Source: Haliotis cracherodii
Lineage: Eukaryota
Assembly: GCF_022045235.1 (NCBI RefSeq)
Contig: NW_027266319.1
Location: 15,686,001-15,750,000 of the forward strand
Length of the DNA stretch: 64,000 nucleotides
Direction of reading: 5' to 3'
Below the pieces are notes generated by a model, which saw nothing but the letters and a program-made list of their open reading frames with translations, had not been told where the DNA came from and searched no databases. Both the position numbers and the translations under genes were made by a program. Shown piece by piece: positions 1 to 64,000 of the stretch. Positions within the stretch are counted from its first letter, which is position 1. Each line of letters starts with the position of its first letter.

Positions 1-1039
1 AACTGCCAACAGATTTAAGCATTTTATAAAAACTTTCAACATAATTGTATTGCTCAGAATGAAAGAACACATAGTTTTAAAAGTATGCTCATTGAAAAGC
101 TGTTACGATCGGTGATATGAGAGAAAAATTCGCAAATGAAATTGTGTTCTGTAATAGCCGCTTGTTCGATAATACTCGAACCGCTCTGCATGAAAAGAGA
201 TGGACATGACTAAATCGCTATGTTCAATGAGTGAGTTAATGTAAATTGAATTTAACGCAGCGTTTGAACAGTATCCCAGTTACATCACGGTGTTTCAGCT
301 CAATGTGGGAGGCAAGCCCGAAGTGATGCTGACAAACCTGGAAACATGATCGGGGCGTACCGGGATTCGAACCCACGATCATAAGTATCTGCACAGAATT
401 GTGTCCCCAACCACCAGAAGAGGATGAACCATTATTTCTTACCCAACAAATTGAAAAGAAAATATAAAACGAGCCATTTTGTAGGTGTTACATACCCAGA
501 TAAACCAAGGGATGTGTGCTTTATTCATACCAACACCAGCTACATAGTACAACCGAAACTAAAAGGAGTTCTGTGACTTCAACACGCACTCTTGCGCAGC
601 CGACACCTCGGATCCATGGCAAGCTGAAAGAAACAACAACTTCTGTAAATAATCAGCTGATGAGGCTTAATACATATCATTCTATCATTTAGCATTCATA
701 ATTAGTACGATCAAACACAGATGATGGGCACTTATAATGTTGCAACTTTGTTTTTATATCTTCCCTGAAAAAGGATGGTAGTTGAAAGTTTCTACACAAA
801 ACGTATTTAAAAATATCTCGTGTCATCTAATGTGGGAGGATCATGCAAAGTGACGCAGTGCACATGTATATTACTTTGGTGAAACAGACGGATCCTGGTA
901 CGTCTAAGGGCAACAATCGTGCACAGTGCCTTAGGCCCCTGGGACCACAATTATCCGCTTATGAAGAAAAAAACACGATTGTAAATAAAAAAAATTACCA
1001 TGGAGGAGTAAAGGTTTCGACTTGGGCTGACTCACTTGT

Positions 1040-2458
1040 TCATTTTGCGTTGGTCTGAGTTCCACTGTTCACTGCTTTCAAATGTTGGTCTGAGTACAAC
1101 ATTTTATTCAGCCAAGTTACAAAATCTTTTCTGAAAGCAGCAAGTTCCGCCATTATGTCGTTAATGTTCGCTATCCCTCTCTTGTCCTCGACACCATTCG
1201 CACCATTCTGTAGATGCACCAGGCCGTTCACAAGCACATCCTCAACCTTATGGACAATATTTATGACTTCAACGTTGAGACGCTCCCAAAAAACCTTCAT
1301 TATTTCAGCAATGTCGCGTTTCCCAAACCCTCCGGCTCCAGTGTTAGCAGTGACAACTACACCTCCAAACATCTGCCCAATTTGATGACCAATGTTTTCA
1401 AATTCCAATTTCAGATTGCTCCAGGAGTCTCGTCTCGTGGCATCCCCCTCATCCACAGCGTTAGTGAGGGCGATGTCAGCAGCACCCTCTACAGACAGGC
1501 CGACTTGGTGAGCAACTTCGTGTTCCAGATCTCTCCAGAACTCGCGTTTATCCTTAGCGCCTCTCTTACCAGCCGGTGCACCAATTGCAGCGTTAGTCAA
1601 AGCCGTCACTGCCGCTGTCTCTGCCGCATGCCCAACGTTGTGGGCAACATTCTCAATGTCGTGTTTCAGATGGCTCCAGAAGTCCCGTTTTTGATCGTTG
1701 ACATCACGTTTTCCAGCAAGGATCGCGGAGGCAGAATTGGCGAGATTAGCTGCGACCGCTCCTTCAACAACGTGTCCGACCTGATGTGCGACGTGTTCTA
1801 CCTCGTGTTTCAGATGGCTCCAGAAGTCTCGCTTTTGATCGTTAACATCACGTTTTCCAGCAAGGATCGCGGAGGCAGAATTGGCGAGATTAGCAACGAC
1901 CGCTCCTTCAACAACGTGTCCGACCTGATGTGCGACGTGTTCTACCTCGTGTTTCAGATGGCTCCAGAAGTCTCGCTTTTGATCGTTGACATCACGTTTT
2001 CCAGCGAGGATCGCGGAGGCAGAATTGGCGAGATTAGCAACGACCGCTCCTTCAACAACGTGTCCGACCTGATGTGCGACGTGTTCTACCTCGTGTTTCA
2101 GATGGCTCCAGAAGTCCCGTTTTTGATCGTTGACATCACGTTTTCCAGCAAGGATCGCGGAGGCAGAATTGGCGAGATTAGCAACGACCGCCCCTTCAAC
2201 AACGTGTCCGACCTGATGTGCGACGTGTTCTACCTCGTGTTTCAGATGGCTCCAGAAGTCCCGCTTTTCATCGTTGACATCACGTTTTCCGGCGAGGATC
2301 GCGGAGGCAGGATTGACGAGATTAGTAAGGTGACCATTTTGGTGTGCGACATGTTCTGTATCGTGTTTCAGGTCATTCCAAAAGACAATATCCTGTTGAG
2401 ATTGTACGGCACTGACATCGCAGACCAGTACTGTTAGAAGAGAGGCCAACACTAACAT
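1040..2458 (-). CDS. Secreted multi-copy peptide precursor (472 aa) yielding His-rich amphipathic amidated peptides; candidate antimicrobial or neuropeptide-type prepropeptide
   Basis: Single coding exon. Hydrophobic N-terminus MLVLASLLTVLVCDVSA, ATG in AAG-ATG context. Repeated 48-aa/144-bp unit: DFWSHLKHEVEHVAHQVGHVVEGAVVANLANSASAILA-G-KR-DVNDQ-KR. Acceptor ttcattcag ends at 2467. Donor GTGAGT at 1035-1030, 4 nt after the stop. Acceptor tttctttcag ends at 624. AATAAA at 525-520. Confidence 0.9.
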   Translation of the reverse strand: MLVLASLLTVLVCDVSAVQSQQDIVFWNDLKHDTEHVAHQNGHLTNLVNPASAILAGKRDVNDEKRDFWSHLKHEVEHVAHQVGHVVEGAVVANLANSASAILAGKRDVNDQKRDFWSHLKHEVEHVAHQVGHVVEGAVVANLANSASAILAGKRDVNDQKRDFWSHLKHEVEHVAHQVGHVVEGAVVANLANSASAILAGKRDVNDQKRDFWSHLKHEVEHVAHQVGHVVEGAVAANLANSASAILAGKRDVNDQKRDFWSHLKHDIENVAHNVGHAAETAAVTALTNAAIGAPAGKRGAKDKREFWRDLEHEVAHQVGLSVEGAADIALTNAVDEGDATRRDSWSNLKLEFENIGHQIGQMFGGVVVTANTGAGGFGKRDIAEIMKVFWERLNVEVINIVHKVEDVLVNGLVHLQNGANGVEDKRGIANINDIMAELAAFRKDFVTWLNKMLYSDQHLKAVNSGTQTNAK

Positions 2459-2667
2459 CTTGAATCCTGAATGAATGGAAGGAAGCCATTAGTGATCAGT
2501 GTGTGAGTGAGTGAGTGAGTGAGTGAGTGAGTCATTGAGTATTATTTTACACAGCCTTTGGCAGGGGACACATACACATTGTTTCATACAAGGAAGTCAT
2601 GTGGGAATTACGTCGCTACATAAGTGTAATAGTTTTGACTGCGACGTTAAACCCCATTTCACGCCAC

Positions 2668-3089
2668 TAGTGCTGGGACGAGTCCAAATTTACTACCCAG
2701 GTACCCACCCCCTATTACCCAACCCTACCCGGGTTCCCACTGTAGGTCTCAAGAGATACAAAATGTCCGATTGGAAATTTTGTTTTACCACAGCACTTGC
2801 AAAACGTTATTTAGATACATGTATTAAACGATCTAGTCGTGCATGCACTGAAGTTGACTTAAGTTATATCGTTTTTCAACCATATGAAAAGTCAGAAGGA
2901 ATGGGTGCATAGTCAGAAAGATATGCGAACATTAGTGACTTGTAGTGTAACTATAGTGTTCTCTAGATAATTTTTGTAATTAAACTATATATCACATGAC
3001 TAACCACGGGTCCGGGTAGTACTGTGGGTACCCGGGTTCTACTCAGTACCCACCCGACCCGGGTACCCGAGTTACCCGTCCCAGCCCTA
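2668..3089. mobile_element. hAT-like MITE in the 5' intron of the peptide gene
   Basis: Terminal inverted repeats tagtgctgggacg ... cgtcccagcccta, with an imperfect 8-bp target duplication cacgccac/cacaccac. Confidence 0.65.
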
Positions 3090-3519
3090 CACACCACCTT
3101 ACTTTACCTGAGTGAGTGATTAACAATATCATGTGTTTTTCAACAATATTCCAGCGATATCACGGCAAATCTGGACCGATCAATGCCGTCCGCGCATGGG
3201 ATGAGCTAGAGCTAATATACCATTGATAGTAAGAGCATCTTACCCCGTTGACATGGCAACCATAGCAAAAATGGCATCTAGGCGCCTAAACACTCGGCCC
3301 ATTTACTTGCCAACTACGTCTCGCATAGTCTCGCATAGTCTCGCATAGAATATCATTTGTAGAATTCACTACAATATTATATATTTACATTGATTTCTTT
3401 TGGAACAGCCCAAACGATTGAAAGCGATTATACAAACGTAGGGTATTACAACAAATAAACGTGATTTGAAAATGGCAATACGCATCAAATAAGTATGTAT
3501 ACATTTGTTTTCGTCTCTT

Positions 3520-3735
3520 TGTCGTTTAACGCCGAACTCAGCAGTATTCCAGCTATATAACGGGAGTCTGTTAATACTCGAGTCTAGATCAGACAATCCA
3601 GTGATTGATATCATGATCATCGATCCACGCAATTGGGATACGATGACGTGCATCAACCAAGTCAGCGAGTCTGACCACCCGATCCCGTTAGTCGCCTCTT
3701 AAGACAATCATAATCGGCTTTTATGGCAAGCATGC
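3520..3735 (-). mobile_element. Dispersed retroposon family C (LINE 3' end or short retroposon)
   Basis: The same ~200-260 bp sequence recurs at ~8020-8215, 13330-13510, 23980-24085, 24935-25150, 26160-26422, 48117-48372, 55120-55315, 55860-56120, 59975-60125 and 61085-61230. It ends in an (aaac)n tail. Confidence 0.75.
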
Positions 3736-3823
3736 AGTATGTATATAATCTATTAATTTACATTAGTATTTTCAAACGATTGTACGACTTTGTCCCGAAA
3801 TGAAAAAAAAAATGTTTTCTTAC

Positions 3824-3875
3824 CTTCCCGTGAAGCAAGTTTACTGTAATCGTCAAGTACTCAGATTTTATATAA
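3824..3875 (-). promoter_or_regulatory. Putative TATA box and short non-coding first exon of the peptide-precursor gene
   Basis: Minus strand reads TATATAAAA (~3874-3866), an Inr-like ACAGT about 25-30 nt downstream, then GAAG|GTAAGA donor at 3823. Confidence 0.55.
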
Positions 3876-4264
3876 GCTGGTGGTAGGAACATCTGTTGGA
3901 AGCCGATCGGTTCTCAATAACATCCTGTAGAAGGGTCCGTATCTCTTGCATAACTGACCTGAACTTCACTGTACACATGACCTTGACGTTGCCTTGATGT
4001 CAGGAGTAGCGTCGTGATCAATACAAACGTGCTGTCATGATGCCATACGTTAATAAGCGTGCCAGAAACCTATGATTGTGGGCTCAAATTTCGGTTCACG
4101 CTGATTATGTTTCTAGGTGTGTCAGCACCTACCGTGTTCGTTGATTTGGTAAACGTCTGCAACGTAGTTCACTTCGACCATACTGAATAGGACTTACGTG
4201 TGGAGGCTGTATGTGTGGAGGCTGTGCCTCACACCATGGACCCACTCATCACCTCCCAGTACGA

Positions 4265-4480
4265 GACCGCCTCCGTGGACTAGTGGTAGAGCATCCGCGA
4301 TCTCCGCCCGCGTCATACAAAAAGACGTCAAAAGATGGAACTTGTTGTTACCCTGTCTTGCGCTCGGCATCAAGGGGCTAAAACAAGAACTGGTCGGCTC
4401 GGAGTCAGTATACTGTGTCTGAGTGGGGTATTCATGTTATGAATGTCGCTATATAAGTGCAATAATCTTAGACCCGACGT
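4265..4480 (+). mobile_element. tRNA-derived SINE family D (internally deleted copy)
   Basis: Head gaccgcctccgtggactagtggtagagc and body shared with copies at 47143-47483, 41827-42034 (-) and 50826-51100. Confidence 0.65.
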
Positions 4481-4698
4481 CAGTACTACGGCCGTGCTAG
4501 TCATGCCCATGTACCCTAATGAGAGATTAATTAACCACAAAATAACTGTCATCCCCAAATCAATTCTGTATCTTAAGTTTCATTTCACATTCCAGGGAAC
4601 AAATACTTGGTTGTTCTTGTCCCTTAAGTATGTAAGTGAGTTAGAGAGTTTGGTGTAGCGTCACTTTCAATTTGAATTTAGGAATCCATATACATGTA

Positions 4699-4875
4699 CA
4701 GTAAACTACGGTTATAACGAACTCGAAGGGACCACTAACTTTAGTTTGTTATAACCGTAGTTCGTTATAAGCAGGTATACAGCATAACTATAGCAAATAG
4801 TCGGGACAAAAACAATCAGTTCGTTTTATCTGTCAGTTCGTTATAAACGTGTTCGTTATAAACGTACTTTATTGT
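4699..4875. mobile_element. Tc1/mariner(pogo)-like MITE
   Basis: TA-flanked imperfect inverted ends: cagtaaactacggttataacgaac ... gttcgttataaacgtacttttattg. Confidence 0.55.
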
Positions 4876-5262
4876 ACTTGACATTTAATTCATCATTTGG
4901 CAGTGCACAGAAAGACCATCAGGTCATATCATTTAACCGTCAAGGCTTGTCACATATATACATTCCATTGTTCAAATTGCATTAATCATGTAGATAACCG
5001 CTCTTTCGCCATAATCCCTATTAAACCTCACTTTGGTATATCCTGACTATTACGTATTGGTACATTTTGGTCCAAATTGTCTTGAATATATCAAGTTTTT
5101 CAGTTTACGTTCATGGTATACCGTAGTCATCTCCTCGTTAGCTGTTCTTGACCGTCATCATGCAGGTCTCTGTACCTGCCTAAACTCCCAAGAATTGTCT
5201 CGGGACACCCGTCCTATTTTCATCTGATCATCCTTGCATGGCATTTTGGCAGGACAAACAAT

Positions 5263-7040
5263 CCCCTACATATCTGACTATTTGAAGTAGAATCAAAACA
5301 TCCAATCTCCTACACGTCCGGCAATCTTGAAGTAGAATCAATACATCTAATCCCCTACACGTCCGGCAATCTTGAAGTAGAATTCAGACAACTTAGCACC
5401 TACACGTCCGGCAATCTTGAAGTAGAATCAAGACATCTTATCCCCTACACGCCCAACCATCTTGAAGTAGAATCAAGACATCTAATCCCCTACACGTCCG
5501 GCAATCTTGAAGTAGAATTCAGACAACTTAGCACCTACACGTCCGGCAATCTTGAAGTAGAATTCAGACAACTTAGCACCTACACGTCCGACAATCTTGA
5601 AGTAGAATTCAGACAACTTAGCACCTACACGTCCGACCATCTTGGAGTAGAATCAAGACATCTTAGCACCTACACGTCCGGCAATCTTGAAGTAGAATCA
5701 AGACATCTTAGCACCTACACGCCCAACCATCTTGAAGTAGAATCAAGACATCTAATCCCCTACACGTCCGGCAATCTTGGAGTAGAATTCAGACAACTTA
5801 GCACCTACACGTCTGGCAATCTTGAAGTAGAATTCAGACAACTTAGCACCTACACGTCCGACAATCTTGAAGTAGAATTCAGACAACTTAGCACCTACAC
5901 GTCCGACCATCTTGGAGTAGAATCAAGACATCTTAGCACCTACACGTCCGGCAATCTTGAAGTAGAATCAAGACATCTTAGCACCTACACGCCCAACCAT
6001 CTTGAAGTAGAATTCAGACATCTAATCCCCTACACGTCTGGCAATCTTGAAGTAGAATTCAGACAACTTAGCACCTACACGTCCGACAATCTTGAAGTAG
6101 AATTCAGACAACTTATCACCTACACGTTCTACAATCTTGACGTAGAATCAAGACATCTAATCTCCTACACGTCTGGCAATCTTGAAGTAGAATTCAAACA
6201 TCTTAGCACCTACACGTCCGGCAATCTTGAAGTAGAATTCAGACAACTTAGCACCTACACGTCCGGCAATCTTGAAGTAGAATCAAGACATCTAATCCCC
6301 TACACGTCTGGCAATCTTGAAGTAGAATTCAGACATCTTAGCACCTATACGTCCGACAATCTTGAAGTAGAATTCAGACAACTTAGCACCTACACGTCCG
6401 GCAATCTTGAAGTAGAATCAAGACATCTAATCCCCTACACGTCCGGCAATCTTGAAGTAGAATTCAGACATCTTAGCACCTACACGTCCGACCATCTTGG
6501 AGTAAAATCAAGACATCTTAACACCTACACGTCTGGCAATCTTGTAGTAGAATCAAGACATCTTAGCACCTACACGTCCGACCATCTTGGAGTAGAATCA
6601 AGACATCTAATCCCCTACACGTCCGACCATCTTGTAGTAGAATCAAGACATCTTAGCACCTACACGTCCGACAATCTTGAAGTAGAATCAAGACATCTTA
6701 GCACCTACACGTCCGACCATCTTGAAGTAGAATCAAGACATCTTAGCACCTACACGTCCGGCAATCTTGTAGTAGAATCAAGACATCTTAGCACCTACAC
6801 GTCCGACCATCTTGGAGTAGAATCAAGACATCTAATCCCCTACACGTCCGACCATCTTGAAATAGAATCAAGACATCTAATCCCCTTCACGTCCGGCAAT
6901 CTTGTAGTAGAATCAAGACATCTTAGCACCTACACGTCCGACCATCTTGGAGTAGAATCAAGACATCTAATCCCCTACACGTCCGACCATCTTGAAGTAG
7001 AATCAAGACATCTTATCAATACATGTGCCCAACCATTATT
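5263..7040. repeat. 45-bp minisatellite, ~39 copies
   Basis: Unit tacacgtccggcaatcttgaagtagaatcaagacatcttagcacc. Confidence 0.95.
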
Positions 7041-7087
7041 GCCCGGAGATTGCCCGTCATTGGATCAAATTATCAAGATATATCTCA

Positions 7088-7540
7088 ATATATTTACTGC
7101 TGGTTGGTTAAGGGTCAATTTATGCCACACTGTACGTTACGAGTGATTAAGGGGTAATATATGCCACACCTACTAGTGTTCGTGACAAGTGATTAAGGGT
7201 CAATATATGCCGCACCCTTTAGTGTACGTGACAAGTGATTTAAGGTCAATATATGCAACACCCGTTAGTGTACGTGACGAGTGATTTAAGGTCAATATAT
7301 GCCTCACCCATTAGTGTACGTGACAAGTGATTGAGGGTCAATATATGCCACACCCGTTAGTGTACGTGACAAGTGATTGAGGGTCAATATATGCCACACC
7401 CATTAGTGTACGTGACAAGTGATTGAGGGTCAATATATGCCACACCCTTTAGTGTACGTGACAAGTGATTAAGGGTCAATATATGCCACACCTACAAGTG
7501 AACGTGTCGAGTGATTAAGGGTCAACATATGCCACAGCTC
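7088..7540. repeat. 46-bp minisatellite, ~9-10 copies; further degenerate units at ~8432-8510
   Basis: Unit ttagtgtacgtgacaagtgattgagggtcaatatatgccacacccg. Confidence 0.9.
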
Positions 7541-8979
7541 ACACATGCCTAGCATCGCAAGCAAATATAGCTAGTATATATTTAAATGTTTTTCAGACAA
7601 AGATTGGTCACATAGCGTGCTCTCATTTATTCCAAAATTTGAATAGAGGTTGTACAGCTTACAATTTGTAAACAATATTTTATAACATTTAATGGTATGG
7701 TTCTTTGGGCGTGTGTCAGACTCCCTTTACAATGTGTTTTTATGTCAAGGGTAGTTAAATACTGGTGTAGCTGATACACTTGCCCCCAAACAGGCTGAGA
7801 TCTCTGGATGATGTAGGACATAATTCTCGGTTATCAACAATCAAGCAAATACTCTTTCAGTATGGTTTTGGTTATGCTTGGCTATGCTAAGAAATTGAGA
7901 ATGTAAAGTAATTTTGTTACTTGCGTTTAGTTGATAATTAACATAGTCATGGTATTCATCAGTTAATGAATCTTCAAAGCGTGTATTTTATAAAGAATAC
8001 AAGACTATGTTGAATGTTGCATGGCGTAAGAGGCGACTAATGGGATCCGGTGGTCAGGCTCGCTGACTTGGTTGATGCATGTCACTGATCCCAATTGAGT
8101 GGATCGATGCTCATGTTGTCAATCACTGGATTGTCTGGTTCAGACTCAATTATTTACAGACCGCCGTCATACAGCTGGACAATAGCTGAGTGCGGCGTTA
8201 AACAACAAACAAACGAACACTATAGTGAAACCATGAAGCCATCTATAACACGGGTTTATTTCTGATATATGTCTATGAAATTATCATGCTAGAAATTAAA
8301 AAACATAGAATAGGAAAGGATATGAAAAGATAAGAAACATGTTTGTAAATGCGTACGCATAAATATTTAATCAGTCTGTGTTTTGGGCCAAAGGCTTTAT
8401 ACCGAATAAATCTGTCTGACAACATGTGATCAGTGATTGGGGGTCAATATATGCCACACCTACTACTGCATGAGATGAGTGATTAAGGGTCAACATATGC
8501 CACGCCTACCTCTGCATGCAGTGGGTGATGACAGGGTCGATATAGTATTACATGCTTACTCCTGCACGTGCTGTATATTTTTACGCGGTCACGACAGCTC
8601 GTGCTGGAAACGCTGTTGTGTCAGAGTAGAGAAATTAATTTACTCATTAACTTCAAGCGAATGTCTTTCTGTATTTAATATTAAATATTCCTTTTATTAA
8701 TAAATCAATGAGTTTAACGCCGCTTGTAACAATATTTCAGTTATATAATGCCCTTAAAGTCTGTTATATGTCTACAAGAACTGGTCACTGCCACAGCAGG
8801 TAAATTCCTCTTCCAGCAAATATATATCTTTGCTTAATTATGATGTGATGATCACGAGTGGAGGACATTTCCCCACTCGGACAAAACACCATACTGGCGT
8901 TTTAACAAATGGGCTTTCCCCCACACTGAATAATAAAACTGATATAAAACAACAGACATATAATTTTCAATACATTTTT

Positions 8980-10500
8980 ATTTACAAGTTGCCGCACCAG
9001 CTTCTCAACAGGAATGACAGAAATTGAAACAAAATAACTTTTTTATTTCCTTAAACATGCTGGAGGTTGGAATGGATCATGTTATGTCGAACAAACACTG
9101 GAAATCGAATTCAGTTTGAAATCAGAAGGATTAAGCTATGTTATTACGATTTACCGCACTTGGTATAATTACAATTAGCCGCAGTTTGTTACAATTTGCC
9201 ACACCTGTCTTTCAATAGAAATGATAGAAATTGACGAAACATCGCTTTTGTATTTCCTTAAACATGCTGGAGGTTGGAATTGATCTAGTTAAGGTCGATC
9301 AAACACTGGAACTTGAATTCAAATTGAAATCGGGAGGATTAAGAAATGTTCTTTCAACACAATCGCTGTTTGGGATTTCCTTAAACATGCTGGAGGTTGC
9401 AACTGATCTGATTAAGGTCGAACAAACTCGAATTTAGTTTGAAATCGGAATGATTAAGATATGTTATTACAATTTTCTGCACTTGGTAATACAATTTACC
9501 CCAGTTTGTTACAACTTGCCGCACCTATCTTTCAATAGAAGTGATAGAAATTGAAGCTTTTTTTATTTCCTTAAACATATTGGAGGTTGGAACTGATCTG
9601 GTTAAGGTCGAACAAACACTGTAACTCGGATTTAATTTTAAATTTGGAATGATTAAGAAATGTTATTACAATTTGCCGCACCTATGTTTCAATAGGAACG
9701 ACGGACATTGAAACAAAATCGCTTTTTCGAATTCCCTGAACACGCTGGAGGTTGGAATTGATCTTGTTAAGGTCGAACAAACACTGGAACTCGAATTCCG
9801 TTCTGAGTAAATACAAATATCAAGGATTTAATGTAGATTAGTTTTGATCAATCGGTCGTTTCAAAGTCTGGATTTTGATTTCCAAACAGCTTAGTCGCAC
9901 ATTTTAAACTTCATGCAGGTTTCTTTGTATGTTTGCAAATGAATAATGTTTCATTACAATTTACCGCAGTGAAGTTATTACAATTTACCGCAGTGGTTAT
10001 TACAATTTGCCACAGTTTAAGTAATTACAATTTACCGTAGTATGCATTACAATTTACCGCAGTAGTTATTACAATTTGCCACAGTTTAAGTAATTACAAT
10101 TTTCCGTAGTATGCATTACAATTTACCGCAGTGGTTATTACAATTTGCCACAGTTTAAGTTATTACAATTTACCGTAGTATGCATTACAATTTACCGCAG
10201 TGTTATTACATTTCACCGCGTTATTACAATTAAGGTCGTAACAAACGATCATTAAAATCTGCGAAGTTTCATTAAGTATTATTTCATAGTGATAACCCTT
10301 AATGTAATTTTTTTTATTTAATCACTTCAACCCTTAATGTAAAAAGAAATTACATTAAGTGTGTAACAAGGGTGAACCTAAAACCCTTGCAAAAAATGCA
10401 AAATAGTTTTACATTCAGAGTAATTTTTACATTAAGGGTTGTTACAAGAGTTAACCTGCAACCCTTAATGTAAACAAAATTACATTAAGGGTTGTAACAG
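8980..10500. repeat. Composite repeat: several ~110-210 bp degenerate units (tttccttaaacatgctggaggttgg...), a ~20-bp attacaatttaccgcag array at 9952-10232, and acccttaatgtaa direct/inverted repeats
   Basis: Directly visible repeats; probably the interior of a non-autonomous element. Confidence 0.7.
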
Positions 10501-11253
10501 AGGTCCGCAGGAATGGAAAGTTACGAGGATATTCTCCTACTTACAACACATCATTATTTTTACTCTTTGACAATGTTCTCTTGTGGAAACTATTTGAAAA
10601 ATAAACTAGAATCCTTTGTAGTCTGTATTTATACGTCGTGAGTTGAGCTTGCGTGATGAACGTGGAATATTTCTTTTTATATCTGTCGCTGTTCACGTGC
10701 ACCAAGCTCCGTCGCGAGCTGATATTTACAAAACATGATAAACGGATCTTCATGAGTTCGTGGTGTCCCAAACTAGTATTTTATCAACCGCTTGCCCATT
10801 GTAAATATACGTGCTGTCGGGCATAAAAGGAGACATAGAGCCCCGAACAAGGATATATGTATGGTTACCTGAAATTTATGTAATTGCTATAAAAATGAAC
10901 ATTGCTATGGGTAACCTGCCCTAACACAACACTATATACAGATGCATAAATTATTATTTTTGAGCGTATTTGTGAGTATTATGCCAATACTGAAAATATT
11001 TGATAGAAACTTTCACACCACGAAAGCTGAGGTCGGCAATTACACTTCCTCAAATCAAACGATGCGGGTTCAAACCCCGTTGGCGATATATGTTTTCCGA
11101 TATGATTTGAAATGATTCACTTATCAAAATATTTAAAAAATAGTTCCGTCAGTTCCATGTGCTAATGAACTGAAATATTGGTTCAAGATAATGTATATTG
11201 ACAAATAGCTCTTCATTTCTGGAAAAATATTGCATCGTTTAAACAATGGATGA

Positions 11254-12245
11254 CTGCACGTGCTTCTCTTCTACTGCACGTGCTTGGTGATATCAGGATC
11301 AATATATTATTACACGTCTTCTACTGCACGTGCTTGGTGATATCAGGATCAATATATCATTACATGTCTTCTACTGCACGTGCTTGGTGCTATCAGGATC
11401 AATATATTATTACATTCTTCTACTGCACGTGCTTGATGATATCAGGATCAATATATTATTACATGTCTTCTACTGCAAGTGCTTGGTGATATCAGGATCA
11501 ATATATTATTACATGTCTTCTACTGCACGTGCTTGGTGATATCAGGATCAACATATTATTCCATTCTTCTACTGTACGTGCTTGGTGATATCAAGATCAA
11601 TATATTATTACATGTCTTCTACTGCACGTGCTTGGTGATATCAGGATCGATGTATTATTACATTCTTCTACTGCACGTGCTTGGTGATATCAGGATCAAT
11701 ATATTATTACATGTCTTCTACTGCACGTGCTTGGTGATATCAGGATCAATATATTATTACCTTCTTCTACTGCACGTGCTTGGTGATATCAGGATCAATA
11801 TATCATTACATGTCTTCTACTGCACGTGCTTGGTGATATCAGGATTAATATATTATTACATTCTTCTACTGCACGTGCTTGGTGATATCAGGATCAATAT
11901 ATTATTACATGTCTTCTACTGCACGTGCTTGGTGATATCAGGATCAATATATTATTACATGTCTTCTACTGCACGTGCTTGGTGATATCAGGATCAATAT
12001 ATTATTACATTCTTCTACTGTACGTGCTTGATGATATCAGGATCAATATATTATTACATGTCTTCTACTGCACGTGCTTGGTGATATCAGGATCAATATA
12101 TTATTACATGTCTTCTACTGCACGTGCTTAGTGATAACAGGGTCAATATATTATTACATTCTTCTACTGCACGTGCTTGGTGATATCAGGATCAATATAT
12201 TATTACATGTCTTCTACTGCTCGTGCTTGGTGTTATCAGGGTCAA
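11254..12245. repeat. 49/50-bp minisatellite, ~20 copies
   Basis: Unit tcttctactgcacgtgcttggtgatatcaggatcaatatattattacatg. Confidence 0.95.
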
Positions 12246-12324
12246 TTATTCTGCAAACGATTTCTGCAAAAAATCCCATATGATAGGTACTTCGAAGAAT
12301 TTGGACACCGCCAGTTACCAGGTG

Positions 12325-12580
12325 AATGAGTGAGTTAGGTTTAACGCCGCTTTTAACAGTATTCCAGATATATCACGGCGTGTCAGCTTAATGTGGGAGG
12401 AAAGCCCGAAGTGATGCAGGTCTTAGACGTTTACCACTTCGGTGAAACCCACGAGCACGGGTATGGTGTTGACAAACCTAGAAACACAATTGGGGCGAAC
12501 CGGGATTCGAACCCACAATCATAGGTTTCTGGCGTGCCCAAGGGACGCAACTCTGCACAGCGAATCGCGGCGCCTTATAA
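12325..12580 (-). mobile_element. tRNA-derived SINE family A
   Basis: Matches full copies at 33641-33927, 35541-35820, 43961-44241 and 46437-46713. Confidence 0.8.
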
Positions 12581-12599
12581 CATTTTAAGTACCGCAATC

Positions 12600-14547
12600 T
12601 CAGGGGAGTACATCCACTATTTCACAAATGCAGCGTCTCGAAAGACTGAGCACAGTCCATGTGTGACCCCACGACTGATGTAGAGCCACGTTCCCATCCC
12701 AGTTGCTGACACTTGATTTGTACCAGAATGTCAGAGTAATCTCCCTTCCGTCGATCCAGCGCCACGTCCCCTCGTCTTTGTACCCTCCAAGAAAGTAGTT
12801 AAAGCTGTCGTACACTGAAAAAAACATATGACATTGTCAAGAGTGCCCCTCTCGCCGCGCCCGACATAGTCAGCTATAACAAGTGAAAGTCGCTGTAAGA
12901 TGAAGAGGAACAATATCCGGAACGACAACTATGTCGGTCTTTCTCGAATTGTTCGTCGGATCTTGACGCACACCCGTCTGTTATATTTTTGCAAATATGT
13001 CTTTTGAATTACAAACAAAAGAGATATTTGTGTAGATATCGTTATGAAGCTACATATGAGCATTTCACATAATGTATTTAAGTAAATTACAAATGACATT
13101 TGGTTTGTATTTGACAAATTGATAGAAATGCATATGAAGAGTGAGTGAGTATGGTTTTACGCCGCTTTTAGCAATATTCCAGCAATATAACGGCGGGGGA
13201 CACCAGAAATGGGCTTCACACATTGTACCCATGTCGGGAATCGAACCCGGGTCTTCGGCGTGACGAGCGAACGCTTTAAAGTATAATATTAGGTGCACAG
13301 ATGCACAAAGCATGATTTTACAATGTAAATAAGTCTCGACCAGCCAATCCAGTGGTTGACATCATGAGCATCGATCCACGCAAATGGGATAGATGACATG
13401 CATCAGCCAAGTCAACGAGTCTGACCACCCGATCCCGTTACTCGCCTCTTACAACAAGCATGACGCCTTTTACAGCAAGACTTATTCTACCCCGGATCTT
13501 CACGGGTCGGTACAGGTGGTAATAAAATCATTACTATGGTCTCATTGTTAAGAATTGTGTCAAGGGGTTGATTAATTACCTTGGCTACTACGTGTCTGTC
13601 TCGCAAGCTCTGCTTGTTTTTCAGGCGTGTCAATGATCAGTAGTGAAGCATTTCCTTCGTTACACACCTGGACACATTCTACCCACAATCGCTGTTCCCG
13701 AAGGTGTTTGAAACAAAATTTTCCCACTCTGTTGAAGACGTAATCAATTGGGCACTTGTCTGAAGCAAAAGATAAATCCATAATAATTCATGTTATTGTG
13801 TTGAGTGATTAAGGTAAATGTATAAAAACACACTGGAAGGGACAATGTCCCCCTTTCAAAAACAAGCAAGAAGTGTCAAAATTAACAAGACGCGACAATG
13901 CGACAACACGACATTTTAGCCATTTGTCGCATTTTGATAAAGTCGCGTTGTCGCGTATTTTAACGCCTTTTTACACATTTCTGACGGGCGGACAATGCGA
14001 CAACACCACATATTGTAACCTTGGAAAATGTCGCGTTGTCGCATGATATGACTGAAATACTGTTCAAATGAGGGTTAAACCAAACTCACGTTAATGTATA
14101 GCCGTTATGACACTCGCAGCGACTCGAAAATATATATGCATGGAGGTCAATGTTAAAGCTTAACTGTCGTGTTTGCAGTCAGTAATAGAAATAAAACTTA
14201 ACTGTAATTCTTCAAGTAAGGTTTAGCTCACCCGTAAACAGCTTGAAGTAGCGCCATCCCAGTTGTGATACCCCTCTCATCATGTTGTAGAAGTGTACAG
14301 AGTGGAGCAGACATCTGCCGGTGAGGATGTTGTAGGAGAAGGAAACACAGCGGACGTCCCTGTGACACAAAGAGGCACAGTCCCCCCTGTGGGAGAGTCC
14401 AGCATGATCTGTGATCTCATAGCGTTCATCAAGCATATTGTCATAATCAACAACTCGGACCATTCGACTTGTACCACCTTGAACATTTGAGACAAAGCAA
14501 AAGCATGTTACTGCCACCCGAAGACACACTCGGATCATGTCGAACAT
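12600..14547 (-). CDS. Secreted PAN/apple + C-type lectin-like domain protein, paralog 1 (exons 14547-14232, 13759-13580, 12814-12600)
   Basis: Signal peptide, then PAN motif C-x3-C-x5-C-VSFSY-x5-RCLL. CTLD motifs CPIDY, CF, W-x2-C-x3-C, SLLIIDT-x-E, LGG, W-x-W-x-DG, FW and ICE. Both introns are GT-AG, phase 1. Confidence 0.88.
13138..13277 (-). mobile_element. tRNA(Asp-like)-derived SINE family B
   Basis: B-box ggttcgattcc and (actc)n tail. Other copies at 30490-30630, 32618-32785, 55354-55513 and a tail at 54194-54252. Confidence 0.75.
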
Positions 14548-14848
14548 ATATAAACTCTGTCTCTTCAGAGGCCGTGTAACAAACTTAATAACCCGTTCTT
14601 AAATCACAACTAATGATATCTATAACCTCAACATTTTGTCGATAGGTACAATTAACAAAGTCAGTTTTGATTGATTTTACCGATGTTTCAACACTAATGG
14701 CTTCATGGCGTATAACCAAACTATTATGATGAATATCGACTCACTTTGATATTGATGTGGTGGTTTATATTCAGCGATTCAATATCAACAAAACTTATTG
14801 CTGACATTCATTGTTATCTTGGAAGAGACAGAGACAGAGACAGGTCAC

Positions 14849-15326
14849 TCGGTTACAGGCCGCCTAAGCCACATTTCGAAAATAGATAGCCAAAATTGAT
14901 GTGGCTCGCGGGGCAATGGTTACGGTTGCGTGACTGTGGAATGTGGCTCTCGTGGCTATGCTGTCAAAACATGCTTTGTGATTCTAACAGGTTACCGTAT
15001 TTAACAAAACAAGACTTGTTTTCTCATTTTTTATTCAGATCATAACAGGGATAATATATTCATCAAAACATTACATTGATGGATATCATGACAGGTCTTA
15101 TTACATTGTCACATTACAGGTCACGATTGTGTAATGGATTGTTGTGTGGCACATCTAAAACAATGATAATGTTTGCACTTTCGATAATTTAAATGTGGGA
15201 CACTCATTTAAAGGTATCGGTAATCTGATTAATTAATTACCGGGTAGGTGAAATGCACACAGCTGAAAATGTGGCGCATTCGGCAATAGTCATTTTTGAA
15301 ATGTGGCTCAACCGGCTAGACACCGA
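14849..15326. mobile_element. TIR-bounded MITE upstream of lectin 1
   Basis: Left end tcggttacaggccgcctaagccacatttcgaaaat versus the reverse complement of the right end tcggtgtctagccggttgagccacatttcaaaaat. Confidence 0.5.
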
Positions 15327-15875
15327 TCACTCATTCCCTCCGTTCATTGTCACGTCGGCTTTGCACCCAATTCCGAACAACTGAAGATCAATTTTAACTT
15401 TTATCAGTTCACGTTTGTCCCAAAGCTTGATATAGCAACATAGGAAAAGATGGACCGCACAAATGTCCCAACTGGAATTCAACAGATCCAACAGCCCCAT
15501 ACAGGTGTATGATAATAGCAAGTAGGCCACACCCCTACTGCGTGGCAATCGGCTTTAATATGGTCCCCAGGCTCAAACTGCGCGCGGATCGAGTGAACAC
15601 TGAAACTGGTGTTTCCTACTTTGTGTTCTACTTTGTTGAACAATGCCTCCCTAACTTTAATCCTACTCCTCCTTGCAGTAAGTCAACACCTTCAGTAACA
15701 GTCGTTTACCCAACTGCGTTCAATACCTGATACAGAGGGTAGATCGAACTGTATTCACCGAGGGTGACTACAGCGTATTATTCTTACCGTAGTATGTATC
15801 ATTAATCACAATTTGAAGACTAAAATTTGTTGCGATGCGTTCGTCTGGCACCATAGTGACATTCCTCCTGGACCA

Positions 15876-15881
<6 letters not shown>

Positions 15882-15945
<64 letters not shown>
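15882..15945. repeat. (TC)n microsatellite
   Basis: Direct observation. Confidence 0.98.
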
Positions 15946-15947
<2 letters not shown>

Positions 15948-17039
15948 AGTTCTTGGGCACAAGAATTCAATTTCGAGTGAGGGTATAAGAATTTATGGAT
16001 GAACAACTACTTCATTACAGTTAAGAGCGACATTTCGGTGTAGGTTCTAACGCCGTTATCAAGCATGTGGTGAAGCGGTGTTAGAGCCGCTTCACCAAAA
16101 CCTCGCTCTTAATTATAATAAAGAAGTTGTCCAAATTCTTATCCATACTTACTACTCCAACTTCTAAATGCCTATCAAAGAAGCTATTTCAGACTGTTGG
16201 CGCCATGAGAGGCTTCCATGTTTTTTGGAGACAATGGTCTCCTCAGTTCATGATGTTTAGGTGTTAGCGTGTGATTCATTAGTGGTTTCGTTGTATTTTG
16301 AAAGAGTTGATTAATAAGAATTAAATGAAATAGCGATAAGATAACGTTTTTCTTGTAATTGAAGTGAAAGTGAACTGCATGTTCCTTGCAACAGAAGCGG
16401 AATTGATCTGTTTACAGCATGTTATGTACGTTAAACTGGCCTATTCAAAAGGTGTTAATCAGTTTATGAACAAATTCTCATCAAAAGTTAGAATTCATGG
16501 ATTTTCAAGGTGATAACGAAGTCAGTGTTGAGTACTGTCGTTCAACCTTTCGCGATGAAGCCAGTGTATAGAATCGGCGTTTGGTCGCTATGTGGTATGA
16601 ATAGTGTATACAGGGTGTATCGTGACATCTCTTGATGAAGTGCTTCACACGGAGATACTGCGGATACCGTTGTCGCATCCATCCACTTATGTTATAGAGT
16701 CTTTCTGTGGATTGATTTACTTAGTGTGACTGAATGCCATAAATGTTCAGTGAACGCGAAATTTGTCAATACATTCTCAAGATTTCTTTTTATTAATCCT
16801 TTCTCAGTTTCATGGTGTGTTCTCCATAAAAAGTTTGCCGGTCGTAATAGAACCGTATGTAATTATGAACTTATCCATTGGACGTTATAAGTTAATATTT
16901 ATACAAGCTGAACAATTTTGTTGTTGTATGGCAGACCAAATAAATAGAGGCTGTTTGTCTAATATTGTCATTGTTCTGTATGTATTCTATACAAAACAAA
17001 CAGTAAATTCTCCACAAAGTCCACAGCATCTTGACAACA

Positions 17040-17440
17040 TGGTATTTCCCCATGACTTGTTATTGCCCTATGTACCTTAACATAATATTGATGAGTTCTT
17101 CAAGCTATCATCTGATGTAATAATACCTTATTTTAAATTACTTTTAACACTGAGACAAGAACATTTTCCATCCTCGTGGAACATAGCAGTTATGAGTCCT
17201 CTTCATTTGTAGGGGACAAACAAGCTCCAAATACCACTGTTAAGTGCACATAGTAAATAAGACACAGTTCTCAATAAGACTTGGGTCCTGGTAAAATGCG
17301 TATGGGATAAACCTGAAGAATCCCATGCTGGTTTTCGCAAAGTTATAGCACCGTTGATAATATATTTATATTTACAACCAATTATCCAATGGTCTTAGTG
17401 TAAGAAGAGGTGACAATATGTTGATTTTTCAAAGGACTGT
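17040..17440 (+). mobile_element. Decayed non-LTR retrotransposon reverse-transcriptase fragment
   Basis: Frameshifted motifs FPSSWNIAVMSPLH and ESHAGFRK/YSTVDNIF, typical of the N-terminal part of LINE RTs. Confidence 0.65.
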
Positions 17441-17746
17441 GAGGTGGGAAGTGTCTATCTTACTTATAATTAGTTATAAACCGAAAGAAACAATCTGAAA
17501 CAACATTCATGAACAATTTTATGTTTCAAACATACTTTCAAAGAACCTCGGGGAACGGGAGTAATATATCTCGTGCTGATGGACAGACATACAAGCAGAC
17601 AGACAGAACATTGTAGCAAACCAGTAAGATAATAAACTTCAACTTCATTCATTCAAAATAGATGGCGTCATAGACAGACGTGCCATGACGTCATAAAGTC
17701 ATGTGATAAGTGACTAAGGCCGGTGTGTTACTGTAACATAGCTATG

Positions 17747-19973
17747 TAGCTTAAGCCCAAGAGCGTTAGATATAACCTGGGGAAAATAGTATGGCCGCCA
17801 TTATTTTTGAAAATGGTATGAAATTTTGTAGTTTTACATTAATGATATCATGCAATTTATAAAATGAAAGCCCTTTTTATAAGCTTTCAAAACCTTAAGC
17901 TTGTGCCATAATGAGGATTTGTTTTATGAGCATTTGAAGAATTATTTAACACGTTTTTAGCGGAATACCTGGTAATAGTCAGGTTGGGGCATAATAAAAA
18001 CAGTCTATGAAAGAAATAGTGTATGTCTGAATTTGCAATATTTTAATCAAACTGCTAAACAGTAGAAAACATCACCTTATTTTAATACAAAAGTTTAAAT
18101 ACTTTCTTATATAACAGTAGGATAGTCAAGTACTATTAAAATAAATCAATATGTGGGTCCAGTAGGATATTATGTCACTGGGAATTATAGACAGACAGAC
18201 AGTCTATTCAGTAATTCAGGCCTCAAGGCCTCAAAGTACGATGCAGATTGCATTTTAACATTTGTCACGTGATGTACATGATTAGATTTTAAATTAAGTG
18301 AAAAATATAAACAAAAACGGACTCAAAATGCAACCTTATCGTACACCGCTTGATATTAATATTGCTTACATTATACTGTGTGTTATTATGAACAGATTAA
18401 AATAAGAAAATGCAGCAAAGAGGGTTTGGGTGATCCTGGCACAGTCAGGCTGGTTAGGCTCATCATCAGCTCAGGGCCCTTGCCCCCTCTACACGCAGCC
18501 CAGACAGCGAATGGGACTTCTCCCAGGAAACGCTGCCTACTTAAACCCAACCAGAACCTTTCGGAGAATGTGAAGACGCCCCAACACTGCAGCCTTCTGC
18601 ATCACCCAGATTGTCAGTAGGGCTGTATTCCTGGCAGCAAACCCTGGTACTCTCCCAATGTCAGTCAACAGATTTGGAGGTACCAAACCTAAGGCATCGA
18701 GAATAATGGGGAGTCGGACAACTTGGTACTTGGGATGCAAGCGTGACATTTCGAAAGCGAGGTCTGCATATTTGCATCACATTAGTGTCAAAAGGGACAG
18801 AAAATTCAATAATATAAATGATTTCATTGGATTTATTATACAGGACAAAATCAGATTTGTTGGCCTGGATACGTCTGATGTATACGGACCTATTCCAAAG
18901 AATCTTATATTTATCATTTTCCATGACGCCTTCTACAAATTCTGGGTCGTACCATGGATGGTCCTGAGCAGCAAACAGAAAGCCTTCTGTTTCCCCTTTC
19001 AGGCAAGCAGACTTTACCCAAGAGACTTCATCCCTTCTCTACTGTGCGTCAACTTTTGTTTAGGAAGCATGCATTGCCATATCCATCCAACACCCTACTG
19101 TCTCTGGTCCATAGTGATTAAGTACACAGGATACATAGTGGTCACACACCTGACCGTAAGGGACACCTACAGGCCAGGGCAAACTTAGGAGCAGGCGACC
19201 ACAGTCAAGGATATACATATGTAGATTGTAGAATGTGGACATTGACTTCAGACTTGAGCAAACTTGCCAGGACATTCTTGTGCTTTTCCTGTGATGACTT
19301 TTACAAAAAAAGAGGTTGTTTGTTTGACAAACTCGTGAAGAAAATATGATTCTATTTTTGAGCTATCCTTTATCACACGTGATCCTCATGAATAATATTG
19401 TTGAGTTCATTTATACCTTTAATTATACCTCATTTATACTCCAATTAACAGTGCGCCTTGCTCGGATGAAACTTTGAATGACAGACACTTCAAATATTCA
19501 AACCAACATTTATTTAATATATTTACAAAATTAAACAATGACTACTGGAAAACAAAGATCATATGTGCACTTAAAATGCACTTTATTTCAAAATTTAAAA
19601 AAATACAAATTTAAGTAAAACAGTGAGTTATAAAGATTTTAAATCAACCTTACCATTAAACGTAAACACATTTGTTTAATGATTCTTTAAATGCTGAAAC
19701 TAGTTCTTCTAATCATTGCACATTGCTGAACCAGAAGTGTTACAAATATCATAAAAAGAGCCTTCATTTGAAATATTGCATGATATCATGAATATATGCA
19801 ACTACAAAATGGCATATCATTTTCAAAAATAATGGCGGCCATCTTGGAAATGGCAGCCATTTTGAAAATGTCACCAGTTGCATCAGTGTGACTTTCAGAA
19901 AATCTCAAGAAAATTTCAGCTTTCTACTATTTTTTTCCAGGTTGTTATTTTTGTCTAATGCTCTGTGGCTACT
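17747..19973. mobile_element. Non-autonomous DNA transposon with ~200-300 bp imperfect inverted repeats
   Basis: 17790-17960 (atggccgccattatttttgaaaatggtatg...) is the reverse complement of 19670-19843. The outer ends also pair (agcccaagagcgttaga / tctaatgctctgtggct). Confidence 0.65.
18537..18924 (-). mobile_element. Decayed 3' end of an R4/Dong-type non-LTR element (restriction-like endonuclease domain)
   Basis: Across a frameshift: ENDKYKILWN...ANKSD...IIEFSVPFDTN...PIILDALGLVP...MQKAAVLGRLHILRKVL. Confidence 0.7.
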
Positions 19974-20551
19974 AGTATGATACATGCTACAAACACTGTA
20001 TCAGCAGCAAAGGCATTCTGTAGTATCTTCTATTTATTCCATTGGTGAATATAATGTCAATATAGGGGACTGATTTAAGTCTTGAGTGGGTGTTTTGAGC
20101 CTAGAAGAAGGGTGATTTGAGCCCAGGCTAAAAAAAATCAGTGTTAATGTAAGCTAGGCATATTGGGGCAAGAGTGTGAGTATGGTGGATGCGAATACAT
20201 ACTTGAATATATGATATAAACAAACCAGTTCTATAATAGGCTTCAACTTAATTCTTTTTCATTTAACAAACATGGCGTCGCAGACGCAGATCAATGACGT
20301 CATCAAGCTTATAGTTTAAAAACAACCAGTAACTCTTGTGAAGCTAACGAGCAGGGTATTGTGCTAACAAACCCATAAACATAATCGGGCCGAACAGGAT
20401 TCGAACCCACGATCATAGGGTTCTGGCGTGCACAAGGGACGCAACTCTGTACAGCGAATTGCAGCGCCTCAGATGACTGCCCACTCTGTCCGTTTATAAC
20501 ATAGACAGGATTCACTTCTACCTTTAAGTTTAGTTGTATGTATACAGAGGG

Positions 20552-23500
20552 TTAGAATGATACATTCACTACTTCACATAAGGCACGTCTATTTGAAGTT
20601 CTCACAGCCCACATGTACTGAAACTTGCTCGAAATAGCTATGTGCCCAGTTTGTTTGTTGACAGTGGAATTGTACCAGAACGTTGGAGTTATCTCCCTTC
20701 CATCAACCCAGCGCCATGTCCCCTCGGCCTTGTAACCTCCAAGATAGAGGTTTATGTTCTGTATATCTGAAGGAGAACAGATTAGAATTAAGATATGTTG
20801 TGGACGAGAGACATATGTAATTTATGATAAAACAGTTTAGGGAATTATAGGGATCACTCATGTCATTCCGGGAGAGGTCTCCTTTCAGGTTACGGAAAGT
20901 GACGAGTGTTGACTATCAATACCTGCATGTTTACACAATAGTGTACAAAGGTAAGACGTTATGCCAGGTGCAGATGTATTGATTTCCAGTAGGGTCCGGT
21001 GTTGAGTGTCTTTTCTATTTCATTTCTTTTACATATATATAGTAGAAGTGGACTGACATATATATATCCCGGTTCCTTGGTTACTTACCTTGACAACAGC
21101 CAATCTGTTTAACAACTTCCGCTTGTTTTTCGGGTGTGTCAATGATCAAAAGCGAGCCTCCGCTGTCGTTGCAACGCCGGGCATGTTCGGACCAAGATGC
21201 TTGTAACAGGTCGTGTCGAAAACAGAACTTCCCTATCCTGTTGTACACGTAGTCTAGAGGGCACCGGTCTAGATACGATAAGATATACAATATGTTTACA
21301 GTTCAGCTCCTTACAACGATATTAAAACTAGAACAAGTAAATGGACTTTAATTTCGCTTCTGCTCGAATAGATTAACAAAGATTCTCTGATGTGGTTGTG
21401 TATAAATCAGTACAATGTTAAATGTACAACTTGTAGTAGAAGTGGACAGACATGTGTACAACTTGAAGTAGAAGTGAACTGACCTGTGTACAACTTGTAG
21501 TAGAAGTGGAAAGACATGTGTATAACTTGTAGTAGAAGTGAACTGACATGCGTACAACTTGTAGTAGAAGTGGACTGACATTTGTACAACTTGTAGTAGA
21601 AGTAGACAGACATGTGTACAACTTGTAGTAGAAGTGGACTGACATTTGTACAACTTGTAGTAGAAGTAGACAGACATGTGTACAAGTTGCAGTAGAAGTG
21701 GACTGACATGTGTACAACTTGTAGTAGAAGTGGACTGACATGTGTACAACTTGTAGTAGAACTGGACAGACGTGTGTACAACTTGTAGTAGAACTGGACA
21801 GACATGTGTACAACTTGTAGTAGATTTGGACAGACATGTGTACAACTTGCAGTAGAAATGGACTGACATGTGTACAACTTGAAGCAGAAGTGGACTTACA
21901 TGTGTACAACTTGTAGTAGAAGTGGACTGACGTGTGTACAACTTGCAGTAGAAGTGGACTGACATGTGTACAACTTGTAGTAGAAGTGGACTGACGTGTG
22001 TACAACTTGAAGAAGAAATGGACTGACATGTGTACAACTTGCAGTAGAAGTGGACAGACATGTGTACAACTTGAAGTAGAAATGGACTGACATGTGTACA
22101 ACTTGAAGCAGAAGTGAACTTACATGTGTACAACTTGTAGTAGAAGTGGACTGACGTGTGTACAACTTGAAGAAGAAATGGACTGACATGTGTACAACTT
22201 GTAGTAGAAGTGAACTGACATGTGTACAACTTGTAGTAGAAGTGAACTGACATGTGTACAACTTGTAGTAGAAGTGGACTGACATGTGTACAACTTGTAG
22301 TAGAAGTGGACTGACATTTGTACAACTTGTAGTAGAAGTAGACAGACATGTGTACAAGTTGCAGTAGAAGTGGACTGACATGTGTACAACTTGTAGTAGA
22401 AGTGGACTGACATGTGTACAACTTGTAGTAGAACTGGACAGACGTGTGTACAACTTGTAGTAGAACTGGACAGACATGTGTACAACTTGTAGTAGATTTG
22501 GACAGACATGTGTACAACTTGTAGTAGAAATGGACTGACATGTGTACAACTTGAAGCAGAAGTGGACTTACATGTGTACAACTTGTAGTAGAAGTGGACT
22601 GACGTGTGTACAACTTGCAGTAGAAGTGGACTGACATGTGTACAACTTGTAGTAGAAGTGGACTGACATGTGTACAACTTGTAGTAGAAGTGGACTGACG
22701 TGTGTACAACTTGAAGTAGAAGTGGACTGACATGTGTACAACTTGTAGTAGAAGTGGACTGACGTGTGTACAACTTGAAGAAGAAATGGACTGACATGTG
22801 TACAACTTGCAGTAGAAGTGGACAGACATGTGTACAACTTGAAGTAGAAATGGACTGACATGTGTACAACTTGAAGCAGAAGTGAACTTACATGTGTACA
22901 ACTTGTAGTAGAAGTGGACTGACGTGTGTACAACTTGCAGTAGAAATGGACTGACATGTGTACAATTTGTAGTAGAAGTGAACAGACATGTGTACAACTT
23001 GCAGTAGAAATGGACAGACATGTGTACAAGTTGCAGTAGAAATGGACTGACATGTGTACAATTTGTAGTAGAAGTAGACAGACATGTGTACAACTTGTAG
23101 TAGAAGTGGACTGTTATGTGTACAACTTGTAGTAGAACTGACTGACATGTGTACAACTTGTAGTAGAATTGGACTGACATGTGTACAACTTGTAGTGGAA
23201 GTGGACTGACATGTGTACAACTTGTAGTAGAACTGGACTGACATGTGTACAACTTGTAGTAGAAGTGGACTGACATGTGTACAACTTGTAGTGGAAGTGG
23301 ACTGACATGTGTACAACTTGTAGTGGAAGTGGACTGACATGTGTACAATTTGTAGTGGAAGTGGACAGACATGTGTATAACTTGTAGTGGAAGTGGACTG
23401 ACATGTGTACAACTTGTAGTGGAAGTGGACTGACATGTGTACAATTTGTAGTGGAAGTGGACAGACATATGTACAACTTGTAGTAGAAGTGGACTGACAT

Positions 23501-24553
23501 GTGTACAACTTGCAGTAGAAGTGGACTGACATGTGTACAACTTGTAGTGGAAGTGGACTGACATGTGTACAACTTGTAGTAGAAGTGGACTGACATGTGT
23601 ACAAGTTGTAGTGGAAGTGGACAGACATGTGTACAACTTGTAGTAGAAGTGGACTGACATGTGTACAACGTGTAGTAGAAGTGGACTGACATGTGTACAA
23701 CTTGTAGTGGAAGTGGACAGACATGTGTATAACTTGTAGTGGAAGTGGACTGACATGTGTACAACTTGTAGTAGAAGTGGACTGACATGTGTACAACTTG
23801 CAGTAGAAGTGGACTGACATGTGTACAACGTGTAGTAGAAGTGGACTGACGTGTGTACAACTTGTAGTAGAAGTGGACAGACATGTGTACAACTTGCAGT
23901 AGAAGTGGACTGACGTGTGTACCATATTGGAACTGATCTGTGTACAGGTAAAACGTTTTCGTTAGTTTAACGAGTATTATTCTAGCTATGTGACGGCGGT
24001 CTGTAACTAATCGAGCCTGGATCAGTTATCCAGAATCCAGTGATTGACACCAGGAGCATCGATCTAAGCAATTGGGACGATGACATACTTGTAGTAGAAG
24101 TGCTCTGACCTGTGCACAACGTATAGCACAACTTGAACTGACCGTTGGTCAACGTGTAGCTGAAGTGGACTTAACCTGTCTTCACCTTGGAGGACATGTC
24201 CAGGTATTTCAAAGCTTGAAGTAAATTCTCAACTTACCCGTAAACAGCTTGAAGTAGCGCCATCCCTGTTGTGATACCCCTCTCTTCATGTTGTAGAAGT
24301 GTACAGAGTGGAGGAGACATCTGCCGGTGAGGATGTTGTAGGAGAAGGAGACACAGCGGACGTCCCTGTGACACAAAGAGGCACAGTCCCCCCTGTGGGA
24401 GAGTCCAGCATGATCTGTGATCTCATAGCGTTCATCAAGCATATTGTCATACTCAGGGACACGTACCATGGAACTTGATCTACCCTGAGCATTCGATGGG
24501 ACTCCAAATGATAAAATTGTTAAAAGTAGAGCGACGTTGGTGATGACGGGCAT
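20552..24553 (-). CDS. Secreted PAN/apple + C-type lectin-like domain protein, paralog 2 (exons 24553-24238, 21268-21089, 20766-20552)
   Basis: Same exon phases as paralog 1. Signal peptide MPVITNVALLLTILSFGVPSNAQG. The last exon, absent from the ORF track, reads DIQNINLYLGGYKAEGTWRWVDGREITPTFWYNSTVNKQTGHIAISSKFQYMWAVRTSNRRALCEVVNVSF*. Confidence 0.88.
21422..23945. repeat. 32-bp intronic satellite, ~78 copies
   Basis: Unit gtgtacaacttgtagtagaagtggactgacat. Stray units at ~21040-21060 and 24087-24175. Confidence 0.97.
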
Positions 24554-25829
24554 TATGACACTTTCTACGTTAGGTTGACACGACAAAGATATCAAGATGA
24601 GAAGAGTTGAGCTATAATAAGAGATTGCTTCAGGAATCGTCATGGGAGATATCGACCATATTTACATTATCCATGTGGCTGCAATAGTCCATATGTGATC
24701 GATTATGATTGATTTTGTGTTCCCAATTTGATGTGTACTAAACGTTAACTTACTTTTCATTTAATTATCTACACAAGACCGACATAATATTCGTGGCGAG
24801 AGGTATGGTTTAAGTAACGGAAGAAAAACAGCTCAGATCATCACAAAAATTGTTTATCTGCCATCTCCTTTGTCTATCAGATGATGTCAACTGTTACAGG
24901 GATGACACTGTCCAACCTGTGATGATATATATATACGCCACACTCAGCAATATTCCAGCTATATGACGACGGTTTGTAAATAATCGAGTCTGGACCAGAT
25001 AGTCCAATGACTGATATCATGCGCATCGATCCACGCAACTGGGAAAATATAACATGCATCAACCAAGTCAGCGACTCTGACCACCCAATCCCGTTAGTCG
25101 CCTCTTACACAAGCGTGGGTTGCTGAAGACCTATTCTTACCCGGATGTCATTGGTCACATAGTATGCGACGTTTTAGTGCAAACGTTTGGTATCGCGTGT
25201 ATCAAATCATCACAGTCAGAAGTAGTCCAGCTCTGACACCAGACAGACCAGTGGTCGATATCATGAGAAATGCCTCACGCCGTCGGGGGTACTATGGCAC
25301 GCAATAAACCAAATACACTAAATGCGAAATGAACATATTATAATATAACCTAACATGTTCTGACATATTTAATATCAAAAGCAATCGTGCAGATCTACAC
25401 ATTACTGAAGGAGAACACGTATATGTAAGTATCTATTTGGCTGTAAATTTATATCATATTCATATTCATATTCCATGATATGGATCCGAACTAGTCGTTG
25501 TGCTTTCTATATTTCTAGTCACTTTTGTGTTATCAAATATTGGTTGAAACTATTAAGGACGGATGGAAATACATACGCGTTTCACTGTTATGAATAAAGG
25601 CAACAAAACCCATTCAATAATCATAAGACATATTAATTGATGTACGGATCTGACCATATCATTAGCATGTGTGAATCGCTATCAATTTGTGAAAGGGTGA
25701 GGGTGTCCATTCCCCACGGTGGCAGTCGGCACAAACACAAGTCAAGTGTGCACCTGAACAAACACGGGAACATATGCTACAATTCAAAATAACGGACATC
25801 ATTGTTGGCACTGATTACGTCAAGTTCGG

Positions 25830-26700
25830 AAATATCCTCCAGATACCTAATAAAACGTTTTGAAAACCTTGCAATGCCTTGAATGTTGTAACCCTGATCA
25901 AACACCTTTTGAGGAAGAGTCGTACGAGGCTCATAAAAATCTTCTTTTAAAGAGTATGTTCACTTGAACCTAAAAAAACTGCGAAATGTAGACACCAAAG
26001 GCTGGAGCTGCAGGAATATTGCTTGACATGAAGGCAAAGTTAATGTCAGACCTTTTGTCAAAATGTCTTGTGGTAATTTTCCTGTCACTAAATCTAGATC
26101 TAAATATGAAACAGATGGAGCGGTTCCACTGGTGTCTTCTATTTCTCGTTCAAATGAGTTGGTTGGTTTGTTGTTTAACGCCGCACTCAGCAATATTCCA
26201 GCCATATGACGGCGGTCTGTAAATAATCGAGTCTGGACCAGACAATCCAGTGATTAATGTCATGAGCATCGATCCACGCAATTGGGATCGATGACATGCA
26301 TCAACCAAGTCAGCGAGCCTGACCACCCGATCCCATTAGTTGCCTTTTACGACAAGCATATTCGCCTTTTATGGCAAGCATGGGTTGCTGAAGACCTATT
26401 CTACCCCGGATCTTCACGGGTCCGTTCAGGTGAGTAAATCAGTGGAAGGGAATTAGCTTGTTGACCAATTATTGAACGATATCAATTTACCTGAAGCTTA
26501 AGTAAAACCTCTTGGCCAAATTCCATTTTTATATTTTACCAATCCAAACAGAAATTCCGATTCATATGCATAACGAAACAGGTCCGCCAGGAGGGCGAGC
26601 ATAGTTGATGTATAGTGGGATGCCCTCTTCTTGCCTAAATTGTCCTATCCCCATCATATGGATGTTACGCAGGTCACACTTTGTTTCCTCTTTGCCTATA
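25830..26700 (-). mobile_element. Decayed Penelope-like retroelement RT fragment interrupted by a family C insertion (26160-26422)
   Basis: Frameshifted motifs SVSYLDLDL and NIPAAPAFGVYISQ. The outer boundaries are approximate. Confidence 0.6.
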
Positions 26701-27759
26701 TTCATAACTCATATCATTAATGCCACCATACAAGTATGTCAATATACACCATCTATGCTATAAATGTGGGAAAAGCTGTGTACTCTTGATATCTATTGTT
26801 ATGGATGAATACATGTACCTCTACTTCATGTACTTAATATTTATACACTAGGCAGATGGCGCCTTCGGTATAATGAATAGCGAGCTGTCTGTTTATTCAA
26901 TATAAAACATCAGTTCCAGAATACGATCTGTTTCGAATAGCTGCCGAAACAGTAAAAGGTAAAATAGTGGTGAAACTTATGATGAGAATGTATCACTAAA
27001 AATCAGTGATGACATCGATAGTTCGAGTAAAGGGTAAGCATGTCATGCAAGTCCAATATGTAGCCTTATTGTACGGAAAAAGGAGGAGCGTCAATCCAAT
27101 TTTCTTAACTTCTAAAACAGACAAAAAGTTTTGTCTGTTTTTAATCCCAAGTTTGAAGATATAGTCAACAAATCAATACGAGGCTGCATTCCAAGTATGT
27201 CGAACACGTATAAGACGTCTGCACAGCAAACAAGACCGATATGAACCAACGCATCTTCAGACTCTATAACATAATTAAGAGTAGTCACCATCTAAACAGC
27301 TTTAACACAACACACACATAATCTTATCTACATAATTGAAAGCGTGTGATTAGTCTACGTTAAGGTGTTGTCACGCAGAAGAACCCTGGTTCGATTATCA
27401 ATATGAGGGACAATGTGGGTTGTACCATACTCACTGACTGCATCATTTGCTGGTGGTGATCAATGACGTTATGTATAATTCACACATACATGCAATGTTC
27501 CCACGTTCATCAGTTTACTATTAAAGCAAATTAGCTCTAAAACATTGCACCATAGCTTCTTCATGAGAAAGTCTACGACAAGTAAATCAGTACTTGAGCT
27601 TTTGTCAATCAATCATTATCACAGAAATACTGAAAGGCCCTAGGATATATATAAGCAGAAATCAATATGTCCAGTCACTATCCACAAATATATATATATT
27701 GCATGTCTTAAATTCATTGCATGTAATATATATACAGACAAAGGCTTCAGTACATTAAT

Positions 27760-27990
27760 GTCTATAGAATATATCCATTCCTTAAACTTAAATATATTTG
27801 GAAATTTAAACATTGATGGATGTAGGTATGCAATTCTGATAAAAAGGACAACTGAGAACAAAATGGTGCTTATCCTCTATTAGCTGTAAATCACATTCTA
27901 CATAATCTAATTTCCTTTTGGATTTTGGAATATGTTCCTGTTTCAATATTTTATTCATATGAGGAGCATCCGAATCTAGAAAATGCAATT
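27760..27990 (-). mobile_element. LINE ORF2 C-terminal CCHC zinc-knuckle remnant
   Basis: ECDLQLIEDKHHFVLSCPFY motif. Confidence 0.6.
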
Positions 27991-28259
27991 CTATATTTGT
28001 ACAAAAGTGGTTTCAAGGATATTCTGCAGTTGTTATCAATACATCAACAATATCACAAGGGTGGACAAAAGGTTGTAGCAGTGTACGAGTCTCAGTCTGA
28101 CGAGCTGACTCTTCAACCACTTGTCGCTCGATTCGTCAATAAATGGAACTTGTGTCGGCGTCATGTGGCCACTCCCACGATCCGTGGTGTGTTCTTTACA
28201 TACAGCTTTGGGTATGGAACACACACCAGGCCAAGATAATTCAACTGAACAAAACTTCC

Positions 28260-29235
28260 CCGTACCTTGCTGTTGTTGCCTTGGTTGTTAGTGGTGATGT
28301 TCTTTCACAAAGACCGTACCTTGGTTGTTAGTGGTGATGTTCTTACACGAAGACCGTGCCTTGGTTGTTAGTGTTGATGTTCTTTCACGAAGACCGTACG
28401 TTGGTTGTTAGTGTTGATGTTCTTTCACGAAGACCGTACCTTCGTTGTTAGTGTTCATGTTCTTTCACGAAAACCGTACCTTCCTTCATAGTATCACTAT
28501 TGCATCTTGCGCTTGTTTCTGAGGAACGCACCTTGCTTGATAGTGTTGCTTTTGTTTCTGAGGAACGCACCTTGCTTGAAAGTGTTGCTCTTGTTTTGGG
28601 AAGAACACATCTTGCTTGATAGTATTGCCCTTGTTTTGGGAAGAATTCATCTTGCTAAATAGTGTTGCTCTTGGTTTTGTAAGAATGCATCCTTCTTGAT
28701 AGTATTGCCCTTGTTTTGGGAAGAATTCATCTTGCTAGATAGTGTTGCTCTTGTTTTGGGAAGAATGCATCCAGCTTGATAGTATTGCCCTTCTTTTGGG
28801 AAGAATTCATCTTGCTAGATAGTGTTGCTCTTTGTTTTGGGAAGAACGCATCTTGCTTAATAGTGTTGGTCTTGATTTGGGAAGAATGCATCTTGCTTAA
28901 TAGTGTTGCTCTTGCTTTGGGAAGAACACACCTTGCTTGATAGTGTTGCTGTTATTTATGAAAGGATGTACCTTGCTTGATACTTGATAGTGTTACTGTC
29001 CCTTGCTTGGTTGTGTTACTGATGTTTAGGACAGAACTACCTTGGCTGATAGTGTTGCTGTTGTTGAGGAAAGGGCGCACCTTGCTTGATCGTGTGACTG
29101 TTGTTGAGGACAGAACTACCTTGGCTGATAGTGTTGCTGTTGTTGAGGAAAGAACGCACCTTGCTTGATCGTATTACTTTTATTTATGAAAGGATGTACC
29201 TTGCTTCACAGTGTTACTGTTGTTTAAGGAAGACC
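28260..29235. repeat. Degenerate ~39-40 bp tandem repeats (two successive subtypes)
   Basis: ttggttgttagtgttgatgttctttcacgaagaccgtacc, then cttgcttgatagtgttgctcttgttttgggaagaacgcat. Confidence 0.85.
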
Positions 29236-29464
29236 ACTCTTTTCTTGTTATTGTTAGTGTTGTTTTGGGAAGGCCGCCTTTGGCTCCTTCAACATGCAGA
29301 TGAGGTAATCAAGTTGAATCGGCAACTTTGCAGAAAATATTATGAAATTACTAACGTATCAGTTGGTGAGTTAGTCTGGTCGTGTTTAATGCCGCTTTCA
29401 AAAGTATTTCATATAAATCACAGTGTGACTGCTTAATGTGGGATGAAACCCCGGGGATGTTGCC

Positions 29465-30135
29465 TCGACGTAACTTCCTGAAACGTACCAACTTGACGTA
29501 ACTTCCTGTTCATAACTACTTGACGTAACATCCTGAACGTAACAACATGACGTAACATCCTCAATGTAACAACTTGACGTAACTTCTTGAACGTAACAAC
29601 ATGAAGAAGTTAATTCCTAAACGTAACAATATGATGTAACTTCCTGAACGTAACAACATGACGTAACTTCCTGAACGTAACAACATGAAGTAACTTCCTG
29701 AATGTAAGAACATGAGGTAACTTCCTGAATGTAAGAACATGATGTAACTTCCTGAACGTAAGAACATGACGTAACTTCCTGAATGTAAGAACATGAAGTA
29801 ACTTCCTGAACGTAAGAACATGACGTGACTTCCCGAATGTAAGAACATGACGTGACTTCCTGAACGTAAGAACATGACGTGACTTCCTGAATGTAAGAAC
29901 ATGAAGTAACTTCCTGAATGTAAGAACATGACGTAACTTCCTGAACGTAACAACATGAAGTAACTTCCTCAACGTAACAACATGACGTAACTTCCTAAAC
30001 GTAACAACATGAAGTAACTTCCTGAACGTAACAACATGACGTGACTTCCTGAACGTAACAACATGAAGTAACTTCCAGATCGTAACAACTTGACGTAACG
30101 TCCTGAAACGTCGGGGACGTAACGAATTAACGTAA
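29465..30135. repeat. 27-bp minisatellite
   Basis: Unit aacttcctgaacgtaacaacatgacgt. Confidence 0.95.
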
Positions 30136-30903
30136 CAGACTGAACAATTAAACATGATGAGATAATCAAGTAACACAGCAAATCGACGCAACTCCGTTTA
30201 TGCAACAACTAAACGTTACATCATATTAAGCGATCATTAGACAAGTTACCATTCATGGCTGTGATTTTGACGCTAAACATTTAGAAATCTTTTCACTGCT
30301 TTAGCGCGCCTGCTTTACATCTAATGTAAGCACATGTTAACATTATGTGTCCATTTGTCAAAATAATTAAACTCCAAACATTTTCATGTTCTGAGCGTAC
30401 TATGTATACGACAATTTCTAAATTAGCCTAACGGTTAAAGCGTTCGCATTTCACACTGAAGACCCGAATCTGAATCCTCTCATTGAAGTCGGAGCGGTCG
30501 GGTAGCTTAGTGGTTAAAGCGTTAGCTTGTCACGCCGAAGACCCGGGTTCGATTCCCGACATGGGTACAATGTGTTATTGCTGAAATATTGCTAAAAGCG
30601 GCGTAAAACCATACTCACTCACTCACTCACTCTCATTGGAGTCCATATCTGGTGTAGCCCTTCGAGGTATTGCTGGAATATTGCTAAAAGAGACATAAAC
30701 CCTTACTCATTCACTCACTCACTCATTCTCTGTCTCTTGGGAAACTTCTGTTATCGCTCCCTATTCACACCGTGTGGAATGGCATAGACGAAGGAATATA
30801 ATTCTGTTTGTATTACATATTGACATAAGATTCTGTCTGACGCACATGTAACAATGTTCTTTGTTATGTCCTAATCAAGCTACCATACATATGTTTCGTG
30901 CCC

Positions 30904-30938
30904 TATAACAATAAGATAACGGAACCCTCAAGGCAGTT
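30904..30938 (+). promoter_or_regulatory. Possible TATA/Inr core promoter of the SH3b-peptidase gene
   Basis: tataa at 30904 and gcagtt ~30 nt downstream, about 25 nt before the ATG at 30961. Confidence 0.4.
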
Positions 30939-30960
30939 TCACATCTAAACGTCGTCGACA

Positions 30961-33900
30961 ATGTTGCTGTTGGTCTGTGTCCTAGTTGCCACCGTCACTG
31001 CTGACGTGACGCACACCACCCTCAAGTCCGGACAATGCCTCTGTGTCCACGGGGGAGGGGTCAACGCCAGAGACCACCGTGAGGCTCCATTTGTAATTTA
31101 CAATCTGCTTGCCTGAGGCTGACATCAGCTGAGTCCTATCTCAAGATTACCAATTCCCTTTTTTATGGTTTCTAGAAGTGTAATGTTTCAAAGACGTTTA
31201 TGAATTTATATAGGCAATATATTTCGTGCGTGACTGATTCTAAATACCCTAAAAATGTTTTAGTGAACTTAATCAGGTAATATTTTTGTGCATGGTTGAT
31301 TCCCTATACCCCAATAAATGTTATGTGTTGAACCAAGCAGCAACGAACGGCATGATAAAGAATTTCATCTGGAAAAGGCAATGTATTCAACTCGTTGATC
31401 CTTTTCTATTAGAATTTAGATTCACTCGAAAAAAAACGGCGTGCCGCTTTAATCAGCAACTCTAGGACCAAACATGAGACACGGGCTAAAACTTCATTTG
31501 TCAACGCATTATGTTGAACAAAAGTTACAAAGTCCGTACTGCATTAATCCGTTATCCTAGCTTTTCGAGTGATTTCGATGTGAAAGAAACATATCGCATA
31601 TGATTCAAAGGGGTGAAAGGCAAAGTTTTCATCGTAAAAGCAATCTGGTTGAAAATGAGTATCAATTTCTGTTGGCGCGTATTCGTTCTAAATATATACC
31701 AAGGCAATTTCTTACGCTGATAACTGACTGCACAATGAATATCTTCTAGGTTTGACCAACTATCTAGCTGGGCATGTGTGTCGTTAAATACAACTAGTTT
31801 CATGGGCATATGGGACGAATTAATTTTATAAATGGACCTAAAGATCAAAATCGTTCGAACATATTCTTATAAAAGGCCAATCCTGTTGTAAATGTACATA
31901 AAGGTCAAATGTGTTCTACATATATATGAAGGTCAAATGTGTTGTAGATGTACATAAAGGTCAAATGTGTTATACTTATATATGAAGGTCAAATGTGTTG
32001 TAGATGGACATGAAGGTCAAATGTGTTACACATGCACAGAAAGGTCAAATGTGTTAAAAATGTACAGAAAGGTCAAATGTGTTTTATACGTACAAAAGGT
32101 CAAATGTGTTATAAGTATACAGGAATGAAACGCGCTTCACGAATGCCTGATGCCATCTACATAGTAACTCGCTGTGGCCTCTGTCCTTTCTCGACCGAGA
32201 CACGCATTCGAATACACCTGAGGTACTGTGCTTTTGAATGCTTCGATGATGTACTTTCAGCGGGGACGTCAGGGACGACTGTGAAGGCGACACTCAACAC
32301 TGGGGAGTGTTACAAGTTCTACGGTGGGGAGCTCACGTTGGGAGCTTACAAGTGGTTCGAGATAACTGTCAGCGGACAGGTACGGTACAGAAATCATAGT
32401 TTTTGTTAGCAATGTAAGCGCTAAATTTTGTTTTTAAGCTGTTGTGTTCAGGGAAATCCATTTTCCAAATTCAAGGAAATTAACTGGCTTTGAAAAAAAA
32501 CAATTTCCACCCTTGTCTAACTAGGCTGGAATTTCGGAGTTATATTTTGGATTGACTATCGAGTCATGCATAGTTCAGTCAAAATCGCGTAACGAAATTA
32601 ACTTCCGCTTCGATAACAGTGAGTGATTGACTATGGTTTTACGCCGCTTTTAGCAATATTCCAGCAATATCAAGGCGGGGGACACAAGAAATGGGCTTCA
32701 CACATTGTACCCATGTCGGGAATCGAACCCGTGTCTTCGGCGTGACGAACGAACGATTTAACCACTAGGCTACCCGCCCGCCCCGCTTCGATATCAGCAT
32801 GGAGACTGCCGTGCAGATAAATAAAAGCGACCTTTCCATATTCATAACAAATCTCTGCTGCCAGCTGTACGATTCCGACTATACTATGGTATATGGTTCC
32901 GTCGACTGAGCGTCAACGGATATTTCCCAACTATTTTCATGTTTCTAATCCAGGTGCTATGTGTTTTTATGCACTTCCCGAGGAAAGACCCGTTTTATTA
33001 TGCAAAAAAAAAAGATCTTATTTATCGATCAGATCGTCTTGACTGGGCGCCGCCATTATGTTTGAAGCAAATGCAGGTGGTGTGAGAGGTGTAATGTGAT
33101 TGGTCAATAGAAGGGTCGTAGAAGGGACATAACTCGTAATTGCCACGTTGGAGTCACGAAACTGGACTTTTATAGTTAATTAACTCCCTCGCCTCGGGAA
33201 GATGAGGGAAATTAGGCTAAACAATAAAAAACATAGCAAATATTAATATTTTAAAACAAAGTTATCACAAAGTGTTGCTTCTTATGGTAACCAGTGAACC
33301 AACATGTTATGAAATGATATGTCCTGTAATGACATGTTATAGAATATTATGTTATGTACCAAAGTCCAGAGCAGACTGTTTTACCTGTACTTCGATACAC
33401 CTTTATTGTTTCAGCGACTCTGGGTAGCTGGGGTATACTTGAACGTCGGCACCACTGCGCAGTGTGGTACGTTTCCATGCATGTTCTTCACTCATTTGCA
33501 TCCGTCCATGTTTTGATTTTAAAAAGTCATTCAACATTTTCCTTGATTTTGACGGAGGTCGAGTGTTTCTAAGGGCACGGTTGTTACTTTGATGTAAACA
33601 TGCTTTCTGGCTTCACTGGAGCTTTTTCTGTGGAGTGTTCGGGGGCACGGGTGGCCAAGTCGTCTAAGGCGCCGCGATTCGCTGTGCAGAGTTGCGTCCC
33701 TTGGGCACGCCAGAAACCTATGATTGTGGGTTCGAATCCCGGTTCGCCCCGATTATGTTTCTAGGTTTGTCAGCACCATACCCGTACTCGTGGGTTTCAC
33801 CGAAGTGGTAAACGTCTGAGACCTGCATCTCTTCGGGCTTTCCTACCACATTAAGCTGGCACGCCGTGATATAACTGGAATAATGTTAAAAGCGGCGTTA

Positions 33901-36900
33901 AACCCAACTCACTCACTCACTCACTCACTGTGGAGTGTTCACCTGGTACAGGACATTGGTACAAACAAGTAACAGACTAGTCACTTATTTCCCCGGTTGT
34001 CATCTTTGTAATAACAGAATAATACACCGATACGTTTTATGGATTCCGCTGTAATTTAACCCTCGTTTGTGTTACAGAGATACTGTAAACTTATACATAA
34101 TATTATATATTATTGCATCGTGAAGCTGATTGATCTATCATGTTGCCTCGTGTCATGTTACTTTGCCTTGTAGCCTCCACTGGCACTGGCTCAGGATCGT
34201 GCGGAGACACTCAAGTCAAGGCATGGGCTTGTGAGCTGCTTCAACTCCACAACTCCGGCAAGATTGAGCTGTGGAAGGTTCACCCCTCTGGTGTCCATGA
34301 CAACGCTTTCTCCTACAACAACATCCGGGACACCTGCAACGGCCATGCTGCAAGCAGATCCCAGTGAGTTACATTTAATTGCAATGTAATGCGATAGCTA
34401 ACCAATGTACAGATAAGTAGTCTGTCCTCTCAGTCCGGATGTCTGTACCGTTATAACAGTCTGTACCCTCAGTCCGGATGTCTGTACCGTTATAACAATC
34501 TGTCCTCTCAGTCCGGATTTCTGTACCGTTATAACAGTCTGTCCTCTCAGTCCGGATTTCTGTACCGTTATAACAGTCTGTCCTCTCAGTCCGGATGTCT
34601 GTACCGTTATAACAGTCTGTACTCTCAGTCCAGATGTCTGTACCGTTATAACAGTCTGTCCTCTCAATCCGGATGTCTGTACCGGTATAACAGTCTGTCC
34701 ACTCATTCCGCATGTCTGTACCGTTATAACAGTCTGTACTCTCAGTCCAGATGTCTGTACCGTTATAACAGTCTGTACTCTCAGTCCAGATGTCTATACC
34801 GTTATAACAGTCTGTACTCTCATTCCAGATGTTTGTAACGTTATAACTGTCTGTCCACTCATTCCGGATGTTTGTACCGTTATAACAGTCTGTCCTCTCA
34901 GTCCGGATGTCTGTACCGTTATAACAGTCTGTACTCTCAGTCCGGATGTCTGTACCGTTATAACAATCTGTCCTCTCAGTCCGGATGCCTGTACCGTTAT
35001 AACAGTCTGTCCTCTCAGTCCGGATGTCTGTACCGTTATAACAGTCTGTACTCTCAGTCCGGATGTCTGTACCGTTATAACAATCTGTCCTCTCAGTCCG
35101 GATGCCTGTACCGTTATAACAGTCTGTCCTCTCAGTCCGGATGTATGTAACGTTATAACAATCTGTACTCTCAGTCCGGATGTCTGTACCGTTATAACAA
35201 TCTGTCCTCTCAGTCCGGATTTCTGTACCGTTATAACAGTCTGTACTCTCAGTCCGGATGTCTGTACCGTTATAACAGTCTGTCCTCTCAGTGCGGATCT
35301 CTGTACTGTTATAACAGTCTGTCCTCTCAGTACAGATGTCTGTATCGGTCTAACGTTAACAGTCTATACTCTCACTACGGATGTGTCTTTATCGTATGAA
35401 CACTCTTCCAGTTACACCTGCAATGGCTGCTTAGCTCCCGGTGGCACCATTTGCCTCAACCACGACCTCGTCCACTACCTCATCACGCTGGCAAGGAAGG
35501 GATACATGCATGTAAGAATTCATATTCTTCCTTACACAGGAGGGCACGGGTGGCCCAGTCGCCTAAGGCGCCGCGATTCGCTGTGCAGAGTTGTGTCCCT
35601 TGGGCACGCCAGAAACCTATGATTGTGGGTTCGAATCCCGGTTCGCCCCGATTATGTTTCTAGGTTTGTCAGCACGATACCCGTGTTCGTGGATTTCACC
35701 GAAGTGGTAGACGTCTGAGACCTGCATCACTTCAGGCTTTCCTCCCACATTAAGCTGGCACGCCGTGACATAACTGGAATTATGTTAAAAGCGGCGTTAA
35801 ACCCAACTCACTCACTCACTGCTTACACAATATGCTTACATCTTTCGCAAGCAGTTCAATAGCATGTGCTGCCCCATCACCAGACTGTATACTACTACTA
35901 GTGTCTAGCGAAATACTGTTGTAGATATGCTGGCAATGAAAAACAGACATAGAATATTCATAATTTGATAAAAACAATTGATGACTAAGTGAGGTGAATA
36001 TGGTATTACACCGCTTTTAGACATATTCCAACAATAGCAACAGATTTTGGATTGACAAGATAAAAAAATGTAATACATATACGATAAGATAAACTATCAC
36101 ATGGTTGGCATATGTTACTTTTATCAATACGGCGTTCACGCTAAAGCAGAAGGATGAAGAGAGCGGGTGGAAATAAAGAAAATTAAAGAAACAAGACTTC
36201 TAAAACAAATTGTATCAGATCTTTGGACGTACTGGGACCAGAAGTGGCAATTCCTTCTTAAACGCTGCTGAATCTTAATCCCGTGTCAGCACATTACCGC
36301 TGATCGTGGGTTTCCGAAAGATGCGCACGTCTCACTCAGCTGACATGCCGAGAAATTATTTTTCAGAGGAGTGTAAAATCAAACTCTCTCCCCAACTTGT
36401 TCCTTCTTTAAAAACTTCAATTCTTTAGAAAAATATCAATATGCAGAAATGTATGTGATGGACAAACGTGTACTGAAATATGTCCGTTGTTTTCTTACGT
36501 CCTCTCTATAAAAAATAGGACAAAAACATTTTCTCAAAAAGTTATTTTCACAGCCAATAGTATATAAATGCAATATTGAAATATGGTGATATACATGATG
36601 ATAAAGTTAATGAATATGATGATAAACTTGATGATATACACGATGATAAACAAGACGATAAACTCAATAAATAACTTGATGATAAACATGATGATAAATT
36701 GTGCGTCTACGACATACACTTTGAAAACCGTAAAAGGTTACCGTATCAGAATATTTATGTAGGTATTCCGGTTATTCAACATTCTATTTTCAGGTCAACG
36801 AGATAGCTGGTGCCTGTCACACATGTAACTCCCGCCACTACAGAGGTCAAGCTGTTGATCTTCACAACGGGTCAAGGTCGAAGGAATTCCTGGATCTTTG

Positions 36901-36964
36901 CTTTTCTATGAACGGATGGGGGCAAAATGAAGGGGACCATATCCATTGCCAATTTGGATACTGA
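30961..36964 (+). CDS. Secreted SH3b-domain + LAS/M15-type zinc peptidase (249 aa), candidate peptidoglycan hydrolase. Exons 30961-31078, 32261-32379, 33415-33466, 34174-34363, 35412-35511, 36794-36964
   Basis: Six GT-AG exons with phases 1,0,1,2,0 total 750 nt with no internal stop. Signal peptide MLLLVCVLVATVTA. SH3b pattern VNARDHPG...LNTGE...YKWFEI...LWVAGVYL. G/S/T linker. Catalytic-type motifs SRHYRGQAVD (H208, D215) and DHIH (H242, H244). AATAAA at 37238. Confidence 0.88.
31880..32115. repeat. ~28-30 bp degenerate minisatellite (aaggtcaaatgtgtt core)
   Basis: About 8 copies, intronic. Confidence 0.85.
33641..33927 (+). mobile_element. Full-length tRNA-derived SINE family A with a 13-bp target-site duplication
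   Basis: A-box gtggccaagtcg, B-box ggttcgaatcc, (actc)n tail; TSD ctgtggagtgttc on both sides. Confidence 0.9.
34418..35385. repeat. 39-bp intronic minisatellite, ~25 copies
   Basis: Unit ataacagtctgtcctctcagtccggatgtctgtaccgtt. Confidence 0.95.
35541..35820 (+). mobile_element. SINE family A
   Basis: Near-identical to the 33641 copy; flanked by cttacaca repeats. Confidence 0.88.
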
Positions 36965-37302
36965 TTCTATCATAACTGTATGTTTTGATATATGAACTGT
37001 ACTATAATGTATTGGTAGCACCCAGGCATCTTCAAGTTTGTTATTTCTTTGTTTTTATTTAATAACTTGTTGAACATCATGCTTGTACATGCGTATCATT
37101 ACGCGCCGTGTCCGAGGCTAACATTTTGGAGAAAGAAGTTCGAACGGTTCAAATGGAAAATGGTTTCTCGTCACTGATGATACACCTTGACTCGTGACAA
37201 AATGCGGCGTGACGTTAAATTATAATTCAATTACTCAAATAAAATGTCGGCAAATCCATTTTAGACAAAGGTGGACATGACTTGGTTTGCACCCATGGGA
37301 TT

Positions 37303-40300
37303 AGAATATACACTTGTACAAGAGAACGTACAGCTCCACCCTAGTGCATGAGAATATACACTTCCACACATGTACAAGAGAACATATAGTTCCACCATTG
37401 TACAGGAGAACATATAGTTCCACCATTGTACAGGAGAACATATAGTTCCACCATTGTACAGGAGAACATATAGTTCCACCATTGTACAGGAGAACATATA
37501 GTTCCACCATTGTACAGGAGAACATATAGTTCCACCAATGTACATGAGAACATATAGTTCCACCATTGTATATGAGAACATATAGTTCCACCATTGTACA
37601 TGAGAACATATAGTTCCACCATTGTACATGAGAACATATAGTTCCACCAATGTCCATGAGAACACACACGTCCACCAATGTACATGAGAACATATAGTTC
37701 CACCATTGTACATGAGAACATATAGTTCCACCAATGTACAAGAGAACATATAGTTCCACCATTGTACATGAGAACATATAGTTCCACCATTGTACAAGAG
37801 AACATATAGTTCCACCATTGTACAGGAGAACATATAGTTCCACCATTGTACATGAGAACATATAGTTCCACCAATGTACATGAGAACATATAGTTCCACC
37901 ATTGTACATGAGAACATATAGTTCCACCATTGTACAGGAGAACATACAGTTCCACCATTGTACAGGAGAACATATAGTTCCACCATTGTACATGAGAACA
38001 TACAGTTCCACAATTATATATGAGAACATATAGTTCCACCATTGTACATGAGAACATATAGTTCCACCATTGTACATGAGAACATATAGTTCCACCAATG
38101 TACATGAGAACACACACGTCCACCAATGTACATGAGAACATATAGTTCCACCATTGTACATGAGAACATACAGTTCCACCATTGTACATGAGAACACACA
38201 CGTCCACCATTGTACATGAGAACATATAGTTCCACCATTGTACAGGAGAACATACACGTCCACCAATGTACATGAGAACATATAGATCCACCATTGTACA
38301 AAAGAACATATAGTTCCACCATTGTACATGAGAACATATAGTTCCACCATTGTACAAGAGAACATATAGTTCCACCATTGTACATGAGAACATATAGTTC
38401 CACCAATGAACATGAGAACATATAGTTCCACCATTGTACAGGAGAACATATAGTTCCACCATTGTACATGAGAACATATAGTTCCACCATTGTACATGAG
38501 AACATATAGTTCCACCATTGTACAAGAGAACATATAGTTACACCAATGTACAGGAGAACATATAGTTTCACCATTGTACAGGAGAACATATAGTTCCACC
38601 ATTGTACATGAGAACATATAGTTCCACCATTGTACAGGAGAATACATAGCTCCACCCTTGTACATGAGAACATATAGTTCCACCATTGTACAGCAGAACA
38701 TATAGTTCCACCATTGTACAGCAGAACATATAGTTCCACCATTGTACAGGAGAACATATAGTTCCACCATTGTACAGGAGAACATATAGTTCCACCATTG
38801 TACAGGAGAACATATAGTTCCACCATTGTACAGGAGAACATATAGTTCCACCAGTGTACAGGAGAACATATAGTTCCACCATTGTACAGGAGAACATATA
38901 GTTCCACCAATGTACATGAGAACATATAGTTCCACCATTGTATATGAGAACATATAGTTCCACCATTGTACATGAGAACATATAGTTCCACCATTGTACA
39001 TGAGAACATATAGTTCCACCATTGTACAGGAGAACATATAGTTCCACCATTGTACATGAGAACATATAGTTCCACCATTGTACATGAGAACATATAGTTC
39101 CACCAATGTACATGAGAACATATAGTTCCACCATTGTACATGAGAACATATAGTTCCACCATTGTACAAGAGAACATATAGTTCCACCATTGTACAGGAG
39201 AACATATAGTTCCACCATTGTACATGAGAACATATAGTTCCACCAATGTACATGAGAACATATAGTTCCACCATTGTACATGAGAACATATAGTTCCACC
39301 ATTGTACAGGAGAACATACAGTTCCACCATTGTACAGGAGAACATATAGTTCCACCATTGTACATGAGAACATACAGTTCCACCATTATATATGAGAACA
39401 TATAGTTCCACCATTGTACATGAGAACATATAGTTCCACCATTGTACATGAGAACATATAGTTCCACCATTGTACATGAGAACACACACGTCCACCAATG
39501 TACATGAGAACATATAGTTCCACCATTGTACATGAGAACATACAGTTCCACCATTGTACATGAGAACACACACGTCCACCATTGTACATGAGAACATATA
39601 GTTCCACCATTGTACATGAGAACATACACGTCCACCAATGTACATGAGAACATATAGATCCACCATTGTACAAAAGAACATATAGTTCCACCATTGTACA
39701 TGAGAACATATAGTTCCACCATTGTACAAGAGAACATATAGTTCCACCATTGTACATGAGAACATATAGTTCCACCAATGAACATGAGAACATATAGTTC
39801 CACCATTGTACAGGAGAACATATAGTTCCACCATTGTACATGAGAACATATAGTTCCACCATTGTACATGAGAACATATAGTTCCACCATTGTACAAGAG
39901 AACATATAGTTACACCAATGTACAGGAGAACATATAGTTTCACCATTGTACAGGAGAACATATAGTTCCACCATTGTACATGAGAACATATAGTTCCACC
40001 ATTGTACAGGAAAATACATAGCTCCACCCTTGTACATGAGAACATATAGTTCCACCATTGTACAGCAGAACATATAGTTCCACCATTGTACAGCAGAACA
40101 TATAGTTCCACCATTGTACAGGAGAACATATAGCTCCACCATTGTACAGGAGAACATATAGTTCCACCATTGTACATGAGAACATATAGTTCCACCATTG
40201 TACAGGAGAATACATAGCTCCACCCTTGTACATGAGAACATATAGTTCCACCATTGTACAAGAGAACATATAGTTCCACCTTTATACATGAGAACATATA

Positions 40301-41249
40301 GTTCCACCAATGTACAGGAGAACATATAGTTCCACCATTGTACAGGAGAACATATAGTTCCACCATTGTACATGAGAACATATAGTTCCACCATTGTACA
40401 TGAGAATACATATCTCCACCCTTGTACATGAGAACATATAGTTCCACCTTTATACATGAGAACATATAGTTCCACCATTGTACAAGAGAACATATAGTTC
40501 CACCATTGTACAGCAGAACATATAGTTCCACCATTGTACATGAGAACATATAGTTCCACCATTGTACAGGAGAACATATAGTTCCACCATTGTACAGCAG
40601 AACATATAGTTCCACCATTGTACAAGAGAACACACACGTCCACCATTGTACATGAAAACATATAGTTCCACCATTGTACAGGAGAACATATAGTTCCACC
40701 ATTGTACATGAGAACATATAGTTCCACCATTGTACATGAGAACATATAGTTCCACCATTATAAATGAGAACATATAGTTCCACCATTGTACAGGAGAACA
40801 TATAGTTCCACCATTGTACAGGAGAACATATAGTTCCACCATTGTACATGAGAACATATAGTTCCACCATTGTACAAGAGAACATATAGTTCCACCATTG
40901 TACATGAGAACATATAGTTCCACCAATGTACATGAGAACATATAGTTCCACCATTGTACATGAGAACATATAGTTCCACCATTGTACAGGAGAACATATA
41001 GTTCCACCATTGTACATGAGAATACATATATCCACCCTTGTACATGAGAACATATAGTTCCACCTTTATACATGAGAACATATAGTTCCACCATTGTACA
41101 AGAGAACATATAGTTCCACCATTGTACAGCAGAACATATAGTTCCACCATTGTACAGGAGAACATATAGTTCCACCATTGTACAGGAGAACATATAGTTC
41201 CACCATTGTACAGGAGAATACATAGCTCCACCCTTGTACATGAGAACAT
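37303..41249. repeat. 28-bp satellite, subtype 1 (~140 copies)
   Basis: Unit gagaacatatagttccaccattgtacat. Confidence 0.97.
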
Positions 41250-41881
41250 CTAGGACCTCACTTGTACATGAGAATAAATAGGTCCTCGCCTAGACCACGG
41301 AGGCAGTCTGCATGTAAATGAGAACAGAGAGGTCCTCGCTTGTTCACGAGAACATAGAGGTCCCTGCATGTAAATTAGAACACATAGGTCCTTGGATGTA
41401 AATGAGAACATAGAGGTCCTCACTGGAACATGTGAACACATAGGTCCTCGCTTGTACATGAGAACATAGAGGTCCTCGCTTGTACATGAGAACATAGAGG
41501 TTCTCGCTTGTACATGAGAACATAGAGGTCATCGCTGGTACATGAGAACATAGAGGTTCTCACTGGTACATGAGAACATAGAGGCCCTCGCTTATACATG
41601 AGAACATAGAGGTCCTCGCTGGTACATGAGAACATAGTGGTCCTTGCACGTAAATGAGAACATAGGGGTCCTTGCATGTAAATGAGAACATAGAGGTTCT
41701 CGCTGGTACATGCGAACACATAGGTCCTCGCTGGTACATGAGAACATAGAGGTCCTCGCTTGTACATAAGAACACATAGGTCCTCGCTTGTACATGTGAA
41801 CATATATGTCCTTGCATGTAAATGTGAGGTGAGGTGAAATGGGGTTTAAAGTCGCGTCCAAGATTATTGTACTTATATAGC

Positions 41882-41936
<55 letters not shown>

Positions 41937-43905
41937 CATCTTTTAACGTATTTTGGTATGACGCAGCCGGGAATCGAACCCCGGACCTTCCGCTCTCCGG
42001 GCGGAGGCTCTACCACGAGACCACGGAGGCGGTCTGCGGTAAATGAGAACATTCAGGGCCTTGCATGTAAATAAGAACACATAGGTCCTCGCTTGTACAT
42101 GAGAACATAGAGGACCTGGCATGTAACTGAGAACACATAGGTCCTCGCTGGTACATGCGAATATAGAGGACCTGGCATGTAACTGAGAACACATAGGTCC
42201 TCGCTTGTACATGAGAATATAGAGGACCTGGCATGTAACTGAGAACACATAGGTCCTCGCTGGTACATGAGAATATAGAGGACCTGGCATGTAACTGAGA
42301 ACACATAGGTCCTCGCTGGTACATGAGAATATAGAGGACCTGGCATGTAACCGAGAACACATAGGTCCTCGCTGGTACATGCGAATATAGAGGACCTGGC
42401 ATGTAACTGAGAACACATAGGTCCTCGCTGTTACATGAGAACATAGAGGTCCTCGCTTGTGCATAAGAACACATAGGTCCTCGCTTGTACATGAGAACAT
42501 AGAGGTCCTCGCATGTAAATGAGAACACATAGGTCCTCGCTGGTACATGAGAATATAGAGGACCTGGCATGTAACTGAGAACACATAGGTCCTCGCTGGT
42601 ACATGAGAATATAGAGGACCTGGCATGTAACTGAGAACACATAGGTCCTCGCTGGTACATGCGAATATAGAGGACCTGGCATGTAACTGAGAACACATAG
42701 GTCCTCGCTTGTACATGAGAATATAGAGGACCTGGCATGTAACTGAGAACACATAGGTCCTCGCTGGTACATGAGAATATAGAGGACCTGGCATGTAACT
42801 GAGAACACATAGGTCCTCGCTGGTACATGCGAATATAGAGGACCTGGCATGTAACTGAGAACACATAGGTCCTCGCTGGTACATGAGAATATAGAGGACC
42901 TGGCATGTAACTGAGAACACATAGGTCCTCGCTGTTACATGAGAACATAGAGGTCCTCGCTTGTGCATAAGAACACATAGGTCCTCGCTTGTACATGTGA
43001 ACACATAGGTCCTCGCTGGTACATGAGAAGACATAGGTCCTCGCTTGTATATGAGAACATAGGGGTCCTTGCTTGTGCATAAGGACACATAGATCTTCGG
43101 TTGTAAATGAGAACAAATATGTCCTCGCTGGTACATGAGAACACAGAGGTCCTTGCATGTAAATGAGAACACATAGGTCCTCGATGGAACACGAGAACAT
43201 AGAGGTCCTCGCTCTGTGCATAAGAACACATAGATCTTCGGTTGTAAATGAGAACACATAGGTCCTCGCTGGAAAACGAGAACATAGGGGTCCTCGCTCT
43301 GTGCATAAGAACACATAGGTCTGCGGTTGTAAATGAGAACACATAGGTCCTCGCTGGTACATGAGAACATAGAGATCCTCGCTGGTACATAAGAACACAT
43401 AGGTCCTCGCTGGTACATGCGAACACATAGGTCCTCGCTTGTATATGAGAACATATAGGTCCTTGCTGGAACACGAGAACATAGAGGTCCTTGCATGTAA
43501 ATGAGAACACATAGGTCCTCGCTGGTACATGCGAACACATAGGTCCTCGTTTGTATATGAGAACATATAGGTCCTTGCTGGAACACGAGAACATAGAGGT
43601 CCTTGCATGTAAATGAAAACACATAGGTCCTCGCTGGAACACGAGAACATAGAGGTCCTAGCTTGTGCATAAGAACACATAGGTCTTCGGTTGTAAATGA
43701 GAACACATATGTCCTCGCTGGAACACGAGAACAAAGAGGTCCTCGCTTGTGCATAAGAACACATAGGTCCTCGCTTGTAAATGAGAAGACATATGTCCTC
43801 GCTGGTACATGAGAACATAGAGGTCCTCGCTGGTACATGAGAACGTAGAGGTCCTCGCTGGAACGTGAGAACACATAGGTCCGTCAACATTTGTACATCA
43901 GAACA
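41250..43905. repeat. 28-bp satellite, subtype 2, partly organised as 56-bp dimers; interrupted by a family D SINE with (GT)n at 41827-42034
   Basis: Units gagaacacataggtcctcgctggtacat and gagaatatagaggacctggcatgtaact. Confidence 0.95.
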
Positions 43906-43960
43906 TATACACACAGACCACCCATTTTCCCTTAGAACATGCGATGGAATGTGACAAGTG

Positions 43961-44241
43961 AGTGAGTGAGTGAGTTGGGTTTAATGCCGCTTTTAACAGT
44001 ATTACAGTTATATCACGGCGTGCCAGCTTAATGTGGGAGGAAAGCCCGAAGTGATGCGAGTCTCAGACGTTAACCACTTCGGTGAAACCCACGAGCACTG
44101 GTATGGTGCTGACAAACCTAGAAACAAAATCGGGGCGAACCGGGATTCGAACCCAAAATCATAGGTTTCTGGCGTGCCCAAGGGACGCAACTCTGCAAAG
44201 AGAATCGGGGCGCCTTAAACGACTGGGCCACCCGTGCCCCC
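43961..44241 (-). mobile_element. SINE family A with target-site duplication
   Basis: TSD tgtgacaagtg on both flanks. Confidence 0.88.
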
Positions 44242-45545
44242 TGTGACAAGTGAAACACTGTTAGAAACCGATGATCCCCAAACCGGCCCGACATTAACTC
44301 GTATTGTCTTTCCTTGTGTCGCCCCTTCACAAGGATTTTCGTAACAGTACATTTTGCTGAGTACGCACGTTTGATTATGTATTCAAATCACCTGTAATTC
44401 CAATTCATGTTGTGTTACCAATATTCTTCGAAATTATAAGGAAAGTACTACAGCTCTCATGAAGAACGATTGTCCGATTATCTCTGTATAAGAAGAAATG
44501 CTACTGTAATTTCATTAACCCGAAGAATACTATGATAGCGGTTATACGTTCAATGTCGGCATGGGCTACGCGTACAGTATTATCCCGGCAATGGTGTGTC
44601 AAGGCAGCTGTACAATTACATCCTTAAACAACAACATAAATCAGCTTTACCCCCTTGACTATCTGTGACTGCGGCTTTCACAAACTTCAGCTACAATCCA
44701 ATGAAGGGTGACACAGTTCAGGTTACTAATTGTTAGTCCACGCAAATTGGGATTCAAGTCAGTAAAACATTCATACAAACCATTGTCAACCAGCTCACAT
44801 GTCAAAATGAATATCGATCTAGCAATCGGTTATTATTATCGGAAAAACAACGTGAAAATGACTTAGTTACGCACTTTGAAATAATTACAACAACTACCTG
44901 ACAACCTATTCGTTCGCTGTGATCAGGCGATTAGCAACCGCTACATATTCCATCATCACGTACCATAACGTTTGGCGATCGTTCTTTTCAAAGGCCTGGA
45001 CCTCACCTTTCACAGCAGATCCCAGAAACAGTTATGTACTTTAAAGGCCCAGCTGAAGACTGTCTCTGGTGTTTCATATGTTGCCACGTGTCACCGATAG
45101 CTTTAGCGCAATATAAATAGTTGTATGTAGGTGCGTGCGTGCGTGCGGGAATGATGTATGTGTAACAGGCAGCATACCCTCATACGAGATTTAGTGTTGG
45201 AATTCGTTCCCGGTAAAAATAACATTACATCATAAGAGACTAGTAACGTATTGGGCAACCAGCCTCAGATTCTTAATGCATCGTGCCCCGACGGCTCGGG
45301 CGAGCTCATGATATCAACCTATGGCTTGTCTGGTCCAGGCTCGAGTATTTACAGACCGCCGAGATGCAATTGGAACATTGCTTAGTGACACGTAAACCAA
45401 CACGATCCTATTTTCTTGTTATAGCTAAATTAGAAATTATGAATACTAACGTAATAATAAGGGTTAGATTTAACCCTCGTGAATCTCAGATAAGATGCCC
45501 CGAAGGTCACAGTATTTCAGACAATCCCGTGTGTCGACAGTGTTG

Positions 45546-48500
45546 ATGTCCGCCATGTTGCTTTTGCTGCGTCTTTGCGTTCTACAGGCATCCATACTGG
45601 TAATAGCTGCAATGGAGGGCGTTGCTCTCCAACAAGGGGCGTGTGTGTGTGCCACGGAGGGTCTCGTGGACGCGTATTCAAAACGTGAGCATTATTAACT
45701 GCTAATGTGAATCCATGTCCCATGACAGATTATATAACTACAGTTGTTGACGGGACATGAGAGACGTGTGACGAGGCAGGTGGCTCGTGCAACGTTCTCC
45801 ATACTGGCCTGGGAATTGTATCTCGTTCCGATAGTACTCTTACCGGGATTTTTTTCCAAACTATTACCTCTATTACAGAAGTCCAATGATATAAGATATG
45901 AATATGATTATCAAAATCTTTTTACCATGAAATTTCAACTCACATTGAATTTTCAAGGCGTCAGGTGTATTTTTTCATGGTAATACTGAACTTTCGTAAG
46001 TTATGAAATCTGACCTACACAAATTCCAAATATGTGAAGGCGCTTGTAACTTCATTTCATCAATATACCAACAAATAACATTCGGGCTATTTTATTTCCA
46101 TTCTTGTATCATCAATTCCCTGGATCCATTCGCCACAACAATGCCGTTAAGGACTTGACGTCACACATCTTAATCTATGTTACCACATATTTAGCACGGA
46201 ATTTCTCTCGCTCTTGTGAGTAATGTGACTGGAGAATTTGTTTACATGTAAGTGTTCAATGTCATTTGTATCGAGCTCAAAGCGAAGCTAATGCAGCGTA
46301 TGGATCCAGGGTAATTGTCAATACAGAATGTACATATTACACACTGGATAATCGAGGGTGGTGTGGAAACAACTGGCGACAGTCCATTTTACGGCTTGGA
46401 ACACCTTCCTGGATCCACTTTCAACAAGGAAACTATGAGTGAGTGAGTTGGGTTTAAGGCCGCTTTTAACAGTATTACAGTTATATCGCGGCTTGTCAGC
46501 TTAATGTGGGAGGAAAGCCCGAAGTGATGCAGGTCTCAGACGTTTACCACTTCGGTGAAACCCACGAGCACGGGGATGGGGTTGACAAACCTAGAAACAT
46601 AATTGGGGCGAACCGGGATTCGAACCCACAATCATAGGTTTCTGGCGTGCCCAAGGGACGCAACTCTGCACAGCGAATCGCGGCGCCTTAGACGACTGGG
46701 GCACCCGTGCCCCTAAGGAAACTATAATACGTCCATGTTGAAATATACAGACCATGGCCAAGTTCTTGAAGGGAGCAGGTCCCTGTCAGCATGGATTGCA
46801 TGAATGTGGGGTGCAGTGAATGAGTGAATGAATGTTGTTATGTGACGCAGTCTGCCAGGGTATTTGTTAAAAAAACCCAGCACAATCGACTCTGATCCTG
46901 GAAAAAGCAGGTGACACGGTTTCACCATCCGCCCCAATTCTGTGAGTGAGTGAGTGAGTGAATTTGGTTTTAAAACACTTTTGAAGAGCTTAACAGTTAT
47001 TTCACGGCGTATCAGCTTGGCGGGAGAGAAAGGCCCGAAACAATAACACCTGTTCCACTTTGGTGCAACCAACGAGCACAGATACGTTGCTGACAAACCA
47101 AGAAACAATCAGGGCAGATCTAGGATTCTAATCCACGATCAAGACCGTCTCCGTGGTCTAGTGGTAGAGCGTCCGCCCGGAGACCGAAAGGTCCGGGGTT
47201 CGATCCCCGGCCGCGTCATACCAAAAGACGTTAAAAGATGGTACTTGTTGCTACCCTGTCTGGCGCTCGGTATTAAGGGGCTAAAACACGAACTGGTCGG
47301 CTCGGAGTCAGTATACGGTATTCATGTTCAACTGAGGCATGGTATCTCAGTGAGCTAGCACTATAAATCGGCATCATTCCGGACTAGTACAAGCAGCCAC
47401 ACACACACACACATACACGTGCATGCACGTCGCTATATCAGTGCAATAATCTTGGACGCGACGTTAAACCCAATTTCACCTCACATTATCCACGATCAGA
47501 GGTGTCTGGCACGCCTAAGGGATGTAAGTCTACCCAGTCTGTCGGATCGCCTTGCTCGACGACTGTGCCACCCGTGGCCCGTTACTCAGTTCAACGTGTG
47601 AAGGAAGCTACGTAGAATCACGCGTCACTGTGAGGAGCTTCAGCAACCTAACGACAAACGTAGAACACGAAATAATGCCGTACTGCGTCAATACATGGGA
47701 CAACGCGTAATACAGTGAATAACGCAATACAACACGGACCAATGTAGGACTAAGTGAAATTAGCTGAAAACATCGGTCGATGAAGATACATCATTGACTA
47801 CCGTATTGCTCATGTGAAGTGTGTTTCTTCCAGCTGGTTTCGACAGCGAGAGCATCACGTACATCAGTTTTGGAGAATGTCTACGGTCAAACGGCCAAAG
47901 CATGGAGATGAACGGAGACTCGTGGTACGGCGTGGCAGTCAAGAATGAGGTCAGTCCCATGTTCAATGGAATTAGAATCATTCAAGTTTCAAAATATTGA
48001 ATGCTATATAATTGTTCATTTATAGGAGACTTCTCCGAACTGTGGAGGGTTTCCTCCCACATATACACGGTCCGTCAAATGCAGTGTAACATTTAGGGCC
48101 ATTGACGTCGGCAGTGCCCGTGAAGATCCGGGGTAGAATAGGTCTTCAGCAACCCATGCTTGCCGTAAAAGGTGACTGCTTGTCGTAAGAGGCGACGAAC
48201 GGGATCGGGTGGTAAGGCTCGCTGACTTGGTTGATGCATGTAATCTTTTCCCAATTGTATGGATCGATGTTCATGATGTCAATCAATGGATTGTCTGGTC
48301 CAGATACGATTATTTACAGACCGCCGTCATATCGCCGGAATGTTGCTGAGTGCGGCGTCAAACAAACAAAACAAGCCTCAAGAGAACAATAAAAGCGCCC
48401 GTAAAATACCCGTTTAATGACATGCGTGGATATGTTTTTACGCCTTTTGGCTGTATTCCACCAGAAATGGGCGTAAACCATTGTACACATGGAGAATCGA

Positions 48501-48700
48501 ATCCGGATCTACGACTTCACCAACGAACGCTTTATGCTACCCCTCCCCTACCTCATTGTTATCATTCAGTGTTGTTGCACGACCGGTGGTCAGTGTTAGG
48601 ATTGATGTGTTCTGGATTGTTTCAGGAGCTGACATCCCCCCGGTTGCTATGGGTTGCAGGCAGGTTCCTGAAGCAGGGCATCCCCTCACAATGTGCTTAG
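45546..48700 (+). CDS. Secreted SH3b-only protein (109 aa), paralog of the N-terminal half of the 30961 gene. Exons 45546-45684, 47834-47949, 48626-48700
   Basis: Same intron positions and phases (1,0) as the 30961 gene. MSAMLLLLRLCVLQASILVIAA...GACVC...PG...GEC...SWYGV...LWVAGRFL...SQCA*. All four Cys of the domain are conserved. Confidence 0.8.
46437..46713 (-). mobile_element. SINE family A with target-site duplication
   Basis: TSD aaggaaactat on both flanks. Confidence 0.88.
47143..47483 (+). mobile_element. tRNA-derived SINE family D, near full length, nested in an older family-A-like copy (~46945-47580)
   Basis: A/B boxes gtggtctagtgg and ggttcgatccc; atccacgatca is repeated on both sides. 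Confidence 0.75.
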
Positions 48701-50295
48701 AGGTGAGTGAAACAAGGCATCCCCTCACAATGTGCTTAGAGGTGAGTGAAACAAGGCATCCCCTCACGGTGTGCTTAGAGGTGAGTGAAAGAAGGCATAC
48801 CCTCAAAGTGTGCTTAGAGGTGAGTGAAACAAGACATCACCTCACAGTGTGCTTAGAGGTGAGTGAGTCAAGGCATCCCCTCACATTGTGCTTAGAGGTG
48901 AGTGATAGAAGGCATTCCCTCACGATGTGCTTAGAGGTGAGTGAATCAAGGCATCCTCTCACGGTGTGCTTAGAGGTGAGTGAAACAAGACATCCCCTCA
49001 CAATGTGCTTAGAGGTGAGTGAAACAAGGCATCCCCTCACGATGTGCTTAGAGGTGAGTGAAACAAGGCATCCCCTCACAATGTGCTTAGAGGTGAGTGA
49101 AACAAGGCATCCCCTCACAATGTGCTTAGAGGTGAGTGAAACAAGGCATCCTCCCACGGTGTGCTTAGAGGTGAGTGAAACAAGGCATCCTCTCACGGTG
49201 TGCTTAGAGGTGAGTGAAACAAGACATCGCCTAACAATGTGCTTAGAGGTAAGTGAAACAAGGCATCCCCTCACGATGTGCTTAGAGGTGAGTGAAACAA
49301 GGCATCCCCTCACAATGTGCTTAGAGGTGAGTGAAACAATGCATCCTCACAATGTGCTTAGAGGTGAGTGAAACAAGACATCCCCTCACAATGTGCTTAG
49401 AGGTAAGTGAAACAAGGCATCCTCTCACAGTGTGCATAGAGGTGAGTAAATCAAGGCATCCACCCACAATGTGCTTAGAGGTGAGTGATAGAAGGCATCC
49501 ACCCACAATGTGCTTAGAGGTGAGTGATAGAAGGCATCCTCTCACAGTGTAGAAGGCATCCACTTACAATGAGCTTAGCGGTGAGTGAATCAAGGCATCC
49601 CCTCACAATGTGCTTAGAGGTGAGTGAAACAATGCATCCTCACGGTGTGCTTAGAGGTGAGTGAAACAAGACATCCCCTCACAATGTGCTTAGAGGTAAG
49701 TGAAACAAGGCATCCTCTCACAGTGTGCATAGAGGTGAGTGAATCAAGGCATCCACCCACAATGTGCTTAGAGGTGAGTGATAGAAGGCATCCACCCACA
49801 ATGTGCTTAGAGGTGAGTGATAGAAGGCATCCTCTCACAGTGTAGAAGGCATCCACTTACAATGAGCTTAGCGGTGAGTGAATCAAGGCATCCACCCACA
49901 ATGTGCTTAGAGGTGAGTGAAACAAGACATCCCCTCACAATGTGCTTAGAGGTAAGTGAAACAAGGCATCCTCTCACAGTGTGCATAGAGCTGAGTGAAT
50001 CAAGGCATCCACCCACAATGTGCTTAGAGGTGAGTGATAGAAGGCATCCATCCACAATGTGCTTAGAGGTGAGTGATAGAAGGCATCCTCTCACAGTGTA
50101 GAAGGCATCCCCTTACAATGAGCTTAGCGGTGAGTGAATCAAGGCATCCACCCACAATGTGCTTAGAGGTGAGTGATAGAGGGTATCCTCTCACAGTGTG
50201 CTTAGAGGTACGTGAAAGAAGGCACCCCCTCACAATGTGCTTAGAGGTGAGTGAAACAAGGCATCCTCTCACGGTGTGCTTAGAGGTGAGTGATT
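48677..50295. repeat. 39-bp minisatellite, ~40 copies, beginning inside the last coding exon of the SH3b-only gene
   Basis: Unit ggcatcccctcacaatgtgcttagaggtgagtgaaacaa. Confidence 0.95.
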
Positions 50296-52879
50296 GTGGG
50301 TAAGTGATTAAGTGAGGTAGTAGGGATTTACACCACTCTTTATCAATAGCCATTTCACGGCCCGATGGTGATATTGGTGCAACACACATTGATATGATGT
50401 GACGAGTAAATATGCTCGAACCATTTTCACCAGAAGCAGCTCCCTGTAGTTTAATTCCCTCCTTCTGTTTCAGGCAGCTCCAGTGTTCTGGGCGGAGCCT
50501 AGGTTCAGAGGGGAATGAGCTCACCATCAGTGGCACTTGGTACACAATATGCGCATATATTCATTTTATTGGTTTCATTAAATATCATCATGCAGCGACG
50601 AGTGTTCTGTTGACGGACACAGACAACGATCTGCGTGATGAGATGACATTTAGGTTTCATTAGAAAGATGTATGTGAACCTCGTATACAATGAGCCTTTT
50701 GATGAGTGAGTGGGTGTCTTCTTTGTCAATATACCAGCCATATTACGGCAGGGGACATCAAGAATTCGTCCCACTCAGTTTGTCTCTGTGGCGACTTTAG
50801 AAACATTGCATGGTCTTTACCATGGACACTCTCCGTGGTCTAGTGGATAGAACGTCCGCGCGGAAAGTGAGTGAGTTCGGGCCCCGGTCGCGTCATACCA
50901 AAAGACGTTATAATATGGTATTTGTTGTTTCCCTGCCTCGCGCTCGGCAATAAGGGATTAAAGCAAGGACTGGTGAGCTTAATGTCAGTATACTGACGGA
51001 GTACTCATGTTAACCTGCGGCATGGTATCTAGGTGGGCTGGCACTTTCTAGCAAACCAGAATAAGTCCGTACTAGTAAAAACACAACTCACTCACTCACT
51101 CTAGACTTCTACAAAATGTACAACTCGCAGATGAAGGAGAGTGCCATCCTCACCTCTCCAGGCATCCGGCATACCACCTAATGTGTCTCGGCATCCAATT
51201 TAAGAGCTTTTGAGTCATATCAGTGTACGCAGCTGGTACAAGAAAATTAGACGGGAATTTCCACTTAGAGTGCATGACCATGCGAGTTCATAAGCTGAGG
51301 CTTGAATATTGGATTGATTTTCACACTTTGCCAGAAAAAAGAGACGTAAAAGTAGATTTTCAACATTCAAATATTACCATCCACGTCCGGGATAAACATT
51401 TCATGGCATCCCCCCTCTACTCGTAGGAAGAAAATCTGCGCATTTGCCATCTTCGAATGATGGAATGCTTGATTAGGATTTTCTTTTTATAGCAAATAGT
51501 TATGAGAAAACTTCATCATAAATAATTGGGGTCTATGTTGATCACCAATAATCCTTAATAATTGGTGACAATTATTCATTTAATTGCGTGAGCTGTTCAT
51601 TTTATAGCAAATGTACTAATCCGTTGTCACAACAGAGTACTTAAATCTGGGGATTTAAGGCCATGTGGGAATATAATCAACAAATTCATGTTGCATATGT
51701 GCCATTGTTTATTTCACAATATATTTACAATTTTGTACAAAGTAAATATGTACCTCTTCATCAAAGCAAATATATAATGTATTTTCAAATCAAAACAAAT
51801 ATATTATTACGGAGACCAATCAACAGACAAGTTTGTATCACCTGATACAGAAGAAACTGTATTGTTTCAACAGTGTTTCAATTTCATTATGCATTTAATA
51901 TTCACATACAGACAATTATATTACATCACCGATAAGATGCGTGTGCGTATAGTCGATCTAATTTGTGTTGAAAAGATCCAGATGGGGCCCAACGTGGGTT
52001 TACTGTTTACAATTGCCTTCACTGGTATACCTAGTCGTAAGCAAGGATTAAATCGTACCTAAATATTTTCCCGGGGGAAGTTTTACTCTAGAGTATAATA
52101 CAGGATAGGATTAAACACACTGGTGTGGGTTCAAATTCACTAGGGAGAATCATCCTGACACTAGAGAATTTCATCCCCGGGATAAAAAATAGGGTAGGAT
52201 AATATTCACTCTTACATTTTCTGTGGCGGTGTTACTACAAGAGGAGCCCCGTTAATCCACACAATGACGTTCACACTGAAACGTTCAGCCTCGATTATCC
52301 AGTGTAGTGAATCTCGATTATGCATACCTTGGACTCTTTCCCAACCACTGATTCGTTTCGGAAGTGACATCACCAGAGTTGGTTACATTATCACAAGCAA
52401 AATTTCTCTCGATCGTGAGCTTAAAATAAACAGCCAATCAAAATGCCTGATCGATAGTGCGCCATAGACCTACATTCAAAATCTGCGGACACATCCAAGC
52501 AAGACCTTGATGTTCGCCATAAATAAAATTTTAGCTTGGAAAGATGTGTTTCTGAGACCGAAGGGATGGATGTCTTTTCGCGTCAGACGTTCCGCTTGTT
52601 TCTGTGCAGAAATGGAAAACTCGAGACGATTACAGGAGACTTAGCCTCTATTTTTAGATATAGATATAGATACACTGGATAATCGTGGATAGAAATCACC
52701 ATGGTTTAAACAGGTCCACAATGACAAATCAAGGATGGGGAGTTATGCCCATTTTGTATTTACACAACTATCTCCAAAAGTGTGTGCCCGTAATGAGGAG
52801 AGTCTGGATTAACGGGGTTTCCGTGGCTGTTGAGACGTGTACTAATGCCGTAGACCACCACCTTACTTTGAGACAGACA

Positions 52880-53044
52880 NNNNNNNNNNNNNNNNNNNNN
52901 NNNNNNNNNNNNNNNNNNNNNNNNNNNNNNNNNNNNNNNNNNNNNNNNNNNNNNNNNNNNNNNNNNNNNNNNNNNNNNNNNNNNNNNNNNNNNNNNNNNN
53001 NNNNNNNNNNNNNNNNNNNNNNNNNNNNNNNNNNNNNNNNNNNN
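52880..53044. other. Assembly gap (N run)
   Basis: Direct observation. Confidence 1.
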
Positions 53045-53344
53045 AACGCTCGGGTCACAGAGGCCCGGCATACTGGTGCCTGTACAACACATGTCAACTT
53101 CTTCCCCGGCTGCAACTACTACATTGACTTAAATGGCTGGGCACTGAAAGACGTGAGGATAGATTCCTATAGGGCGACGTTTCTCGGGGGACGTTCGCTC
53201 TCTTGTTTCAGAATTCATCCGCCATTTGTAATTGTGAATGATTTGGCAAAATAATCTTTTTCAGAAATTATAAAGAGACATCGCGCAAGGTAACCATGAC
53301 TATAACAATTTGTTAACAATACTTTGTAGCAATATCACGTGTCG

Positions 53345-53378
<34 letters not shown>

Positions 53379-53578
53379 GATCGGTAAAATCATATTTTAG
53401 CATTCAAAATATTTCAACATTATAAAGTCGGTATGTCACTTCTATATATTGACTCAAAGCTAATTATCTTTTAACAAACGGACAAAAAAATAAAATAATT
53501 GAAAAACAGGGACAATTTCAATGCTCGATCATTTTTACAACGGATAAAAGCGCCCCCCGTGTGTATGCCCTCTATTCC

Positions 53579-56500
53579 TTACAGCGCCTTATACGCTGTT
53601 GGCATCCTCCGTGTTGGTATGTAGTACACGGAGTCAAAGCTCTCCCTATCGATGTTGGTGCGAAGAGTTCTTGTGCTGCTGTTGTGCAGTGAAAGACTTC
53701 CCCCGGAGCCGTTCGACGACGTCGAGTTGCTGTTCGTCGGAGACACCTGTTTCGGAGCCCGACGGTTGTCTTGCTTGTTGCAACACAACATGTACCATTG
53801 GTCGCGAACCTGCTTCCTTCTGGCTACCAACATCACAAAGATAAAGAAACCCTGCAAGGAGCTGAGGAAGGTGAAGACGTATTGAAACACGATCCGGGCA
53901 TCCTCGATCTGCAGGAAGCCGAATATCCACGTCAACCCTGGAATTAAAGGCAAAAACACGTACACTCGCATGCAAAAATAACTGTTTTATTATCTAACAT
54001 ACTGGGATTTCTTAAAACTTAAAACTCCCTTCTTGTCAAAGATTCAAAGACGTTTAATTTGTCGGAAGATGTAACTCAACGTTTTTCTTATGTCGATTTT
54101 TTTTTTCAAATAAATATATTAACAGTCTTCTGCCCAGCGATCTGTGGTATTTTTACACAAGTTGAAATGGCTGCTAATTCAAATTCCCAACAAGAGTGAG
54201 TGAGTGAGTATGGTTTTACGCCGCTTTTAGCAATATTCCAGCAATATCACGGCCCAACAAGAGATTGAAAAGGAGAGGCAAATTTGAGGTGTGAGTTTGT
54301 TTTTCTCTCAAATACGCTTTAAGCTACACAGGTTTACCTTGACGAACGGTTTCAAAAACCGTAAAAAACAGTCAAAGCCTCGGTAAAGCTTTCAAAAAGT
54401 GTTATGGAAGACATGTGGAGGACATTTCAAAATTTGGCACATAAGTGACAGAAATGATGTCCGATGCAGTTCCCTATTTTGTATCACATGTTCCCATGTT
54501 TTTTTCAGGTGAACAATTGACTTGCCTTTGCATGTGTTTGTGACGGGTGCCACCAGTGGGGCAGGATACGCTCACCTTTTCGCGAGCACCTGGATTAGTC
54601 ACTATGTAGTAGACTAGTAATTATTGTTTAAATGGACCATAATTCAAGCCGAGGGGCCATATTGTCCATATCATCATGGACATCTTATCATACCCGGCCT
54701 TGCTTTATGTCCATGCCGACAATCCGGTTCCAAACAAACCCGTTCCAGTTTAACCCAAACACGAGGAAGCGTGTTGAACTTAATTACACCTAAACATGTG
54801 TTTTTTTCATAGTATTTGTTTTAATGTTCTGTGAAGTTGTAAATACAATTAATGTGAAGCAAACCTACCCAGAAGCATAAAAATGGTGACAGCGGCCTTC
54901 AAGTGCATCCTAGCTCGTCGCTGTTTCGACTGGGTGCTCCGGAGACCGTCGGGTCGTCGTACCAGGCTGGCGAGGATGATGATGAACATGATGATGTTGA
55001 TGACAACGATGACGCCGACGGGTACAGCAAATGCGTAATAGAAGGCCTCCATCCCCATCCAGCAGCTAGGAGGGAAAGTTTAATTGATCACTCTAGAAAA
55101 TGTGTTGCATTGTACAGTTGGTTGGTTGGTTGGTTTGTTGTTTAACGCCACACTCAGCAATATTCCTGCTATATGACGGCGGTCTGTAAAATAATCGAGT
55201 CTGGATCATGAGCATCGATCCACGCAATTAGAATCGCCTTTTACGCCAAGCATAGTCGACTTTTACGGCAGGCATGGGTTGCTGAAGACCTATTCTATCC
55301 CGGAATCTTCACGGTCCGCATTGTACAGTGTTACGTAAGTCGCAAAGACGTCAGGGCGGTGATTTAGCCTCGTGGTTAAAGCGTTCGCTCGTCACAACGA
55401 AGACCCGGGTTCGATTCCCAACGTAGGCATAATGTGTAAAGCCCATCTCTGGTGTCCCCCACCGCGATATTGCTGGAGTATTGCTAAAGGCGGCATAAAA
55501 CCATACTCACTCACGTATAGACATCATGAAATGTTCAGTAAAAATATAATGCTAATACTTTGTTAAGAACAAACAATAAATTTTACAAGAAGTATATAAA
55601 AGAACGTGTTCAATGACAATAGTTCATGAAATTGCTTTTAAAGAAGGCCAAAAAGTATATTTTGTTCATCTTGTTTTGTGATGGAGTGTCTGACATAATT
55701 CAGCAGTAAAACTGAACACACGGTATGTTTTTTGTGGAGTACCCCCCTTCCACTTGATGTCAAAATCAATGTAACCAATGTCATGTGTGAACCTGAGTGT
55801 GTGTCACTTTGAAAGAAGGGGTAGCCATAAGCTGCTAGGTAAGATGAAGACGATAAATTTGTTTGTTTGTTGTTTAACTTCTCACTCTGCAATATTCCAG
55901 CTATATGACGGCGGTCTGTCAAAACATCAAGTCTGGACCAGACAATCGAGGGACTGATATCACGTGCATCGCACAACTTAATTGGGATACGATGACATGC
56001 ATCAACCAAGTCAGGGAGCCTGGCCACCCTGTTAGTCGCCTCTTACGAGCATAGTCGCCTCTTACGACAAGCATGGGTTGCTGAAGACAAATTCTAACGG
56101 GATCTTCACTCACGGGTCTCTACCATAGTAATGAGTCCAAAGTTTTGAGTGGGTTGCCTATCTGAATTGAGGAAACACCAACGACATCCTTTAAACAAAG
56201 TTAGACGCTGTATATGCTCAAACATTATACGTTGCAACTCTTTCAATTGTTAACACTTCATAGCAGAGTGCTGCCAAATGCCCCAAGCCTTGAAAACATC
56301 TGGCGGAACTTACTACGACTTCCGCCCTCGGTACATGTTGTAGTCAATCGAGAGCACGGAGACCACAGGGATGAGAGGCAAGCCTGTGGAGAGGATATAG
56401 AGGTAGAGCACAGGTACTGAAGACAATCGACATAGAGTCAAGTGTAACAATGTTACATAAACATCATTTTTATATAACGAAAATTGAAAGATGTTAAATA

Positions 56501-59500
56501 AAAAGAAAGGTTTGTAACAATATTAGATAAACTTAATTCTTATATACCAAAAATTGAAAGATGCTACATAAAATATTTTTTGTAACAACGTTAGATAAAC
56601 ATCATTTTTATATACCGAAAAATTGAAAGAAGGTTAAATAAAAAGAAAGGTTTCTAACAACGTTCGATAAACATCATTTATATATACCGAAAATTGAAAG
56701 ATGTTAAATAAATGAAAAGATTTGCAAAAACGTCAGATAAACATCATTCTTATATCCCGAAAATTGAAAGATGTTAAATAAAAAGAGAGGTTTGTAGTAA
56801 CGTCAGATAAACATCATTTTCTGTATACTGAAACTTGAAAGATGTTAAACAAAAGAAAGGTTGGTCTAAGTCTTACCCCATGCAGGAATGGCCGTTTTGA
56901 GTGCATAACTTGACACATACGTGCCAAGGATCTTAACGAAAGTCATGTACTGCAATATGGCCTCAATCAGCATCCAGAGGAACGACACCAGGATGAAGTA
57001 GTGCAGCAACACGGCCACGGACAGACAGAAGTACTCGTTGTTGGTCTGTTTGATGCCCACCAGGAACACCACCTTGGAACATAGCAGGGCCACGGCCATG
57101 TGGAACAGAGTGAGTTGGGCGCGCCCCTGACGCAGCTTCCTGGAAGCAGTGGCAACATCTTTACAAGATGATCACATTTTTTGTTATCTATTTGAATAAT
57201 TTACATTATTCAAATTAAGTGTCCAGATTAATTGCTTATTCTGTATGCCTGGTAGGTGGCATGTAGGTATCAACATATGACCGCATGTAGATATCAATTT
57301 ATGACGGCATGTAGAAATCAAAATATGACAGCATGCAGGTATCAATATATGACTGCATGTAGGTATCAATATATGACTGCATGTAGATATCAATATATGA
57401 CGACATGCAGGTATCAATATATGATGGTGTGGAGGTATCAAAATATGACGGCGTGGAGATTTACTGATAATTGTTTATGCCTATGTAGATACAGTTATCA
57501 ATAAACGACGGAATGTAGGTATTAATATATGGCTGAATGTAGGTATCAATATATGACGGTGTTGATGTATCAAAATATGACGGTGTGGAGGTATTATGAC
57601 GGTGTATAGCACTCAATCACGAATAATAGCCTAGATGTTCACTATTTTACTGAAAACAACGATCATGGGCATGGTGCTAAAAGAATGGCATTCGAAACAA
57701 TCGTCATTAGATCCTTGTAAGGGTAAGGGGTGTAACTCTGCATAGCACTTTGCGTCACCCCAAGCTACAGCGTCATCCGCCCCCTGAAGATCAAGATAAC
57801 GTACAGAGGCAGAGAGGGACAGTGGTACTGACTTGAAGAAGACGAATGTGATGATGGTGAGGGCGAGGCCGAAGATGGAGAGGCTGAGGCCGACCAGGGA
57901 GATGATGCTGAGCGTCAGTTCATGTTCAGGCTCCACTGGCTTGCTGTGTCCGTAGAAGTCCTGAGGAGTGGATGGTAGAGTCAGTGAGTGAGTGAGTTGG
58001 TTCCATACCATTTTGAAGACTAGTTCAGTATGATTATGTGTAAGCCTTACGACAGGGAAGGTCGAAGTGACGCAGTTTATTTATCACATTGGCGAAACCC
58101 ACGAGAAGCTGACGGACCAAGGATCATAACCTGTGATTCGAACCCACGACATACAGATTTTAGCATAGATAAGGATGGAGTATGTGTTATTATAAGGGCA
58201 GCATAGACCACTGATTCACCAGTACACATATGTCGGACAGAGATGTAAAATGGGTCTACATTAAATGTTCATCTTGCATTGCACAGAGGACATGAAGTCA
58301 ATAATTACATTGCATTACATGTAAGGCTAAAAACAAAATATTTTTGGTTCTCAGGCACCACCGCATCATCACAAAGTTTCGTTTTTATTTCCATTTTGAA
58401 AAAAATATATATCCTTAAATGTTACGCGTCTCGAACGCACGACCCCACAGTGAAACGCTACAATACTTAAAAACAATGCGATCCAATATTGCATGCAGTT
58501 ACTTCCCTTTTCATGCGCACTGCTTTACTGCGCTTCTTATGCGTTATGGCGGTAATTGGAGAGTGCTTGTTTTGCCGTTTGCAAATTTGGCCAAAGAAAA
58601 CATGAAATTTGCGATAGAAAATCACCAGACATGATGATTTACATAGTCAGTGGTATCTGTGTACTGTATGCGGGACAATGTTTCATACGCAGAGGTTAAG
58701 TTTTACATATTTATTTGTCTCGTAAAATAAGCGGGAAATGATTAATTTGCGTAGTTCAGCGCGGATTTGCTGACATGGTATTTCCGGTGTTACGTGTTCA
58801 CAGTAATGTGTTTGTGTTGGGAAAAAACCCAAAAGAAACCCTTCAACCCTGTGTATAAGACGACAACCACCCCCACCCCCGAAAACCTCATGATTATAGT
58901 TATGAAAAAATCGCCTTATACACAGCGATATACGGAATTGGATTCTTACAATTTTGTACACAAACGAAATAACATAAAAAAAGCTGCCCAGCCACACGAT
59001 ATTTTCCTAAGCTATTGCCTCAGAACCAATTCTCTTTTTTCAGCCTTAACAAACGGGCATCTTCTTGAGGCAAGGAAGTTATTTGACTATAAATGTCCTG
59101 TTTCCACCCTTGCCGAACTTGGTTGGAATTCCGGACTTACATTTTGGCTGGACTCACGAGTCTATTCATAAGCAAAGGAAAAAGGCGGACAATCTCGTAA
59201 ACAACATGGATTTCAATGTACAGATTTGGGTTAACTGCAGGATTTGCAAAGCATGTGAACCATCAACTGGGTGGATATTTTGCAAATCATTTTTAATCAA
59301 GGTGTTCAAGTGATTTGATGCACATCGCGGGGTAAGACCCGTTTTATTACAATACAATACAATTCAATAATCTTGATTATCGATCAGATGGTCGTAGCTT
59401 TTTTTGTTTGAAGCCATTGCAAGTGATATGAGAGATTGAATCTGATTGGTCGGTAGGAGGGACATAGAAGGGACATAACTCGTAATAGCCACTGGTGGCG

Positions 59501-62500
59501 CTACGATCGAGCCTGGGAATTCGAAATGATAAGGGCGTCGAGCATAAGGAGTAAATATAAACCTACCAGCAGCACGGCGAAGTTGGTCAGATGGTTACAC
59601 ATACAGATGTCCAGGCCGTACATCGTCCCGTTGTAATAGCATCCGTCCGTTGACCATCCTCCCACTCCTTGGTTCTCAAGGAAGTCCCAGAACGCGCACT
59701 TCGTCGTCTTCAGGTGGTTACTCGTGTCCTGCATAATAAGTAAAATCAAGGTTCAGGTTTATACAGCGTTAAAAGCTATTCATATCAAGGGTTCTGCGAA
59801 TTTCTTTTCAAGAAAATAGTCACATTATATTTTTGATTTTACTTTAAGTGTGCTCTCAACATATGGCGCACTGTTAATATTGAACTGAACTGACCATGCA
59901 CTCAATCTTAATGATGCATGTGCGTGACTCAAGAGTGAGCCGGTTGGATTCAACCATTTCTTTGTATTATGTGCATCGCACTACTTAATTGGGATACGAT
60001 GACATTCATCAACCAACTAAGGGAGCCTTGCCTACCCGTTAGTCGCCTCTTACAAGCATAGTCGCCTCTTATGACAAGCATGGGTTGCTGAAGACAAATT
60101 CCAACGGTATCTTCACTCACGGATCTCTACCATAGTAATGAGTCCAAAGTTTTGAGTGGGTTGCCTATCTGAATTGACGAAACACCAACGACATCCTTTA
60201 AATAAAGTTAAACGCTGTATATGCTCAAACAGTATACGTTGCAGTTCTTTCAATTGTTAAAACTTCATGGCACAGCGCTGCCAAATGCTACAAGCCTTGA
60301 AAACATCTGAACTTACACAGACTTCCGCCCTGTATATGCTCAAACATAATATGGCGTCACAGCTTAAGGGGCAAGATAGACCAAAGTAAATTTATTAAAA
60401 CCCACAAAAAGGGTGTTATGCCTTGTGCGCAAGGGTCATAATCTTATATTATATGGGATTAGAACTCGAGATAGGGAATCCTGGCAAGAGAGGTGAGTCT
60501 GACCGGGGCTTTAGGCAAGTGGGCCACCCATGCTATAGGTCTTAAAATGCCACTTCTTGGGGTTAAAATTGTATTTCGGTACAACAGCATTCATTTCGAT
60601 ATTTGTTCATGCAGGGTTAGCTATAAATATGTACTTACAACAAACGGTCTAAAAGCCATCCGGATCATGTTGTGAAGCCCCACGATCTTCTTGCCTCCCA
60701 GTGTAGCGGAAATGATAGCACTGTTGACGAGACCCAGAGTGGAATTGACGCCCGTGGTAAAGAGACCCGTCTTCCGGTAGATGAGCATCGAGAGGCGCGT
60801 TGTGTTGCTCTCCCCTATAAAAAAAAAAAAATCATACATCTGGTGAGAGGACAAATAATTTCGGCAAAATATATCTCAACACATTCAACAGCGTAATCTT
60901 TTTAAATTGGACTTCTATAGGACTGAATTATGTGACTACCGAGCTTGCAGCAGGAGGTTAAGAGAAAAAGGCGATATAAAGATGAGGTTTGAAGGACCAT
61001 AAATGTTGACCAGTATTGAATCCGGATTTTCTTTCGGCGTCGGTTTTGAATAATGGTTTAGGACGTGGTCAGTTGTATACCACCTATATCACGACGACCT
61101 GTTAATAATCGAGTCTGGACCGGATAAACCATGAGCAAGATGACACACAGTCAACTAAGTGACCACTCAATCTAATTGTGTCGCCTCTAACGACCAGCGA
61201 TGGGTTATTGGGGACCTATTTTAACCCTGGTCACCAAAGGGTGGGATAATTGGTATGAAGTGCAGTTCATCGATATTTAGATATGTACATGTAATCATTA
61301 ATGTCAGAGGTGTTGCATACTATAAAAAACAAAGGTTACTTTCGCGTGAGTGATTTGTGTTTATCTGTGTCTAAAATACCCGTCTGCCCGACAGCTCGAG
61401 ACGGTCTGTTTTGCAGACGGACGGTCAGTTTTGAAAACTTGCACGCCAAATGTTTGGGAGTTGAAGTTACTAAGATGGCAAACCACCAGTTTATTGCCAT
61501 TTTCTGAGAACAAACATTAAACAGTACTATTCTTATCTTTACCCTTTTGTCACTTTTGTTCGTTAGTCTAGAATCTTCTGGACTGGCAACATTTTGTCTG
61601 GTCTGGTACCTTTGCAATGTTCCCAGTCCAGTTTTCTGACTGAAATTTGGGGGAATTTTATACACTTCGTTTATATCCTAATCCCATCCATGTGACGACG
61701 GGCGGCTGCCTACCGTGCATGCTCTTGACGACGAGTTCCTGGGGCAGTTCAATGGCCACGTCAAATTCAGCCAGACTGCTGTCCAAGCGGTCTCGGATGG
61801 TGAGTATGCGTGGGTTGGTGAGAGGGGAGCTCCAGCTGCCCCCCATACTGGCTCCGAGACCAATTACAGGAGCCATCCCGGCGTCCAGGTTCCACACCTC
61901 CATGGCAACATTAGGAGTCACCAGGCGCATGTTCTTGGCGGCGCCGATGTCAGTCTTCATGCTGAATTTCTCCAGGTTCTCGACGATCCTGAGTTTAGAA
62001 ACAACTGCTACTGAACGCTTCATGTTTAAATACAAACCTTACAGTACATCATATATTACTTTCACCAAAAAGGAATGAGATAATAGGAAATACGATTGAT
62101 GAGTTCAATATGTTCTTGCAAATCAGCTTAATGCTATAGATCTCTACATCAATTATATGGAGTAGATCTTTCCCTGAAGATTGCAGGGATAAAGATCGAC
62201 ACAAGTCTGTACTACTTTCGTTGGTATTGTTTTGTTGAAGTTCTTTCCGCAAAATGAACATATTTTATCTATCAAATTGTTCGGGCATCAATCACATATA
62301 CATTAAGGCTTTTAATTAAACTGACAGTTTCGTATTTCATCCAATTATGGAACAAAGGATATTTCAAAACATTTTATGGCCCGAATTATTATTTTGGAAA
62401 AACGTCAGTTATCATTGTACAAATGATTTAGCGTTAGATAAACGTCATTACCTAGTTGCAGCCCGAGACTTAAGCTGTGCATTTCTAATGGCGGCAGTGT

Positions 62501-63895
62501 CAGCATCTAGGATCCTGTTGACTGTGTGAAGAAGCTTGAGACCCATCTGAAACAACAACATTGGGATACCTAGAATTACCTAGACGATAAGACCAATTCT
62601 CTGTATATATGCGTCCTTCACGGAGGGAGCAAATTAGTGGATCTTCCTGATAATGCCCGCAAACATGAACAGCATATTGAAACTATCGCATTACAACGGA
62701 AGTTACCTGGCTAGCCGACGGTGATGTGACCTTCACTATGCGTCCAATGACCTCGGCACATGTGTCAATATCGGCATCGGTTAATCCTGACGTTTTATCC
62801 AGAATCTCCGCCATCTTGTCCGTGACATCCCTTACGTTGCCATCTTCTATTTCAATCTAGGAAATATTATAATTATTGCATATAGTTGCCGGAATCAATG
62901 CTAGAAATTCTCAAATCTTAAATCTACAGATTTTTCCATAGTGTTCTGGACATTGTGGTCAGTACCCTTTTGTGACCGTCAGCAATATTCCAGTTATATT
63001 TCGGCATGCTGTACATAATACAAAACATGGGATGCTGGGAGCCTATTACACTCAGGACATACCTTCCAAACCATTTTGGAAATAGAAACTAATTCTCTAC
63101 CCAATAAATGTAATCGATTATATAAATCAACTGGAGTAAAACAGACAATACAATGTTGTTTCTCGTCATTGAAGTCCTAGGAAATATTACATAAAACCCA
63201 GTCAGGGTGATGGAAAATTGTTTCCAAATCTCCGAATACTAACCTCGTCCAAATGTGCCAGATCTTTTGAAGGCATCAACTGAAAATGGGGTAGGTGTGC
63301 ACCCGGTATTCTAAAAGCTGCCGGTTCACTATTGTTGGGCTTCCGGTTGCGTAGAAGGTCATCAGAATCTGTGACCGGAAGTGTGCTAGCAGAGGACCTG
63401 TGACAGTCAGTGTCGATCTGCCAGTTCTCCCAATAAGCCCCGGTTTCGTAGTTGCCCTGGCAGTTCGCATAGCCGACAGCAACACCGTCTGGGGGATACA
63501 GCATTCATTTGAGCACAGTACTAGGACATCAGGTTTGACATACGTATGCGTCAAGGAAATCAAATTCTAAATGCAGTGTCATTGTTTTCTTCAAAAGCTA
63601 GAATGGGTAAGTCGGTCAAAATGGTGGTGGTGGTAGTAGTGGTTGTGACGGTGGTAATGGTTGCTATTCTAATGCGGATCTTCAGGGATGACAGTAAGTA
63701 AACATAGTAAGAATAAATTGTATGCCCAAAATAGGTCAAAATAATAATAAGAATCGTGACAAAACGACTGTGAGACAATACAACATCGCCTACCACAAAG
63801 TTCAATGCTGTCCACGTTGTTTCCGATGGCGGTCTTGGGGAACTGGGCACCAAACCCTGTCCTGCTGTCTTCGAGGTAGGCGGGCGGGCAAAAGT
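53579..63895 (-). CDS. Adhesion GPCR (HormR-GAIN/GPS-7TM), 5' part outside the window. Exons 63895-63794, 63488-63244, 62856-62707, 62546-62452, 61988-61714, 60814-60639, 59728-59567, 57960-57833, 57139-56877, 56383-56314, 55065-54869, 53937-53579
   Basis: GPS motif CAFW...GGWSTDGC...CMCNHL|TNFAVLL. TM motifs LSIISLVGLSLS, LLHYFILVSFLWMLIEA, YCW, LLGLTWIFG and SLQGFFIF. All junctions are GT-AG and phase-consistent. Confidence 0.93.
56440..56865. repeat. ~62-bp AT-rich intronic tandem repeat
   Basis: Recurrent agataaacatcatt...gaaaattgaaagatgttaaataaaa. Confidence 0.85.
57255..57605. repeat. 24-bp intronic minisatellite
   Basis: Unit gcatgtaggtatcaatatatgact. Confidence 0.88.
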
Positions 63896-64000
63896 CTATA
63901 AATGTAGAATGACCATCATGTATGTGTTGTCTCATCAGCTGGGAGATCATGGGTTTGACAATTTAAAACATTATTAAACATTATTAAGAATTTGAGAATT

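Follow-up and report, generated by a model that had tools for sequence, protein, structure and literature searches.

A Haliotis gene predicted to encode a multi-copy precursor of amidated, anionic amphipathic peptides

Locus and transcript structure

The window analysed here, a 64,000-nucleotide stretch of the Haliotis cracherodii genome (contig NW_027266319.1, positions 15,686,001 to 15,750,000), carries on its minus strand an open reading frame of 472 aa running from ATG to stop at window positions 1040-2458. The features of the locus are as follows.

478-623, minus strand: last exon, 3′UTR only (contig pieces at 480-623; AATAAA at 522-527; poly(A) end near 478)
624-1035, minus strand: 3′UTR intron of 412 nt, GT..AG (donor GTGAGT starting 4 nt past the stop; acceptor tttcag)
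1036-2466, minus strand: main exon, with the entire coding sequence inside (contigs of samples X1, X2 and X15 cover 1036-2468)
1040-2458, minus strand: coding sequence of 472 codons, closed by TGA at 1040-1042 (its C-terminal end agrees with that of the H. asinina RefSeq protein)
1659-2325, no strand assigned: tandem repeat, 144-bp unit in 4.6 copies, 96% matching (Tandem Repeats Finder)

The 3′ end of the main exon (1036) is set by RNA contigs that join 1036 to 623; the joint, whose plus-strand ends are CT..AC, is found in record 17 of sample X15 and in loose ends of X1 and X2. A run of T, present as a loose end before position 477 in X2, marks the poly(A) end. The sequencing runs themselves were taken as RNA on the grounds of this splicing and polyadenylation. 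The 5′ end of the exon (2466) is a predicted splice acceptor (ttcag/gattcaagATG). A paralog on another contig of the same genome (C17) has the same arrangement, with a cag/G..TTCAA..ATG acceptor 7-8 nt ahead of its ATG and a GTAAGT 4 nt past its stop. A blastn comparison of the upstream regions of both paralogs returned only a shared transposon fragment and did not locate the 5′UTR exon.

Contigs of three related abalone species span the exon with about 95% identity to it. Transcript abundance is very uneven across samples and extremely high in some: contig depth over the unique part of the coding sequence is 4,228-4,688 in X1, 4,654 in X2, 326 in X15 and below 10 in X10, against 38-64 within the intron. 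The ORF is not a chance one, the gene being spliced, polyadenylated and transcribed from the minus strand. The plus-strand ORF at 1214-2437 (407 aa) is a mirror image of this gene.

Precursor architecture

Splitting the 472-aa ORF at dibasic sites yields a signal peptide followed by nine units bounded by KR or RR (all on the minus strand).

2408-2458: putative signal peptide, residues 1-17, with a hydrophobic core at L2-V12 and a cleavage site placed by eye after V-S-A
2282-2407: unit 0, residues 18-59, a shortened, N-terminally extended copy ending G-KR
2138-2260: major unit 1, residues 67-107, a 38-mer (2147-2260) plus G-KR
1994-2116: major unit 2, residues 115-155, protein identical to unit 1
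1850-1972: major unit 3, residues 163-203, protein identical to unit 1
1706-1828: major unit 4, residues 211-251, V26A relative to unit 1
1562-1684: unit 5, residues 259-299, a variant 38-mer plus G-KR, nearest to the C17 paralog type
1430-1543: unit 6, residues 306-343, degenerate; it ends in RR without Gly and so lacks an amidation signal
1316-1429: unit 7, residues 344-381, divergent; it ends G-KR here and F-E-KR in H. asinina
1043-1315: C-terminal region, residues 382-472, a 46-aa unit ending D-KR (382-427) plus a 45-aa tail

In each of the major units 1-4 the 38-mer and its G-KR are followed by an acidic DVNDQ-KR spacer, and the 144-bp tandem repeat is the DNA basis of this reiteration. 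The amidation-type Gly ahead of the basic site is absent from the degenerate units 6 and 8; across the family proteins, all major units are followed by G-KR or G-RKR. The 45-aa tail contains one RK site, and the C-terminal region as a whole is conserved with H. asinina and predicted to form two long helices. Outside the signal peptide the precursor lacks Cys, and it contains no N-glycosylation sequon.

A preliminary description of the locus, made from the letters alone, had proposed a signal peptide with about nine KR/RR-bounded peptides, three of them identical and a fourth differing by V>A, each with G-KR and DVNDQ. All of this is borne out by the dibasic splitting, and the layout is real in the further sense that the ortholog and paralogs described below retain it.

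Relatives and selection

Beyond the window gene, the family comprises an H. asinina ortholog, two adjacent H. rubra genes and the C17 paralog, the true homologs all being named "uncharacterized". Protein homology searches, including phmmer, returned no relatives outside Haliotis, and the gene appears to be restricted to abalone. All family proteins share the precursor layout with G-(R)KR ends and KR-flanked spacers, and the LLT[VI] signal core is kept in five out of five. A signal peptide with repeats between conserved dibasic flanks, the generic prohormone/neuropeptide-type arrangement, is found in these five proteins from three species; basic cleavage sites lie on both sides of the spacer at nearly every unit boundary. 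Further matches within the H. cracherodii genome (L003-L009) are satellite arrays open in several frames and were not counted as family members.

Between paralogs the peptide has a dN/dS of about 0.09 at saturated dS (about 1 or more); for unit 5 against the C17 unit the values are dS 0.97 and dN/dS 0.09. The same comparison gives about 1.3 for the spacer, in which everything but the KR is free to vary. Of the six codons that differ among the four major repeats, five do so synonymously. Judging from these substitution patterns, purifying selection acts strongly on the 38-mer but not on the spacer; since the peptide is strongly constrained while the spacer drifts apart from KR, the peptide itself is the selected product. 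The polar residues S4, K7, H8, E11, H15, G18, H19 and E22 are invariant between the ancient paralogs.

Geometry, charge and predicted structure of the 38-mer

In helical projection, His 5, 8, 12, 15 and 19 of the window peptide fall within an 80-degree arc (60-140 degrees), and F2, W3, L6, V10, V13, V17 and V20 occupy 200-300 degrees. Residues 1-22 have a hydrophobic moment of 0.46, a value that 0.04% of shuffles attain. Ala, Val, Leu and Gly are abundant in the C-terminal half. Counting His as neutral, the peptide has a net charge of -2; with His protonated, this becomes +3. The preliminary description had read the geometry, the amphipathic helix and both charges of this one peptide in the same way, and the calculations agree with it.

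Its extension to the family fares less well. Of the five-His stripe, His8, His15 and His19 are conserved, whereas His12 is replaced by Asn in nearly all relatives and His5 by Asp in H. rubra. The conserved residues His8, Glu11, His15, His19 and Glu22 are placed at i+3/i+4 spacings on one helical face. With neutral His all members carry -2 or -3, and full protonation of His brings them to between 0 and +3; the H. rubra type reaches 0 at most and is never cationic. The pH-switched cationic character proposed earlier is therefore not a family-wide property.

The isolated 38-mer is modelled as a single continuous helix over residues 2-37 (pLDDT 76.6). In the AlphaFold model of the whole precursor, helices occur throughout at low confidence (pLDDT 39.7, pTM 0.23), the best-predicted part being residues 380-455 (pLDDT 53-70), and the peptide helix is broken at G18-H19. 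The absence of a confidently modelled tertiary fold is as expected of a polyprotein. A complex prediction with four peptide copies scored 0.08 against a mark of 0.32, a result that tells neither for nor against self-association.

Searches for known families

The whole ORF and a single 48-aa unit were scanned with hmmscan against Pfam at E up to 10; the C-terminal piece and the relatives were compared with Pfam too, and none of them matched a known antimicrobial peptide (AMP) or neuropeptide family. In particular, neither the ORF nor the single unit matched the Cecropin model (PF00272) or the frog dermaseptin/magainin-type models, and the Latarcin precursor model (PF10279) was matched by neither the window protein nor its ortholog or paralog. 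Pfam matches to Secretin_N_2, GDT1 and DUF6507 were discarded as summed low-complexity scores with no single stretch passing. The ESM Atlas gave no usable match for the whole protein or residues 382-472, and a PDB sequence search with the 38-mer returned no chain at E up to 10.

The distant phmmer matches P0003-P0011 we treat as look-alikes rather than relatives. P0003, P0005, P0006, P0009 and P0010 are unrelated repeat proteins. P0004 and P0008 share an FW..K.D...H motif and score just 8-11 bits per unit against an HMM of the abalone units; P0008 comes from a lichen fungus. P0007 and P0011 share the G-KR and acidic-spacer layout with a per-unit score of zero against the same HMM, and a search started from P0007 returned P0007 alone. 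Summed weak Latarcin matches, again with no single stretch passing, are confined to P0004 and P0007, two metagenomic look-alikes.

The peptide motifs and RefSeq identifiers had no match in the searchable literature. The motifs were also missing from the ganglia transcriptome and peptidome supplements of H. discus hannai, which is weak negative evidence. No mucus-associated name occurred among homologs of 130-826 aa or in a search of unlimited length, though short or partial records below 130 aa may have escaped notice. HGAP, a double-chain peptide, differs from the abalone 38-mer. By these searches of Pfam, the PDB and the literature the 38-mer matches no described family, in keeping with its first description as unfamiliar, and no characterised neuropeptide family was matched in Pfam or the searchable literature.

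Comparison with known systems

Cecropins are linear amidated AMPs of insects and nematodes, about 37 aa long, strongly cationic and released from a single-copy precursor. The abalone 38-mer resembles them in length, in the Trp near its N-terminus, in the C-terminal amidation signal and in the order of an amphipathic N-terminal helix, a Gly and an Ala/Val-rich C-terminal half. Unlike cecropins, it has a net charge of -2 or -3, carries His and Glu where they carry Lys and Arg, and is encoded in multiple copies. The likeness is one of layout only, without a sequence match. Of the cecropin/dermaseptin layout suggested initially, the amphipathic helix stands, and G-KR does follow the peptide; a hinge at G18-H19 is modelled in the precursor but not in the isolated peptide, and the anionic charge and the lack of a Pfam family match do not fit the layout.

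The human sweat peptide dermcidin DCD-1L is likewise an anionic amphipathic helical peptide of about 4-5 kDa. It is secreted onto the body surface, and its activity and oligomeric channel need Zn bridging acidic and His residues; the mechanism suggested below for the abalone peptide is drawn by analogy from this one. It has no sequence similarity to the abalone peptide, however, and is not amidated, and its precursor is single-copy. Clavanins and piscidins also form amphipathic helices with His on the polar face; their activity is boosted by acid pH or by Zn/Cu, and clavanins are amidated. These peptides are 22-25 aa long, net cationic and derived from single-copy precursors, with no sequence relationship detected, whereas the abalone family, despite its three conserved His, is anionic or neutral.

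The precursor belongs to a widespread type. Multi-copy dibasic precursors include mollusc myomodulin, Xenopus magainin, the spider latarcin complex and Candida Ece1/candidalysin, which is processed by Kex2. The H. asinina myomodulin precursor contains seven copies in multi-copy KR-flanked form (PMC3434067). Signal peptide, tandem copies, KR flanks and short acidic spacers are all shared with the abalone precursor, but its peptide sequence is unrelated to any of these, and with the dermaseptin/magainin precursors it has the multi-copy acidic-spacer logic alone in common.

Proposed processing and function

In established prohormone chemistry, precursors are cut by convertases at basic pairs, trimmed by carboxypeptidase and, where this exposes a Gly, amidated by peptidylglycine alpha-amidating monooxygenase. 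We consider it highly probable that the gene is an abalone-restricted one for a secreted polyprotein processed in this way. By analogy with that chemistry, the signal peptide would be removed, furin/PC-type convertases would cut at each KR/RR, carboxypeptidase would trim the basic residues and peptidylglycine alpha-amidating monooxygenase would turn the exposed Gly into an amide. Each precursor would then yield four 38-residue amides with a calculated monoisotopic mass of 4040.08 (4012.05 for one copy), together with three to four variants of the peptide (calculated mass 3917.96 for that of unit 5), the acidic five-residue spacers and the helical C-terminal portion. The alternative that an intact helical-repeat protein is secreted and the KR pairs are incidental accords with the helices found throughout the AlphaFold model, but that model shows no confident tertiary packing. 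Moreover, in all five proteins cleavage sites flank the spacers at nearly every boundary while spacer residues change freely, and almost all well-conserved units have a Gly ahead of the basic pair; we regard an uncleaved product as very improbable.

Our reading is of an undescribed abalone peptide family with a known type of precursor and an anionic cecropin-like layout. As to its function, defence is our leading guess, and a tentative one. The 38-mer may be an exocrine or host-defence peptide of cecropin-like layout and anionic charge, the His/Glu ladder (His8, Glu11, His15, His19, Glu22) acting as the switch: once neutralised by a divalent metal or acid pH, the peptide would associate with membranes or with itself. 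Lineage restriction, copy-number variation and extreme abundance in some samples are typical of secreted effector peptides. Against defence counts the anionic charge at neutral pH throughout the family, which is unlike classical AMPs. A dN/dS of about 0.09 with invariant polar residues is also more like that of a receptor ligand than that of a fast-evolving AMP, and such exact polar conservation suits a specific ligand, be it of metal or of a receptor, no less than it does generic membrane attack. The residue spacing of the ladder suggests that it could bind metal. We further speculate that the family might be an anionic, metal- or acid-gated gastropod defence family, a mollusc counterpart of dermcidin produced in bulk as a polyprotein, whose soluble anionic helix of cecropin-like layout becomes membrane-inserting and self-associating on Zn/Cu binding or on protonation in an acidic gut or phagosome, although this more specific proposal is doubtful.

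The 38-mer amide could instead be a signal for a specific receptor, as a lineage-specific neuropeptide or hormone or as a water- or mucus-borne cue, with the multi-copy precursor amplifying the dose. Neuropeptide precursors in their standard form combine an amidation signal, a multi-copy dibasic layout and acidic spacers; the strong constraint and the invariant residues across ancient paralogs point the same way, and anionic charge is no obstacle for a ligand. According to a passage in PMC5403342, which cites Kuanpradit et al. 2012, three major peptides soluble in water are released by the mucus of H. asinina, and we count this statement in favour of a signalling role. However, the family is found only in Haliotis and matches no Pfam or known neuropeptide family, the ganglia supplements, the searchable literature and the homolog names searched gave no support, and a helix of 38 residues, strongly amphipathic and with a hydrophobic tail, is unusual among mollusc neuropeptides; a signalling role seems to us somewhat unlikely. 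A third candidate role is in metal handling or as a material component: by coordinating Zn, Cu, Ni or Ca the ladder would buffer metal or form cross-links in mucus, adhesive or shell matrix, with self-assembly driven by the Ala/Val-rich half. The five residues lie on one face and are kept exactly, beyond mere polarity; Ala, Val and Gly abound in the C-terminal half, and very high transcript abundance in some samples is typical of secreted structural products. Amidation and the precise excision of 4-kDa peptides are nevertheless foreign to known mollusc matrix and adhesive proteins, Cys, DOPA-prone Tyr and glycosylation sequons are lacking, and the complex prediction lent no support; we regard this role as improbable.

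Implications

Abalone are farmed, the black abalone is endangered by infectious disease, and few gene-encoded effector peptides are known from these animals (PMC11767717). The gene described here offers a concrete target: a predicted 4.04-kDa amide, present in four or more copies per transcript and conserved across the genus. If the product is a defence peptide, it would represent a rare anionic, His/Glu-gated type and show how a cecropin-like layout can operate in seawater under the opposite charge. As a signal or a metal binder it would still be an undescribed, strongly selected, lineage-specific secreted product. With its mass and sequence predicted, the peptide is directly testable either way.

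Transcription and Gene Structure

The open reading frame at 1040–2458 on the minus strand of the window (472 codons, ATG to TGA) is a real, transcribed gene. Contigs from four public sequencing runs were aligned to window positions 1–6000; those from X1, X2 and X15 span 1036–2468 at an identity of about 95–96%, which indicates that they derive from related species. In X15, record 17 runs straight from position 1036 to 623; the 412 skipped bases are bounded by CT..AC on the plus strand, which reads as GT..AG on the minus strand. At 1036, loose ends of X1 and X2 contigs match the start of the 623 exon, and in X2 a T run before 477 represents a minus-strand poly(A) tail, downstream of AATAAA at 522–527. 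The donor of this intron, GTGAGT, starts 4 nt past the stop codon, as does GTAAGT in a paralog on C17, another contig of the same genome, and in both genes an acceptor (cag/G..TTCAA..ATG) lies 7–8 nt ahead of the ATG. These flanking signals indicate that the entire coding sequence occupies one exon between a 5′UTR intron and a 3′UTR intron. A microsatellite, (AGTG)n with 10.8 copies, is located at 2498–2540, about 40 nt before the ATG and within the presumed 5′UTR intron.

Contig depth, a crude measure of abundance, is 4,228–4,688 (X1), 4,654 (X2), 326 (X15) and <10 (X10) within the unique 3′ portion of the coding sequence, and 38–64 in the intron. Such a spread, some three orders of magnitude between runs, points to strongly tissue- or condition-specific expression. 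The single X10 contig, with one difference in 174 bases, probably belongs to the window's own species.

Very high summed depth, formed by thousands of 85–95%-alike contigs, occurs at 201–400, 2600–3200, 3400–3800 and 4000–5000 in all four runs, even the one that barely covers the gene; these flanking stretches probably consist of dispersed repeats or transposon fragments. Three long satellite-like tandem arrays (21348–23925, 37261–41249 and 41943–43914) are open in several minus-strand frames, producing spurious ORFs of 600–826 aa, and GC skew reaches +0.36 at 22–24 kb.

Precursor Organization and Predicted Processing

Splitting the translation at dibasic sites yields the following units.

Units of the precursor (residue numbers)
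1–17: signal-like hydrophobic N-terminus, presumably cleaved after V-S-A
18–59: first unit, shortened, G-KR end
67–107, 115–155, 163–203: identical major 38-mers, each followed by G-KR and a DVNDQ-KR spacer
211–251: major 38-mer with V26A, then G-KR and a DVNDQ-KR spacer
259–299: variant 38-mer with G-KR
306–343: degenerate unit, RR end
344–381: degenerate unit, G-KR end
382–427: degenerate unit, D-KR end
After 427: C-terminal tail, 45 residues

This split confirms the signal peptide, KR/RR-bounded units, G-KR ends and spacers reported in the preliminary description; its residue counts, its placement of residues on the helical wheel and its charge calculation were all reproduced on recomputation. 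At the DNA level, 1659–2325 is a tandem repeat (4.6 copies of a 144-bp unit, 96% matching).

By analogy with established prohormone chemistry, signal peptidase would remove the signal peptide, a PC/furin-type convertase would cleave at KR, a carboxypeptidase would trim the exposed basic residues and PAM would convert the terminal Gly to a C-terminal amide. The major product would be a 38-residue amide with a predicted monoisotopic mass of 4040.08.

Relatives and Selection

A word search of 5.8 billion proteins and a HMMER search of 1.8 billion representatives both found true relatives confined to Haliotis.

Relatives of the window gene
H. asinina: "uncharacterized protein", 346 aa
H. rubra LOC124277455: "uncharacterized", 161 aa, on a 54.8 kb contig shared with LOC124277456
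H. rubra LOC124277456: "uncharacterized", 132 aa, on the same contig
C17 paralog: ORF at 1414–2121 of L002, its surrounding slice (G000:C17:2566922-2570533)

A six-frame search of the own genome returned this single paralog (G000:C17:2568422-2569033), whose 235-aa ORF encodes a signal peptide and four 38-mer units that are nearly identical; it has neither degenerate units nor a helical C-terminal region. The remaining weak matches are satellite arrays rather than family members. A 217-bp piece upstream of the window gene recurs, inverted, upstream of the paralog, and a tRNA-like, SINE-like sequence lies downstream of the paralog ORF (about 2290–2400 of L002).

Conserved or nearly conserved across all units are F2, W3, S4, L6, K7, H8, E11, A14, H15, V17, G18, H19, V21, E22, G23, A24, L29, N31 and A33, together with the Gly, its adjoining basic pair and the KR that follows the spacer, while the spacer itself varies freely (DVNDQ, DVSDE, EISPA, EISAA, EISAD). 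Five of the six variable codons among the four major repeats are synonymous. Between window and C17 units, dN/dS is 0.09 for the peptide with G-KR (dS about 1 to >2) and about 1.3 for the five spacer codons, which offer very few sites; it is thus the excised peptide that selection maintains, as a polyprotein would lead one to expect. Differences listed for the related-species contigs are confined to peripheral and degenerate units; 9 of 14 are non-synonymous, among them R342K, which leaves a dibasic site intact.

Comparison with Known Families

The absence of a recognised molluscan counterpart, remarked on in the preliminary description, held in Pfam, PDB and the literature. No genuine Pfam match, Cecropin and Latarcin included, was obtained for the ORF, a single unit or the tail; no PDB chain matched the 38-mer, and the ESM Atlas gave no match. 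Peptide motifs and RefSeq identifiers were not found in the searchable literature, nor did the motifs occur in the 12 text supplements to the ganglia transcriptome and peptidome paper on H. discus hannai. The abalone antimicrobial peptides listed in a 2025 review (molluscidin, macins, hemocyanin-derived haliotisin and LGBP-derived peptides; PMC11767717) include none of this type.

Four distant matches of similar layout, metagenomic or fungal (P0004, P0007, P0008, P0011), score 0–11 bits per unit against the abalone-unit HMM and were rejected as look-alikes. P0004 (metagenome) and P0008 (lichen fungus Ptychographa xylographoides) are secreted repeat proteins of Kex2-style architecture, with units opening with FW..[LV]K.D....[AG]H and separated by KR/AR and acidic DLE-type spacers; the likeness of this N-terminal motif to the abalone units is weak (8–11 bits per unit) and may reflect convergence or distant homology.

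Like cecropins, the 38-mer places a Trp close to the N-terminus and combines an amphipathic helix with a Gly, a half rich in Ala and Val and a (here predicted) C-terminal amide. However, it carries a conserved His/Glu ladder (i+3/i+4) where cecropins have basic residues.

Predicted Structure, Charge and Possible Function

AlphaFold modeling of the whole precursor, built on a five-protein alignment, gave a pLDDT of 39.7 and a pTM of 0.23, with every unit predicted as a helix, a break at G18–H19 and a second helix; pLDDT reached 53–70 only at residues 380–455, modeled as two long helices. The isolated 38-mer, modeled on eight aligned units, was predicted as a single helix (2–37; pLDDT 76.6). The models thus support helicity of the 38-mer, but the hinge is uncertain, since the break in the precursor gives way to a continuous helix in the isolated peptide. 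The hydrophobic moment of residues 1–22 is 0.46, matched by 0.04% of shuffles.

The proposed stripe of five His holds for the major 38-mer, where all five fall in an arc of 80 degrees facing away from F2/W3/L6/V10/V13/V17/V20, but not for the family, since nearly all relatives carry Asn at position 12 and H. rubra has Asp at position 5. The proposed pH switch fares similarly: the window 38-mer passes from −2 with neutral His to +3 with protonated His, yet at neutral pH the whole family is anionic, and full protonation brings the H. rubra-type peptide to no more than 0, so becoming cationic at low pH cannot be the family's common principle. Anionic antimicrobial peptides such as dermcidin are neutralised by bound divalent metal; neutralisation of this kind, or through partial protonation, would be the more general version of the proposed switch.

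The interpretation given in the preliminary description is partly supported. We tentatively favor an exocrine or defence role of the peptide, without regarding it as probable. A receptor-mediated signal, including a mucus cue, appears rather unlikely, and a metal-handling or material role improbable; both stay in consideration mainly because dN/dS is so low and the polar residues do not vary. That the repeat protein is left unprocessed seems very improbable. According to a passage in PMC5403342, three abundant water-soluble peptides of H. asinina mucus were reportedly described by Kuanpradit et al. 2012.

The window gene is expressed and under strong constraint; its peptides constitute a new family within a known precursor type, restricted to abalone as far as databases show.

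What the first reader, a model, noticed from the sequence alone, without database searches (positions are those of the whole stretch)
30961..36964. Intron-containing animal gene with the architecture of a bacterial cell-wall hydrolase (SH3b + LAS/M15 Zn peptidase)
Seen: six exons splice into MLLLVCVLVATVTA-DVTHTTLKSGQCLCVHGGGVNARDHPGTSGTTVKATLNTGECYKFYGGELTLGAYKWFEITVSGQRLWVAGVYLNVGTTAQC-ASTGTGSGS-CGDTQVKAWACELLQLHNSGKIELWKVHPSGVHDNAFSYNNIRDTCNGHAASRSHYTCNGCLAPGGTICLNHDLVHYLITLARKGYMHVNEIAGACHTCNSRHYRGQAVDLHNGSRSKEFLDLCFSMNGWGQNEGDHIHCQFGY. Established: (V/L)N-x-R-x2-P...GE...W...WV-x3-YL is the bacterial SH3b peptidoglycan-binding pattern. S-x-H-x2-G-x-A-x-D plus H-x-H is the Zn site of LAS enzymes such as the Streptomyces Zn D-Ala-D-Ala carboxypeptidase (MEROPS M15). 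The binding domain-linker-catalytic domain layout is that of autolysins and endolysins. Inference: a horizontally acquired, domesticated enzyme (five introns, signal peptide, 14 Cys in the mature chain) that cuts peptidoglycan stems for defence or digestion. It would be distinct from lysozymes and PGRP amidases.
Basis: partly seen in the sequence, partly recalled or inferred. Interest (0 to 1): 0.92.

Follow-up and report, generated by a model that had tools for sequence, protein, structure and literature searches.

The report
Abalone gene for bacterial-type wall-cutting enzyme
This is a real, spliced and transcribed abalone gene for a secreted two-part protein, a bacterial-type cell-wall-binding domain joined to a zinc peptidase domain whose only relatives outside molluscs are bacterial cell-wall hydrolases and antibacterial weapons, so molluscs probably took it from bacteria long ago to kill or digest bacteria.

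Summary
Six GT..AG exons (30961-36964, + strand) give a 750-nt frame. Its product is identical to a protein NCBI annotates only as 'uncharacterized protein [Haliotis cracherodii]' (P0053). Contigs of 747-863 nt in four public runs join the exons at the predicted borders.

AlphaFold models (pLDDT 90.6 and 92.5) show two domains:
- Residues 20-94 form an SH3b cell-wall-binding fold (Z 9.0-9.7).
- Residues 101-249 form the Hedgehog/DD-peptidase (LAS) fold. It matches ShhN at Z 7.9 and the Streptomyces Zn DD-peptidase at Z 7.1-7.4.

The residues H208-x6-D215, H242-x-H244, H202 and R158 are near-invariant in 68 animal and 30 bacterial sequences. No Pfam or NCBIfam model reaches threshold, so this LAS subfamily is uncurated.

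All named eukaryotic members are molluscs (gastropods and bivalves). Bacterial members occur in at least seven phyla. They are fused to PG_binding_1, Amidase_3, a PAAR (type VI secretion) motif, lectin-bacteriocin modules or pilin.

The tree splits cleanly into animal and bacterial sides (support 100) but cannot be rooted. Ancient bacterium-to-mollusc transfer followed by exon shuffling is the best reading. Enzyme activity is untested. The nearest precedents are tick Dae2 and rusticalin. Interest is moderate to high.

The parts
30961..31078 (+). Exon 1: start codon, signal peptide (residues 1-14, inferred) and the first strands of the SH3b domain. It ends in phase 1.
   Evidence: The joint 31078>32261 is seen in contigs of X1, X4 and X5.
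32261..32379 (+). Exon 2: core of the SH3b domain (residues 40-79).
   Evidence: The GT..AG joint to exon 3 is seen in all four runs. SH3b fold at Z 9.0-9.7.
33415..33466 (+). Exon 3: last SH3b strands (the RLWVAG...YL motif) up to C96. The phase-1 intron after it marks the border between the two modules.
   Evidence: The neighbouring paralog stops one codon past the position where this exon ends.
34174..34363 (+). Exon 4: Gly/Ser linker and the N-terminal third of the LAS domain (residues 97-160). It carries H133, D139, D149 and R158.
35412..35511 (+). Exon 5: middle of the LAS domain (residues 160-193), with the P169-G-G motif and helix 177-189.
36794..36964 (+). Exon 6: catalytic core (residues 194-249) and stop codon. 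It carries E196, H202, S206, H208, D215, C229, E239, H242, H244 and C245.
   Evidence: Single copy in the genome.
45546..48700 (+). Neighbouring SH3b-only paralog, about 8.6 kb downstream on the same strand. Exons are 45546-45684, 47834-47949 and 48626-48700, with the same intron phases (1, 0). The stop comes right after the ...QCA motif.
Evidence: Read. tblastn of exon 3 hits 48647-48694 at 56% identity, E 0.001. Its splicing was not tested.

Best explanation
The gene encodes a secreted, disulfide-rich two-domain protein. The N-terminal SH3b-type domain (exons 1-3) is inferred to dock on peptidoglycan. The C-terminal domain (exons 4-6) is a zinc metallopeptidase of the LAS / Hedgehog-DD-peptidase fold. 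H208, D215 and H244 would hold the zinc. H242, H202, E239 and R158 would serve as catalytic and substrate-binding residues. The enzyme would cut an amide bond in the peptide stems or cross-links of bacterial cell walls; which bond cannot be told from sequence. The catalytic domain belongs to an uncurated bacterial family of wall hydrolases. Predatory bacteria use that family, and so do type VI (PAAR) effectors and lectin-type bacteriocin-like proteins. An early mollusc, before gastropods and bivalves split, most likely acquired the domain from a bacterium. It then gained introns, a signal peptide and extra disulfides, and was shuffled onto several N-terminal modules: SH3b, beta-defensin-like Cys repeats, VWA, and an SleB-type hydrolase. 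Its likely role is antibacterial defence or digestion of bacteria. Shown here: the gene, its splicing, the two folds, residue conservation, the taxonomic distribution and the bacterial domain contexts. Inferred: zinc binding, the substrate, the direction and date of transfer, and the physiological role.
For: Gene model and splicing. Folds: full-length model with pLDDT 90.6 and a catalytic-domain-only model from the Physella paralog with pLDDT 92.5. SH3b matches at Z 9.0-9.7 are to autolysin and endolysin wall-binding domains. For the catalytic-only model, of the 12 chains out of 48,161 with Z >= 5, seven belong to Hedgehog N-domains or LAS enzymes (ShhN 7.9, 1lbu 7.4, Drosophila Hh 7.2, ShhN 6.2, VldE 6.1, VanX 5.3, Ply500 5.0), and MepA is listed at Z 5.0. 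The first 40 Foldseek ranks shown are Hedgehog N-domains, then the DD-peptidase and Ply500. Sequence profiles hit ShhN exactly over the zinc motifs at E 8.5e-6. Conservation: H202, H208, G211 and D215 are held in 67-68 of 68 animal and 29-30 of 30 bacterial sequences. H133, D139, R158, H242, H244 and the C229/C245 pair are conserved in both groups. Bacterial homologs: 36 loci. A mollusc-built HMM scores them 60-124 bits over nearly the whole domain. Bacterial fusions: 2x PG_binding_1 in Herpetosiphon, T4SS pilin in Saccharibacteria, B_lectin/ricin lectin in actinomycetes, PAAR in Minicystis, Amidase_3 in Filomicrobium, and GH46-like domains. Distribution: every named eukaryotic hit is a mollusc. 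The own genome holds only this gene plus the unrelated hedgehog gene. The tree shows a single animal side and a single bacterial side with SH-aLRT 100. The gene sits in genuine animal DNA: five introns carrying interspersed repeats present in many copies in the window.
Against: There is no biochemical evidence. No Pfam or NCBIfam family reaches its threshold, so the class is assigned from fold and motifs. Z scores of 7-8 and Foldseek E values near 0.02 are modest taken alone. Rooting with hedgehog or the divergent 900-aa bacterial-looking proteins P0040/P0041 (candidate-phyla-radiation type by inference) gave an unsupported, unstable root, so 'nested inside bacteria' is not shown. 33 animal-side sequences come from unnamed transcriptome or metagenome contigs and could include other phyla. 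The runs laid are only guessed to be RNA. The tissue and the conditions of expression are unknown.
Confidence: 0.65

Rival explanations
1. Vertical descent. The domain is an old animal member of the Hedgehog/DD-peptidase superfamily, kept in molluscs and lost in most other phyla. The bacterial look-alikes are then only distant cousins, or themselves received it.
For: The unrooted tree puts animals and bacteria on opposite sides of one long branch, which is also what deep vertical divergence would give. The nearest solved relatives are animal Hedgehog N-domains. 33 unnamed sequences might belong to other phyla.
Against: All named eukaryotic hits in three large searches are molluscs. Animal and bacterial domains share 32-45% identity over the full domain, including a shared Cys pair. 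The abalone's own hedgehog matches the family profile only at E 0.003, and P0053 gives no HH_signal hit at all. This reading would need many independent losses.
Confidence: 0.12
2. The fold is the same but the job is different. The protein acts on a host substrate (extracellular matrix, shell or mucus proteins, as proposed for Shh's zinc site), or it is a non-catalytic sensor or opsonin for bacterial walls rather than a lytic enzyme.
For: Hedgehog shows that this fold can be used without known wall cleavage (PMC6027127). A stand-alone SH3b paralog next door hints at binding-only roles. No activity data exist.
Against: The full catalytic set is conserved in nearly all animal members, as expected for an active enzyme. 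The partner modules in animals and bacteria are wall-directed: SH3b, PG_binding_1, Amidase_3, SleB-type Hydrolase_2, and the Cys repeats also found on mollusc lysozymes (PMC7379824).
Confidence: 0.15
3. Artefact: bacterial contamination of the assembly, or a chance open frame.
For: None found.
Against: The gene has five spliceosomal introns, and contigs from four studies carry the exons joined at the predicted borders. It lies on a 70-Mb chromosome-scale contig among animal interspersed repeats. Orthologs exist in many mollusc genomes.
Confidence: 0.01

Closest known systems
Zn D-Ala-D-Ala carboxypeptidase of Streptomyces albus G (PDB 1lbu; the LAS / MEROPS M15 archetype)
   Same: The fold over about 100 aligned residues (Z 7.1-7.4). 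The H-x6-D plus H-x-H zinc motif. An Arg upstream of the motif (R158).
   Different: Only 14-18% identity. It is not found by sequence search. This protein has no PG_binding_1 N-domain and carries SH3b instead. It has extra disulfides. No M15 Pfam model is reached.
Hedgehog N-terminal signalling domain (ShhN, IhhN; Pfam HH_signal)
   Same: It is the best solved match both by profile (E 8.5e-6, over the stretch from ...H-x5-H-Y-x-G-x-A-V-D to H-I-H-C) and by structure (Z 7.8-7.9, 104 residues). It shares the equivalents of Shh H135, the zinc triad, and a Glu just before H-x-H.
   Different: P0053 gives no HH_signal hit, whereas abalone hedgehog scores 165 bits. There is no Hint/Hog autoprocessing domain. 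SH3b is attached. The family is mollusc-restricted and has close bacterial homologs.
Rusticalin-like proteins of tunicates, amphioxus, corals and placozoans (PMC6339383, PMC7379824)
   Same: Secreted animal proteins of about 250-270 aa with a C-terminal peptidase of the Hedgehog/DD-peptidase fold and proposed bacterial origin. Mollusc paralogs of this gene (for example Lottia P0067 and Patella P0010) even carry paired Cys-rich repeats in front, as rusticalin does.
   Different: The rusticalin domain resembles phage A500 L-Ala-D-Glu peptidase (Peptidase_M15_4 type) and was reported as absent from molluscs. This family is sub-threshold for M15_3 and M15_4 and sits nearer to Hedgehog and the DD-peptidase. 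The abalone protein has SH3b, not Cys repeats.
Domesticated amidase effectors (Dae2 of ticks), derived from bacterial type VI Tae effectors (own knowledge; see bioRxiv 10.1101/2020.04.10.036376)
   Same: The same logic: a bacterial wall-degrading weapon is taken over by an animal, gains introns and a signal peptide, and is used against bacteria. One bacterial relative here is a PAAR (type VI) fusion.
   Different: Dae proteins are Cys-His amidases of a different fold, whereas this is a zinc peptidase. The host group and domain architecture also differ.
Lysostaphin, ALE-1 and phage endolysins with SH3b wall-binding domains
   Same: A LAS-class catalytic domain combined with an SH3b targeting domain. 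The SH3b domain matches theirs at Z 7.1-8.9.
   Different: The domain order is reversed, with SH3b at the N-terminus. The catalytic domain is not M23. No homolog was found in 50,697 phage genomes.

Membership tests
LAS / Hedgehog-DD-peptidase fold (Pfam clan Peptidase_MD) | The characteristic alpha/beta fold | tested here: met
   Two models (pLDDT 90.6 and 92.5). The top structural matches are ShhN, IhhN, 1lbu, VldE, VanX, Ply500, MepA and LysB4.
LAS / Hedgehog-DD-peptidase fold (Pfam clan Peptidase_MD) | Zinc ligands in H-x(3-6)-D and H-x-H motifs, in that order | tested here: met
   H208-x6-D215 and H242-x-H244. H208 and D215 are held in 68 of 68 animal sequences. In bacteria H208 is held in 29 and D215 in 30 of 30.
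LAS / Hedgehog-DD-peptidase fold (Pfam clan Peptidase_MD) | Zinc binding and peptidase activity | not testable with these tools
   Needs purified protein.
Pfam Peptidase_M15_3 / Peptidase_M15_4 (MEROPS M15 families) | Score at or above the curated gathering threshold | tested here: not met
   Best scores are 13-17 bits for M15_3 (cut-off 23.2) and 11-22.7 bits for M15_4 (cut-off 25), in orthologs and bacterial relatives. P0053 itself gives no hit.
Hedgehog ligands (Pfam HH_signal PF01085) | HH_signal domain match and a C-terminal Hint/Hog domain | tested here: not met
   P0053 has no HH_signal hit at E <= 1. The abalone hedgehog exon scores 165 bits. The protein ends at the LAS domain.
Bacterial SH3 (SH3b; Pfam SH3_3 PF08239) | SH3b fold | tested here: met
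   Z 9.0-9.7 to SH3b domains of B. anthracis GBAA_2967, YrvJ, BT_1314, the phiSM101 endolysin and LytB. Lysostaphin SH3b scores 7.3-7.8.
Bacterial SH3 (SH3b; Pfam SH3_3 PF08239) | Pfam score at threshold | tested here: inconclusive
   P0053 scores 14.8 bits and P0024 17 bits against a cut-off of 27. Orthologs P0048, P0049 and P0086 carry a precomputed PF08239 hit.
Bacterial SH3 (SH3b; Pfam SH3_3 PF08239) | Binding to peptidoglycan | not testable with these tools
   Needs a pull-down with sacculi.
Rusticalin-like proteins | Two N-terminal beta-defensin-like Cys-rich repeats plus an A500-type MD peptidase | tested here: not met
   P0053 has SH3b in place of the repeats. Its catalytic domain ranks Ply500 only at Z 5.0, behind Hedgehog and 1lbu. 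Some mollusc paralogs do have Cys repeats.
Horizontally acquired gene (bacterium to animal) | Patchy animal distribution with broad bacterial distribution | tested here: met
   Named eukaryotic hits are molluscs only. The 36 bacterial loci span Chloroflexota, Actinomycetota, Pseudomonadota, Verrucomicrobiota, Bacteroidota, Myxococcota, Saccharimonadota and Bacillota.
Horizontally acquired gene (bacterium to animal) | Animal sequences nested inside bacterial ones on a rooted tree | tested here: inconclusive
   There is a clean animal/bacteria split (SH-aLRT 100), but outgroup rooting is unsupported.
Horizontally acquired gene (bacterium to animal) | Integration in the host genome, not contamination | tested here: met
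   Introns, contigs carrying the exons joined at the predicted borders, host interspersed repeats and a chromosome-scale contig.

The most novel reading that the evidence does not exclude
Before gastropods and bivalves split, molluscs captured a bacterial interbacterial-weapon domain: a LAS zinc peptidase that bacteria mount on PAAR/type VI, bacteriocin-lectin and predator secretion modules. By exon shuffling they turned it into a whole modular family of bacteriolytic effectors (SH3b-, defensin-repeat-, VWA- and SleB-linked). On this reading the family is a metallopeptidase counterpart of tick Dae2. It would also be a second, enzymatically intact use by animals of the fold that gave rise to the Hedgehog ligand.
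Probability: 0.45. Interest if true: 0.75.

Novelty: new variant of a known kind. Interest (0 to 1): 0.62.

Why it matters
If the protein is active, molluscs, which have no adaptive immunity and include major aquaculture species hit by Vibrio disease, would have a class of antibacterial enzyme that has not been described. It would cut peptide bonds in the wall rather than the sugar bonds (lysozymes) or the amide bond (PGRP). It would add a metallopeptidase case to the few examples of animals domesticating bacterial weapons. It would define an uncurated bacterial and mollusc LAS subfamily. It would also give an enzymatically intact animal relative of the Hedgehog N-domain, useful for asking what that zinc site originally did. 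Finally, the disulfide-stabilised enzyme could be a lead for new lytic enzymes.

Tried and rejected
- **Single-exon searches.** Pfam and PDB sequence searches of single exons gave nothing. The exons are too short.
- **Joined model left out.** Exons were searched by reference. The full-length protein was used only as database id P0053, after each exon and each split codon was shown to match it.
- **Cyanovirin-N.** Its resemblance to the N-domain (phmmer E 2.5e-4 for P0024; one UniRef name) was rejected. Structure places the domain firmly among SH3b domains.
- **Phage endolysin origin.** There is no match in 50,697 phage genomes and only 2 loci in IMG/VR.
- **Bacterial alignment scan.** The first alignment (A2) was too diverse for the genome scan. 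A3 worked.
- **Bacterial ORFs dropped.** Two ORFs (L029, L035) hold a stop inside the match and were left out of the Pfam scans.
- **Rooting.** Rooting the tree with abalone hedgehog and the divergent 900-aa bacterial-looking proteins P0040/P0041 was unstable (supports 0.6-0.7) and was not used.
- **Lost script answers.** Two tree scripts returned no answer. The finished tree was read back.
- **Irrelevant or empty scans.** The bacterial promoter/terminator scan is irrelevant to an animal gene. Rfam and tRNA scans of the region were empty.
- **Literature.** Searches by locus names and by topic found no paper on this mollusc family.
- **Assembly gap.** The N run at 52880-53044 was left alone.
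Full report
**1. The observation**

The region 30961-36964 holds six + strand exons: 30961-31078, 32261-32379, 33415-33466, 34174-34363, 35412-35511 and 36794-36964. Each is bounded by GT..AG with a pyrimidine tract. The phases are compatible and the frame is 750 nt, giving 249 codons plus TGA.

I never typed or joined the spliced sequence. A search started from exon 6 alone, followed by one from a full-length hit, returned P0053. P0053 is 249 aa and NCBI and UniRef call it only 'uncharacterized protein [Haliotis cracherodii]'. Every exon translation and all three split codons match it exactly. The window's genome is 1.18 Gb in 80 contigs.

**2. Splicing**

Seventeen small runs hold 11-14% of the stretch's words, about the share that the exons make up. 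I laid four of them, from four studies and four organism labels. Each has one contig of 747-863 nt that carries the exons at 98-99% identity.
- Joints 2>3, 3>4, 4>5 and 5>6 are present in all four runs.
- Joint 1>2 is present in X1, X4 and X5.
- Introns have no depth outside interspersed repeats.
- The 'letters between' at two joints are synonymous third-base variants.

The tool only guesses that these runs are RNA. However, exon 6 has a single locus in the genome, so a processed DNA copy is not the source.

**3. Folds**

Pfam sees nothing in single exons. In full-length proteins it sees only sub-threshold SH3_3 and Peptidase_M15_3/M15_4.

An AlphaFold model of P0053, built on a 52-sequence alignment, has pLDDT 90.6.
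- Residues 20-94 match bacterial SH3 wall-binding domains: 9ovi Z 9.0, YrvJ 9.7, BT_1314 8.6-9.3, the phiSM101 endolysin 8.9, LytB 8.4-8.8, and lysostaphin SH3b 7.3-7.8.
- Residues 101-249 match Hedgehog N-domains (Z 7.8-7.9, 104 residues) and the Streptomyces albus Zn DD-peptidase 1lbu (Z 7.1, 100 residues).

A second model, of a catalytic-domain-only paralog (Physella P0057), has pLDDT 92.5. Searched against 48,161 chains it gives only 12 with Z >= 5. Seven of these are Hedgehog N-domains or LAS enzymes: ShhN 7.9, 1lbu 7.4, Drosophila Hh 7.2, ShhN 6.2, VldE 6.1, VanX 5.3 and Ply500 5.0. MepA is listed at Z 5.0, followed by LysB4, DacB, VanXYg and the T5 peptidase. The first 40 Foldseek ranks shown are Hedgehog, then 1lbu and Ply500.

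Family profiles hit ShhN over exactly the zinc motifs, at E 8.6e-5 and at 8.5e-6 once bacterial members are included. The Z values alone are middling. Together with the motif-level sequence match they settle the fold.

**4. Active site**

I aligned 68 animal-side and 30 bacterial domains.
- H202, H208, G211 and D215 are held in 67-68 of 68 animal and 29-30 of 30 bacterial sequences.
- S206, Y209, A213, H133, D139, D149, R158, P169-G-G, E196, H242, H244 and the C229/C245 pair are conserved in both groups.
- E239 is conserved in animals.

By analogy with Shh and the DD-peptidase (PMC6027127, and established knowledge of LAS enzymes), H208, D215 and H244 would bind zinc. H242, H202 and E239 would act in catalysis, and R158 would bind a substrate carboxylate. 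Six further cysteines are specific to the animal side, which fits stabilisation for extracellular life.

**5. Relatives**

All named eukaryotic members are molluscs.
- Gastropods: Haliotis, Lottia, Patella, Littorina, Nucella, Batillaria, Babylonia, Pomacea, Biomphalaria, Physella, Plakobranchus.
- Bivalves: Ruditapes, Mactra, Mya, Dreissena, Sinanodonta, Mytilus, Ylistrum, Ostrea, Crassostrea/Magallana, Tegillarca.

The SH3b + LAS layout occurs in both classes. Other members replace SH3b with paired Cys-rich repeats (annotated 'lysozyme 3' or 'lysozyme 1-like'), with VWA domains, or with an SleB-type Hydrolase_2.

Bacterial homologs share 32-45% identity over the whole domain. They were found at 36 loci: Herpetosiphon and other Chloroflexota, Minicystis, Verrucomicrobiota, Alphaproteobacteria, Flavobacterium and Bacteroidota, Saccharibacteria, actinomycetes and Clostridia. 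A mollusc-only HMM scores them 60-124 bits.

Their partner domains show what the module does in bacteria:
- two PG_binding_1 domains after a signal peptide (Herpetosiphon);
- Amidase_3 (Filomicrobium);
- GH46-like domains;
- a PAAR motif, the mark of type VI effectors (Minicystis);
- B_lectin or ricin lectins, as in lectin-like bacteriocins (actinomycetes, P0073);
- T4SS pilin (Saccharibacteria).

None of the 17 bacterial relatives scanned against Pfam has an SH3b domain. Neither Pfam nor NCBIfam has a model that reaches threshold for any member. Phage genomes lack the family, and IMG/VR has two loci.

**6. Origin**

A maximum-likelihood tree of 98 domains splits bacteria (30) from animals plus unnamed sequences (68) with SH-aLRT 100. 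The actinomycete lectin-fused proteins scored highest among bacterial members against the mollusc HMM. Rooting with abalone hedgehog and the divergent 900-aa bacterial-looking proteins P0040/P0041 (candidate-phyla-radiation type by inference) was unsupported. The direction of transfer therefore rests on distribution, on the bacterial nature of the substrate, and on the bacterial accessory modules.

In the abalone genome the family profile finds only this gene. Beyond it, at E 0.003, it finds the true hedgehog gene on another contig (HH_signal 165 bits). This argues against the gene being a diverged hedgehog paralog.

The intron after exon 3 (phase 1) separates the SH3b module from the enzyme module. 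An SH3b-only paralog 8.6 kb downstream has the same two intron phases and stops one codon after the equivalent position. This pattern fits assembly by exon shuffling within molluscs.

**7. Comparison with the known**

The kind is known: animals domesticating bacterial wall hydrolases.
- Tick Dae2 comes from type VI amidases.
- Rusticalin-like proteins combine Cys-rich repeats with an A500-type MD peptidase and were reported only from placozoans, corals and basal chordates (PMC6339383).
- Cys-rich repeats accompany prokaryote-type lysozyme, amidase and M15 domains in eukaryotes (PMC7379824).

This family differs in three ways: catalytic subfamily (uncurated, closest to Hedgehog and the DD-peptidase), host phylum, and the SH3b fusion. 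I found no paper on it.

**8. Verdict**

Two caveats remain: activity and substrate are inferred, and nesting within bacteria is not demonstrated. I class it as a new variant of a known kind, with interest 0.62.

Noticed in passing
window 45546-48700 (+): A three-exon gene for a secreted SH3b-only protein (exons 45546-45684, 47834-47949, 48626-48700). It has the same intron phases as exons 1-3 of the enzyme gene and stops just after the ...QCA motif. It looks like a tandem paralog of the binding module.
   Followed up: partly
window 34419-35344 (intron 4): A 39-bp tandem repeat of 23.7 copies at 92% identity. A second array with a 28/56-bp unit lies at 31884-32121 in intron 1.
   Followed up: no
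window 33642-33921, 35542-35820, 43957-44241 (-), 46436-46713 (-), 12322-12577 (-): An interspersed repeat of about 280 bp with copies at 94-95% identity, two of them in introns 3 and 5. A second repeat lies at 32610-32800. Both draw enormous depth from transcriptome-like contigs.
   Followed up: partly
window 37261-41249 (-), also 41943-43914 (-) and 21348-23925 (-): Long stretches that are open in several frames at once. The one translated (38568-40745, -) is a unit of about 28 aa repeated some 26 times, so it is a satellite-like tandem array rather than an obvious gene. Strand composition is skewed there.
   Followed up: partly
L041 (G000:C10:21279001-21279162): An exon of the abalone's true hedgehog gene (HH_signal 165 bits). 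It retains the full H-x6-D and H-x-H zinc motif.
   Followed up: yes
P0098 (Magallana gigas, 460 aa): An oyster protein named 'Spore cortex-lytic enzyme'. It joins an SleB-type Hydrolase_2 domain to this LAS domain, so two wall-hydrolase modules of bacterial type sit in one animal protein.
   Followed up: no
L022 (Minicystis rosea, CP016211.1 8073720-8074670): A PAAR-motif protein ending in this LAS domain, likely a type VI secretion effector aimed at the cell wall. Neighbouring immunity genes were not examined.
   Followed up: no
window 31077 and 34361: Transcript contigs of X1 and X5 carry T instead of C at the third codon base, next to two splice donors. Both changes are synonymous.
   Followed up: no

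Follow-up and report, generated by a model that had tools for sequence, protein, structure and literature searches.

Positions 45546 to 48700 (+ strand) of the window, the 64,000-nucleotide stretch of Haliotis cracherodii DNA analysed here (NW_027266319.1, positions 15,686,001 to 15,750,000), hold a gene that the evidence supports as real, spliced and conserved, encoding an enzyme-free SH3b-fold protein related to the N-terminal domain of its neighbour's product. The reading that we tentatively favour, at somewhat less than an even chance, is a secreted single SH3b domain that split off early in gastropod history or before, with a charge-reversed pocket whose ligand would be positively charged and microbial, and not the D-Ala end of peptidoglycan.

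Gene structure and splicing

The exons of the stand-alone gene are as follows.

45546..45684, + strand, coding exon 1: hydrophobic N-terminus, Cys33-x-Cys35, VDAY replacing V[NH]xR; phase-1 donor
47834..47949, + strand, coding exon 2: SH3b barrel core with Tyr56, Asp75, Cys62 and Trp77; phase-0 donor
48626..48702, + strand, exon 3: LWVAG, Cys108, TAG at 48698-48700, donor AG|GTGAGT 2 bases past the stop

The three-exon frame is open over 109 amino acids, in agreement with the earlier note that had called it intact, and its product is a 100% match to an uncharacterized RefSeq model. The four cysteines (Cys33, Cys35, Cys62, Cys108) and the LWVAG motif are all found in the protein as had been described. 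Tyr56 and Asp75, both encoded by exon 2, are specific to the stand-alone family.

Splicing was read from runs of which 23 were listed, none recorded as RNA; 21 contain part of exon 1, and four of these 21 were examined. The joint 45684->47834 (GT..AG) is present in contigs of all four, and the joint between exons 2 and 3 is listed in two. Contig cover stops at 48703 in two of the four runs, the same contigs extending about 55-60 letters further. The donor past the TAG appears to be in use, as the first copy of a donor repeated in the tandem array described below, and likely opens an intron in the 3' UTR. At least 10 exon differences occur in the runs examined, and the 10 listed divide into 4 synonymous and 6 non-synonymous, a count that is not a dN/dS estimate.

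The neighbouring gene

30961..36964, + strand, neighbour gene: six coding exons, 249 amino acids
30961-31078, 32261-32379, 33415-33466, 34174-34363, 35412-35511 and 36794-36964, + strand, exons of the neighbour gene

The neighbour protein joins an SH3b module (VNAR intact, Arg37, Tyr69) to a putative domain of the M15/Hedgehog-N fold, in which HxxGxAVD and HxH occur. Among 13 relatives, HxxGxAVD is kept in all and H[IV]H in 12. We take the H-x6-D and HxH of the neighbour to be the Zn motifs of the Hedgehog-N/DD-peptidase fold, and an enzyme activity would follow from fold and motifs. In the fold search the best values were Z 7.3 against Sonic hedgehog N and Z 6.7 against the Zn DD-peptidase 1lbu, neither of which reaches the tool's 'clear' level, and Pfam M15 gave no match to the protein. 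Profile matches to cyanovirin-N had no backing from this fold search.

Local alignment of the stand-alone and neighbour proteins scores 135, against 28.7 +/- 4.7 (maximum 54) for 1000 shuffles. Introns 1 and 2 match those of the neighbour in phase (1 and 0) and aligned place, as the earlier note had observed. Five further SH3b modules of this genome were examined and all five have intron 2, so that intron 1 alone ties the gene specifically to its neighbour. The two genes lie side by side in the window; their locus numbers follow one another in H. rufescens, and in both H. rubra and H. asinina they are found on the same contig. Such linkage would fit a protein that partners the enzyme-like product next to it (as an inhibitor, stabiliser or trans-acting targeting subunit), a role that we regard as improbable. 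In Haliotis the stand-alone protein is acidic (pI 4.3-4.8, as in Gigantopelta) and the neighbour's SH3b module basic (pI 7.9-9.1), and an auxiliary-subunit role has been proposed for the lone SH3 genes that accompany lysis genes in phages (PMC13164509). However, the charge contrast is missing in Aplysia and Lymnaea (stand-alone pI 7.0 and 7.8), and adjacency is the expected outcome of a tandem origin and calls for no physical link. The predicted complex of the mature stand-alone protein with the neighbour, modelled without alignments, scored 0.00 in two runs, which counts neither for nor against a partnership.

The region downstream of the stop

48669..50293, + strand, 39-bp tandem array: starts in exon 3 and repeats the last codons, stop and donor
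50474..50539, + strand, candidate untranslated exon, proposed from sequence only: pyrimidine-rich acceptor, GT donor

The stop and donor motif AG|GT[GA]A occurs in 35 copies in the array. The earlier statement that no peptidase exons can be recognised downstream was borne out by a profile of the neighbour's C-terminal domain, which recovered only the neighbour's own three exons among 5764 stop-free stretches; from 48700 to 53600, nothing on the + strand scored better than an E of 110. The 165 N are indeed present, at 52880-53044, where a mask and an assembly gap are indistinguishable. Profile search found no further SH3b copies in the window or 10 kb either side. Exon 2 and the stretch 50474-50550 resemble each other at chance level only (E 3.7). 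A further candidate exon lies at 51105.

It is very improbable that the gene is a pseudogene or an artefact of assembly, or that it forms the 5' part of something longer, continued by stop readthrough or completed inside the N stretch. The stop falls inside a unit of the array, the frame that follows it stays open through the candidate exon 50474-50539, and the content of the N stretch is unseen. Yet this frame closes at the next candidate junction, and the profile search found no catalytic exons downstream. Nor is the stop private to this assembly, as the earlier note had allowed: the stand-alone proteins of four of four Haliotis species terminate Cys-[Ala/Ser]-stop at the same place, and three distant gastropod models likewise stop 2-4 residues past the last Cys. 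Between the deeper Haliotis pairs the domain is 82-88% identical and retains its four cysteines. The spliced contigs, found in each of the four runs, come from four studies, and together with the conserved stop and the predicted SH3b fold they speak against a pseudogene.

Fold and secretion

The predicted model of the 109-residue protein (pLDDT 85.2, pTM 0.72) matches solved domains of the SH3b fold, the SH3 barrel with an extra beta-hairpin, and the whole mature chain forms one such domain in the model. A VIA fold search of 48,161 chains returned seven with Z >= 8, all SH3b-type domains, and six of the seven are from cell-wall hydrolases or peptidoglycan-peptide peptidases. These seven span Z 8.2-9.4 and rmsd 1.5-2.2 over 60-67 aligned residues, the best having Z 9.4, rmsd 1.8 and 66 aligned. 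Foldseek gave no row at E <= 0.001, and the same kinds of domain head its list. The prediction thus agrees with the bacterial-type fold proposed before.

Pfam SH3_3 (PF08239, cut-off 27 bits) does not match the 109-residue protein, three other stand-alone proteins in the same scan and two in a separate one gave no SH3_3 match either, and the H. asinina ortholog (14.1 bits) and the neighbour (14.8 bits) fall below the cut-off. No Pfam family matches the protein at E <= 1, and so an Amidase_2/PGRP domain is absent. PDB sequence searches with the protein and the family profile returned nothing meaningful. The N-terminus is hydrophobic, with 11-residue Kyte-Doolittle means of 1.8-2.6 in the first six windows; it is likely a signal peptide, and with the four conserved cysteines also in view the protein is predicted to be secreted. 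Disulfides are predicted among the four cysteines.

Relatives and age of the lineage

Stand-alone relatives of 106-111 amino acids are present in Gigantopelta, Aplysia and Lymnaea, and these proteins are likely the counterparts of the abalone gene. The seven stand-alone rows of the tree, which represent only four independent lineages, form one side of a branch with support 99/97; without the four pocket columns the support is 92/93 and 94/93, below the star level. A clade of Haliotis stand-alone proteins with the Haliotis enzyme is rejected (p-AU 0.0002, 0.00035 and 0.0005). Aplysia and Lymnaea are long branches, and the tree does not settle the placement of each on its own. The stem branch of the stand-alone family is long, at 0.96 changes per column. 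One stand-alone copy was found in this genome, whereas Arg-bearing modules lie at several loci.

To judge from the tree, the gene is an old gastropod lineage and no fresh local copy. It is related to the neighbour's N-terminal domain by the alignment above, and a recent local duplication is contradicted by the rejected Haliotis-only clade (p-AU 0.0002) and by the relatives in the other three genera. The earlier comparison of the neighbour's third donor, CAGTGTG|GT, with CAATGTG-CT-TAG in the stand-alone gene is correct as to the letters; because the lineage is old and no fresh copy, the latter cannot be read as a record of truncation.

About 19 repeated Pfam SH3_3 matches on contig C5 and loci L005, L006, L009 and L010 lie outside the tree. 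The CxC...HxRSG pattern is missing from the four of those loci that were read, and L011-L022 are outside this reading. The Aplysia protein has a better-scoring match elsewhere, at L031 on a different contig (E 0.0067), which was rejected because a profile found no SH3b exons in the surrounding 30 kb. In the relatives search P0006 and P0007 were judged chance matches, and P0008 was left aside. A search for longer, fused forms of the stand-alone type, with the exon-2 frame as the only query, gave two candidates, both stand-alone, and the family profile covered near lengths only, so that a distant fused member may exist.

The binding pocket

In stem-peptide-binding SH3b domains, lysostaphin R427/H458/W460 correspond to Lys1358 R172/W203/W205, which coordinate D-Ala4; in Lys1358, R172A reduces activity and R172A/W203A abolishes it (bioRxiv 10.64898/2026.05.06.723369). 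The triglycine held by a fungal SH3-like domain is gripped by His8 and Arg10 (PMC10394673). Positions 44 and 75 of the stand-alone protein would correspond to lysostaphin R427 and H458, as suggested by motif, by spacing and by one alignment of an annelid module with PlySb: the Arg-to-Trp spacing is 33 in lysostaphin and Lys1358, and Tyr44 to Trp77 is also 33 here.

Both positions are changed throughout the stand-alone family. The [N/H/I]-x-Arg motif (lysostaphin R427) is missing from all seven members: position 44 carries Arg in none of them, having turned to Tyr, Phe or Asn, and in 21 of 22 other modules. The aromatic, His or aliphatic residue at Trp-2 (lysostaphin H458, Lys1358 W203; equivalence by spacing) is likewise missing from all seven; position 75 has gone from aromatic or aliphatic to Asp/Glu (7/7 versus 0/22, two of the 22 being gaps). 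Tyr56 is found in all seven and in none of the 22 others, and Tyr44, Tyr56 and Asp75 may form one aromatic-acidic site. Two places past position 44 there is an Arg in Aplysia and Lymnaea and a Lys in two of the four proteins from Haliotis, and this basic residue might partly compensate.

Since both positions predicted to grip the wall peptide are replaced, the stand-alone protein likely has a ligand other than that of its relatives. The same replacement in 7/7 members counts against the proposal of a binding-only, PGRP-like peptidoglycan recognition protein. That the protein still binds peptidoglycan, by another surface or with shifted specificity, and accompanies the hydrolase as a soluble sensor, as an opsonin or as a decoy, is doubtful but a real prospect. 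The best fold matches are domains of cell-wall hydrolases, PGRP amidases and lysozymes of molluscs and annelids carry this module as a fused part (PMC11810698, PMC9570181, PMC11083476), and Micrococcus cells are bound by the isolated fungal domain (PMC10394673). The adjoining gene in Haliotis is enzyme-like, and a basic residue near position 44 is kept in five of seven members. Against these points, an acidic residue stands where the D-Ala carboxylate would sit, the neighbour's own module retains Arg37 and Tyr69, and single SH3b domains bind wall fragments at millimolar level only.

Ligand and possible role

On the favoured reading of a charge-reversed binding protein, the family likely split from a lineage of SH3b plus M15-like enzymes, and its predicted stem-peptide pocket would have reversed in charge. 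From this reversal a positively charged group on microbes would be the likely ligand. Residue chemistry points to an amine- or ammonium-bearing surface group, such as a free Lys/DAP amine, D-alanylated teichoic acid, phosphocholine or amine-modified LPS. In mucus or gut the protein might serve, in soluble form, to coat or mark what it binds; a single domain offers one site, and agglutination would therefore require oligomers. Among the observations that weigh against this reading, loss of the Arg in ALE-1 (R296A) weakened binding only 3-fold (PMC6038053), SH3b domains carry more than one site, and the acidic domain is limited to Haliotis and Gigantopelta. A narrower version is a long shot. Bacteria resist cationic antimicrobial peptides and lysozyme by adding amine groups to their surface, as in D-alanylated teichoic acid, LPS modified with phosphoethanolamine or aminoarabinose, and phosphocholine. 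The protein would be a pattern-recognition receptor for this very mark of evasion, as a complement to the Arg-bearing hydrolase encoded beside it.

It is unlikely that microbial recognition was abandoned altogether and the surface rebuilt for a host ligand, in a secreted mucus, shell-matrix or host-protein-binding signal protein. The long stem branch and the new invariant Tyr56 and Asp/Glu75 fit such a change of function, as does the single copy found beside several loci of Arg-bearing modules. However, nothing points positively to a host ligand, and the characterised animal SH3b modules in the literature found are all tied to cell-wall enzymes, being accessories of lysozymes and PGRP amidases only, with binding mostly assumed. 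In a literature search that mostly did not cover subscription journals, no paper turned up that deals with this gene, with any of six accessions or locus tags from its relatives, or with animal SH3b proteins that stand alone.

The bare module of distant gastropods, in which both pocket positions have changed, offers a natural experiment on animal SH3b binding. Should its ligand prove to be a new microbial one, the recognition proteins of molluscs would gain a class that matters for abalone health; should it be a host ligand, a bacterial-type wall-binding fold would have been taken over for host function.

Comparison with known systems

Non-catalytic PGRPs such as Drosophila PGRP-SA keep the amidase-fold peptidoglycan groove and have lost the Zn ligands. 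The stand-alone protein resembles them as an enzyme-free, probably secreted relative of a cell-wall hydrolase, but here the catalytic domain is wholly absent and the one domain left has altered binding residues. The parallel is weak because the D-Ala pocket positions are among these changes.

Bacterial SH3b domains (SH3_3; phiSM101 endolysin 4krt, lysostaphin 6rk4, Lys1358) share the predicted barrel (Z 9.4 to 4krt, 7.6 to 6rk4), the conserved Trp77 and Trp94 and the Arg-to-Trp spacing. The stand-alone protein differs in being animal and intron-containing, with four cysteines, no catalytic domain, a score under the Pfam cut-off and a replaced D-Ala pocket.

The lophotrochozoan modules on PGRP amidases and i-type lysozymes (MgPGRP5, Ct-PGRP-S1, Ealb-iLys) are also animal SH3b modules and secreted, as is predicted for the stand-alone protein, that of Ealb-iLys being described with disulfides (PMC11810698, PMC9570181, PMC11083476). 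The CxC...C layout is shared, like intron 2, with all five of the other modules examined from this genome. In contrast to the stand-alone family, which consists of the bare module and conserves a different surface, the lophotrochozoan fused modules are N-terminal enzyme accessories, and [NH]xR is kept in 21 of the 22 other modules examined.

The fungal SH3-like domain (PMC10394673) is likewise eukaryotic and of SH3b type (Z 8.2-8.6), and it is disulfide-linked, as is predicted for the stand-alone protein. Unlike the stand-alone protein it is always described as a hydrolase fusion, and its His8-x-Arg10 peptide site would be Asp42-x-Tyr44 here, by motif and aligned range. Finally, the SH3 genes of Drexlerviridae lysis modules (PMC13164509) are lone SH3 domains of putative function beside cell-wall lysis genes; they are phage genes of the DUF7244 family, and the analogy is one of layout only.

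Gene structure and expression

The gene under study is an expressed, conserved, enzyme-free SH3b module with altered pocket residues. It lies on the same strand as an enzyme-like neighbour, in which an SH3b module is followed by a C-terminal domain of M15/Hedgehog-N fold.

45546-45684, forward strand, exon 1 of the stand-alone gene (open frame of 109 aa)
47834-47949, forward strand, exon 2
48626-48702, forward strand, exon 3
48698-48700, forward strand, stop codon TAG closing the 109-aa frame
30961-36964, forward strand, neighbour gene, coding for 249 aa

The 109-aa product is a 100% match to a RefSeq model of Haliotis cracherodii named "uncharacterized protein". Its alignment with the neighbour scores 135 (1000 shuffles give 28.7 +/- 4.7), and it bears out the earlier note in that both share four Cys, LWVAG, and the phases and places of introns 1 and 2. 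The letters reported at the neighbour's third donor (CAGTGTG|GT versus CAATGTG-CT-TAG in the stand-alone gene) were reproduced exactly, and a search for catalytic exons 3' of the stand-alone gene found none, as that note had claimed for peptidase exons. Its account of gene structure is correct. Intron 2 also occurs in five other SH3b modules of the genome, all of which lack intron 1, so only intron 1 ties the gene under study to the lineage of the neighbour. The two genes are linked in Haliotis: their locus numbers are consecutive in H. rufescens, and H. rubra and H. asinina each have both on one contig. That the two products act as partners seems to us quite improbable.

The joint 45684 -> 47834 across GT..AG is present in contigs from all four runs examined (four studies, four organisms), whose RNA origin is presumed and not on record. 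The second joint, at intron 2, is found in at least two of the four, among the joints listed. The H. rufescens, H. rubra and H. asinina orthologs all share the Cys-[Ala/Ser]-stop ending. For deeper Haliotis pairs, domain identity is 82-88% in the stand-alone protein, 84-95% in the neighbour's SH3b module and 91-97% in its C-terminal domain. The earlier note had allowed for a silent pseudogene or for a stop private to this assembly; the spliced contigs and the Haliotis identity argue against the former, and the identical stop place in three other species against the latter. A pseudogene, an artefact or part of a longer gene is hardly credible.

A 39-bp tandem array (48669-50293) starts within exon 3, and its units repeat the TAG stop and a splice donor positioned two bases 3' of it. 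In two of the four runs, window cover of the contig crossing intron 2 stops exactly at 48703 and the contig runs on for ~55-60 letters outside that stretch, as worked out from depth and record lengths; this break and continuation are consistent with a 3' UTR intron after the stop. The array at 48669 expanded from the exon end plus its splice donor, and long arrays lie within or beside both genes (34400-35400, 37300-43900 and 48669-50293). Convergent with the stand-alone gene, the reverse strand at 53582-64000 carries exons of a receptor of the secretin family (7tm_2), probably an adhesion GPCR, and the N stretch sits ~540 bases past the receptor's stop.

Relatives and age

The stand-alone SH3b family is old within gastropods, and its pocket appears rebuilt. 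A search of 1.84 billion representative sequences gave 11 matches at E <= 0.001; Gigantopelta aegis, Aplysia californica and Lymnaea stagnalis are represented among them by stand-alone proteins 106-111 aa long. Profile searching gave 6 matches among 1767 candidates, and H. asinina was the sole new member. These relatives are gene models, and the Gigantopelta model diverges after Trp94. Searched against the H. cracherodii genome, the Gigantopelta protein matches only the stand-alone gene (E 3.8e-6); the Aplysia and Lymnaea proteins, both long branches, are likely orthologs.

A tree built on 29 modules has a branch that separates the seven stand-alone rows from all others, with support 99/97, which becomes 92/93 without the four pocket columns and 94/93 when bacterial rows are also removed. 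A Haliotis-only origin from the neighbour was rejected in three builds (p-AU 0.0002-0.0005). Placing all stand-alone rows as sister to the Haliotis enzyme was not rejected (p 0.465), and their grouping with all enzymes has support 87/80.

Fold and predicted ligand pocket

The SH3b fold, secretion and disulfides of the stand-alone protein are predicted. Its structure model is confident (pLDDT 85.2, pTM 0.72), and among 48,161 chains searched, the 7 with Z >= 8 are all domains of SH3b type, with the phiSM101 endolysin ranking first (Z 9.4, rmsd 1.8, 66 aligned). The protein fell below the Pfam SH3_3 cut-off in a Pfam scan; the Atlas offers SH3_3 as a lead for it and for its Aplysia relative. The neighbour's C-terminal domain resembles Hedgehog-N (Z 7.3) and the Zn DD-peptidase 1lbu (Z 6.7) and retains putative Zn motifs, which we take to be those of M15; the neighbour is a putative enzyme.

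According to a preprint (bioRxiv 10.64898/2026.05.06.723369), the stem peptide's terminal D-Ala4 is coordinated by R427 and H458 in lysostaphin; the equivalent residues in the Lys1358 endolysin are R172 (within V169-N170-x-R172) and W203, two places N-terminal of W205. R172A reduced Lys1358 activity, and the R172A/W203A double mutant abolished it. Other papers report 3-fold lower binding by ALE-1 R296A (PMC6038053) and triglycine contacts by His8 and Arg10 of a fungal SH3-like domain (PMC10394673).

In an annelid module, VNVR and GYSW align with LNVR and GYVW of PlySb. In lysostaphin and Lys1358 alike, the Arg and the conserved Trp stand at a spacing of 33, and so do Tyr44 and Trp77 in the stand-alone protein. 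At the Arg position the seven stand-alone proteins have Tyr, Phe or Asn (Arg 0/7), whereas Arg occupies it in 21 of the 22 other modules. Two places before the Trp, all seven carry Asp or Glu, against 0/22 others (2 of these gaps), and Tyr56 is likewise found in 7/7 versus 0/22. The seven proteins compared lack both of the features that mark the pocket in stem-peptide-binding SH3b domains, and the neighbour's module retains Arg37 and Tyr69. Given these swaps, the carboxylate-holding Arg site appears, from motif and spacing, to have been replaced by an aromatic-acidic one.

Proposed function

The earlier note was right about an enzyme-free SH3b paralog; its reading as a peptidoglycan sensor is weakened by the change at both pocket positions in all seven proteins. 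A basic residue follows one or two places after the Arg position in five of them. Continued binding of peptidoglycan is rather unlikely. We tentatively propose that the stand-alone protein gives up the D-Ala end of stem peptides as an anchor, and that the rebuilt pocket would instead bind a cationic group, most likely on microbes encountered in mucus or gut. The pocket change is retained in four distant lineages; overall acidity is confined to the Haliotis and Gigantopelta members. A host-directed role is also conceivable, and we consider it unlikely.

Other loci

Five other CxC...HxRSG SH3b exons, which retain the Arg and lack intron 1, occur at L003, L004, L007, L008 and L029 (contigs C2, C9 and C13; three on C13). 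About 19 equal-scoring SH3-like exons lie ~64 kb apart at L010-L022 (C5, ~25.87-27.02 Mb), suggesting a large segmental array or assembly repeat; the single exon inspected resembles eukaryotic SH3. In the window, two near-identical exons (24212-24661 and 14215-14598, reverse strand) have a signal-like beginning and encode a PAN/apple domain that scores above the PAN_1 cut-off; this small tandem pair lies upstream of the neighbour. One long frame at 1043-2488 (reverse strand) has a signal-peptide-like start, units separated by Lys-Arg, and four near-identical, His-rich 41-residue repeats of amphipathic appearance. Its product is reminiscent of a polyprotein precursor for antimicrobial or signalling peptides, and its Pfam matches are unconvincing.

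Comparison with known systems

Literature searches turned up no account of animal SH3b proteins forming a stand-alone family and no paper on the neighbour's family, which combines SH3b with a Hedgehog-N/M15-fold domain. The latter family occurs in molluscs (abalone, Ruditapes, Pinctada), and its C-terminal domain has no Pfam name; the annelid Owenia carries a related form. In animals, SH3b modules have been reported as parts of PGRPs and lysozymes (PMC11810698, PMC9570181, PMC11083476, PMC3308963), and in phages a stand-alone SH3 has been reported that is encoded next to lysis genes (PMC13164509). The stand-alone protein is not a member of the PGRPs; it would work like a detached SH3b binding module.
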